NCBI RefSeq assembly: GCF_006345805.1
Contig: NC_043017.1
Coordinates: 5,456,001-5,520,000 of the forward strand
Direction: 5' to 3'
Source: Octopus sinensis
Taxonomy: Eukaryota
Length of the DNA stretch: 64,000 bases
The notes beneath the pieces are model-generated. The model was not told the origin of the DNA and searched no databases. It saw only the letters and a program-made list of their open reading frames with translations. Position numbers and translations under genes: made by a program. Of the stretch, positions 1 through 64,000 are shown in pieces. The stretch's first letter is position 1. Each line of letters begins with the position of its first letter.

Positions 1-130
1 CAAAGTGAAAATCTTGCAGTTGCGAAAATATTGGAAACAAGGCATTCTAGTTTTGAACCACGGTAACAACAAAGCATTCTTCGAAGCTAAACTTCATCAT
101 TATTATACTCGTTATTTTCCTATGTTTTTT

Positions 131-350
131 TCAAGGTGGCCATCTAACAGAATCGTTAGCACGCTGAACAGGATGCTTAGCTGCATTTCATCCGTCTTTA
201 CGTTCTGAATTCAAATTCCACCGAGGTTGACTTTGCCTTTCATCCTTTCGGGGTCGATGAAATAAGTACCAGTTAACCACTGGGGTCGATGTGATCGACT
301 TACACCCTCCCACATAAATTCCAATCCTTGGGCTTAAAGTAGAAATGATT
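131..350 (+). mobile_element. tRNA-derived SINE (octopus OR-type family)
   Basis: Head with B-box-like GAATTCAAATTCC, then the body GAGGTTGACTTTGCCTTTCATCCTTTCGGGGTCGAT...ACTGGGGTCGATGTGATCGACTTA shared with copies at ~10.6 kb (+) and ~2.7 and ~50.0 kb (-). Family name from recall; boundaries approximate. Confidence 0.8.
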
Positions 351-488
351 ATTTTGCTATATTTTCAATTCATTTATTTCTTATGATGTCTGTTGATGTT
401 GGTGAAACCGTTATTCCGGCTGTTGGTATTACCATTGTTGTTATTATTGCTACTGTAGTTGTCATTGTTTTATATGTTGTTGTTGTTA

Positions 489-489
489 T

Positions 490-527
<38 letters not shown>

Positions 528-528
528 T
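489..528 (+). repeat. (GAT)n microsatellite
   Basis: Direct run of GAT repeats; explains the poly-Asp in ORF 383..694. Confidence 0.95.
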
Positions 529-1782
529 TATGCGTGTCGCTCATCTTCTATTTAATGCTATAATCTTGCTCTTACCCAATTCAGACCACAAACACAATTT
601 TTATTCCCATGATACCACTGATTTCACTAAGAAAGGCTCTTCAATATCACAGTGCTCTGTTTCATTTGCCTCGCAAGACATACAAATTTTGTGACTGAGC
701 AACTGGGAGCCATTATTTTGGGTTCGATTTGCAATTAGTGCCTTATATTATCAAAGTCCGCGGCCAGCTGAGAACAAGTTCCTGATTCAATTCCAGTTTG
801 TAGTTTTAGATTTTCTTTTTCAATTATCTGATGTCATTAATATTCTTAAGAAAGACATTAATGACAATAGTATTTACGGTTTGGCTCTAATGTAAATGGG
901 AGACCTTCATAAAACAAGTCATTATCGTAATTGTATTCGGTGGAGGATTCTCGATAATTGTATCCGGGCCGCGGTTTCAGTCCCTTGTTAGAGTTTATTA
1001 CAGTAAATGCTTACGTCAAATATTCCCTTGGTAAATTTATCATTGACCACCATTATCATCAATAAAATTAAAACTGTTATGTCAAAGTAAGAATTTCTAC
1101 AATATGCACAGTAGAGTAAGAAACGATCAACTTCAGTGAGCGAAAATTTCTTCTAGGTTTCGAATCCTGCTTCAGATTATTTCATTTTATTTACTCCCTA
1201 TTAATTTTGTTGCTGAAAGAATGAACATCGCAATTTTCCGTTTCCCATTTTGCACTAAGTTTGATATTTTCGACGACGTAAGAAAGTAGTATTGAGGGAG
1301 ACTTCAGATCAAAAACGAAAGTTTCCTAAATCAAAAGAATGAGCCGGAGATCACAACTTCCGTGGATAAAAGTGTTGTAGGTCAAAAGAGCTTGCGAAAA
1401 GATCTGAAGCTTAAAAAATTTGTGGGTACTGCCACAGATCAAAAGTTTTCTGCTTCCGGTTGAAAGTGATCTCTTTTCATTTAACCCTTCAATGTATTTC
1501 AGAATGAAAGTAAAACGAACATCACACAATTGTTTTCTCCCCTTCGTCCAGTAATCATTTATGTATTGAGCCTTAAGCTTAAGAGATAATTCTAGTGATT
1601 GGTCACATTCTTTCTTCCGCTGCTGACATTAAACTGAGTCCTTGATTAAGGCACGTGTTTATCATGAAGTATAATAATGACTTTTCAACAAATGATGTCA
1701 TGAAGCTGGTATAAGATCCAGTTTAGAGAGACTTTATTTTCTACAATTATTCCCCCATTCTTTGTTGAAATATTTCGGTATT

Positions 1783-2455
1783 GTATGTATAAACAGATTT
1801 AAACACCTCGTCTCTAGATACAGTATGATTGTGGATAGAAAACGAGGAGTCAGCAGGGTTAATTTTAATCCTGTGTCGGGACTTCACCAGAGACTGTATA
1901 GCCTGTCCGTGGCGAGACTACTCAGGAACTTTCAGTTTCGTAATCAATCTCACACTTATAAGTCTAAAACTGTTTTTAAAAATTCTTATTCTTTGTGGCG
2001 CAATAGACTTATATCTCAAATTAACATCACTGAATCTCATTTTCTCATTTCTGTAAATCGAAGTTTATCTTCATTTTATTTTGTTTTGTTTGTACTTGGG
2101 AAAAAGTTAAAACCAACCAGTGAATATACAAACAAGGTGAATACATCTGTCTAGACATATATCGACAGATATATTTTGTGATACAATATGGCACTGAAAC
2201 AAAGCTACGTTAACAAACCAGTAATTTATTAATCAGACTAGCTGTCAAAAGTGTGTTATATTTGCCAATTAGTTTATCCTATTTATTCCAGTTCATAGTA
2301 AAAACAAGTTGATAGGCAGTGTCTCGAGGGACAGATTAATACAGTCTCTGATGATATCCCAACACAGGATTAAAATTAGCCCGGCTTATCCCTCGTTTTC
2401 TGTTCACGAAAATGCTGTGTATACAGACTAGGTGTTTAAATCTATCTATACATAA
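1783..2455. mobile_element. Non-autonomous element with long (~140 bp) terminal inverted repeats
   Basis: 1786-1925 (ATGTATAAACAGATTTAAACACCTCGTCTC...GGGTTAATTTTAATCCTGTGTCGGGACTTCACCAGAGACTGTAT) matches the reverse complement of ~2312-2455 (ATACAGTCTCTGATGATATCCCAACACAGGATTAAAATTAGCCC...AGGTGTTTAAATCTATCTATACAT). Superfamily not assignable. Confidence 0.75.
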
Positions 2456-2589
2456 TTCGTTGGCTACAATTTTTTAGATATATATTCTCTAGTAAATATA
2501 ACAGTAGCCATAATCCTTCGACTGTGCTCTGAAACGGCTACTCTCCTTCTCCGCTCCACCCGTTTCCGTTTTCCTAATCAATTGTAATC

Positions 2590-2835
2590 CTTTGATTATC
2601 TCTAGCCACCCGCCGGATTATTTGAACCATAGCTGCAAAGAAGCGGGACAAATACCGCAAGGTATTTCGTCCGATGTTTTAACAATTTTGTCAATCCACC
2701 TACCCGGAATGATACTTTATTTATTTGCCACGAAACGATGAGTTAACCTCAACGGGATTTAAACTCAGAAAGAGCTGGAACAAATATCGCAGGGCATTTT
2801 ATCCGACGTTCTAACAACACTGCCAGCTCACTAAT
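2590..2835 (-). mobile_element. Two adjacent degenerate SINE fragments (same family as 131-350)
   Basis: AACCTCAACGGGATTTAAACTCAGAA and AAATACCGCAAGGTATTTCGTCCGATGTTTTAAC are reverse complements of the SINE head. Confidence 0.6.
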
Positions 2836-3430
2836 TTTCGATATTATAGTATTGGTGTTAGTATTGTACTAGTGTTGGTGAGTTAAGTTTTCTGGAAATG
2901 GAAACCCTGACACAGTTTACTTGCTATATGTGTTTTATTTAACTTAGCTATTGCACTGGTAAAGGCATGAACACTACAACTTCATAATCCCTGCTTCTCT
3001 AAAGCAACGCTCAAGCTACATAGTTTTTTAAAGAAGACATCATCACATTTTATTTATTGTTGAATTTCCTTTGTTTTATTTATGTTTTTCTTATTGCTGT
3101 CATCGTCATTGTCGTTATGGTTACGGTTGTTGCTTGTTGTTCTTATTATTGTAATAATATCAATATCATAGCATTGCCTTCATTCTTTATTGTTGTTACC
3201 GTGGTATGTTAATCTTGGCAGAAGTTTGCAGCTTGTATAGTGTCGGTGCTAGCAGCTTGTTGTTAGACCAGAAAGCGTGTATGTGTTAGTTACACAGAGA
3301 TTTTTTGACAGAAACAAACAATCAATAAGACTTGGTCCGTAGTCAGAATACAAAATGATTTGGCGAGTTGTGTTTGTAATGAGGAAAACAAACTAAATAT
3401 GTAACAGAGTTAAGTTTTGTCTCTGTAGAC

Positions 3431-3683
3431 CAGTAATTCTCAACCATTTTTTACCTATGGACCTCTTTGATTCCTGTTCTACTCGAGTGGACTTCCACAG
3501 CCATTCGATGTTTTAAAAATCCTATTATATTTTAATAATTAAATATTATTAGAAATTCCATTTAAAAAATGCTAAAATATTTTGTATATTGTAAAAGTAT
3601 AAGTAATTTATTGTATTTAGATTTTGACAAAAAGTCTTATATGGGCCCTCAATGGTCATATGGACCCCAGTTGAGAACCATTG
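3431..3683. mobile_element. hAT (Charlie-like) MITE
   Basis: TIRs CAGTAATTCTCAAC / GTTGAGAACCATTG. Flanking 8-mers CTGTAGAC (3423-3430) and CTCTAGAC (3684-3691) match 7/8 and resemble the NTCTAGAN hAT target preference. Confidence 0.8.
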
Positions 3684-3691
3684 CTCTAGAC

Positions 3692-4292
3692 CATTTTTAT
3701 CTATGTACTCCTTCGTTTACTATTTTATTCTGGTGGACCCTCATAGCCATTCGATGAGTAAAAACTAGTTTCATACAAACTCCTTTCAAAATTCCTATTA
3801 ACTTGTGTAGGTTGAACAATATAAAATGCTAAAGAAACCTTGCTGTTTCTTGAAATACATACCAATATATATATATCTAAAGCAAAATGTTTCAGGAGTC
3901 CTTAAAATATTATTGTGGATCCCCACTTTGCTATTTTGTTGCGTAGACCCCACAAAAATCTTATATGGACCCTCAGGAGCCATATGGACTCTCAGGAGCC
4001 ATACGGACCCTCAGGAGCCATATGGACCCTCAGGAGCCATATGGACCCTCAGGAGCCATATGGACCCTCAGGAGCCATACGGACCCTCAGGAGCCATATG
4101 GACTCTCAGGAGCCATATGGACCCTCAAGAACCATATGGACCCTCAGGAGCCATACGGACCCTCAGAAACTATATGGACTCTCAGGAGCCATATGGACCC
4201 TCAGGAGCCATGTGGACCCTCTGGGGCCATATGAACCCTCAGGAGCCATATGGATCCTTAGGAGCCATATGGACCCTGGTTGAGAACTGCGG
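3692..4292. mobile_element. Second, left-truncated copy of the same hAT MITE family carrying an internal minisatellite
   Basis: Start resembles the first MITE (CATTTTTATCTATG...AGCCATTCGATG); ends with GGTTGAGAACTGCG followed by GCTCCAGAC. Confidence 0.6.
3963..4279 (+). repeat. 19-bp minisatellite (GGACCCTCAGGAGCCATAT)n, ~16-17 copies
   Basis: Unit read directly; explains the three overlapping repetitive ORFs 3826..4341, 3915..4283 and 3965..4234. Confidence 0.95.
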
Positions 4293-5084
4293 CTCCAGAC
4301 TTAGAAAGCACACTAACATCGATTTGCTGTCAACCCTTTAGAGATAATGAGATAATTACCAGTTGCACCTCGAAGTACATAATATCGACTATATACTATC
4401 TGGTACTCTTCTGTAATCCTTATACGTTTGAAAAAGGCTTTGTTAACCCTTTTACTGCAAAAGCAGATATGTCCACTGAAAATATAATTGCCCTTAACTG
4501 GGGAAAGCAGTTTTATATACCAATCTATTTTCCGTTGGTTGAGATAACGTCGTTTTACTGATAACGGGACTTGAAGAAAGTACTAGTTCCGTCTTTTGGT
4601 AGATATGTAACATCATTACAAAAATAACCATGGAATTCAATTTCGCGGTGAAAGGGTTAAACCAAGGAGAAAGACTCTCTGTGATTACTCGACATGATAG
4701 AGATGGCAGCGTCGTAATCTCTCTCCCAATCACTGCCTACTGCCATTAAAAAAAATGGGGATATATAACGATGTAGTTTGGGTGAGGAAGGGCAGTCACG
4801 GACGGAATGTGTTTTGTCATGGATCTGTTGAATTAGAGATGACCAGTGACCAAACAAAAACACACTCATGTGTTGCTGCTTTACGCCGTTAATGTCATTT
4901 AAAAAGGCATGAATGTCACGTAATCTCTTCCTCACACCCTCTTCTACACAAACACATACCGAATCACTGAAGGTTATGTAACTGAAGAGGACCAACTTCA
5001 ACCAATGAGTTAATCGATAGATCTGTTTCTATGAAATAGTGGAGAGTCAAGCTGAGAACAATTCAATTTTTACAAAGAAATTAG

Positions 5085-5089
5085 AAATG

Positions 5090-5156
<67 letters not shown>

Positions 5157-5308
5157 GCCTTTATCAGATGGTATGTAGGTCGAAACTTCAAAGTCACTGT
5201 CACCTCAATTGTAATAGTTTAATATGTACTCTACTAAAATGTATTGAGTAATTCTTCAGTTTATGCTAAAATCTCTCTATATATAACTTATCATAGAAAC
5301 AAACATTA

Positions 5309-5361
<53 letters not shown>

Positions 5362-5681
5362 CATGTTTGTGTGTGTGTGTAGGAATGTATGTGTGTATAT
5401 GAATTAGGCTTTCGCCCTTTTCGGGATCATCAAAAACTGAAAAATGTTTCAAACCTATGTGACGAAACCAAGCTTTTTAAAATTATTTGAACCTATTCCA
5501 AATATTATTAACCTACTTAAACAAGCACCATTGGTGTAATTCAGAAAAATAGAGCAAAGAAATGCAATTTAAACATAGATAATATATATATATACATGGA
5601 CCTAGTCTAGAAGAAGAATTCGGAATTTAAGCTAAGTTCACTTGATATATATATAAACATATATATATATGTGTGTGTATA

Positions 5682-5738
<57 letters not shown>

Positions 5739-5755
5739 GTATGTATATATATATG

Positions 5756-5787
<32 letters not shown>

Positions 5788-5832
5788 TGCATGTATGTAT
5801 GTATATATGTATGTATATATATGTATATATAC

Positions 5833-5909
<77 letters not shown>

Positions 5910-6015
5910 CACATAAATGCATGCGTGTACATATATATATCTAAATATGTATGTATGCATATGTATACGTATATTTATAAGTATATATATATATAGGTAT
6001 CGGTATATGTATATA
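5085..6015. repeat. Cluster of (TA)n and mixed TA/TG/TATG microsatellites
   Basis: Runs at ~5088-5155, ~5305-5360 and ~5645-6015. Confidence 0.9.
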
Positions 6016-6339
6016 TTAAACACACAATGTTCAAACCGAAAGTCAGTAGATATATATTTTGTGTATTTAAAATATTCGAAACAATGCACCAAAATAGCTA
6101 TTGCTAAAAGAAAGTATAATCTAGAGATATCGCGATGTTATGTAGAATTAAATGATATCGCTTCGTTTAAAAAAAAACTATATTTTATACAGAAATATTA
6201 TATATATCTATATATATTTGTCAGCGATTGTTACAAAAATATTCTAATAAAATGTTTAACTTAATATCACCTTTTGTTCAGTTGTATTTTGCGTTTTGTT
6301 TATTTTTATTTTGCTTTTTATCTTGTATTTTTTTATTTA

Positions 6340-6552
6340 AATAAGTCATTGGACTGCGGCCATGAAGGGGCACCACCTTGAAGGGTTTTAGTTGAACGCA
6401 TCAAACCCAGAACTTCTTTTTTTTTAACCGGGTATTTATTTTATTGGCATCACATGCCGCTAGCTTATGAGGACGTAAACGAACTAGTACAGGTTGTCAA
6501 GCGGTTTAGGGGACAAACATGCACACATAGATACACACAGACACATACACAC

Positions 6553-6588
<36 letters not shown>

Positions 6589-6700
6589 GTCGGGTTTTTT
6601 TCAGCTTGACATCCACTCACAAGATCAGCCAAGCAGAAGACACTTAGTCGAAGGACTATGCAATGGGGCTGGACCCGGAACCACGTGGTTGAGAATGTAT
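6340..6700 (-). mobile_element. SINE fragments (OK-type family) split by a CA/TA microsatellite
   Basis: TCATTGGACTGCGGCCATG...GCACCACCTT is the reverse complement of the SINE tail at ~42.7 kb. AGAAGACACTT...CAATGGGGCTGGACCCGGAACCACGTGGTTG matches the head of that family. Confidence 0.7.
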
Positions 6701-7149
6701 TTTTTAATTGGATTATTATTTTGGTTTTCATTGTTCTTAATGTCTTGAACATGGGAGGAGTAACATAATTATGACCCTTTTTAAGGTTTATGAAGCTGGT
6801 GGGCAAAAAGGAAGAACACATTCTCTGACCAGAGACACTCTGAATACAAGAGAGGAGACCCCACTAAAGGGACCTCGTGCCAAGGTGGAAGTGTTAGATT
6901 GAGTGACAGATTGGGTCAACCAGCATGGAAGTGAAATTGCTCTTCCGATTGACTTTCAGTCTCCATCTACTGTATTTCATTCATGGGCATTGGTCAACTC
7001 TAAGCTAATGCACAAGGCACTGGCATTGCATCCGAAACAGCAAAAGACTTCGCTTCTCGAAAACTGGGAAACCAATTTCTCTACCTCTCAGCTAAGTCAC
7101 TATCGACTACGCAGCCGTATCCGTTTGGAGACACATCAAGTAAATACGA

Positions 7150-7181
7150 GTACGTGTGTGTGGGCGTGTGTGTGTGTGTGT

Positions 7182-7215
<34 letters not shown>

Positions 7216-7222
7216 CGCGCGT

Positions 7223-7266
<44 letters not shown>

Positions 7267-7275
7267 GTGTGTTTG
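7150..7275 (+). repeat. (TG)n with an embedded (CG)n run
   Basis: GTGTGTGCGCGCGCGCGCGCGTGTGTG read directly. Confidence 0.95.
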
Positions 7276-7394
7276 TACATACATTAACGCATATGCGATT
7301 GGGACAAAGAATTGTCTGTCTGTGCAACTCGGGCAGAACAAATATCACAAAAGGCTTTCTTCCAAAGCACCTGTGAATTGGATACCACCAAGCC

Positions 7395-7985
7395 TCCACG
7401 CTGTGATAAAAATTATGTCGGTTCTGCTATACCAATATGAAAGATATCACCCACATCATCAGCAGTTGCCCCAAAATGTCTACGAGGTACTACTTGCCCC
7501 TGCAAAAACTATTTACAATGCTATCCGCAGAAAGGACTGCTCTGATTATACATCAAAGGTACATCAGAACTAGCAAGTATTCGCACCTTTAAAAATAAGG
7601 AATACTAGTGGAACACCTCAATAAAAACATCAATTTAGTGCAAACATAACAGACCTGATATTATTAAGTAGGACAGGGAACAAAAGGCATGCCCTGTTAC
7701 TGAGGTCAGCTACCCAGCGGATGTGAATGTACACTCAAAAGTCCAGGTAAAAGAGAACATTTATGGCGAATTCATGCGGAACTTGCAGCTTTTGTACCTT
7801 GACTAAGAATTCTGATTTATACCTATTATCATAGGTGCATTAGGTTATGTACCAACAAATTTTCAACAACAAAAAATCTCGGTTTTACAGAGAAAGAGCA
7901 AAAGAAACTGACGCGGATTCCCCAAATCTAATCTATTAGTGGCACAGGGAAGATTTGTAAGACATTCCAAAACTTCTCTATCTGA
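7395..7985 (+). pseudogene. 3' fragment of an RLE-type non-LTR retrotransposon ORF (R4/NeSL-like): CCHC zinc knuckle plus PD-(D/E)xK endonuclease
   Basis: Manual translation gives KLCRFCYTNMKDITHIISSCPKM (C-x2-C-x8-H-x4-C), then CKHNRPDIIK*DREQKACPVTEVSYPADVNVHSKVQVKENIYGEFMRNLQLLY...FIPIIIGALGYV and SISGTGKICKTF. Stops and frameshifts are present. Confidence 0.85.
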
Positions 7986-8129
7986 GACTCTTGTTTGAAT
8001 AGATGCATACGCTTGGGTGAATGCATCGACAGCTCAACTAACATACCAACTGAACAAACACCGGAAACTGTCTCAACTCAAAAAGTCCTGTTGCTTTGTT
8101 AGCGACCAGCTTGAACTCTCTCAAAAACT

Positions 8130-9601
8130 TACATACATACGTACATACATACATACATACATACATACATACATACATACATACATACATACATACATAC
8201 ATAAAGGATAAATGCCTCATCTTCTTAGATGATACCCGCCTCACATTCATCCTCATTGTTCTGATTTACTTTCATCATTGCGGATATCCATCGCCATAGA
8301 ACTTTATGAAAAACAAAACAAATGAAGAAATGAACTGACAGTGAGACATCTGTACATCATTGGATTTAAGTGGCAAAAGCTTGTACAACACTTTTATCAC
8401 TCTCTCGGTCGCTATAGTAGGTCCCAGTGACAAGCATCGCAAGACGACTGGTACCTTTTTGGCTGAAAGTCTTATCCCAGAGTATCTTGTTCTTAGAAAA
8501 GCTAGCTCCCTCACGTCTTTGTCAAAAATAATGGAAGCCTCCTCTACCCTTCGGAAATCTATTTAACCCATCGATTGAACCCTATTAGGTACTATCATTC
8601 TAGATCAGAATGTACCTGAGACTAATGGCAATTCAGGGGATGACTCCAGAACTTCCGTATTGGAGCCTCTCCAGAAGACTCAGTTTAATGTAATGCACAC
8701 ATACATACATGCATACATACATACATACATACATACATAAATACATACATACATACATACATACATACATACATAAATACATACATACATACATACATAT
8801 ACACATACATACATACATACATACATACATACATACATACATACATACATACATACATACATACATAAATACATACATACATACACACAATACGTACATT
8901 CATACATACATGGTGGTTGTCTACTCCTTATGCAGAGATTGACCACCTCCTGTACCTACAGCTTAGAACCATCATGGCATCTGATGTGGCTTTTTGAACC
9001 AGACAATGTTATGAAAAGACGCCCACATAGATTGCATCCAATTTAGACTTCCAAGAGCTGCAGATAAGTTCTGATCTTTTTGGATCTTATAGGCCTCCGT
9101 TAGATTTACAAACCTTCTGGCATATACTGCATTGAAAGGTGTGCACAGACATATAGGCAGAATAGTTGGTGGAGGTTCGTTTTCCATGGGTTCGCAAATG
9201 AGATTTGAGCCCAGCAAAAGAAAGGCATAGTCTGTCACAAACTGCACACAAAAAAGGTCATTGTGATTCTCTTTCTCGATCGTAATACTCTTCCTTAAAT
9301 CTCTTTTAAGTCTTTCATGCGTTATCTTGCCCTCTTCAAACTCTTTCACTCCACTCAACCCTTTTGTTCTCCATCCAGCTCGATCCGAAGCAAGGGTTTC
9401 TGTGTCCTCTGGAACCATTCCAAGTGACTTCATAGTGTGAAAGTGGTAACAAGAACAGGACAGTGAGAACAAAACAGTAAAAACAATAAAAAAGTAAAAA
9501 CAAGCGATGAGAGCTGTTAAGCCAAGACGATGGAAAAATTATTCTGAACGTTTAAGGAGACGAGCTTATGAAGAGACAGGATAAGCTAATACATACATAC
9601 A

Positions 9602-9665
<64 letters not shown>

Positions 9666-9717
9666 CACATACATACATACACACATACATACATACATAC
9701 ATACATACATACATACA

Positions 9718-9750
<33 letters not shown>
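8130..9750. repeat. Three (TACA)n microsatellites (~8130-8202, ~8698-8912, ~9590-9750)
   Basis: Read directly. Confidence 0.9.
8960..9470 (-). pseudogene. Degenerate RTE (BovB-like) LINE ORF C-terminus
   Basis: ORF 8972..9472 contains SLGMVPEDTETLASDRAGWRTKGLSGVKEFEEGKITHERLKRDLRK, resembling the RTE C-terminal LAxDRxxWR...FE...KRxxRK segment that precedes a zinc finger. Confidence 0.65.
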
Positions 9751-9751
<1 letters not shown>

Positions 9752-10084
9752 AATATAAGAAAAAAACGTACGATATATGAATAAGAATTAAATATAAAGA
9801 AAGTAAGATTCAAATATAAATAATATATATTTAAAAGTAAAAATATACATATAAGTAGGAAAAAAATATATATACATATTTACGTATATTTTGTTGGATG
9901 ACCGTTGACTGCTCAGGAGTTCCTCCGCCCTTTGATGCGTCTTATTTTTCACCTCGCAGGGTGTCAAACAACACCGTTCTCACCAAGCAAGCCTGGTGGG
10001 GGTTGCCAGTTTAGTCGCCGATGACCCGACCATGTGACAGGTTGTACTGGATTACGTGTTGCCAACAGGACTCAAGAGAAACCT

Positions 10085-10398
10085 GACATACATACATACA
10101 TACATACAGACAGACAGACGTACATACATACAGACAGACAGACAGACACCAACTCTTACTCTATTGGCAAGAAATCTTGAAATAAAAATGAATAATGACA
10201 TACATTATTTTCTATGAAAATCCCTATTTTTTACGATTTTTTGACTGCTGTGTCGCCATTTTTCGGTGTATTTCAACCAGGAAAATGTTCACTTAAAGAG
10301 AATAACAAGCTACATAAATACAAAATTCTTACTTTTCAAAAATTCCAATTCTAAAAGGTCGAAGCAAACCCGAGCAACGCCGGGCGATACTGCTACTA
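10085..10398 (+). mobile_element. Possible non-autonomous Helitron/HINE-like 3' portion
   Basis: Internal (ACAT/AGAC)n microsatellite followed by the subterminal imperfect hairpin CCCGAGCAACGCCGGG (10369-10384) and TGCTAC about 10 nt later (CTAG-like end). Confidence 0.45.
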
Positions 10399-10594
10399 TA
10401 CCATAAAAGTGTAAATATTAATGTCATTACATATTTTCTCACTTCTCACCATTACCTCGAAATCACAAATAGTTAATAAACATCCAAAATTCCAAACTAT
10501 TAAAATAGTAGACTTACAATCTATTTTATGAAATAGTATATACGATAGAAGAGTCAGCATAATTATTTCAAACACACATTATATACTGAAACAG

Positions 10595-10800
10595 TAGCAC
10601 GCCGGGCGAAATGCGTAGCCGTATTTCGTCTGTCGTTACGTTCTGAGTTCAAATTCCGTCGAGGTCGACTTTGGCTTTCATCCTTTCGGGGTCGATAAAT
10701 AAAGTACCAGTTTCCCACTGGGGTCGATGTAATCTACTTAATCCCTTTGTCTGTCCTTGTTTGTCCCCTCTGTGTTTAGCCCCTTGTGGGCAGTAAAGAA
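10595..10800 (+). mobile_element. tRNA-derived SINE (same family as 131-350)
   Basis: AGCACGCCGGGCGAAATGCGTAGCCGTATTTCGTC...TTCTGAGTTCAAATTCCGTCGAGGTCGACTTTGGCTTTCATCCTTTCGGGGTCGATAAATAAAGTACC. Confidence 0.85.
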
Positions 10801-11485
10801 ATACATTATATACTAATAGATCGACTTTTGTTAATTTCTTAATAGAATTTCTGTACAGTACCGAACATATTATATATTATATACTTTTTTCATCCTTTCG
10901 GGGGTCGATAAATAAAGTATCAGTGATGTAATTGACTTAATCTCTTTGTCTGTCCTTGTTTGTCCCCTCTATGTTTAGCCCCTTGTGGGCAGTAAAGAAA
11001 TACATTATATACTAATAGATCGACTTGTGTTAATTTCTTAATAGTATTTCTGTTCAGTACCGTACATATTATATATTATATACTTTTTTCATCCTTTCGG
11101 GGGTCGATAAATAAAGTATCAGTGATGTAATTGACTTAATCTCTTTGTCTGTCCTTGTTTGTCCCCTCTATGTTTAGCCCCTTGTGGGCAGTAAAGAAAT
11201 ACATTATATACTAATAGATCGACTTTTGTTAATTTCTTAATAGAATTTCTGTACAGTACCGAACATATTATATATTATATACTTTTTTCATCCTTTCGGG
11301 GGTCGATAAATAAAGTATCAGTGATGTAATTGACTTAATCTCTTTGTCTGTCCTTGTTTGTCCCCTCTATGTTTAGCCCCTTGTGGGCAGTAAAGAAATA
11401 CATTATATACTAATAGATCGACTTGTGTTAATTTCTTAATAGTATTTCTGTACAATACCGAACATATTATATATTATATACTTTT
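10740..11485 (+). repeat. 199-bp tandem array (~3.8 copies) built from a SINE 3' half plus flank
   Basis: CATCCTTTCGGGGGTCGATAAATAAAGTAT starts at 10891, 11090 and 11289 (period 199). Confidence 0.95.
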
Positions 11486-11559
11486 AAGTATTATATACTT
11501 TTAAAGATTATTATAATTTTTCACGATGAAGTCGTTTCTGTTTTAACAGGCTTTCAGCG

Positions 11560-12172
11560 CAAGTATTTTGTTTTATTTCAGTTATAAGTTTTAAGGTTTA
11601 CAAGGGAAGTAACTCATGTAACAAAAATTTCGAAGTTATCTTCCTTGTCTTCTTCGTCTCTAAATTCAGTTCCAGCAATTTCGACGAAGCAGCAACATCT
11701 CTCAGAAGTTCACAAAAGTGACAAAACTATTGAAAAAGTATTCATCAAGGTAAGTGCATTCTATCTAAAAGTTTCTTTAATTTTCTAGTAACGAACTCCT
11801 CTCGTGAATTTTAATCGAAAAAAAAAACTTTACAACTAAACTTTATATTCCAAATTCTTTGTATTATTTGTGTTGAGTTTTTTTTTTTTCTTCGTTAATT
11901 TGAAAATTATAAAAAAAAAACTGGAAATTTTCACTGAATATTTTACCCAGTAAGTTGATAATATCAGTTCATCACGAAAATCCGCGTGGTTTTTGTGCAT
12001 TTTTTTAATAAAATTGATTTTTTTCAAAAGGTACCAAAGCCACGCCATTTCACGCAATTTCAAGCCACACAAAATGATTTTCTTTTTCTTTTAATACATA
12101 TTCCGATCGAAAAAATGAAAGTATAAATGGTTGAAAAAACAAGTGAGCATAGATAAATAAATAAATAAATAA

Positions 12173-12249
<77 letters not shown>

Positions 12250-12250
12250 C

Positions 12251-12313
<63 letters not shown>

Positions 12314-12463
12314 CATCATACACACGAACATATATAAATTTATATATTTATGTATATATACAGACATATATATATATACATATATATAGATATATATTAT
12401 TATAGATATATGTATATGTATATACATTTATATATATGATAGAATATAGACATACATATATAT

Positions 12464-12524
<61 letters not shown>

Positions 12525-12537
12525 CACACACACACCA

Positions 12538-12580
<43 letters not shown>

Positions 12581-12840
12581 TATATATATACAGAGAGAAA
12601 GAGAGAGAGAGAGAGAGAAGCGGTAAGGGATGTAGAACGAAGAAAACTTTATCAATGCAATAAAAAAAAGTTTTCTGGTTTTTCAAATCTTTTGTAGAAT
12701 TGTTCAACGAAAATTTTTTCATAAATTAGTTCATACGCGAAATAATTAATATCAAAAATTTTGTTGATGAAGATAAGATGAGAAGAAACGACTTGGCGCC
12801 CACCATGACAGGTCCTAGAGTAAACTGTCGTCTGCTTCAG
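11560..12840 (+). repeat. Unclassified interspersed repeat, copy 1 (internal ATAG/TA/AG microsatellites)
   Basis: Left part (AAGGGAAGTAACTC...TTTCGACGAAGCAGCAAC...AAGGTAAGTGCATT) and right part (AATGCAA...TTCAACGAAAA...AAATTAGTT...GTCGTCTGCTTC) align by eye with 15930-17030. Confidence 0.7.
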
Positions 12841-12921
12841 TGAAATTTTTTTATGGCAAATTTTTTCTTTCTCTTTTTCAATTTCTTCTTCTTTTCTCTG
12901 CCTTTAATACTTGTAAGCAAG

Positions 12922-12922
12922 T

Positions 12923-12972
<50 letters not shown>

Positions 12973-13177
12973 CGCGTGTGTGTGTATATGCGTGTGTGTG
13001 TGTGTTTGTGTGTTTGTGTGTATACGCGCGTGTGTGTGTGTGTTTGTATGTGTGTTTCTGTGTGTGTGGGGGTTTGTATGTGTGTGTGTGTGTGTATGTG
13101 CGTTTGTGTGTGTGTGCGTTTGTGTGTGTGTGTGTGTTTGTGTGTATACGCGTGTGGGTTTGTGTACAGATAGATAA

Positions 13178-13274
<97 letters not shown>

Positions 13275-14118
13275 TATGTATATATATATATAGTTTGTGA
13301 TCATTTATATTATTTGTTAATTATATAGCATATTAGCATATACAAAAACGCGTGACTATATACAATGGCTTGTGAATGTGACTGTCTGTGTAAATCTGTT
13401 CTTTATGTTCACATTTTTTCAAGCAAAAAATAGTTCATATATATGCTTGCGTATATATGAGCTCGAACCTACGTAGCTGCAAAGCTAGGTTCGTAATCGC
13501 TCGGCCAAGCTTGCACCCAGAAGTTATGTTTTAATTACTGATAAATAAAGGAAAAATTTTGAAAGAGAACTATTTAATCCATTTGTTCATGTAAACTAAT
13601 AAAAATTATTGATTGTTTTATGATAATATTGTCGGGTAAAACATCGGAGCCTTCATCATGTCATCTATTAAGAAAAGGTCGTCTGCTACTCTGACTTTTT
13701 TTTCCTGTCATTATAATGGGCACTTATATAGACATGTGAATAACATACACACACACACACACACACACACACCGCATACATCCATTCATACATACATCAT
13801 ACATACATACATACATACATACATACATACATACATACATACATACATACATACGTACGTACATACATACATACATGCATACATACATGCATACATACAT
13901 ACATACATACACACGTTCATACATACATACATACATACATACATGCATAAATACATACATACATACATATATTCATACATACATACATACATACATACAT
14001 ACATACATGCATAAATACATACATACATACATGCATTCATACATACATACATGTATTCATACATACATACATACATACATACATACATAATGCATGCGTG
14101 CAGTCGTCCGTCACTGCA

Positions 14119-14162
<44 letters not shown>

Positions 14163-14175
14163 AGTGTGTGTGTGT
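12922..14175. repeat. Microsatellite cluster: (TG)n 12922-13165, (ATAG)n 13168-13275, (CA)/(CATA)n 13744-14090, (TG)n 14123-14175
   Basis: Read directly. Confidence 0.9.
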
Positions 14176-14355
14176 CATTATAGTTTTTATCTAACAAATT
14201 TCACTCACATAACATTAATCAAATTGAAGCTATGGTTAGGTGACCTGCCAGGGTATTTATCGTACACCATTCAATAATTAGTAGTACTGTATACTATTAA
14301 AATGTAAATACGATTTTTCACCATGTAAATCGTGTTTCAATCTTATCACACGTCC

Positions 14356-14600
14356 TCAGATCAAATGTCTAAAAAAACATTTAAGGGAAAATAAACTCTC
14401 CGTTTTTTCCGAGAGGCGAACTGGATGTATAGAACTCAAGTACCTCCTCCATAGGACCCTATCAGAAGCAACCCTCGTTACACTTTCCAACTGGATTCCC
14501 AAGCATGACCAACTAAGACAATGGATGCTATCTATCTGTGGGTCTCCTGCCCTTTTGCTTGTCTTTCCCCACATTTTAATCACATGCCTGCATCACCGGA
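14356..14600 (-). mobile_element. RTE-like LINE C-terminal remnant
   Basis: ORF 14356..14583 contains LGIQLESVTRVASDRVLWRR, the xAxDRxxWR motif of RTE ORF ends. Confidence 0.5.
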
Positions 14601-14887
14601 GCTGAGATCTCTCAATACGGAGAAGTAGCGACTCACCCTAGGGAGACTCCCAGATCTCCAGGTTAGGAAACCTGTCGAGTAACGTTACTCCAGATATTCT
14701 TTCAAGAAGCCCCATTTTGGGTCTCTTGTATTCACGATCGTACACTTTCGATCGTTACACAACATTCACAGCCATAGGTGGCGATAGGCATAAAACTGGA
14801 ACTCCATAGGTTACGAGGACAGGTGTTCCAGTTGATCCGAAACTCCAACAGTTTTTGTGATATTTGCTGCTTTTTAATAAAGTGTAT

Positions 14888-14923
<36 letters not shown>

Positions 14924-14949
14924 TGAGAATTTACAAAATAAGACAAAAT

Positions 14950-15632
14950 ACATGTATGTATGTATGTATGTATGTATGTATGTATGTATGTATGTATGTA
15001 TGTATGCATGTATGTATGTGTGTGTATGTATGTGTGTGTATGTATGTATGTATGTGTGTGTATGCATGTATGCATGCATGCATGTATGTATGCATGCATG
15101 CATGTATGTATGCATGTATGCATGTATGTATGCATGTATGTTTGTATGTATGTATGTATGTTTGTATGTATGTATCTATGCATGTATGCATGCATGCATG
15201 TATGTATGCATGCATGCATGTATGTATGCATGTATGCATGTATGTATGCATGTATGTTTGTATGTATGTTGTATGCATGTATATATGCATGTATGTATGT
15301 ATGTACGTATGTATGTTTGTATGTATGTATGTATGTATGTATGTATGCATGTATGTATGTATGTATGTATTATGTATGTATGTATGTATGCATGCATGTA
15401 TGTATGCATGTATGTATGTATGCATGCATGCCTGCATGCATGTATGTATGTGTGTGTATGTATGTATGTATGTATGTATGTATGTATGTATGTATGTATG
15501 TATGTGTGTATGTATGTGTGTATTTATGTATGTATGTTTGTATGTATGTATGTATGTATGTATGTATGTATGTATGTATGTATGTGTGTATTTATGTATG
15601 TATGTATGTATGTATGTATGTGTGTATGTATA
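14950..15632 (+). repeat. Compound (TATG)n/(CATG)n microsatellite, ~680 bp
   Basis: Read directly; explains the six-frame MYVC/HTYI ORFs. Confidence 0.95.
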
Positions 15633-15689
15633 AACACATGCGAAATTAATGTACGAGACAGGCGATACTCTTAACGTAGTTCTCGGGGA

Positions 15690-15880
15690 CATTCAGGGTA
15701 ACACAGAATGTGGCCAAGGCTGGCTTTTGAATAACAGGTACAAATTATTTTTGCCGAGTCGACTGGAACAACATGAAATAAAGTAACTGGCTCAAGGACA
15801 CAACACACCACCATGAATCGAACTCACGACTGGTGGATCGTGACCCGAATACCCTAACCACTAATCCATGCGCTTTCGAT
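15690..15880 (-). mobile_element. tRNA-derived SINE (family of 61318-61625)
   Basis: GCTCAAGGACACAAC...GAATCGAACTCACGAC...CCCTAACCACTAATCCATGCGC is the reverse complement of an A/B-box head plus TGTGTCCTTGAGC. Confidence 0.8.
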
Positions 15881-15929
15881 GAGGCACAAAAACTAAATCA
15901 AAAATAAGTTTAAGTTTCCAAGCCACCTT

Positions 15930-16532
15930 TCGCTAAGGGAAATAACTCATACTCGTAATCCAAAATATTTGAAAGAGTTGTCTTTCTTCTTCCCTTGAGT
16001 TCATTCTGACTTCGTGTTTCGACGAAGCATCAACTTTTCTCAGGAGTTCACGAAAATGAATAAAACATCGAAAATATATCCCCGAAGGTAAGTGCATTTT
16101 GTTTCAAAATTTCTTTAAGCTTCTCGCAACAAAACCCTCTCATAAAATTTGATGAAAAAATATACCTTTCATAGTTAAATTGTGTATTTTCTTCTAAATT
16201 GTTTCTATCATAAATTTTCGTCTTTCTGTTTTTAATGTAATAATAAATCTTGAATATTGAAAAAAAAACAAGAAATTTTCACTGAATAATTTTGTTAATG
16301 ACTTGATTTTATCATTTCGCAGGTAAATTTCGCATTTTCTTATGCATTCGTGAAATTACTATCTCACATTTATGTTTTTGAAAGGCATCAATGCTAACAA
16401 CATTTCGATTGTTTTTTCACTGTTATATAAATATTAAGAATATTTTTTTTAAAAAAAAGCATATTTCGAGCGAAAAAGTTTGAAAAAATCTGTCTGGAAA
16501 AAAAAATTTATATATACATGTGTGCGTGCGTG

Positions 16533-16572
<40 letters not shown>

Positions 16573-16596
16573 TGGTGTGTGTGTTTGTGTGTGTGA

Positions 16597-16628
<32 letters not shown>

Positions 16629-17030
16629 GTGTATTTGTTTGTGTGTATGTGTGAGTGTATGTGTGTGTTTGTATGTGTGTGTGTGTGTATGCGTGCGTGT
16701 GTGTGTGTGCGTGTGTGTGCGTGTGAGTGTAAGTGTGTGTGTGTGTTTGTGTGAGTGTAAGTGTGTGTGCGTGCGTGTGTGTGAGGGTGTTGTGTGTGTG
16801 TGTGTGTGTGTGAGATGAAGAAAATTTTTAACAATGTCATGCCATTAATGCAACGAAAAATAGTATTTCTAGTTTTTTAATATCTTTCGTAGAAATATTC
16901 AACGAAAACTTTTTAATAAATTAGTTTATGTGAAATAATAATAAATATCAAACATTTCCTTGATAAAACTGTTAGAAACGGCTTCGTAGCCATATTCTTT
17001 GTCCGAAGATAAAAGTGTCGTCTGCTTCTT
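15930..17030 (+). repeat. Unclassified interspersed repeat, copy 2 (internal TG microsatellite 16515-16812)
   Basis: AAGGGAAATAACTC...TTTCGACGAAGCATCAAC...AAGGTAAGTGCATT and terminal GTCGTCTGCTTC, as in copy 1. Confidence 0.7.
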
Positions 17031-17199
17031 TGAACTGGACTTTTTTTTCTGTCTTTACATTTTGTGCTCAACATTTTTGATCGTTTATGACGAATTCTGC
17101 CCTCGTGTGTTTATACATACATACATATATGTATATCTGTATATATTTTGTCTTTTTTTGTTTTGTTTTTTTGTAAATGTATACAATAATATCATTATT

Positions 17200-17222
17200 A
17201 AGATAAAATATATATGTATATC

Positions 17223-17261
<39 letters not shown>

Positions 17262-17412
17262 TATACGTATATATATGTGTGTGTGTATATATATATATAT
17301 ATAATATATATATAATATACATAAGAAAATATATATATATATATATAATATATATAAGAAAATAAAAAATTTTATCTAATATAGTGGCGTTTTCAACTTC
17401 TTTTTTACAAAT

Positions 17413-17452
<40 letters not shown>

Positions 17453-17658
17453 ATATATATATAATATATAATATAATATATATATACATATATATATATG
17501 TATATATGTATATATATACATATATATATATACGTATATATACGTATATATATGTATATATATTATATATATATATATATATGTATGTATGTACGTATGT
17601 AGTATAGTATATATATGTGTTGTATATATATGTATATATATATTATATATGTATTATA

Positions 17659-17705
<47 letters not shown>
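17200..17705. repeat. (TA)n-rich microsatellite tract
   Basis: Read directly. Confidence 0.9.
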
Positions 17706-17706
<1 letters not shown>

Positions 17707-17730
17707 TTTATTAAATAGCAGCAAAAAATC

Positions 17731-17776
17731 ACAAAACTGTTAGAGTTTCACGTTCCCGTTCGTCGGACAGTTTTGT
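17731..17776 (-). ncRNA. Minimal type I hammerhead-ribozyme-like motif (probable Penelope-like element 3' remnant)
   Basis: Minus strand ACAAAACTGT-CCGACGA-ACG-GGAA-CGT-GAAA-CTCTA-ACAGTTTTGT: 10-bp stem I, CUGANGA-like core with U4C, 3-bp stem II with GNRA loop, GAAA and a vestigial stem III. AATAAA and (AT)n follow. Confidence 0.55.
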
Positions 17777-19027
17777 ATATATATATTTATATACAGTTTT
17801 GCTTAGAATGTATACGTGTGTGTGTGTGTCTGTGTATATTTATCAAATGTCATAAATTATAAGTCTACTTAATGTAAATTGTATATATAATGTTTGCATA
17901 TATTTAGGCATTTATATGTGTGTGTGCGTGCATGTGAAGGATTTTTTTCAAAAGTGTTTTGCAAAAAATGCTTAATATAGTCCTAATGTCTGCAAAAAAT
18001 ATTTTCTTAAAAATTCTTTTGGTTTTTTTTTCTGCTTTGATAACTTTTTGCCGAAACCTTCGCATCAGTCTGTTTTTCTGAGACATTTCTTTAGATTGTC
18101 AATAACTTTTAATGAAATTTTTCTACAAATTTATAGATATAGTTATAGATATCTATAGCTATAGGTATAGATATACATACATACATACATACATACATAC
18201 ATACATACATACATACATACATGTGTGTGTATGTATGTGTATATATATATGAAGAAGAAACATGTATGTGTGTATGTACGGACGGATGTGTATGCATGCA
18301 CACACACATACATACACACACACACACATGCATACAATAGTATCCAATGTCATAAATTATATGTCTACTTAATGTAAATTATATCTGTATATGTTTGCAT
18401 ATGTGGATTTCGAGCCTGTTTACCTGTCGTATAACTTTAGATGTATACATTGGCTAACATGTGTAATATCAGGAAATATTGTATAGAAAAGTTAAAATAT
18501 AACTTTTACCAAATTTCTTGAAAGTTTTATAAAACGATAAAATGAATACTAATTTTCAGAAGAAAAACATATATTTCACCTTCTTGTTTGAATTAAATAT
18601 AACAAAATATTCATTTATATAAGTACACCCATAACTACTGTCATTTGTAAAATAATACAAATATTGGCTGCGTTTTTGTATTTATTATTGGGGAAATGAG
18701 TTTCCAAAACACACACAAAAAGTTGACTATTTTATTCATAACTGTCAGAGAAACATAAAATTTGTGTTAGCCATCTTGTCATTCTGCTGATAAACAGTCG
18801 TCTGCTTATTCCATTTTTGTTTCTTTTTCACATTTTTCACAGTTTTTTATTAATATCTAATGATATCTATATTGAACACTTCTAACAATAACACACATAC
18901 ACATGTACGTATTCATACATTATATATATATATATATAGTTAATCCAAACAAGAAAGCACAAAAAACACAACGCGAGGACGTGGAACAAATATAGTATTA
19001 TTGGACGCTCAGGAAAGAAGGAGGGTT

Positions 19028-19060
19028 TAACGTTTCGAGCGGAGCACTTCATCGGAAACA
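19028..19060 (-). ncRNA. Degenerate minimal hammerhead-like motif (Penelope-like remnant)
   Basis: Minus strand GTTT-CCGATGAA-GTGC-TCC-GCTC-GAAACGTT-AAAC: 4-bp stem I, stem II with one mismatch, palindromic AACGTT stem III, GUU triplet. Confidence 0.45.
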
Positions 19061-19134
19061 TAGGAGAAGGAAAGATCCAGAGAAGGGAAGACAGAGGAAA
19101 AAAAAATCGCCAACGATACACACGAGGTCACATA

Positions 19135-19151
19135 GATACATAGATAGATAA

Positions 19152-19224
<73 letters not shown>

Positions 19225-19420
19225 GATAGATATATACATACATGCATGCATTCATACATACATACATACATCATACATACATACATGCATGCATGCATTC
19301 TTACATACATACATACATGCATGCATGCATGCATGCATGCATGCATGCATACATACATACATACATACATACATACATACATACATGCATGCATGCATGC
19401 ATGCATGCATGCATACATAC
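19135..19420 (+). repeat. (TAGA)n then (CATA/CATG)n microsatellites leading into the giant satellite
   Basis: Read directly. Confidence 0.95.
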
Positions 19421-22400
19421 AAACAAACAAACATATAAACAAGCAAACAAACAAACATACGATCAAATGTAACAAACAAACAAATAAACAAACCAACAAA
19501 CAAACAGGCAAACCAACAAACAAACCAACAAACCAAACAACCAACAAACAAACCAATCAACAAACAAACAAGCCAAGAAACCAACAAACCAACCAACAAA
19601 CCAACCAACACACCAACAAACAAACCAACCAAAAACAAACAAACAAACAAACCAGCAAATAAACCAACAAACAAACTAACAAACCAACCAACAAACAAAC
19701 CAACAAACAAACAAACCAACAGACCAACCAACAAACAAACCGACAAACCTACAAACAAACAAACCAACCAACAAACAAACCAACAAACACACAAACCAAC
19801 AAATATACCAACAAACAAACAAACAAACCAACAAACAAACCTACAAACAAACAAACCAACAAACAAATTAACTAACAACAAACAAACCAACAAACAAATT
19901 AACTAACAAACAAACAAACCAACAAACAAACCCACAAATAAACCAACAAACCAATAAACCAACCAACAAACCAACCAACAAACAAACAGACCCACAAGTA
20001 AACCAACAAACCAACAAACCAATAAACCAACAAACCAACCAACAAACAAACACAACAAACCAACAAACACACAACCACAGCAAACCAACAAACAAACAAA
20101 CAAACCAACAAAAAACCATCCAACAACAAAACCACAACCAACCAACAAATAAACAAACAAACCAAAAAACAAACCAACAAACAAACCAACAAACCAAACA
20201 ACACACCAACAAACAAACCAATAAACAAACAAACCAACAAACAAACAAAGAAACAAACCAACAAATCAAGAAACAAACAAACCAACAAATAAACCAACAA
20301 ACAAACAAACCAACAAACAAACCAACAAACAAACCAACCAACAAACCAACCAACACACCAACAAACAAACCAACCCACAAATCAACAAACAAACCAACAA
20401 ACCAAAAAACAAGCCAATAAACAAACAAACTAATAAACAAACGAACCAACAAACAAACCAACAAACAAACAAACCAACCAACAAATCAACAAACAAACAA
20501 ACAAACAAACCAACAAACAAACAAACAAACCAACCAACAAGTAAACCAAACAACTAACCAACAAACCAACCAACAGACAAACTAACAAACAAACCAACAA
20601 CCAAACCAACAAACCAACAAATAAACCAACAGACCTACAAACAAACAAACCGACAAACCAACAAACCTACAAACAAACAAACCAAACAACAAACAAACCA
20701 ACAAACAAACCAACCAACAAATAAACCAACAAACAAACAAACAAACCTACAAACAAACCAACAAACAAATTAACTAACAAACAAACCGACAAACAAATTA
20801 ACTAACAAACCAACAAACAAACAAACCCACAAATAAACCAACAAACCAATAAACCAACAAACCAACCAACAAACAAACCAACAAACAGACCAACGAACAA
20901 ACAAACCAACCAAATAACCAACCAACAAACAAACAAACCAACAGACAAACCAACAAACCAACCAACAAACAAAACAACAAACCAACCAACAAATAAACGA
21001 ACAAACCAAAAAACAAACCAATAAACAAACATACCAACAAACAAACAACAACAAACACAAACAACCACAAACCAACAACAAACAAACAAACCAACAAATA
21101 AACCAACAAACAAACTAACAAACCAACCAACAAACAAACCAACAAACAAACCGACAAACAAAGAAACCATCAAACAAATTAACTAACAAACAAACAAACA
21201 AACAAATAAATAAACCAACCAACAAACAAACGAACAAACAAACAAACAAACAAACAAACCAACAAACAAACAAACAAACAAACCAACTAACAAACAAACA
21301 AACCAACAAACAAATTAACTAACAAACAAACCAACAAACAAACCAACAAACAAACAAACCAACAAACAAATCAACAGATAAACCAACGAACAAACCGACC
21401 AACAAACAAACAAACCAACCAACAAACAAACAAAACATCAGACAAATTAACTAAGAAACAAACCAACAAACAAATTAACTAACAAACTAACAAACAAACC
21501 AACAGACAAAACTACAAACAAACAAACCAACCAACAAACAAACAAACAAACCAACAGACAAACCAACAAACCAACAAACAAACCAACCAACAAACAAAAC
21601 ATTAAACCAACCAACAAACAAACCAATAAACAAACCGACAAACAAACCAACAAACAAACAAACCAACAAACAAACCAACAAACCTACAAACAAACAAACC
21701 AACAAAGTGATTAACTAACAATAAACAAACCAACAAACAAATAAACCCACAAATAAACCAACAAACCAATAAACAAACAAACCAACCAACAAACAAACAA
21801 ACCCACAAATAAACCAACAACATAATACCCACAAACCACCAAAACAAAAACAAACAAACCCCAGACAAACCAACAAACAAAGAAACAAACCAAAAAACCA
21901 TCCAAACTAATAAACAAACCAACTAATAAACAAATGAACCAACAAACAAACCAACACCAAACAAACAAACAAACAAACAAACAAACAAACAAACCAACCA
22001 ACAGTAAACCAAACAACTAACCAACAAAAAACCAACCAAAGACAAACTAAAACAAACCAACAACGAAACCAACAAACCAACAAATAACCAACAACCTACA
22101 AACAAACAAACCGACAAACCAAAAAACCTACAAACAAATAAACCAACAACAAACAAACAACAACAACACCAACAAACAAACAACCAACAAATAAACCACA
22201 ACAAACAAATTAACTAACAACAAACAAATTAACTAACAAACAAACAAAAACCAACAAACAATAAACCCACAAATAAACCAACAACCAACAACACAATAAA
22301 CCAACAACCAACCATAAACCAAACAACAAACAAACAAACCCGCAAATAAACCAAAAACAATAAAAAACCACAACAACCCACCAACAAACAAACCACAACA

Positions 22401-25400
22401 ACAACAAACCAACAGACAGACCAACAAACAAAGAAACAACAACAACCATCCAACAAACAAAACAAAACCACCAACAAATAAACAAACAACCAATAAAACA
22501 ACCACAACAAACCAACAACCAACCAACAACCAACACACACAAACAAACCAACAAACAAACAAACCAAACAACAAACAACAAACCAACAAATCAAGAAACA
22601 AACAACCAACAAAGAAACCAACAAACAACCACAAACCACAAACAAACCAACCAACAAACAACCAACAAACAAACCAACCACAACCAACCGACACACAAAA
22701 ACAACCCAACCCACAAATAAACAACACACAATAAAACAAACCAAACAAACCAAAACAAGCCAATAAACAAACAAACTAATAAACAAACGAACCAACAAAC
22801 AAACCAACAAACAACAAACAAACCAACCAACAAATCAACAAACCAACAAACAAACAAACAAACAAACAAACAAGGAAATCAACCAACAAGTAAACCAAAC
22901 CTAACCACAACCAACCAACAGACAAAACTAACAAACAAACCAACAGCCAAACCAACAATCCAACAAATAAACCAACAACCTATAAACAACAAACCGACAA
23001 ACCAACAAACCTACAAAAATTAAACCAAACAACAACAAACCACAAACAAACCAACAAACAAACAAAAACCACAAATAAACCAACAAACAAACAACAAACA
23101 AACAACAAACCAACAACAACAAACAAACAATTAACTACCAAACAAACAACCACCAAACAAATAACTAACAAACCAACAAACAACCACAAATAAACCAACA
23201 AACCAACCAACAAACAACCAACAACAAACCACAAACAGACAAACCAACAAATAAACCAACAAACAAACAAACAAACAAACCAACAAACAAACCAACCAAC
23301 AAACCAACCAACACACCAACAAACAAACAACCCCACAAATCAACAAACAAACCAAAAAAACAAACCAACATACCAAAAAACAAGCCAATAAACAAACAAA
23401 CTAATAAACAAACGAACCAACAAACAAACCAACAAACAAACAAAAAACCAACCAACAAATCAACAAACAAACAACAACACACCAACAAGCAAACCAACAA
23501 ACAAACCAACAAACAAACAAACAAACCGACAAACAAAGAAACCATCAAACAAATTAACTAACAAACAAACAAACAAACAAATAAACCAACCAACAAACAA
23601 ACAAACAAACAAACCAACAAGCAAACAAACAAACCAACTAACAAACAAACAAACCAACAAACAAATTAACTAACAAACCAACAAACTAACCAACAAACCA
23701 ACAAACAAACCAACAAACAAACAAACCAACAAACAAACCAACAGATAAACCAACAAACAAACAAACAAACAAACAAACCAACCAACAAACCAACCAACAA
23801 ACAAACCAACGAACAAACCGACCGACAAACCAACAAACAAACCATCAGACAAATTAACTAACAAACAAACCAACAGACAAACAAACAAACTAACCAACAA
23901 ACAAACCAACAAACAAACCGACAAACAACCACACAACAAACCACAAACAAACCAACAACAACCAACCAACCGACAAACAAAGAAACCATCAAACAAATTA
24001 ACTAACAAACAAAGAAACCAACCGACAAACAAAGAAACCATCAAACAAATTAACTAACAAACAAACAAACGAACAAATACACCAACCAACAAACAAACCA
24101 ACAAACAAACAAACAATCCAACAAACATACCAACAAACAAATTAAATAACCAACCCAACAAACAAACCAACAAACAAACCAACAAACAAACAAACCAACA
24201 AACAAACCAACAGATAAACCAACAAACAAACCAACCAACAAACAAACCCACAAATAAACCAACAAACAAACCAACCAACAAACAAACCATGAACACGACC
24301 ACATCCAACAAAAACAAACCAACGAACAACAAACAAACCATCAAACAAATCAACTAACAACTAACAACAAACCAACAAACAAACCTAACAATCAAACAAC
24401 CAACCAACAAAGAAACAAACAAACCAACAGACAAACAACAAACAAACCAACAAACCAACCAACAAACAAAACAACAAACCAACCAACAAACAAACCAACA
24501 AACAAACCGACAAACAAAGAAACCATCAAACAAATTAACTAACAAACAAACAAACAAACCAACAAATAAACCAACCAACAAACAAACAAACCAACAAACA
24601 AAAACCAACCAACAAACAAACAAACCAACAAACAAATTAACTAACAAACCAACAAACAAACCAACAAACAAACCAACAAACAAACAAACCAACAGATTAA
24701 TCAACAAACAAACAAACCAACAAACAAACAAACAAACCCACAAAAAACAACAACAAACAAACAAACCAACAGACAAACCAACCAACAACAACAAACCAAC
24801 CAACAAACAAACACAAACAACTAACAAACAACCTACTACAAACAAACCGACAAACAAACCAACAAACAAACCAAACAAACCAACAAACAAACAACAAAAC
24901 AAGCAACAAACAAACAAACCAAAAACAATTAACTAACAAACCAACAACAAACAACAACAAACCAACCAACCAACAAACAAAAACAACCATTTTACAATTA
25001 ACTTACAAACAAAACCAACAAACAACCACAAACAAACGAAAACCCACAAATAAACCAACAAACAATAACAAACCAACAGACAAACCAACAAGAAACAAAC
25101 AAACCAACAAACAAAACAACAAAACAACAAACCTACAAACAAACCGACAAATAAACCAACAAACAAACCAACAGATAAACCAACAAACAAACAAACAAAC
25201 AAACAAGCCAACAAACAAACCAACAAACAAATTAACTAACAAACCAACAAACAAACCGACAAATAAACCAACCAACAAACAAACCAACAAACAAACAAAC
25301 AAACCAACAAACCAACAAAACATCAAACCAACCAACAAACAAACCTACAAACAAACCGACAAACAAACCAACAAACAAACCAACAGATAAACCAACAAAC

Positions 25401-28400
25401 AAACAAACAAACAAACAAACAAGCCAACAAACAAACAAACCAACAAACAAATTAACTAACAAACCAACAAACAAAACAACAAACAAACCGACCAACAAAC
25501 AAACAAACCATTTTACAAATTAACTTACAAACAAACCAACCAACAAACAAAACAACAAACCAACCAACAAACAAACCTAGAAACAAACCACAAATAAAAC
25601 CAACAACAACCAACAATAAACCAACAACAAACAAACAAACAACAAACAAGCCAACAAAAAACAAACAACCAACAAAACAATTAACTAACAAACAAACAAA
25701 CAACCCGACATAAACCAACCAACAAACAAACCAACAAACAAACCATCAAACCAACAAACAAAGAAACCCACAAACAAACAACCACAAACCAACAACAAAT
25801 TAACTAACAAACCAACAATCAAAGCACAAACAAACCAACAAACAAACAAACCAACACATAAACCCAACGAACAAACAAACCAACAACAACAAACACCCAC
25901 AAATAAACCAACAAAGAACAAACCAACAGACAAACCAAAAACAACAAAACAACCACCAACCAACAAAACATCAAACCAACCAACAAACAACCTACAAAAA
26001 CAACAAACAACAACCAACAAACAAACCAACAGATAAACCAACAAACAAACAAACAAACAAACAAACAAACAAACCAAAAAAACAAACCAACATACCAAAA
26101 AACAAACCAATAAACAAACAAACTAATAAACAAACGAACCAACAAACAAACCAACAAACAAACAAACAAACCAACCAACAAATCAACAAACAAACAAACC
26201 AACACACCAACAAGCAAACCAACAGACAAACCAACCAACAAACCAACAAACAAACAAACAAACCGACAAACAAAGAAACCATCAAACAAATTAACTAACA
26301 AACAAACAAACAAACAGATAAACCAACCAACAAACAAACGAACCAACAAACAAACAAACAAACAAATGAAGGAACAAGCAACAAACAACCAACTAACAAA
26401 CAACCAACAAACAAATTAACTAACAAACCAACAACACACCAACAATCAACCAACAACAAACAACCAACAACAAACAAAACCAACCACAACCAACCAACAA
26501 AACAAACCAACAAACCACAACAACCAACACAACAACAAAAAACCAACAAACAAACCAACCAATAAACCAACAACAAACAAACCAACCAACAAACAAACCC
26601 ACAAATAAACCCAACAAACAAACCAACCAACAACCACCAATGAACACAACCGACCAACATCCAACAAACAAACAACCAACCAACAAACAAACAAAAACCA
26701 TCAGACAAATCAACTAACAACTAACAAACAAACCAACCAACCAACAAACCTACAAACAAACAAACCAACCAACAAACAAACAAACAAACCAACAGACAAA
26801 CCAACAAACAAACCAACAAACCAACCAACAAACAAAACAACAAACCAACCAACAAACAAACCAACAAACAAACCGACAAAAAACCAACAAACAAACAAAC
26901 CAACCGACAAACAAAGAAACCATCAAACAAATTAACTAAGAAAGAAACAAACAAACCAACAAATAAACCAACCAACAAACAAACAAACCAACAAACAAAC
27001 AAACCAACCAACAAACAAACAAACCAACAAACAAATTAACTAACAAACCAACAAACAAACCAACAAACAACCAACAAACAAACAACCAACACAAAACCAA
27101 CAATAAATCAACAACCAACCAACAACAACAAACCACCAATAAAAACCAACAAACAAACAAACAAACCAACAGACAAACCAACCAACAAACAAACAACCCA
27201 ACCAACAAACAAAACAACACCAACCAACAAACAACCTACAAACAAACCGACAAACAACCCAACAAACAAACCAAACAGATAACCCATCAAACAAACAAAC
27301 AAACAACAAACAAGCCAACAAACAAACAAACCACCAACAAATTACCTAACAAACCAACAAACAAACCAACAAACAACCGACCAACAAACCAACAAACAAA
27401 CAAAACCATTTTACAATTAACTTACCAATAAACCAACAACCAACCAACAAACAAACAACCCACAAATAAACCAACAACAAACAAACAAACCAACAGATAA
27501 CCAACAAACAAGCCAACAAAACAAACAACCAACAAACAATAACTAACAAAACAACAAACAAACCGACCAACAAGCCAACAAACAAACAAACCTTTTACAA
27601 ATTAACTAACAAACAAACCAACAAACCAACCAACAAACAAACGAACCCACATATAAACCAACAAACAAACAAACAAACCAACAGACAAACCAACAAACAA
27701 ACAAACAAACCAGCCAACAAACAAAACAACAAACCAACCAACAAACAAACCTACAAACAAACCGACAAACAAACCAACAAACAAACCAACCAACACACCA
27801 ACAAACAAACCAATAAACAAACAAACCAACAAACAAACAAACAAACCAACAAATCAAGAAACAAACAAACCACAAAAGAAACAACAAAGAACCAACAAAC
27901 AAACACAAACACAAACAAACACCAACACAAAACCAACCACCACCAACCAACCAACACACCAACAACAAACCAACCACAAATCCAAAAAAAAAAAAACAAA
28001 CAAACAAACCAAATAACAAACCAACAACCAAAAACAAGCCAATAACAAACATACTAATAAGCAAACGAACTAACAAACAAACAAACAAACAAACAAGCAA
28101 ATCAACCAACACGTAAACCAAACAACTAACCAACAAACCAACCAACAGACAAACTAACAAACAACCAACAACCAACCAACAAACCAACAAATAACCAACA
28201 GACCTACAAACAAACAAACCGACAAACCAACAAACCTACAAGGAAATAAACCAAAACAACCAACAAACCAACAAACAACCAACAAACAAACAAACCAAAC
28301 AATAAACCAACAAACAACAAACAAACAAACCAACAAACCTACAACAAACAACAAACAAATTAACTAACAAACAAAAACCACAACAAATTAACTAAACAAA

Positions 28401-31400
28401 CCAACAAACAAACCCACAAATAAACCAACAAACCAACAAACCAACCAACAAACAAACCACAACAAACCAACAAACAAACAAACCAACAATAAACCAACAA
28501 CACAAACAACAAACAACCCAACAAACACACCAACCAACACCAACCAACACACCAACCAAACAACCAACCCACCAATCAACAAACAAACCAAAAAAACAAA
28601 CCAACATACCAAAAAAAACCAACATAAACAAAACAAACTAATAAACAAACGAACCAACAAACAAAAACAAACCAACAACAACAAAAAAACCAACCAACAA
28701 ATCAACAAACAAACACAACACCACCAACAAACAAACACACACAACAAAACAAACCAACAAACAAACAAACAAACCGACAAACAAAGAAACCATCAAACAA
28801 ATTAACTAACAAACAAACAAAACAAATAAACCAACCAACAAACAAACGAACCAACAAACAAACAAACAAACAAACCAACAAGCAAACAAACAAACCAACT
28901 AACAAACAAACAAACCAACAAACAAATTAACTAACAAACCAACAAACTAACCAACAAACCAACAAACAAACCAACAAACAAACAAACCAACAAACAAACC
29001 AACAGATAAACCAACAAACAAACAAACAAACAAACAAACCAACCAACAAACCAACCAACAAACAAACCAACGAACAAACCGACCGACAAACCAACAAACA
29101 AACCATCAGACAAATTAACTAACAAACAAACCAACAGACAAACAAACAAACTAACCAACAAACAAACCAACAAACAAACCGACAAACAAACCAACAAACA
29201 AACCGACAAACAAACCAACAAACAAACAAACCAACCGACAAACAAAGAAACCATCAACACATTAACAACAACAACAAACCAAACCGACAAACAAGAAAAC
29301 CATCAAACAAATTAACTAACAAACACAACAACGAAACAAATAAACCAAAAACCAACAAACAAAAACCAACAAACAAACAAACAATCAACAAACAAACCAA
29401 CAAACAAATAAATAACAAACCACAAACAACCAACAAACAAACAAACCAACAACAAACCAAAGATAAACCAACAAACAAACCAACCAACAACAACCCACAA
29501 ATAAACCCAACAACAAACACCAACCAAAAACAAACCAATGAAACAAACCGACCACCATCCAACAAACAAACAACTAAAACGAACAAACAAACAAACCATC
29601 AAACAAATCAACTAACAAACTAACAAACAAACCAACAAACAAACCTACAATCAAACAAACCAACCAACAAACAAACAACAAACCAACAGACAACCAACAA
29701 ACAAATCACAAAACCAACAAACAAAACAACAAACCAACCAACAAACAAACAAACAAACCGACAACAAAGAAACCATCAAACAATTAACTAACAAACAAAC
29801 AACAAACCAACAATAACCAACCAACAAACAACAAACCAACAAACAACAAACCAACCAACAACAACAAACCAACGAACAAATTAACTAACAAACACAAACC
29901 AACAAACAAACCAACAACAACCAACAAACAAACACCACCAGATTAATCAACAAACAAAACAAACCAACAAACAAACCAAACAACCCACCAAACCAAACCA
30001 ACAAAAAACAAACAACCAACAGACAAACCAACAAACAAACAAACAAACCAAACCAACCACCAACAAAACAACAAACCAACCAACAAACAAACCTACACCA
30101 AACCGACAAACAACCAACAAACAAACCAACCAACAACAAACAAACCAACAAACAAACAACAAGCCAACAAACAAACAAACCAACAAACAAATTAACTAAC
30201 AAACCAACAACACACAACAAACAAACCAACCAACAAACCAACAAACAAACAACCATTTTACAAATTAACTTACAACAACCAACAAAACCAACCAACAAAC
30301 AAACGAACCCACATAACCAACCAACAAATAAACAACCAACAGACAAACCACAAACAAACAAACAACAAACCCAACCAACAAACAACCTACAAACAAACCG
30401 ACAAATAACCAACAAACAACCAACCAGATAACCAACAACAAACAACAAACAAACAAGCCAACAAACAAACCAACAAACAAATTAACTACAAACCAACAAA
30501 CAAACCGACAAATAAACCAACCAACAAACAAACCAACAAACAACAACAAACCAAACCACAAACCAACAAACATCAACCAACCAACAAACAAACCTACAAA
30601 CAACCGACAACAAACAACAACACCACAGATAAACCAACCAACAAACAAACCCACACCAACAAACACAACCAACAAACAAACAAACCAACAAACAATAACT
30701 AACAAACCACAAAACAAAACAACAAACCAACGACCAACAAACAAACAAACCATTTTACAAATTAACTTACCACACAACCAACCAACAAACAAAACAACAA
30801 CCACACCAACAAACAAACATAAAACAAAACCGACAAATAAACAACAAACAAACCAACAATAAACCAACAAACAAACAAACAACAACAAACAAACCAACAA
30901 ACCAAAACCCTTAACTAACAAACAACACAACCCGACAAATAAACCACCAACAAACAAAAACCAACAAACAAAAACAAACAAACCCTCAAACCAACAAACA
31001 AAACAAACAACACACACAAACAAACAAACCAACAAACAAATTAACTAACAAACCAACAATCAAAGCAACAAACAAACCAACAAACAAACAAACCAACACA
31101 TAAACCAACGAACAAACAAACCAACCAACAAACAAACAAACCCACAAATAAACCAACAAACAAACAAACCAACAGACAAACCAACAAACAAACAAACAAA
31201 CCAACCAACAAACAAAACATCAAACCAACCAACAAACAAACCTACAAACAAACCGACAAACAAACCAACAAACAAACCAACAGATAAACCAACAAACAAA
31301 CAAACAAACAAACAAACAAACAAACCAAAAAAACAAACCAACACACCAAAAAACAAGCCAATAAACAAACAAACTAATAAACAAACGAACCAACAAACAA

Positions 31401-34400
31401 ACCAACAAACAACAACAAACCCAACCAACAAATCAACAAACAACCAAACCAACACACCAACAAGCAAACCAACAGACAAACCAACCAACAAACCAACAAA
31501 CAAACAAACAAACCGACAAACAAAGAAACCATCAAACAAATTAACTAACAAACAAACAAACAAACAGATAAACCAACCAACAAACAAACGAACCAACAAA
31601 CAAACAAACAAACAAACGAAGCAACAAGCAAACAAACAAACCAACTAACAAACAAACCAACAAACAAATTAACTAACAAACCAACAAACACACCAACAAT
31701 CAAACCAACAAACAAACAAACCAACAAACAAACAAACAAACAACCAACAAACCAACCAACAAACAAACCAACAAACCAACAAACAAACCAACAAACAAAC
31801 AAACCAACAAACAAACCAACAGATAAACCAACAAACAAACAAACCAACCAACAAACAAACCCACAAATAAACCAACAAACAAACCAACCAACAAACAAAC
31901 CAATGAACAAACCGACCAACATCCAACAAACAAACAAACCAACCAACAAACAAACAAACCATCAGACAAATCAACTAACAAACTAACAAACAAACCAACA
32001 AACAAACCTACAAACAAACAAACCAACCAACAAACAAACAAACAAACCAACAGACAAACCAACACACAAACCAACAAACCAACCAACAAACAAAACAACA
32101 AACCAACCAACAAACAAACCAACAAACAAACCGACAAACAAACCAAAAATCAAACAAACCAACCGACAAACAAAGAAACCATCGAAAAAATGAACTAACA
32201 AACAAACGAACAAACCAACAAATAAACCAACCAACAAACAAACAAACCAACAAACAACAACAACCACAAACAAACACCAACAACAAATTAACTAAACAAA
32301 CAACCAACAAACAAACCAACAAACAAACAACAAACAAACAAACCAAAAAAACAAACCAACAGATAATCACAAAAACCAACCACAACAAACAAAACAACCC
32401 ACAAATAAACCAACAAACAACAACCAACCAACAGACAAACCAACAAACAACAACCAAACCAACCAACAAACAAAACAACAACCACCAACAAACAACCTAC
32501 AAACAAACCGACAAACAAAACCAACAAACCAACAGATAAACCATCAAACAAACAACAACCAACAAACAACCAACAACCAACAAACCCAACAAAAATTACT
32601 AACAAACCAACAAACAAACCAACAAACAAACCGACCAACCAACCAACAAACAAACAAACCATTTTACAAATTAACTTACCAATAAACCAACAAACCAACC
32701 AACAAACAAACAAACCCACAAATAAACCAACAAACAAACAAACAAACCAACAGATAAACCAACAAACAAACAAACAAGCCAACCAACAAACAAACCAACA
32801 AACAAATTAACTAACAAAACAACAAACAAACCGACCAACAAGCCAACAAACAAACAAACCATTTTACAAATTAACTAACAAACAAACCAACAAACCAACC
32901 AACAAACAAACGAACCCACAAATAAACCAACAAACAACAAACAAACCAACAAACAAACAAACAAACCAACCAACAAACAAAACAACAAACCAACCAACAA
33001 ACAAACCTACAAACAAACCGACAAACAAACCAACAAACAAACCAACAAACCAACCAACACACCAACAAACAAACCAATAAACAAACAAACCAACAAACAA
33101 ACAAACAAACCAACAAATCAAGAAACAAACAAACCAACAAAGAAACCAACAAAGAAACCAACAAACAAACAAACAAACCAACCAACAAACAAACCAACCA
33201 CCAAACCAACCAACACACCAACAAACAAACCAACCCACAAATCAACAAACAAACCAAATAACAAACCAACAAACCAAAAAACAAGCCAATAAACAAACAA
33301 ACTAATAAACAAACGAACCAACAAACAAACAAACAAACAACCAACAAATCAACAAACCAACAAACAAACAAACAAACAAACAAGCAAATCAACCAACAAG
33401 TAAACCAAACAACTAACCAACAAACCAACCAACAGACAAACTAACAAACAAACCAACAACCAAACCAACAAACCAACAAATAAACCAACAGACCTACAAA
33501 CAAACAAACCGACAAACCAACAAACCTACAAACAAATAAACCAAACAACAAACAAACCAACAAACAAACCAACAAACAAACAAACCAACAAATAAACCAA
33601 CAAACAAACAAACAAACAAACCAACAAACCTACAAACAAACCAACAAACAAATTAACTAACAAACAAACAAACCAACAAACAAATTAACTAACAAACCAA
33701 CAAACAAACCCACAAATAAACCAACAAACCAACAAACCAACAAACAAACAAACCAACAAACAAACCAACAAACAAACAAACCAACAAATAAACCAACAAA
33801 CAAACAAACAAACAAACCAACAAACAAACCAACCAACAAACCAACCAACACACCAACAAACAAACCAACCCACAAATCAACAAACAAACCAAAAAAACAA
33901 ACCAACATACCAAAAAACAAGCCAATAAACAAACAAACTAATAAACAAACGAACCAACAAACAAACCAACAAACAAACAAACAAACCAACCAACAAATCA
34001 ACAAACAAACAAACCAACACACCAACAAGCAAACCAACAAACAAACCAACCAACAAACCAACAAACAAACAAACAAACCAACAAACAAAGAAACCATCAA
34101 ACAAATTAACTAACAAACAAACAAACAAACAAATAAACCAACCAACAAACAAACGAACCAACAAACAAACAAACAAACAAAGCAACAAGCAAACAAACAA
34201 ACCAACTAACAAACAAACCAACAAACAAATTAACTAACAAACCAACAAACAAACCAACAAACCAACCAACAAACAAACCAACAAACAACAAACCAACAAA
34301 CAAACAAACCAACAAACAAACCAACAGATAAACCAACAAACAAACAAACCAACCAACAAACAAACAAACCCACAAATAAACCAACAAACAAACCAACCAA

Positions 34401-37400
34401 CAAACAAACCAATGAACAAACCGACCAACATCCAACAAACAAAGAAACCAACCAACAAACAAACCATCACACAAATCAACTAACAAACTAACAAACAAAC
34501 CAACAAACAAACCTACAAACAAACAAACCAACCAACAAACAAACAAACAAACCAACAGACAAACCAACAAACAAACCAACAAACCAACCAACAAACAAAA
34601 CAACAAACCAACCAACAAACAAACCAACAAACAAACCGACAAACAAACCAACAAACAAACAAACCAACAAATAAACCAACCAACAAACAAACAAACCAAC
34701 AAACAAACAACCCAAACCAACAAACAACAAACCAACAACAAATTAACTAACAAACCAACAAACAAACCAACAAACAACCACAACAACCAACAAACAAACC
34801 AACAGATAAATCAACAAACCAACACCAACCAAAACAAACAAACAAACCCACAAATAAACCAACAAACAACCAACAACCAACCACAACACACAACAAACCA
34901 ACACAAACAAAAACAACAAACCAACCAACAAACAAACCTACAAACAAACCGACAAACAAACACCAAAACAACAAACCACCAGATAAACCAACAAACAACA
35001 AAACAACAAACAAACAAACACCAACAAACAAACAAACCAACAAACAAATTAACTAACAAACCAACAAACAAACCAACAAACAAACAAACCATTTTACAAA
35101 TTAAGACCAATAAACAACAAACCAAACCAACAAACAAACAAAACGAACCCACAAATAAACCAACAACAAACAAACCACCAACAAACAAACCAACACAAAC
35201 CAACCAACAATAACCTACAAACAAAACACAAATAAACCAACAAAAAACCAACAGATAACCAACAAACAAACAAAACAAACAACAAGCCAACAAACAAACA
35301 AACCAACAAACAATTAACTAACAACCAACAAACAAACCAACAAATAAACCACCACAAACAAAACAAAACAACCAACAAACAAACAAACCAACCAACAAAC
35401 AAACAAACCAACAGATAAACCAACAAACAAACAAACCAACCAACAAACAAACAAACCCACAAATAAACCAACAAACAAACAAACCAACAGACAAACCAAC
35501 AAACAAACAAACAAACCAACCAACAAACAAAACAACAAACCAACCAACAAACAAACCTACAAACAAACCGACAAACAAACCAACAAACAAACCAACAGAT
35601 AAACCAACAAACAAACAAACAAACAAACAAACAAACAAACAAGCCAACAAACAAACAAACCAACAAACAAATTAACTAACAAACCAACAAACAAACCAAC
35701 AAACAAACCGACCAACAAACCTACAAACAAACAAACCATTTTACAAATTAACTAACAAACAAACCAACAAACAAACGAACCCACAAATAAACCAACAAAC
35801 AAACAAACCAACAAACAAACCAACAGATAAACCAACAAACAAACAAACCAACCAACAAACAAACAAACCCACAAATAAACCAACAAACAAACCAACAGAC
35901 AAACCAACAAACAAACAAACAAACCAACCAACAAACAAAACAACAAACCAACCAACAAACAAACCTACAAACAAACCGACAAACAAACCAACAAACAAAC
36001 CAACAGATAAACCAACAAACAAGCAAACAATCAAACAAACAAACAAACAAGCCAACAAACAAACAAACCAACAAACAAATTAACTAACAAACCAACAAAC
36101 AAACCAACAAACAAACCGACCAACAAACCAACAAACAAACAAACCATTTTACAAATTAACTAACAAACAAACCAACAAACCAACCAACAAACAAACGAAC
36201 CCACAAATAAACCAACAAACAAACAAACAAACCAACAGACAAACCAACAAACAAACAAACAAACCAACCAACAAACAAACCTACAAACAAACCGACAAAC
36301 AAACCAACAAACAAACCAACAGATAAACCAACAAACAAACAAACAAACAAACAAGCCAACAAACAAACAAACCAACAAACAAATTAACTAACAAAACAAC
36401 AAACAAACCGACCAAAACAAACACAAACAACAAACCATTTTACAAATTAACCAACAAACAAACAACCCACAAAAACCAACAAAAACAACAAACCAACAGT
36501 CAACCAACAAACCAAACAAACAAACCAACCAACAAACAAAACAAAACAAACCAACCAACAAACAAACCTACAAACAAACCGACAAACAAACCAACAAACA
36601 AACCAACAGATAAACCAACAAACAAACAAACAAACAAACAAACAAGCCAACAAACAAACAAACCAACAAACAAATTAACTAACAAACCAACAAAGAAACC
36701 AACAAACAAACCGACCAACAAACCAACAAACAAACAAACCATTTTACAAATTAACTAACAAACAAACCAACCAACAAACCAACAAACACACCATCAAACA
36801 AATTAACTAACAAACAAACAAACCAACAAATAAACCAACAAACCAACCAACAAACCAACAATCAAACCAACAAACCTACAAACAAACCAACCTAACAAAC
36901 CAACAAACAAACAAACAAGCAAACCATCAAACCAACAAACAAACAAACAACCCAATAAACAAACAAACCAACAAACAAATTAACTAACAAACCAACAAAC
37001 AAACCAATAAACCAACAAACAAACAAACCAACAGACAAACCCATAAACAAACAAACCCACAAATAAACCAACAAACAAACCAACAAACCAACCAACAAAC
37101 AAACCAACAAACAAACCGACAAACAAACCAACAAACAAACAAGCCATGAAACAAATTTACTAACAAACAAATTAACTAGCAAACTAACAAACAAACTAAC
37201 AAACAAACCTACAAAGAAACAAACCAACCAACAAAGAAACAAACAAACAACCCAACAAACAAATTAACTAACAAACAACAAACCAATAAACAAACAAACC
37301 AACAAACAAACAAACCAACAAACAAACCAACAGACAAACCAACAAACAAACAAACTAGCCAACCAACAAACCAACCAACAAACCAACAATCAAACCAACA

Positions 37401-37510
37401 AACCTACAAACAAACCAACCTAACAAACCAACAAACAAAGAAACTAAACAAACAAGCAAACCATCAAACCGACAAACAAACCAACAAACAACCAAACAAA
37501 CGAAGAAACA
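19420..37510 (+). repeat. ~18-kb degenerate (AAAC/AACC)n satellite with higher-order structure
   Basis: Plus strand is almost entirely A and C. Recurrent punctuation motifs include AAATTAACTAACAAA, CCCACAAATAAACC, CAGATAAACC, ACCTACAAAC and CATTTTACAAATT. Rare landmarks recur at ~5.2-5.3 kb. Confidence 0.97.
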
Positions 37511-39159
37511 AACATTATTCGTCTTCACTTCGAAACCAAACATCTCTCAACACATTCTAAATATTGTTGAAAGTTGTGGTCCAATATATTTGAATCTATG
37601 AAATGTAGTTTGGAATCTCAGAGGAATCTCTTTAAGAAAATGTTTGTTGAAAATGAATCTATCATTCATGTAAGTTACAAAATAGCAAATAAGTTGACAG
37701 AGCAAGAAAAGCCATTTACTGACGGAAATTTTATAAAAGAGTGCATAATGGAAGCAGCAAATGACTTGTGTCCTGTAAAAGCTAACATATTTGGCCGTGT
37801 CAGCCTTTCAGCAAGTTCAGTTGTGCGGAGAATAGAAGAACTTGGAGAGAATATACTTTTACAGATACATGAGAAAGCTAAGAAATTTTTGTGGTATTCT
37901 CTTGCAATGGATGAGTCTACTGATCACTATAGTACGTCACAACTTCTTGTGTTCATTTGTGATGTTAATTAAAACATTGAGACTATAGAAGAAATGGCAT
38001 CCGTTTGCAGTATACATGGAACAAAAACTGGAGAAGATATTTTCATAGAGGTCCAGAAAACTTTGCAAAATTATAACCTTCAGTGGAATCAGCTTCGGTG
38101 TGTTACAGTCGATGGCAGAAAAACATGGCAGGTGTGAGGAAAGGTTTGGTAGGGCGGATCCAGACCAAGTTGGAGGAGCTTCAACTTCAAAAAGCTCTGT
38201 TTATACACTGCATTATACATCAGCAAGCACTCTGTAGAAAACAGTTATTTTTTGCGTACTAAAACCGGTTACAACTGTGGTGAACTTTATTTGGAATCAT
38301 GGGCTTAATCAACGACAGTTCCAGGCCTTCCTTAAAGAAATGGATTCTAATTTCTGTGATTTGTCTTACTACACAGAAAGGAGATGGCTCAGTTGCAGTA
38401 AAGTCCTGTTTCATTTTTATAAGCTCCGAAGAGAAACAGATCTTTTTCTCACTGAAAAGAATAGAGCTGATCCACAGCTGTCAGATCCTTCATGGTTATC
38501 AAAGTTGTCATTTCTAGTTCCCATATGAATGAATTGAATTTAAAACTGCAAGGAAAGAATAACCTTGTCTGTGATCTCTACAGAATTATTACAGCATTTC
38601 GGAGAAAGCTATCATTGTTTGAAGCACAACTTGAAGGAGGAAACTTCTCTCATTTTTAGTGTTTTCAAGAGTTTTGCACAGAAAATGTGGAGCATGTTAA
38701 CTGCAAGTTTCAGGAAAAATTATTCAAGACTTAAGCTATTTTCTCAAAGATTTTCAGATCTTGACATAATTAAGAATGAAATTCTTTTGTTTGAGAATCC
38801 CTTTAGCTGTAATCTTGATAACATGCCAACTGAACTACAACTGGAACTTATTGACTTGTAAGCTAATGCCTTGTTGAAAGAGAAGCACAGAGAAGGAAAA
38901 CTCATTGAATTTTATCGCTGCTTACCTGTTGATGAGTTTTCAAAATTGAAAAAACTTACCTCAGGTATGGCATCAGTTTTTGGAACAACCTATGTTTGTG
39001 AGCAAACTTTTTTCAAAACTGAAGTGTGTGAAGTCAATACATGGAACAAGGCTCACTGATGAACATTTGAAAGCAATTCTTATGGTTGGCTGCAGCAATC
39101 ATAAAGCAAATGTTGATGATATTTTGGAAGCAAAATGCCATTTTCACAAATTTCATTAA
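37510..39159 (+). pseudogene. hAT-superfamily transposase pseudogene (GTF2IRD2/SPIN/Charlie-like), 5'-truncated
   Basis: Fragments in shifting frames: RLHFETKH (distal half of BED finger), KPFTDGNFIKEC, SLAMDESTD (first D), VTVDG (second D), HCIIHQQAL (CxxH), ERRWLSCSK, FGTTYVCEQTF (catalytic E), LTDEHLKAIL; stop at 39157-39159. Multiple stops and frameshifts. Confidence 0.92.
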
Positions 39160-39374
39160 CTTTTGTGCTGCTTACTTTATATGCAATTCAGCTATGTGTG
39201 CACTTTTACTAAAAATTCTAACTTGGTAATATTTTGGTATTATTAAAATACATTTATTGTTTTTATTATTTTGTGTATTGTATGTATTGATAAATAAATA
39301 GGATAACTTGTCTTTATTTTTTGTGTACATTCAGTGTATTCTATATTGTACTGAACTGAACAAAATATTTATCC

Positions 39375-39438
39375 GGCCCACACTTGGCATTCTTTTAGCT
39401 ATATCTGGCCCACTATGAAAATAGTTTGGTAACTCCTG
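39375..39438 (+). mobile_element. Right end and TIR of the hAT element
   Basis: CCGGCCCAC...CTGGCCCACTATGAAAATAGTTTGGTAACTCCTG; the reverse complement CAGGAGTTACCAAACTA resembles Charlie/SPIN-type TIRs, with GGCCC subterminal motifs. Confidence 0.7.
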
Positions 39439-39538
39439 AGTTAGAGTATACATTGCTTTGTATGGATGAGTCTTCTGCAGCACTACAATCAGCAAGGTCC
39501 TTCATCATCTCCTCCATGAGTTGCAGCATCTCTCTCTC

Positions 39539-39575
<37 letters not shown>

Positions 39576-39614
39576 TAATTAATAGTAGTTGGATTTCGTA
39601 TTACACTTTTATTA

Positions 39615-39656
39615 GGCAACATATGTTTCGACCCATCAGTTTGGGTCTCTTCAAGT
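39615..39656 (-). ncRNA. Degenerate minimal hammerhead-like motif (Penelope-like remnant)
   Basis: Minus strand TTGAAGA-GACCC-AAACTGAT-GGGTC-GAAACATATGTT-GCC: perfect 5-bp stem II, palindromic AACATATGTT stem III, C3U core change, stem I not intact. Confidence 0.45.
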
Positions 39657-40650
39657 ACATTGATAAAGAAGTCTCACTAAAGATTTTTAGTGTCAACTGG
39701 CTTGTTGTTATATGCCCATCAAGTTCAGGAATGAATAAAAGCAAATAATATTATAGAAAAGCAAAAAAATTAAATATGAACATGGAAATCATGTGTTCCG
39801 ATTAAGATAAAATTGCCTAATCAGCTTTCGCTGTCATAACTGCTTAGAGGGAAAAGAAAGTAGGAGAAAGGAAGGTATAGGAAATTTTTTATCAGGTGGT
39901 GCTATTAAGTTAGACATGGCCTGGACCAATCTTTGGTCGAAACATATCTAAGTTTATCTAAGTTTAATACTTAGACAAGTAGTTTCATGTTCGTGCATAT
40001 ACACACACACATACATTATATATATATATATATATATATAATGTGAATGTGTGTGTCTGTCTTTGTGTGTGTGTATCTGGGTCTATGTACATATCTATAT
40101 GCATCTTTTTATGTGTATGTGTATACGTGTCTATATGCACATGTGTACCTACATATGAGTTTGTGTCTATATATGTGCATGTATGTATGTATGTCGTACT
40201 GGCTTTCATGGGAAACATGTATCTTCGTGGTTGAAACCTTTTGGATTAACTGGTGCTAGAGTGAGCAATATATTGACCACTCTCTTATATTTGTTTTGTA
40301 AAAGTATTGTAATATGTTATAAAATATTATAATAATCCAGGTTTCTCGTAGCACTAGGCCACTTGGTGTTGAATAAATATACTATTAAATTAGTATCTAA
40401 TTCTCTCACCCTTATTAATTAATTATGTATATATATATATATATACAGATACACATATACACACACATGTATATATACATACATATACATATATGCACAT
40501 ACATATATGAACATAACAAAATCATATATGTAGGTACACATGTGCATATACACATATATGCACATACACACACAGATGCATATAGATATGTACATAGACC
40601 CATATACACAAAGACAGACAGACACACACACATTATACACAACACACATG

Positions 40651-40702
<52 letters not shown>

Positions 40703-40706
<4 letters not shown>

Positions 40707-41748
40707 CATGGCCCATCAGGAAGAATAGCCTGGGCAAATTTCAGAGAGCTCTTACCTCTGCTGGTGACAAAAGGCCTCTCGCTCAGAATAAAAGGCAAAC
40801 TTTATGACGCATGTGTACGAACAGCCATGCTACATGGCAGTGAAACTTGGGCCGTGACTGCTGAGGATATGCGTAAGCTCGCAAGAAATGAAGCCAGTAT
40901 GCTCCGATGGATGTGTAATGTCAGTGTTCATACTCAACAGAGTGTAAGTACCTTGAGAGAAAAGTTGGACCTAAGATGCATCAGTTGTGGTGTGCAAGAG
41001 AGACGTTTGCGCTGGTTTGGTCATGTAGCAAGAATGGATGAAGGTAGTTGTGTGAAAAAGTGTCACACCCTAGCGGTTGAGGGAACCTGTGGAAGAGGTA
41101 GACCCAGGAAAACCTGGGACGAGGTGGTGAAGAACGACCTTCGAACTTTAGGTCTCACCGAGGAAATGACCAGAGACCGAGACCTTTGGAAGTATGCTGT
41201 GCGTGGGAAGACCCAGCAGGACAAGTGACACCATAACCCGTGGCCTCTACCTGGGATGTAGCCAGCCAACTTATGCATACTTTTACTTCTTGTGACACAA
41301 ACCCTACTTATGAAGACCTGTTGAGGCAAGTGAAAATCAAAATCAAAATCGTTCAACATTAATGGAAATTGTAGCTGTGATACCAGTGCCGGTGGCATGT
41401 AAGAGAACCATCTGAACATGGCTGTTGCCAGCGCCGCCCTAACTGGCTTCCGTGCCAGTGGCACGTAAAAAGCACCATCCGATTGTGGCCATTGCCAGCC
41501 TCGTCTGGCACGTAAAAAGCACCATCCGATCATGGCCATTTGCCAGCCTCGTCTGGCACCTGTGCAGGTGGCACATAAAAAGCACCCACTACACTCTCGG
41601 AGTGGTTGGCGTTAGGAAGGGCATCCAGCTGTAAAAACACTGCCAGATCAGACTGGGCCTGGCACAGCCTTTTTGGCTTCCCAGACCCCAGTTGAACTGT
41701 CCAACCCATGCTAGCATGGAAAACGGACGTTAAACGATGATGATGATA
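40703..41748 (+). mobile_element. 5'-truncated RTE-clade LINE (ORF C-terminus 40703-41228, 3' UTR and (GAT)n tail)
   Basis: Uninterrupted peptide AWANFRELLPLL...KGKLYDACVRTAMLHGSETW...RRLRWFGHVARM...GRGRPRKTW...TRDRDLWKYAV*, then a 3' UTR ending AACCCATGCTAGCATGGAAAACGGACGTTAAACGATGATGATGA. Confidence 0.92.
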
Positions 41749-42209
41749 TACATATATCTATATATATACATATCTGGATTCTAAAGTTACATGTCTAAAT
41801 ACATGTTATTCAGATACTGTTCTTTTTTAGTATATGAGGTTTTAACTCAGGGGGATTAATTTGAGTTGTGGGTGACAGGTTTGCATTAGTTAGGTATGGT
41901 TTAGATTGTAGAATGTGAATGTTTGCAGGCACCTGGGTAATTGTTCCGTAAATCTGTTTATAATGCACTCCTCTGTTAACAATATTGAGAGTGACTCTTC
42001 AGAACATAGCTAGCATTTCCAGGATAATGTGTTATAGGAACTCACGTCTAGATATGGACCAGGTCAGGTCATATTTTGCCTTCTCTTCCTTGAGCCTCCT
42101 GATAAAATCAGCCAGTGATGTTGCATGTCATTTAGGGATTTTTCGAAAGCTGCCAATGTGGTTATGATATTGATTTTTGAAAATATCGGCTGATTCTCCG
42201 ATATAGACA

Positions 42210-42300
42210 TAGGGGCCTTTTGAAATACAGGTACTACTCATTATTTGGCAGCTGAGTGGACTGGAGAAATGTGAAATAAAGTCTCTTGCTCAAGGACCCT
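42210..42300 (-). mobile_element. SINE fragment (family of 61318-61625)
   Basis: TGAAATACAGGTAC...TGAAATAAAGTCTCTTGCTCAAGGAC matches the 15.7-kb copy. Confidence 0.6.
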
Positions 42301-42379
42301 TTACATAAGGTTCTATGTTAAGAAAATCTTACTTAGATAAATACACATTATAAAGATCACCATTTTCTTTAACCTTGAA

Positions 42380-42735
42380 GTATAGTAGTGACTGTGTGGT
42401 AAGTAGCTTGCTTACCAACCACATGGTTCTGGGTTCAGTCCCACTGCATGGCTCATTGGGCAAGTGTCTTCTACTATAGCCCTGGGCCAACTAAAGCCTT
42501 GTGAATGGATTTAGATATATGTATATATGTTTGTGTGTCCATGTTTGTCCCCCCACCACCATCACTTGACAACTGATGTTGGTGTGTTTACATCCCTGTA
42601 ACTTAGCGATTCAGCAAACGAGGCCAATAGAATAAGTACTAGGCTTACAAAGAATAAGTCATGAGGTTGATTTGTTGCACTAAAGGTGGTGCTCCAACAT
42701 GGCTGCAGTCAAATTACTGAAACAAATAAAAGAAT
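42380..42735 (+). mobile_element. tRNA-derived SINE (OK-type family)
   Basis: CTGTGTGGTAAGTAGCTTGCTTACCAACCACATGGTTCTGGGTTCAGTCCCACTG (A/B boxes)...GGCAAGTGTCTTCTACTATAGCC...AGAATAAGT...GGTGCTCCAACATGGCTGCAGTCAAATTACTGAAACAAATAAAAGAAT. Confidence 0.85.
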
Positions 42736-45700
42736 GTGTGTGTTATGTATATAATGTTTGGAGTTCAAATGTCAGTCATTACCTGAATTCTTACAGTCTT
42801 GGATAAAATGCCTTAGCCATTTGCATTCTGAAAAATCATTGATGACAACTTTTCTTTTGTTGATAGAATAATACACTTGTCAAGTAGTGGGGAAAGATGT
42901 TAATATAATCAACTATGCCCTAAAGAGTTATGCTCCAGCAAGGTAACAGTTCAATGGCCAAAACCAATAAAAGAAAATGTTTGTGTCTCTCGGTGGGGTT
43001 AGTCACATATTTACGTATACTTGACTAGGAAAAGTCATACAGTTAATTCTAGTTATATTATCATGACATAACTGATTAGTTTACAAGCTGTCAAATACTA
43101 CAAACAATAAATTATATTAAAGCATGAGAAAGAGAGTAGGAAATGAAATGATTGACACAAAAAATACTGGTTTACTTTTCTTTCAATCAACATTTATTAC
43201 AGATTATTTGTCTGTTGTTTCTTTTTTTTTTTCAATTTTATTTATTTTTTTTTAATATTCAGCCAAAATATCACACAAACATATCAGAGAAGCGTGACAA
43301 AGGCGGCTGAAGTCAGATAAAAGTTGACAGTTAAACCACAATGGTGTCCTTATTTTTTCTTTTTTTTTTAATAAATTTTTAGCAGCTGACCAGACACCAC
43401 CATCTTACTAACAAAATTCCACAAAAAAAAAAAAAAAATACATACATATATATCTATGTACACATATATATACACATACACTCAAATCCATTCAGCCACA
43501 TAACCAGATGAAAAAAAAAAACACAATTTAAAAGGAATGGTTCATGTGGTTTGCAGTGGAAGTATTACTGTGATGGTAGCAGTAGTAGTTATAATAGTAG
43601 TAGTAATAGTAGTGAAATTAGCAATTGTACATCTTTGGTTAAGAGAAGAAATTCTCTCTCGTTAATCTTCCATTCTGATATAATGGAAGTTGATAATTTA
43701 TTAGTACAGATCTTAAATTTCAAAATGTTAATAGAATTTTACATTTCTTTTTTTTATGCATTTGTTATAAAATTATAAACACCTCAGATCTAACCAAGAA
43801 ACATCAAACACATGGAATATATTTTAACTGACAATTTTATACTAGAATTTGTGACTTCATCCTTGAAGCCATACTGATTGTATGTAAACTTGTTTGCGAT
43901 CCTTTCCAAAAGTTTTAGCACTACTTTCACTACTAGCTTGTGTGTATGTATGTGTAATAACAAATTTGTTACATATATTTATATATACCTGTTTAGAATA
44001 TTCTTGGTCATTATTTTTGATAGATCAAATAATCATACTGCAAGGACATTGTGATTCTAATGACAATTTCTTTGACCAATGCTTTCTCCCACTTTTTTCT
44101 ACACCCAAAAGCTTTTTGTTTTTTCTTTCTTCATTTTGAAGGCTCATGATATAAATGTTGAGAATACAAAGAGATCAATTTTTTTTTTTAGTTTTTTTTT
44201 TTTTTACTGCAGACCACAGACAGCAATTGAGAATGAAATAATAATGATGACAATATAAATGATAATGCCACGCTTTTAAGCATATGATTGTTTTTAGCAG
44301 AACAAATTCAAGTGTTTCAGTTGAAGGATTAAGAAATAGTATGAAGTAAATTATATTTTCTCCTTTAACAAGACTCCAGGAGTTTGGCTCACCGGTAAAG
44401 TGTTCAATCAACAACCACAATAATTTGAATCCTGGAATTCCTCACTTTGTAAGATTTTTTGGATTTTTTTTATAGCCCTTATAAACAGAGAAATAGGGTT
44501 GTAGTATTTAGGGGTATTTTATTTTATTTTTGTTTGCATGTGTGTGAGGTAGCAGGTTGGTAAAGAAATAGTCATTATTTATCGACCTTTTTACTACTAG
44601 AACATACTTTTAATCTTTCATTTGTTATAACTTCATCACTTATTTGATTCAGTCGTCATTTTACAGCAGTTTGAAATAGATGGAATGAATTAATGTTTCA
44701 GAAACAACATATATCTTAGAAGAAAAAAGTGAATGGAACAAGTGTTTAAAATTATTCTTTAAAAAGGTTTAAAGAACAAACTTTTTTCTTCCATACTCCC
44801 ACCAACAGTTTTATAGAAAATAAAATGATATAGCTGCTTTTCTCCCTTTGATTTACAAATTATTTGCAACACTTAAGTATCAAAACAAAATTTTATAATC
44901 TAGAAAACGAAGTCAACGTGTAAGTAGAAACTTTGTTCTCTTCAACTCAAAGGTTGAGGTGACCATCACTTACATTTGTTTTGGTCCATATCCAACATTA
45001 TCACCACTTCATGAGTTCTATCTGAAGGTTATAAGGGTGTTGCTGTTGGCCTTAATAGACAACCAATATATTATTAGTACTTTATCGCAAAGAGAACATT
45101 GAATTATATCTTAAATCAGGATATCAGGAAACCAACACTAATACTAATATAACTAATCATTAAGAAGGAACAATATTTTTTAAAAAATGAAATAAAGATT
45201 TAGTTTTCAAGAAGTCCTATATCAATAAATAGAGTATACTCTGATATTTTCAGTATATTTAAACTAAGCTTATCAAACAACTTGGCCAAGTTTTATATGC
45301 TCCAAGATATTCATATTTATATTAAGTGATATATTTATATATCAAAATTCCATCCTGTTTTTTTCTATAACTTTGAGAAAGTTTTTAATCAAGATGCAAA
45401 ACTAGCAAGCATATATAATACTATAAAACTATAGCAATTATCATCATCTATACTATAAACCAATAGCAGCAATGTTATACTTTGAAAGAATAGCAATATG
45501 TTATATTTCAAGAGAACAGTGTTAATGTTATTCTATAAAAAAAAATCATTCCTGTTATACTATAAAAGCAAATTTATTTAGTTTCTAATAGAAAAGAAAA
45601 AAAAAATGAACTAAAAATGAAAAGCTTTGTACAGTGATTCATTATTGTATTCTCATTGTGAGTAAGATGAATGTACTCAGCCAATCATGATATTGTCCCA

Positions 45701-46359
45701 TTATTATACTTAACTTTCAAAGAAAAGGCCAGTTTCATTTTCGGCTTGAGTTATGCTCCTTTGGCAGCTCAGGCATTGACTAGAATTTGTGTAATGACTG
45801 GCATTCTTTGAGAAGTTTAATTACAAATGTTATTCACAAATTAGAAATTCAATTCAAATTTAGGAAAACACACAAACATCTACTGTTAGTAGATATATAG
45901 CAACTTCTAGAACTTAATATACTTAAATAGTTATATAATATACTTCATGGTTCACACTTGCTCCCCCATACAGTACTATTCCTAGACACACTTATTTTCA
46001 TTTTTGTGTAAATATATTTATCAGGAATAACTATATTCGTTGCATCTTCATTGTCATATACCACTAACAAGACTCTTCATTCTTCAAGCCAGTGCCTATT
46101 TCAGTTCATTTATAATTCTGACAGAACTGTGTCTATGAAATTAATGTGTGTGTGTGTGAATATATATATACACACACACACACATATATATATATACATG
46201 TACACATACTATATACATATACATGCACACATATATTACATTCATCTATACGCATACAAATATTACATACATATGCATGTATATACATGCATAAGTACAT
46301 GCATATACACTATAATACAATATAATATGTATTTATATAAATACATAATACATATCATT

Positions 46360-46505
46360 ATTGGGCAGAGGTATGGTTATGTATTTAGAAAGATTGGTCT
46401 CAGGTTCAGTTCCACTACACAACACATTAGGTGTCTTCATTATAGACCCAGGCCAATCAATGCCATGTGAGTTAAGCCAATAGATGGAACCTGTACAAAA
46501 AACCA
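46360..46505 (+). mobile_element. Degenerate SINE head (OK-type family)
   Basis: CAGGTTCAGTTCCACTAC...GTGTCTTCATTATAGACCCAGGCC, similar to the 42.4-kb copy. Confidence 0.55.
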
Positions 46506-46581
46506 TTATATATGTATGTGTATGTGTGCGTGCATGTGTGTGTGTATATATATATATACATATATATATATATTATATATA

Positions 46582-46645
<64 letters not shown>

Positions 46646-47604
46646 AAGAGCAGGTTGCTGGAAGATTGAATGTCTCTGAGGAATACTGAAATGAAGTAGA
46701 GAAGACAGCAAGAATGATTTATTCATGGTGATGCAATGTTCTCATGCAACATTAACAGTACAACTAGTTTACCAAAGTTCAGAATTAATGTTCTAACGTC
46801 TAGAACCTTCCCCTTTCAAATAGAAAATGTTGATTATTTTTATGCATGAAATTGCTCAAAGCCATCTGAATGAAATAAGGTGAGATACATTCTATAAGGT
46901 GCAAAAGTAATGAAGAAGGGGACAGCTGTTAAATCTTAAGAAAACAACATCATACATGTAATATTAAATCTATGAGCATGAATCTAAATGCTGCTATTCG
47001 ATTCTGTATTTATTTTGACTACAAAATACATCGATGTATGTTTTGATTTTAATTTGTATGAAAAATATTTCTTTTATTTGTGACTGATCAAGTATGCAAA
47101 AGTTATTAACAATTAAAAGAATTCTAAAGTAAATGTATTAAATACAGTGCATAATTCACTGCAATATTGCTATGCATCTGCTACCTTACTACTACCACCA
47201 CAACCACCATCACCACTGCCACCATCATCATCATTTGCTCAAGGTTGAAGATACTTCAGGATTTACTCTGGATGGAATGAGATAAACTTACAACCAAAAA
47301 AAGAGAAAACTTGCATTTGGTGGCACGCATTCAATGTATTTCCCTGTGCGTGATTGAAAAGGTTTTTTTTTTTTTAAACAGCAGAAATTGGGCTTTGGAA
47401 AGTTCAATTTCCATTGTTGCTATCATTACTGTTACTATCATTATTATCATTATTATTTCTTATTGAGCATTAAACAGCAAACAATATGCTGATAATATCA
47501 TTCTAGTTAACTGCATACATACATAAATGCAAATACAAGTACAGAAAACATTCCATTAAATACACATTTTCTTCACATAACTATCTATATCTATGTATGT
47601 ATGT

Positions 47605-47635
<31 letters not shown>

Positions 47636-47775
47636 CATATACATACAAATATATTCACATACAACACACTCATTGCACATACATATATATATTATATATA
47701 TATATTCATATATGCATATATATAAATTCGTGCATATATATATAAACATATATGCTTATTACATTTATATATATT

Positions 47776-47821
<46 letters not shown>

Positions 47822-48526
47822 GTATGTCTATATGTATAATGTGCATAAGAATAATAAAAACTAAAAAAAAAGATATAGCCTAAATCATGATTTCTTTTCA
47901 CTTACAAAGATTTTGAGGAATTTTGTTCTTTTCTTTCCCTTTTGTTAATAATGAAAAAGAAAAACAATAATCATAATTGCAACAGTAATCATCATAACAA
48001 AACAAATATATTACAAATGCATAAATACATTGGATGCATGTACACATTAGAAGATGTGGACAAAGACTCCTACATGATAAGTACAAAATAATATCATTGA
48101 CAGGAAATATAGGAAGCATTTTCTTTAGAAATTTTTAAAAAATGTAAATGTTCTTTTTTTTTTCTTGATGATATTACAAGATTTTTTTGTTTGTTTTTAA
48201 TTTTCTTTAAAAAAAAGCACCTAAACTGGACATGTACTTTGTTGTACATGTCTTTTGAAGGAAGTCTCTGGAAACAAGTCATCTAATTAATGACTTGAAA
48301 TTTCAGCAAAATATTTTTAGTGAAAGATTTGGAGATTACATTATATATCTGTACGTGAACAGTTGTTGATTCCGAGCAACATTACTCAAAGCTACATAGA
48401 TACAAAAAGACGTACCTAATCATTACAATGTTCCCCATGAGATATTTTACATATATATATTTACACACATACATACATGTATACACATGTGTGCATACAC
48501 ATATTTATATATGTGTATGGATATAC

Positions 48527-48573
<47 letters not shown>

Positions 48574-48600
48574 TATATATATGTATATATACAAACACAC

Positions 48601-48648
<48 letters not shown>

Positions 48649-48788
48649 GCATATATAAATATTTATATGTATATGTAAACATATATATACACATACATAC
48701 ACACAAAATGTGTATATATGAATGTTAATGAATATTCATATATGTATGTTTGTGTGTTTATATCTGTGTGTGTACATCTATCTATCTA

Positions 48789-48824
<36 letters not shown>

Positions 48825-49533
48825 GTATGTATATATTTATAAGTTCATGCTTTTATGTATATGTAAACACACACATATATAAATATATAATTTTACATCC
48901 TCCACCCCCATCCCATGAATTTATCTTGTCTATTTTATAAACAACGATCGTGTCATTGAACTACAATGTAAATTTACCATAATCTTTGCCAATTGGGGAG
49001 GATATACTTCATCTTTCATCATTTCGTTATTAGTATTTAACTGATTACATATGAGGAACGTATTGTTTTCTAATTATCAATTATTTTTAGAAGATTTATC
49101 TTGATGATTTACTAATTTGCTTTACTTCACAAGAAATCTTTCTTAATTTTTCTGTTTATTATTATTGTAATAGAAGTTGTAATGTACAAGCCTCTTAATG
49201 GAGATTATTTATCCTCCTTCATTGGCAGAGTGCATGCTCTTTAATGATTCTGTTTACTCCCTTCCCTCATGTAAGGTTGTTTTTTTTTTCTTATATACAT
49301 TCTTTAAAAATTTTTGGCATCTACACACAGCACCACCATGTTATAAGAAAGATAATAATAATAATTATAATAATAATAATAATAATATCTTTTACAGTCA
49401 TGAAGCCTATAATTTTGAAAAGAAATAAGGGAACTTATAGCATTCATGCTGTTTCTAATGCCATAAGTGTTGTAAGTGAAGTGGTTCCAAATTGTGAATT
49501 ACTACACTATGGCATCTGCTTACCAATAATAAT

Positions 49534-49576
<43 letters not shown>

Positions 49577-49939
49577 TATATATATATAAAACCCAAATGC
49601 ACACCTTGCAAAACGGAAATTGGCAGTGTCAAAACATCGGATTCACAAATACAACTGAAAAATGGAAATATGGAGAATGGATTAATTCTTTAATCCAACT
49701 AACATAAAAATTTATAGAATTGGTGAATAAATAGTTAAATATATCCAGTGATTAAATAGGTTAATGAAATGGAGGGTTAAGGTAAAAGACTGGGTGGAGT
49801 TTTAACAGTAATATTGGTAACAACAAGAAGAAAACTAACATTGCCCACAACAACATCAACAAATATAACAATTACATAAATAAATATTGCAATGTTGTTA
49901 AGTTGTATGTAATAATAATAATAATGTTTCTAATTCAGG

Positions 49940-50140
49940 CACAGGGCCAGCTATTTTGAGGGAGGGGATTGTACTGAGCCCAGCACTTGACTGGTACTTT
50001 GTTTTATCGACTCCCAGAGGAATGAAACGCAAAGTTGACCTCGGCGGGATTTGAACTCAGAACATACACAGCCAGAATAAATACTGCAAGGTATTTATTC
50101 TAGCTGCTAACTTTCCGATGCTCAAGCAATTCTGCCAAAT
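49940..50140 (-). mobile_element. tRNA-derived SINE (family of 131-350)
   Basis: CTGGTACTTTGTTTTATCGACTCCCAGAGGAATGAAACGCAAAGTTGACCTCGGCGGGATTTGAACTCAGAAC is the reverse complement of the SINE body. Confidence 0.8.
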
Positions 50141-51893
50141 AATAATAATGGAAATAAAGAATTATTTCCTACAGAATGTGGAGTGGATTTCTCATCTGAC
50201 TCATTGCATATTTTATTTTTTATATTTTTATTGTTTACTGTTTTGACTTTGAGGACTTCTTTGTTTACTTGTTATTTTTCTCTATTGTTGTTACTTTCTT
50301 GGTGCTTGTTGTCATAGCATTATCTTGTTAAGTTACAAAACTAACAACAGTTGAAAATATTATAATGGAGAGGAAGGCAGTTGAGAAAGAATACATATTC
50401 TTAAATCTACAGCTGAGATGGAACATATATTCTTAAATTTAATTTTCAGTCTTCAATTTAGTGTCAAATGAAAACTTAGTGTGAAGTTTGCACACATAGG
50501 ATTGCTATTTTAGTGTGACCATATAATTGCTTATTTCAAATGAATTCTTTTTACTTCATTTCCATTTTGCAATAACCACAGAGTAATCTCATGGACATAT
50601 CTAAAAGCAATAATGTTTATAAATATAGCCTTTCTCTCACTGATGATTAACTATGTAAAATATGATATTTAAGCTAATGCCTGGGTAATATATATATATT
50701 TTAATATGTATCTATGTCTTACTGATTACATTCTTTGTAAATTTATAAATTAATTGGGAAAAATTATGTTTAGGAAATATTAAAGGAATGAGAAAAGTAA
50801 AAAGCTAGAGTTAAAAAGAAAAGAAATGAAAATGAGCAGAAAGCATTTTGAAACCACTGACAGTTCTAGAGAAATAAGTGTCTCTTCCACCCATGTTGGA
50901 GAGATCACAAATGTATTTTCACACTGTTGTGAAATTGAGTGTTATAGGTCTCCCCTATCATCTAAATCCAATGCATGTTGTAGGGTATCTTAGAGGAGTT
51001 GGCTTCACTGGCAATTGACCATAAGTATCTTACTGGTAGCTATTTCCATCACCATGGGAAGAACAAAGGTACCTAAATAGACAATCAACAAGTAATTTTT
51101 CCAACAAGTGCTACTAATGACAGATCTACCACCTTGACTGGTAAAAGAGAAAAATATATAGGGGAAATAGTGGGATGAGTACCAAATAATTAAAATTAAC
51201 TTATGAGACAGACATACAGAGCAACCTAATTTCTAAACCACATACTAACACACATACACAAATAAATAGGATATATAAACAAAAGAAGTACATGTTGCTT
51301 TGTCATGTAAAGAAGTGATACTTAAGGTATTAGACAAGGCTAGTCAACAGTGAAAAGATGTTGAGAAGGGTTCCACAAGAAACATTCATCTTCCATTTCT
51401 CATGATACACTAATGTACATATTCTTTTGATTATATTTTCTATCCAATTTATGCTAATACAGACTATTACTAGCCTACCAATTCTAGTGACTATTCTTAT
51501 CATAAAAAAAAAAAAAAAAAAAAGTAACACTGGCACATACACAATATATTGCTGGTCAGTTATCAGAATAATAACTCCCCACAGCCACATCTCAGCAGCC
51601 AAACCAGGACTACTGTGAAAGAAACTAGAATGAGAATATGAAATATAAGTGGTCAATTTAAAATAGAATTTTTTAGATCTCTTTGACAGGTACAAAGCTT
51701 AAGGGGAAAAGAGAAATGAAACTGCATGGTTATGTTCCTGTAACTTTTTTGAAAAATAATAAATTCCCTATCCAATAATAGAAAAGCAAAATGTAATAAA
51801 TGAGTCTGGTAGTTATGAAATAAAATATACACACATTTCAGATGTATGTATATATGTGTGTGTGTATGTATGTATATATATACATATACACAT

Positions 51894-51968
<75 letters not shown>

Positions 51969-52694
51969 AAGAGAATGCATGTGTATGTCTGTAAATGAGT
52001 GCAATGGTATGAGTAGAAATGGAATTGTTATAGGGTATATAAAAAAAAAAAGAAAGGAATGATGATACAATACTCAGCAATGGATGGAATTTAAACAAAA
52101 CAACAGGAATATGAAGCTTACAAAAAATGATTAAAGATGAAGAGAAAGTTAGACGGGGATAGAGGAGACCAAGAGATGAGAAGAGGCATATGTGTGTTTA
52201 TAAATTAAAGTGTTGTTGAGGAGATGATAAAAAGGATATAATTGTGATGTGGGGGAAAACTATCTAGAATGCCATTAAGTGTATTTTTTTTTTATTTTAT
52301 TTTATAAAATTGAAGAGATATGTTGTTAAGAAGGCGATGAAGGAGATTCCCCACCTTCAGAAAAAGAAAGTGGAAATGTTTGTACCGGGATTGATATAAT
52401 ACTCCAGTCATTTGACATTAGACTATCGTCATTAAAAAAAAAAAGGATTTTTTTTCCCTTCTCACATTAATTAAATGTCTACACTCTACAATTCTGTAGA
52501 TTAAAAACAAATTTGTTTTTTCATTTTAATTCCCCAAAATGAAATTCTTTTAAATCAGCATATCCTTATAAATGTATGCATACATGATTGTGTATATGTA
52601 TTGACAAGTATGCATGCATGTGTGCACACATTTGTGAGTGCATATATCTTGTATAATTTCAGCTTTTTTGCTGTAAGTATACTGGTGCACCACA

Positions 52695-52728
<34 letters not shown>

Positions 52729-52766
52729 TCACTGTCAAATATTATACATCTTTGGTGTGTATACAC

Positions 52767-52805
<39 letters not shown>

Positions 52806-53223
52806 CATATTCACACAGCTGCATGCACTAGATAAAAAAAATCAAGCTAAAATGTATTACATACACAGTACACATATATGCATAGATTTATGCGTACATA
52901 CACATGCATGTTCAACTATTGGCAAATGCACATCCTAATATCAAAACACATTGTAGTTATGCATGCACATTGCAGGTTAAACCAAAAATGAAAAAATGAT
53001 ACCATCATAAACACAGCCAACACCTATGGCTACAGAATAAGGCAGCAAAAAAGTGGGTGTAAAAAAAATGGAAGGAGGAGAAGTAGGATGAGGATGATAG
53101 GTAAGATGGCTGTGGGATGTCCAATAAAATGCACAATTCCCATCCAGTGTAGCTGCATCCTCCTTCCAGTCAATTGATTACCATTGCAGTTTATGATAAC
53201 TGATTGTTTGTTTATACATATTC

Positions 53224-53258
<35 letters not shown>

Positions 53259-55991
53259 TAGATGGGGTTTTTAATTGTTCTTTGCTTATATATATAGATA
53301 TATATAGATATATATATATAAATATATATGTATGTGTGTGTGTGTGTGTGTGTGTAGTTGTACACAATATGTATAATGTATTAAAAAACATACACAAATG
53401 CTCACATGCTCAATGATGTAAATATATGTACATATACACATTACATGTATACATTACATATATTACTTACATAAACAGGTATTTCATATGTAGTTGATTT
53501 CATTGGAGAGAAAAAAACGGCAGAGTGATTTTGGAAAAGTTGGTTGATATTACCTCCACAACCATCATCATCATTGTCACCATTAATATTCACCAACATA
53601 TAACTACTGAAGCTGAGGGGCAAACTCCCAATCCAACAGTTCAGTCAATAGCTATTATTTGTTATATAATGGCATACTCTCCACCACTAAAACAACATAG
53701 GGAATTTAGGTTTTTGTGATATAATCATTTTTCATATTTTTCACAATTTTTTGTATTTCTTTATTCTTTACTTTGGCTTACAAATCAGTCATTTTTGCAT
53801 CACATCAGCATCTTAAAAAACACAAGTTAAATCTTGCTTTCAAGATTTCAGCAAGTTTTATTGTTTTTGTAATTTTTTCGTCAGTTTTATATAAAAACAT
53901 CCTTCTTTCTTTCACTTCTACTCATCATGGCCACATCAGTTTTTCTCTCTCTACTTCTTTATTATTATTATTATTATTATTATTATATTATTATTATTAT
54001 TGTATAACCAAACCTTAATTCTAAATTAAACAGACTTACTGTCCTATATTTTAAATTCTTTTCCTCTTTAATTTCATATGCATATGCACATCTCTCTTCT
54101 CTCTCATTTTTTTTCTGTTCTCTTTCCATTCTTCATATTACACGTGACATTTTCTTAAAATATGGTTCTTACACAGAAAAACATTATTAAACATCAAGAT
54201 CTTAAAATCAACATATTTGAAGATGTTTATACAAGTGCAAATTATTTTTACTTTTGCAACCATAGATACATATAACCAGAGTACATTTATTGCCAGAAAG
54301 AAAACACCTGCACACCATTATATAACTCTAAATACATGTTTTTGTAATGAATATTCTCTAATAAATATTGTGTTGAATATTCTGAGAAGAAAATTAGTGT
54401 TTATAATACTTAGAACACATATATATTGAAGTGTTTAAAGACATTATTAGACTGAGAATCTTATACATTTTACAGGAAACTCAAAGTAATGGTGCCATGA
54501 AGCTTTAAATAGAATAAAAATTCTGTGTGGATGTGGAACTTTGTGTGTGAGTGTGTGAGAATATGCACATGTATCACATATTAGTCTCCCTATACATGTT
54601 CTATATACTGACATACACAGTCATATCTTGTAATGTAATTGAGTTGTATATGATAATGATAAACAAAATAGTGCATAATTATTATAAACTATTAATAATA
54701 TAATCTAAGCTATATAAAAAAAACTGGACAGTTTAGAGACATAATCACTGAAAAACTCTATAGAAAGCTTTGTTAAGTACCTTGAACAAGTTATCTAACT
54801 TTAGCTAATATATGATATGCCTGAAAAGATTTTTGACTTGAGATTTTATATAAATTGTCATGAGGCACAACTATAATTTTTCAGATAAAAACTCCATTTC
54901 ATCAGATAGTCAAGAATTGTTTTTGCAAATTTTGATGCATTTAGATATTAAGAAGTTCTTTCCTACAGCTATACTCTCAACTATAACCAAGTGATGCAAC
55001 AAATTTATTTCATAGCCACCCATTCTAACATAGAAACAGCATTGTTATCATGACCTTTCCATTCTTCTTCTTTTGAAAGGGTCACAGCCCCAGGAGACTT
55101 GATGTATATATAATTACAAAGACAGGTGATTAACAAAGGGAGTTGAAATGTGTAAACTTAGTTATGATACAAAAACAAATGCTCAGTAATAAAGACAACA
55201 AAAATAATTTTCTTTATGTTTTGTCATAAAAGAATGGAAATTGCAACAATATATATTCAATTATAATTACATAATAAATTATACTTATATAAATGCATTT
55301 TGGAATGCATGAATCTAAATACACATGTATACACATCCACACAAAAATTTGTTCTATTTTTTTAAGAGGTACTCTTAGTTTGATTATAGTTTCTTATGAA
55401 TGATTTATAGAATGCATTTAGAGAGAGAGAGAGAGAGAGAGAGACATGTTTAAGAAACTCTTGTCTGACTTTTTTTAATTTTGATTCAGATGGAAGTAGA
55501 TAAGCTAAAACAAAATAAGTACATTTGTAGCCACTGAAATCTTACACCAATGTTAACCAATCTGTGAAAAACAGTTTTAGAAATCATTAGTAAGAAAAAA
55601 AAGTAATAAAACAGCTGAAAAAATGTTTTAGTTACACTTTCCATCATAGTCTCCATTCTATCGTATTCTCCATCATTTCTGACTTTCCATTTTATATTTC
55701 TTGTGGATGTCACAAGGAGAGTGCAACCAGACTTTGAGGAATACAAACTATTTCCTTTCATTTAGTACAAAATTAATCTTAAAACCAAAACCACATATAA
55801 CTGATACAGCATATTATTAATAATTATTTCTCCTTCACTTTCCACAACAGTAATTAATGCAAAAGATCAGTTAGACAGGTTTTACAGCAGGTCAAAGAGT
55901 AGTGAGGTACCAATCAATTATAGTAAAGCAACAAGGATGGTGTTTCACTTTTACAGCTATATGTGTATGTGTGTATGTGTATATATATATA

Positions 55992-56055
<64 letters not shown>

Positions 56056-56204
56056 CAGTGATCCCCAACCTTTTTCACTACTAAGGACCCCTTTTATTTA
56101 AATGAGTTTTCCTACGAACCTCAAGATATTGAAAGGTCTGTCAGCTTAACATGTTCACAAACCCCCAGTACTGGGTTTCACGAACCACAGGTTGGGTATC
56201 ACTG
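56056..56204. mobile_element. 149-bp hAT-like MITE
   Basis: TIRs CAGTGATCCCCAACC / GGTTGGGTATCACTG match 14/15. Flanks are ATATATAT and ATATACAC (possible degenerate 8-bp TSD in a TA tract). Confidence 0.75.
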
Positions 56205-56582
56205 ATATACACATATAAATAAATATATGCATATATACTGATTATATATATATATATATATACACGCACACACAGAAATATATACATATATATCTATTTT
56301 TTCAATGCTAGAGTAGCTTACATGAACATATTATTGCTTTACAGCTAGATGCTTTTTCTTCAGTAACCCATAGCTGTTTTTCAAGTAAGAGATCTCTTAC
56401 TACACATCTTTAACATCACAGAGCCAGTGGATGATATGTTGACAAGACAAATGACAACAGCATCATCTCTTTTAGCTCAGTGGTTTTCAGAGACATGCAA
56501 ATGTAAATGAACCCAAAGCCACACAGCTGAGAACCATTTCTTAATCGGGCAAACTTGCCTGTACCTATATCTATCTTTCTAA

Positions 56583-56652
<70 letters not shown>

Positions 56653-57042
56653 TATATATATATGTGTGTGTGTGTATATATATGTATATATATATATGTA
56701 TATATATATGTATATATATGTATATGTCTATCTATCTGTATATATATATATAATGTATATATCTGTCTGTATATGTACACATATAGATACTGAGTGAGAG
56801 AGAGAGAGAGAGAGAGAAAGAGGGAGGGAGAGATGAATTTATATAAGTAATATATGCAAGAACAGATGCATATGCCAATAAATATGCCAGTACTGTCACA
56901 TTCAGTCATGAAAACTTTTCTCTATTGTATTGACTGAAGTGAGGAAACAAAAGTTCCCATTCCATGTTCTTCTAACCACAAGTTTCTTGAAGTAACATTT
57001 GATTTTATGAGAGATGTAAGCAGATGTCCAATGGTAAATATA

Positions 57043-57172
57043 TTATGCTGTCTCCTTCTGCTGAAGTCCAATAGGTGGACAAGTTAAGAGCCCTGTTGGT
57101 GGACTGTTCTGTTTCTCCAGCTTGACAGTTAAGTTCAATGGGGCATCAATATGTTTTGGTTCCTTTGGAATA
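57043..57172 (-). CDS. Terminal coding exon of the minus-strand gene (candidate E75/NR1D-like nuclear receptor tail)
   Basis: Acceptor TTTTTTTTTTCAG|T is phase 2 and matches the phase-2 donor of the upstream exon. Encodes SIPKEPKHIDAPLNLTVKLEKQNSPPTGLLTCPPIGLQQKETA*. Confidence 0.8.
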
Positions 57173-57513
57173 CTGAAAAAAAAAAGACAAGAAAATGGAA
57201 GTTGTAGCAATTTTTTGGAAGAAACCATTGTCGGGATTTTAATTTCCCTATTAATATACATTTATAAAGCTTAAATGAATTAGTGAATTTGCTTTCTTAC
57301 AATGCCACTATGTATCTAACTGTCTGTCTGTATGTTAAGGATTATATATATACATACATATCTATATTTCTGTATGTATGCTTTTGTTATCAAAGTTGTA
57401 TATATTTTTGGGCATGAGTGAACATCTTTTACCTTTGCTACACCTGTGATATGTACCTATGAAATACATTTCTATGGACAAATAAAACCAAGTGTTATAT
57501 ATTAGTAACATAC

Positions 57514-59342
57514 CTTGAAGTAATAACAGAGGTCCTGTTGACTGTGGAGATTTGCTGTAAAGGTGCGATCTGTTGATTGTATCCGGTGAGCATGTGACCA
57601 GCAACTGGAGCCATTGGTGTATAGGAGTGGAGGAATGGTTGGTGATATCGGGATTGCGTTAACATTCCTGAGTAGCTCAGATTGGTAGGTGAAGCAGGAG
57701 AATGATGTTGTTGTGGTGGTGAATGTTGTGGCTTGTTACTAACACCACCACTACCACTCCCTGAAACACTACAACTGTCATCAGAGACTGAAGACAGCAC
57801 TTGGTTGGAGACTATAACAGGTGCATTATTAGTCATGTTGCTGGAATAGGGGATTTTTCCATCATTTGCACTTGGGTTGCCTAATACTATAACACTTCCA
57901 CACCTTGTTGCATTAGTCGACAAAGGTATGTCACCATTTATACTGCACTCTTTATTCAAATTTTCATAGCTATCCATTCGCTTTAATATTTTGTCCTTCA
58001 AGTTTGATACAGCCGCTGCGTGAACTTGGTAACGGTTGGATGAATTTTCACTAGCCATTCGTTTCTGTTCTTCAGGAGACATTGCAATATGAATATTTTG
58101 TTGACCACTCTGCGAGTACAAGTTGCCATTGGGTAAAGTAGAAAGATTAGAACGATAGCTGGAGATGCAATGGTTGGGTAAAACAGAAGTTGTAGTTGGT
58201 TCACTATGCAAACTATTCAATGTCTGGTTGCACATGCCGTTGCCTGAAGAAGGAGCAATACTAGCAGATGCATGCATATTTACAGGAATGCTGCCTGAAG
58301 ATATTTGGAAAGGATGAAACAACACAAATCTGGACGAGGTTTGGCTTGTGGGGTTAGGTGCTTGCAGATGAGCAAGCAGCTGTGGATGAGCTTCACCTGC
58401 TGAAAGTTTAGACTTGCTGCCAGAATTATTATATGAGGGAGTTGGTGTAAGGTTCTCTTTCTTAATTTCATTACAGTCTGTTGTTAAATAGCCAGAGTTG
58501 CGTTGATCATTCTGTTTCAGTTTTTGAGGAAGCAATTGTGATTGTTGTTGCTGTTGCTGCTGCTGCTGTTGAGAGTTTTGGTGATGATGAGGTGACATCT
58601 GCTGCTTCTGTTGCTGCTGATGCTGTTGAGGATGATGATGTGGTTGATGTAGTTGCTGTTGTGGTGGAGGTGGTGGTGGTGGTGGCGGCGGTGGCGGTGG
58701 TGGTTGCTGTTGAACTGTGTTAGGACTAAGCCTATTAGGTGAGATTGATTGATTGTAACTGTTAATCAAATTAGGTGCAATACTGTTTGAATTGCTGCCT
58801 GTTTCTCTTATATTATTGCTTGCATTGCTGTTAGTATTGTTACTAACACTGCTGATGCTGATGCTGCCATTGCTATTGCTGCTGGTGATATTATTGTTGT
58901 TATTGCAGTTGCTTGCATTGCTCAAGGTATTGTTTGGATTATTGTTTTTGATTGTGGAATGTGGTGGATGTTTCCGGAATTTGTCAAACTTTTTATGAAA
59001 TATTTCCTGTTCAGGGCATTCTGTGGTTTTTGTACTAGTTGACAAAGGGGACGTATTGAGATTGCTATTACTAATGCTGTTACTGTTGCTGTTGTTGCTA
59101 TTTGGAACACTGCTGGTGGTTGACAAAGATGATAATGATTGCCGACAACCTTCAGGTGAGCCAGATTTTGTCAATTGGTAATCTGCTACTGGCTTCTGAA
59201 CTTTTGTACTCATTCCACTGAGTGATTCAGGCTGATGACTAGCAGCTTCTGTAATCTGGAAATCGGGTTTTGGAATATAAGCATGAGGGGATGATCGCCG
59301 ATCAAAATATGCAAACTGTTCTAGCTCTGATCGTAGGTATCT
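57514..59342 (-). CDS. Large internal coding exon (1829 nt) of a transcription-regulator-like protein with Ser/Asn/Gln/Pro/His-rich tracts; candidate E75/Rev-erb (NR1D) F-domain
   Basis: 621-codon open frame; acceptor TTTTTCTCTTTACAG|AGA, donor AAG|GTATGT. Motifs HKKF, HPQLLAHLQAP, MSPEEQKR and SVITS. Coding status is strongly supported; family identity is about 0.55 and rests on recalled insect E75 motif order. Confidence 0.9.
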
Positions 59343-59725
59343 CTGTAAAGAGAAAAACAAAGGTAAAGAAATACAACTAAAATAAAACAGGGAACAGTAG
59401 GCACGAATGAAAAATATTTTACTGAAACAATTATCAATAGTATTAAATTTTCAATTTTTAAGAAGCAAAGTTTATGAGATTTTAAGATAAGTTAGTAGCA
59501 ATAGGATGAGATTTTGGCAAAGTCTAGGAATTTCTCTTTTTGCATACCAAACATTTTAATCGTATTATAATTGATTTTAAAATTATAATCTTTTATGTAT
59601 CAATACAATAAATAAGAATATGACACTGGAATTAGAACTTGAATCTCCAAAACACACACACACACACACAAACAATGCTTAAATAAATCTACTCAGGATA
59701 AATATTAAAAAAAAGGAACACTTGC

Positions 59726-60629
59726 AGGTGATTTGGTGACATCTGCTCCTGAGTGACATGTATCTTCTGTTTTCAGCAACTGATCAGTTGTCCTTGACAA
59801 GTCTGACGGATGAATGTCCACCAGCAAGGACTTCTTCCATGCATGAAGCCCATAAGAAGCTCCAACACTTCGTCGTCTCATGTCAGGGACCAAAAGATTT
59901 TGTGAGCTATCAATGGAAATACGATCCAGCTCCTGGAGGTGTTGTATATTGGTAGGTCGTGATGCCCGACCATCATGAAAGCTAAAGCAACGAGGTCGTG
60001 GGACATGGTCAATTCGTGGTGCCAAATCATCAGTGCCTGCAGAATCTGATCGTGGCCGTGAGTGTGGTGAACTCGGTGAAGAGCTATATTGGAAGTGTAA
60101 ATCTCGATCTGGCATAGGACTTCCACGAGAGCTGCTTGTGTTTGAGTCGACAGTAGCAATGGATACAAAGTCTCTGTTATTCAGATACTGTTGGTGTTCC
60201 TCTGGAATGGGACTGCTGGCTGCACTATTTGATATAGAAGGGGGTTTACTGTCACCATGGATAGCAGCACGCTTCTCAAGTCTGTCACTAAGTTTGCTCA
60301 CCACTTTAATTAGATTTTCACGGTCAAGAGTATAGGTCCTTCTCCGACTCACCACACTATCATCGACACGATGCAATTTTGAGCGTGGCACCGTGTCACG
60401 ATCCAGTGTATGGCATCTCTGTCGTGGTTGGTCAGAAATAAAATTATACCGGGACTCATCACGAAGAAACAGACCATACGGTGTCTGCAGAAAAACTTGC
60501 GATAATTGGTTGCTATTTTTTAAAGGCTGTTTCTGTGCAGTTAATAAATTGGGTTCAACATTAGCCCTCATTGGACAACTATCCAAGGGATTTGGCGTGC
60601 ACAATGAATCAGTACCACAGTTCATTTGG
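59726..60629 (-). CDS. Internal coding exon (~904 nt) of the same gene
   Basis: 318-codon complex open frame; acceptor TTTCATTTTCTAG|C is phase 2. The 3' boundary is inferred from a phase-0 GC donor CCT|GCAAGT; without splicing the frame stops at 59705. The 3' boundary is uncertain. Confidence 0.8.
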
Positions 60630-61317
60630 CTAGAAAATGAAAGAAAAAAATCAATTAACATTATAACAAAACAGTATGTATTCTAATCATAATTTGTAAG
60701 TAGACAAAACATCATTATAATTACAGATGCATTTCTAAGTACCTATTGTATTAATATGCAGAATGACAAAGAGAACAGGTCAAATGTATCTGTACCGAGT
60801 AATCCCACATTCCACTATGCTCACACAGTACTGCAGAACCATTTGATCAGCTATCTCTGACCTTGTATTTTCTCCATTCACAAGGTCTGACCAACAATTA
60901 TTCATCAATGAAAACTATTTTAACAGATAGCTTACAGCTTACAAAATAACCTTTTTTTTCACACAAGCTAAGAGCAGAATATACTTCTTATAATTTATTT
61001 AGACTTAGATATATATTCTGTGATTAAATCTTCTTGACAATAATTCAGTCTTGTTGTTAATACTCATTAAGAAGTAATGAGGCTCTAGTCATATTACAAA
61101 TTTTAATTTGTTGCAAAATTTGAAGCTTAGGCAGGAAATGTGGGGAGTGAGGATTCAACTGCTGCTCATTTGTTTTCTGGAGAAATAGAAATCACATTAG
61201 TATTTTAGTAACAGATTTATATATGTCATTTCCCTTTTTAAAAGACAATGGGTATGATTTGAAAGAGATTTGGTTAACATTTCTAGTAGGTCGAATAAAG
61301 ACTGGCTTGTTCTGTAG

Positions 61318-61625
61318 TGAAGGCATGTGGCTTAGTGGTTAGGGCATTCAGCTCTCATTCGTAAGGTCATGGGTTCAATTCTTGGTGGGACATTGTGTCC
61401 TTGAGTAAGACACTATTTCACATTGCTCCAATCTACTCGGCTGGCAAAAATGAGTCGTACCTGTAATTCAAAGGACTAGCCTTGTCACATTCTGTATCAC
61501 ATTGAGCCCCTGAAAACTACGTTAAGGGTATCTGTGTCTGTTGAGTGCTTGGCCACTTCCATGTTAATTCTATGAGCAGGTTGTTCTATTGATTAGATCG
61601 GGTGGAACCCTTATCAGAGTGCCAG
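61318..61625 (+). mobile_element. tRNA-derived SINE
   Basis: GGCATGTGGCTTAGTGGTTAGGGCATTC (A box)...GGGTTCAATTCTT (B box)...TGTGTCCTTGAGTAAGACACTATTTCAC. Confidence 0.8.
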
Positions 61626-61762
61626 TTTCCCAGTTAGTTTCTCTAAACTGTTAATGCTAAATAGACAGATATGGTAAGTTGAGTAACAGAAGAAGGGAAA
61701 GGAATGGAAAAAACCTAGCGAGTGGGAAGGTTATATATATTCTTGCTAGCCAAATTACGTAC

Positions 61763-61856
61763 CCGCATTCCGGCCGGACATCATCAACCTCCATATGTTG
61801 TTGTTCAGAACTAAATGTTTGTTCTTGCATGTCACAACTGTTTGACTTTTCTTCAG
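61763..61856 (-). CDS. 94-nt coding exon of the same gene
   Basis: Acceptor TTGTTTATTTCAG|CT (phase 1) and donor GG|GTACGT (phase 2, matching the acceptor at 60629, giving GGC=Gly). Encodes (A)EEKSNSCDMQEQTFSSEQQHMEVDDVRPEC(G). Confidence 0.7.
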
Positions 61857-63289
61857 CTGAAATAAACAAAAATGATAATAACAGAATCAGTTGTAAATAT
61901 TGTCAATAATTCAACCAAGCTAAGCTACTTCATATCTAAAGGTCAATAAAATAATTACCAATTCAGTACTGACGTTAATATATTTGCATATACCCATCCC
62001 TCAATATTGAGGTTTGTCCCTATTTGAGAAATCAATAAAAAAAAAAGGCCATCAGAGTATCATCAGTTTATCTTAATATATCAAAAGAAGTTTATAGTAA
62101 TTGTAATGAACCAGATGCGAAGGTGATTATTATAATGATAATGATGAAAAAGGATGGTAGATTGGCATCAATGTTAATACTTGAGTTAACTAGCATAAAT
62201 GCAGAGTTACATCACCATAAATGTTAGTATTCTCAGATCTTTATTTCAACAGTCACAAATAAATCTTAGGCAGACAAAGAAATGATCTCAGGGACAGTTT
62301 CTGCATGAAAACCAAGTGGTAACAGGCTTGGTATATAGTAAACAAAGAGATTTTGATAGATTAAAATTGCACCTATTTTCAAGAAAATTAATCAGTAGAA
62401 AATATGAAAAGAGAGGCGAAGACAACCCTAAATTATATTTGTTGATTGTCTCCCCTGCTTTCTAAACCCAACTTGATTAATAAACTTGATTCATTTGGGC
62501 ACTGCATCTAGCCAAATCCTATTTTTAATAAATTTTAGTTTTAAAATATTAGGATTATTTCTCCAGCATTTTTTGTTTATTAGAATTGATTATTAGGTTA
62601 ATGATACTTTCTCCTCACCACGACTGAAATTTTAATCAAATACCTTTCTAAAAGTATAATATCAAAAGTACCACTAGCCAACTTTACTACTAATTGATGC
62701 CACGAATGACAAAGCCAAACTTTGCCGAGTCCGAATTAGACAAAAGAAATTAAGTCATGAAACTGTTTCTATATTTCCCAAATGTTTACAATAAATTATT
62801 TTATTTCAATGATACCAAGCGTGTAAATCTTATACAGGGTTTCATGTCAGCAAACATGTTTTACAAATGACTTTTTTTTTCTTTCAATTACATACAAATA
62901 GTAATAGATATTTCTTTATAAATCCTTTCATTTAATTTAGTTATTTTATGAGAGTTAGAAATGTAAAAATAAGAATATCGTTAGCCGGAAGGGAAGTTAT
63001 AAAATATTATCCTGAGTTGCCTCCCATACAAATACAAGGAATATAAATGAAATAGACGTGGAAGGAGAATTATGATGAATTACAGGTCAAAATCTGAGAT
63101 ACTATAAATTGTCTGCCGCATATATACAATATAACAATAGGTAGTCTGATTACTCATATGCCATTGTGCACAAAGTTACCGATTAACATTACTGTGTGCA
63201 AATAAGGTGTAATAATGTTACATATCCTTCAACCTTTTTTCATTTACAGGAAAAAAAGTACTTGCACAATATATACAACACTATGACTG

Positions 63290-64000
63290 GGTATTGGAAC
63301 AGCTGCTCAACCACTCAAATGTGGAAGCGATATATCTCGACTTTGCAAAGGCCTATGTTAAAGTCGATCATGGAATGATATGTTACAAACTGCGTGATTT
63401 CATTATAGTTAGACAATTGGGAGAATGGCTTCATGACTTTCTGAAGGATAGAAGTCAGGTGGTAGTAGCCAATGGGGCCACCTCCAATGACACGCAAATA
63501 GTGAGCGGTGTTCCGCAAGGCATTGTTTGGGACCACTACTGTTCATAATGGCCCTCTCAGACATGCCCTCAACCACAGAGAGCCACGATCACAGGTTATG
63601 CAGATAATACAAAAGTCTCACAGATAATACAGAACTCTGAAGACACTATGCACCTGCAATGTGAGCTGAATGAAATATACAAGTGGACTGAAAAGAATAA
63701 CATGCAGTTTAATGCTGAAAAGTTTCAAGCCTTGTGCTATCAGCATGCAAAACTAAAGGCAATATCCATTCAATACACTGGACCTGGAGGGATTGCAATC
63801 CCAGAAGCACAGTCAGTGCGAGACCTGGGTATTTACATGAGTATTTACATGTGCATGTTGCTAAATTGGCAATGAAATGCAGGCGGCTGACGGATGGATT
63901 CTTAGAACTTTGAAAACAAGAAATCAGGAAACCATGATGGTTCTCTGGAGGACACTTGTCCTAAGCCACTTTGACTATTGCTCTCCGCTATGGTCACCAA
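63290..64000 (+). pseudogene. CR1/L2-type LINE reverse transcriptase fragment, frameshifted, runs off the window
   Basis: AIYLDFAKAY.KVDH...WLHDFLKDRSQ.V...SGVPQG, then GPLLFI, YADNTK and LQCELNEIYKWTEKNNMQFNAEKFQ...VRDLGI. Confidence 0.9.

What the first reader, a model, noticed from the sequence alone, without database searches (positions are those of the whole stretch)
19420..37510. 18-kb A/C-only satellite with hierarchical organisation
This is the most unusual structure in the window, with three levels. Level 1 is the 4-nt AAAC/AACC base unit. Level 2 is a small vocabulary of fixed variant words, with AAATTAACTAACAAA recurring about every 100-300 bp. Level 3 is kilobase periodicity. CATCC landmarks at 24302, 26658, 29556, 31920 and 34429 are spaced 2356/2898/2364/2509, with pairs 5254 and 5262 apart. 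GTAAACCAAAC at 22890, 28113 and 33400 is spaced 5223/5287. This implies about three copies of a ~5.25-kb higher-order repeat with ~2.4 and ~2.9 kb halves. Extreme strand skew means any transcript would be a very long GU-rich or AC-rich unstructured RNA able to bind many proteins, as with Drosophila Y-loop satellites (analogy only).
Basis: partly seen in the sequence, partly recalled or inferred. Interest (0 to 1): 0.7.

Follow-up and report, generated by a model that had tools for sequence, protein, structure and literature searches.

The report
Degenerate AAAC microsatellite array with internal duplications
An 18-kb run of imperfect CAAA/CCAA four-base repeats has grown out of an ordinary compound microsatellite and contains a duplicated 5.25-kb block; this is a known kind of simple-sequence satellite, and its fine detail may be partly sequencing noise.

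Summary
One period-4 array runs from 19415 to 37514. It is 94.5% A+C, not A/C-only, and 65% of its words are CAAA or CCAA. The recurring variant words are real. The kilobase periodicity is also real. Segments 22849-27905 and 28072-33171 share 250 of about 285 rare G/T bases (Jaccard 0.78, against 0.13-0.20 for control segments).

The structure is a dimer of two roughly 2.6-kb unit types. It is present as two full copies, not three, flanked by hybrid units on each side. A 290-650 bp tandem forms the 3' tail.

The array continues without a break from a (GATA)n/(ACAT)n/(GCAT)n microsatellite. The best reading is in-place microsatellite expansion followed by segmental duplication through unequal exchange, with no sign of function. 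I found no transcription evidence and no related array elsewhere.

One caveat is important. Differences between the copies are mostly 1-bp A-run length changes and A<->C swaps. They occur in patches, are private to each copy, and violate a molecular clock (40 and 48 private changes against 7). This looks like uncorrected long-read error, so copy identity is underestimated, and array length and copy number need raw reads to confirm. It is a new member of a known kind and of low interest.

The parts
19130..19414 (+). Compound microsatellite (GATA)n, (ACAT)n and (GCAT)n that runs directly into the array
   Evidence: Sequence read. TRF row 19130-19460, period 4, ACAT, 90% matches. ACAT remnants persist in the first 60 bases or so of the array.
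19415..37514 (+). The whole degenerate (CAAA/CCAA)n array, 18.1 kb and 94.5% A+C
   Evidence: TRF, composition. Word spectrum: CAAA 1835 and CCAA 951 of 4271 words, with 75% of words 4 nt long. CCAA is preferentially spaced 12 nt apart.
20150..22539 (+). U0: older hybrid unit with an odd-type head and an even-type tail
   Evidence: 20153-21369 vs 33009-34288 is 86%. Lag +12860 for 20012-20800 and lag +13001/+10496/+5235 for 21362-21700. Rare-base Jaccard 0.22-0.28 to U1/U3/U5.
22540..27780 (+). Higher-order copy A, made of U1 (22540-25261, odd type) and U2 (25262-27780, even type)
   Evidence: 22849-27905 vs 28072-33171: 5251 columns, 89%. Identity is 96.1% in aligned columns and 250 rare bases are shared. 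U1-U3 Jaccard is 0.67 and U2-U4 is 0.78.
27781..33076 (+). Higher-order copy B, made of U3 (27781-30512, odd type) and U4 (30513-33076, even type)
   Evidence: Same alignments as copy A. 23612-23911 and 28873-29172 are 100% identical.
33077..34860 (+). U5: partial third unit and a recombinant. Its head matches U1/U3 and from about 33800-34100 onward it matches U2/U4.
   Evidence: Best lags change from -5287/-10522 to -2564/-2509/-7815 along 33362-34412. 28072-29051 vs 33359-34361 is 91.8%. There is an internal 635-bp duplication.
35089..37042 (+). 3' tail: local tandem with units of 647, 408, 291 and 304 bp, marked by CCATTTTAC, plus the unit that follows the last marker. Related to 25.1-25.5 kb and 31.0-31.4 kb.
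   Evidence: CCATTTTAC at 35089, 35736, 36144, 36435 and 36739. 35462 vs 35882 is 99% over 288 bp, with lags of -4315 and -10212. The end coordinate is approximate.
21912..23411 (+). Frame-broken ('dirty') patch. Others lie at 27912-28911 and 29412-30911. They carry many 3-nt CAA words and may be consensus error.
   Evidence: Only 0.55-0.66 of words are 4 nt long here, against 0.84-0.91 in clean stretches. Private changes in the three-way alignment: A 40, B 48, C 7.
37515..39400 (+). Right flank: abrupt end of the array, followed by a decayed reading frame with stops and frameshifts that looks like a transposase
   Evidence: Sequence and three-frame translation. Pfam gave no significant match, so the hAT-like identity rests on my memory only.

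Best explanation
This is a non-coding simple-sequence satellite array that arose in place from a compound tetranucleotide microsatellite.

Proposed history:
1. An (ACAT)n tract mutated to (ACAA)n and grew by replication slippage.
2. Point changes such as CAAA to CCAA, CTAA, CCGA and AAATTAAC created marked words.
3. Blocks carrying those marks were then copied at larger scales (12 nt, about 0.3-0.6 kb, about 2.6 kb, 5.25 kb) by unequal crossing-over or replication-based segmental duplication.
4. The result is a dimeric higher-order repeat (odd unit plus even unit) in two copies.
5. The hybrid units at both ends are what exchange within the core shared by the two unit types would produce.

The anatomy and the common descent of the copies are shown directly. 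The mechanism of copying and the absence of function are inferred.

Much of the apparent 11% difference between copies is probably uncorrected long-read error rather than divergence.
For: - There is one period-4 array.
- The (GATA/ACAT/GCAT)n tract passes into the array without a break, with ACAT remnants in the array's first 60 bases or so.
- The surrounding 20 kb is full of ACAT/ATGT, TG and AT microsatellites, so this genome makes such tracts readily.
- Copies A and B share 250 of 291/279 rare G/T bases (Jaccard 0.78), against 0.13-0.20 for non-homologous segments of equal length.
- The unit similarity matrix alternates: U1-U3 0.67 and U2-U4 0.78, with odd-even pairs at 0.12-0.23.
- CCAACTAACAAAC occurs once in each of six units.
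- The best-match lag of U5 switches from the odd type to the even type within the shared core, and U0 has the same hybrid layout.
- There is a local 290-650 bp tandem at the 3' end.
- About 76% of all G/T bases sit in 18 word types (my sum from the counts).
- No Rfam family matches. ORFs are confined to the G/T strand, as expected from composition alone.
- Human simple-sequence arrays longer than 10 kb are already reported to show domain and higher-order organisation (PMC2588610). Growth of short repeats into longer units by repeated duplication and unequal crossing-over is the standard model (PMC5615363).
Against: - Only two full higher-order copies exist, so homogenisation, the hallmark of a mature higher-order satellite, cannot be shown.
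- No second locus or relative of this array was found. 'Satellite' in the genome-wide sense is therefore unproven.
- The differences between copies do not look like ordinary mutation. There are 215 indels, of which 143 are 1 bp and only 4 are multiples of 4. Of 192 substitutions, 142 are A<->C and only 26 are transitions.
- This means part of what is being explained may be technical.
Confidence: 0.7

Rival explanations
1. The picture is partly an assembly artefact. A real A/C-rich tetranucleotide tract exists here. Its assembled length, its number of 5.25-kb copies and its frame-breaking irregularities would then come from assembling or gap-filling low-complexity DNA with noisy long reads that could not be polished inside the repeat.
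For: - Differences between A and B are dominated by 1-bp indels (143 of 215). 126 are homopolymer-length changes, 106 of them in A runs.
- In a three-way alignment of homologous segments, private changes number A 40, B 48 and C 7. No clock-like tree fits this. The clean copy C keeps a perfect 4-nt frame.
- Frame-breaking density is patchy. It is uncorrelated between homologous positions of A and B (rho 0.12) and anticorrelated with A-B identity (rho -0.66, p 0.001).
- Clean stretches of paralogues are 97-100% identical.
- Elsewhere the window is clean. The 199-bp and 19-bp tandem repeats have 0% indels, and reading frames of 621 and 318 codons at 57.5-60.7 kb are unbroken.
Against: - The two copies differ by real-looking private rare-base changes and by larger indels (5 to 13 bp).
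- They are not identical in length.
- The hybrid units U0 and U5 are not simple copies of A or B.
- An assembler that simply duplicated a block would give near-identical copies.
- No reads are available, so this cannot be tested here.
Confidence: 0.22
2. It is a functional element. The array would be transcribed into a long unstructured AC-rich or GU-rich RNA, or would act at the DNA level as a dense platform for proteins that recognise ACAAACA-type sites (the forkhead core RYMAAYA, or SOX-type AACAAAG). It would sequester or concentrate those proteins, as proposed for some transcribed simple satellites.
For: - Both strands are predicted to be unstructured as RNA.
- The forkhead core pattern RYMAAYA occurs 109 times per kb in the array, against 6.4 per kb on both strands outside it. 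AACAAAG occurs 30 times.
- A conserved gene lies about 20 kb away on the minus strand, at 57495-60661. Read-through or an intronic position is therefore conceivable.
Against: - The motif density follows automatically from the repeat unit.
- There is no expression data, no promoter evidence and no conservation of the array in any collection searched.
- The internal structure is what neutral duplication predicts.
Confidence: 0.05
3. It is the tail or cargo of a mobile element. The array would be an over-grown 3' microsatellite tail of a retrotransposon, or a tandem array carried by a DNA transposon. The decayed transposase-like frame begins 60 bases after the array ends.
For: The array ends abruptly at 37514, and a decayed transposase-like frame starts at about 37574. 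Retroelement fragments lie nearby at 8972-9472 and 40425-41228, judged by me from the translations.
Against: - The left end grades into an ordinary microsatellite rather than into an element body.
- No array remnant lies beyond the right-hand element.
- Pfam did not confirm the identity of any flanking fragment.
- No other copies were found.
Confidence: 0.03

Closest known systems
Large human 'simple sequence' arrays (>10 kb) with domain or higher-order organisation, such as GAATG/CATTC-derived satellites (Warburton et al. 2008, PMC2588610)
   Same: A very short base unit, an array of tens of kilobases, degenerate copies, and a kilobase-scale repeat superimposed on the simple repeat and attributed to unequal crossing-over.
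   Different: Those families occur at many loci and in much larger amounts, usually pericentromeric. Here a single 18-kb locus is known, flanked by microsatellites, mobile-element debris and a gene. The unit (CAAA/CCAA) is different.
Alpha-satellite-type higher-order repeats (dimeric or multimeric units, reviewed in PMC5615363)
   Same: Alternating unit types in which units one period apart are far more alike than neighbours (rare-base Jaccard 0.67-0.78 against 0.12-0.23). Hybrid units suggest unequal exchange.
   Different: The repeating units here are 2.35-2.75 kb blocks of degenerate tetranucleotide repeat, not nucleosome-sized monomers. Only two full copies exist. There is no evidence of a centromeric role.
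Compound tetranucleotide tract of the human CNBP intron, (TG)n(TCTG)n(CCTG)n, which expands to tens of kilobases in myotonic dystrophy type 2 (from my own knowledge, not checked here)
   Same: A tetranucleotide tract sitting at the end of a compound microsatellite has grown to the 10-kb scale.
   Different: Disease expansions are nearly pure and unstable. This array is heavily interrupted (72% matches) and carries old internal duplications, so it is a fixed, decayed structure.
   Same: Short A-rich unit with strong strand asymmetry.
   Different: Those are megabase blocks in heterochromatin or in giant introns, with documented strand-specific transcription. None of that is shown here.

Membership tests
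Satellite DNA with higher-order repeat organisation | Head-to-tail tandem array of a basic unit | tested here: met
   TRF finds period 4, 4544 copies and 72% matches. Identity at lag 4 is 0.72.
Satellite DNA with higher-order repeat organisation | Units one higher-order period apart are more alike than adjacent units | tested here: met
   Rare-base Jaccard is 0.67 for U1-U3 and 0.78 for U2-U4. It is 0.14 for U1-U2, 0.23 for U2-U3 and 0.23 for U3-U4.
Satellite DNA with higher-order repeat organisation | Many homogenised copies of the higher-order unit | tested here: not met
   Only two full copies, plus hybrid partial units U0 and U5.
Satellite DNA with higher-order repeat organisation | Family abundant in the genome or present at several loci | not testable with these tools
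   The source genome is not available. A 21-mer word gave only isolated chance hits in microbial and metagenome collections. A protein-level search gave only generic hits.
Microsatellite (simple sequence repeat) | Unit of 1-6 bp | tested here: met
   Period 4.
Microsatellite (simple sequence repeat) | Short array, classically under 1 kb (definition quoted in PMC5615363) | tested here: not met
   The array is 18.1 kb.
Transcribed simple satellites of the Drosophila Y-loop type | Lies in a giant intron, is transcribed from one strand, and binds specific RNA-binding proteins | not testable with these tools
   No expression or gene-model data. Only the absence of RNA secondary structure could be computed.
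Interstitial telomeric repeat | Runs of the telomere unit (TTAGGG, TTAGG, TTAGGC or their complements) | tested here: not met
   No run of three or more units of any of these anywhere in the window.
Known structured RNA families (Rfam) | Match to a covariance model at its gathering score | tested here: not met
   0 matches in the whole window.

The most novel reading that the evidence does not exclude
The patchy, copy-private, frame-breaking 1-bp changes could be real rather than technical. They would then record error-prone copying, for example break-induced or template-switching replication, which is known to be frameshift-prone. In that case each duplication event stamped a burst of mutations onto the new copy while the template stayed clean. 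The array would be a natural record of mutagenic segmental duplication in simple-sequence DNA.
Probability: 0.07. Interest if true: 0.55.

Novelty: new member of a known kind. Interest (0 to 1): 0.2.

Why it matters
As biology it matters little. It is one more example of a microsatellite growing into a small satellite array with kilobase-scale internal duplications. That process is already described, and no function is indicated here.

It is useful in two practical ways:
- It gives a compact worked example of the intermediate stage between microsatellite and satellite. All levels are visible in one locus: 4 nt, 12 nt, 0.3-0.6 kb, 2.6 kb and 5.25 kb, with recombinant units at both ends.
- It flags a likely local quality problem in the assembly. 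Patches at 21.9-23.4, 27.9-28.9 and 29.4-30.9 kb have an error-like signature. Anyone using this region for repeat-length, copy-number or divergence estimates should know this.

Tried and rejected
- **Plain lag autocorrelation.** Over all bases or over rare bases it gave only a weak bump near 5250, because indels blur the register. Rare k-mer lags and alignments were needed.
- **TRF.** It reported nothing beyond period 4 inside the array.
- **The repeat finder on the tail.** It was swamped by the 4/8/12-nt register, reporting 185 'copies'.
- **Controls overlapping copy A.** Two of my control segments (starts 20500 and 25400) overlapped copy A and matched themselves. I ignored them.
- **Exact 21-mer scans.** JGI metagenomes gave 16 hits, one genome per bacterial or archaeal species gave 3, and viral contigs gave 0. 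All hits were isolated chance matches with local A+C of 0.49-0.65, none in an array.
- **Protein-level search with a G/T-strand ORF (34106-34786).** It gave 5 weak hits. The one I inspected (L024) is an unrelated (GCTT/GTTT)n microsatellite in a contig of 43% GC. L025 was fetched but not examined.
- **Naming the organism.** Homologues of the conserved ORF 59705-60661 are unnamed, and their run accessions appear in no paper. The window is best described as an animal-like eukaryote with GC 32.7%, CpG observed/expected 0.52 and very many microsatellites.
- **Pfam.** It gave nothing for the flanking ORFs or for the decayed transposase-like frame.
- **Coding potential of the array.** Rejected. The long ORFs on the minus strand follow from a G/T-only strand lacking stop codons.
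- **Telomere-derived origin.** Rejected.
- **Stable G-quadruplex on the G-rich strand.** There are no runs of three G, only 59 weak two-G patterns.
Full report
**What is there**

The window is eukaryotic and animal-like. GC is about 33%, CpG observed/expected outside the array is 0.52, and microsatellites of the ACAT/ATGT, TG, AT and GATA types are very dense. No Rfam family matches anywhere in the window.

Between 19412 and 37524 every 100-bp window is more than 85% A+C. GC skew is about -0.9 and AT skew about +0.9. TRF reports one array at 19415-37514, period 4, consensus ACAA, about 4544 copies, 72% matches and 4% indels.

The array is therefore 94.5% A+C, not A/C-only.

I split the sequence into words that begin at each C run. 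This gives 4271 words: 1835 CAAA and 951 CCAA, with 75% of words exactly 4 nt long. CCAA words are preferentially 12 nt apart (19% observed against 13.5% expected from random word order), so CCAACAAACAAA is a weak super-unit.

**Variant words**

AAATTAACTAACAAA occurs 49 times, all on the + strand and all inside the array. Shuffles of the window give 0.01 on average. Its spacing runs from 19 to 1325 bp.

The word sits in at least three longer recurring contexts:
- one preceded by GAAACCATCAAAC
- one preceded by CAAGCCAACAAACAAACAAACCAACAAAC
- one preceded by CCATTTTAC

So it marks duplicated segments rather than acting as independent punctuation. By my sum of the counts, about three quarters of all G/T bases fall in 18 word types.

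**Kilobase periodicity**

Simple lag correlation is weak because indels shift the register. Pairs of rare 20- to 48-mers, however, concentrate at lag 5250, with lesser peaks at 12850, 10500, 7550-7800 and 2350-2700. The binned dot matrix shows the corresponding diagonals.

Self-BLAST gives one dominant alignment, 22849-27905 against 28072-33171. It spans 5251 columns at 89% identity and scores 2952 bits. No other pair exceeds 950 bits, and arbitrary parts of the array align at 82-83%.

In a global alignment the two blocks are 96.1% identical in aligned columns. They share 250 of their 291 and 279 G/T bases (Jaccard 0.78). Non-overlapping control segments of the same length give 0.13-0.20. The duplication is therefore real in this sequence.

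**Finer structure**

A sliding 300-bp comparison and a unit matrix show six units of 2.35-2.75 kb. The 13-mer CCAACTAACAAAC occurs exactly once in each, at 21283, 23634, 26389, 28895, 31641 and 34202.

The unit similarities alternate:
- U1-U3 Jaccard is 0.67 and U2-U4 is 0.78.
- Odd-even pairs give 0.12-0.23, against a background of 0.10-0.14.

The 5.25-kb repeat is thus a dimer (odd plus even) present in two full copies.

The third 'copy' (U5, 33077 to about 34860) is a recombinant. Its head matches the odd units (lags -5287 and -10522). From about 33800-34100 onward it matches the even units (lags -2564, -2509 and -7815). The switch falls in a core of about 1 kb that both unit types share.

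U0 (about 20150-22539) has the same hybrid layout and is most similar to U5 (86% over 1.3 kb). The last 2.4 kb contains a local tandem with units of 647, 408, 291 and 304 bp marked by CCATTTTAC. Two of its stretches are 99% identical.

It also omitted in-array landmark sites that did not fit: CATCC at 20117, 21899 and 22447, and GTAAACCAAAC at 20541 and 22004.

**Origin**

The left edge is not a boundary in kind. A (GATA)n tract is followed by (ACAT)n and (GCAT)n, which change into (ACAA)n at 19415-19420. ACAT remnants persist in the first 60 bases or so of the array.

The right edge is abrupt at 37514. It is followed by a decayed reading frame with stops and frameshifts. From memory I take this for a hAT-type transposase relic, but Pfam did not confirm it.

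This anatomy fits the standard route from microsatellite to satellite:
1. slippage growth of a mutated tetranucleotide tract
2. accumulation of marked variants
3. successive duplications of larger and larger blocks by unequal exchange

The model is summarised in PMC5615363. Warburton et al. reported that human simple-sequence arrays above 10 kb often have domain or higher-order organisation (PMC2588610). The hybrid units are what unequal exchange within the shared core would produce.

**The caveat: error-like differences between copies**

Between A and B there are 215 indel events and 192 substitutions. Of the indels, 143 are 1 bp, 45 are 2 bp, and only 4 are multiples of four. Of the 215, 126 are homopolymer-length changes, 106 of them in A runs. 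Of the substitutions, 142 are A<->C and only 26 are transitions. Only 69 of 587 differing columns involve G or T. Neither slippage of a tetranucleotide repeat nor ordinary point mutation predicts this spectrum.

Frame-breaking words are patchy. Stretches such as 21912-23411, 27912-28911 and 29412-30911 have only 55-66% four-letter words and 14-21% CAA words. Clean stretches have 84-91% and 1-3%.

In a three-way alignment of homologous segments the private changes number 40 (A), 48 (B) and 7 (C). C keeps a perfect 4-nt frame. No clock-like tree gives two long tips and one very short one.

Frame-breaking density is uncorrelated between homologous positions of A and B (rho 0.12). It is anticorrelated with A-B identity (rho -0.66, p 0.001). 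Clean paralogous stretches are 97-100% identical.

Elsewhere the window is clean. The 199-bp and 19-bp tandem repeats have 0% indels, and reading frames of 621 and 318 codons are unbroken.

The simplest reading is that patches of the array carry uncorrected long-read consensus or gap-fill error. The 89% identity is then a lower bound, and the assembled length and copy number need confirmation from reads. A less likely alternative is that the bursts are real and were introduced by error-prone copying.

**Function**

Nothing indicates function. The long ORFs are all on the G/T strand and follow from the lack of stop codons there. Both strands are predicted to be unstructured as RNA, at 0 and -1.2 kcal/mol per 300 nt and no better than shuffles.

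The forkhead-type core RYMAAYA occurs 109 times per kb, but that follows automatically from the unit. No three-G runs exist for stable quadruplexes and no telomere units are present.

A conserved gene lies on the minus strand at 57495-60661 and has an 80% identical homologue in other samples. Whether the array lies in its transcript cannot be told.

**Distribution**

An exact 21-mer from the punctuation context gave only isolated chance hits. There were 16 in JGI metagenomes, 3 in the bacterial and archaeal genome set and none in viral contigs, and none lay in an A/C-rich tract. These collections are microbial, so this is weak evidence.

A protein search with a G/T-strand ORF found only generic tetranucleotide-repeat translations. 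The one I inspected is an unrelated (GCTT/GTTT)n tract.

The organism could not be named.

**Verdict**

The array is a new member of a known kind, a microsatellite-derived simple-sequence array with a dimeric higher-order duplication. It carries a probable local assembly-quality problem. Interest is low.

Noticed in passing
window 37515-39400 (+): A decayed reading frame with several stops and frameshifts lies directly after the array. Its translation reminds me of domesticated or hAT-type transposases (for example '...TRLTDEHLKAILMVGCSNHKANVDDIL...'). Pfam gave no significant match.
   Followed up: partly
window 57495-59360 (-) and 59705-60661 (-): Two long unbroken ORFs of 621 and 318 aa, probably exons of one gene. 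The first is rich in Q, N, S and P runs. The second has 13 unnamed homologues (best 80% identity) in Logan, ENA and JGI data. Neither has a Pfam domain.
   Followed up: partly
window 10726-11485: Tandem repeat of a 199-bp unit, 3.8 copies, 97% matches, no indels.
   Followed up: no
window 3963-4277: A 19-bp minisatellite (ATATGGACCCTCAGGAGCC), 16.6 copies, 88% matches. It produces overlapping repetitive ORFs.
   Followed up: no
window 5600-19460: An unusually dense field of microsatellites. (ACAT)n lies at 8699-8911, 9589-9755, 13743-14089 and 19130-19460. Its complement (ATGT)n lies at 14952-15631. There are also (TG)n, (AT)n and (ATAG)n tracts. Opposite-orientation ACAT/ATGT tracts a few kb apart could pair as long imperfect inverted repeats.
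   Followed up: no
window 8972-9472 (-) and 40425-41228 (+): ORFs whose ends look to me like C-terminal parts of non-LTR retrotransposon proteins (for example '...GRGRPRKTWDEVVKNDLRTLGLTEEMTRDRDLWKYAV...'). Pfam found nothing.
   Followed up: partly
window 23612-23911 vs 28873-29172: 300 bases are 100% identical between the two higher-order copies, while neighbouring stretches are 87-94% identical. This is either recent gene conversion or simply the best-polished part of both copies.
   Followed up: partly
window 41459-41559: A 47-bp unit repeated 2.1 times in a locally GC-rich (46%) kilobase.
   Followed up: no
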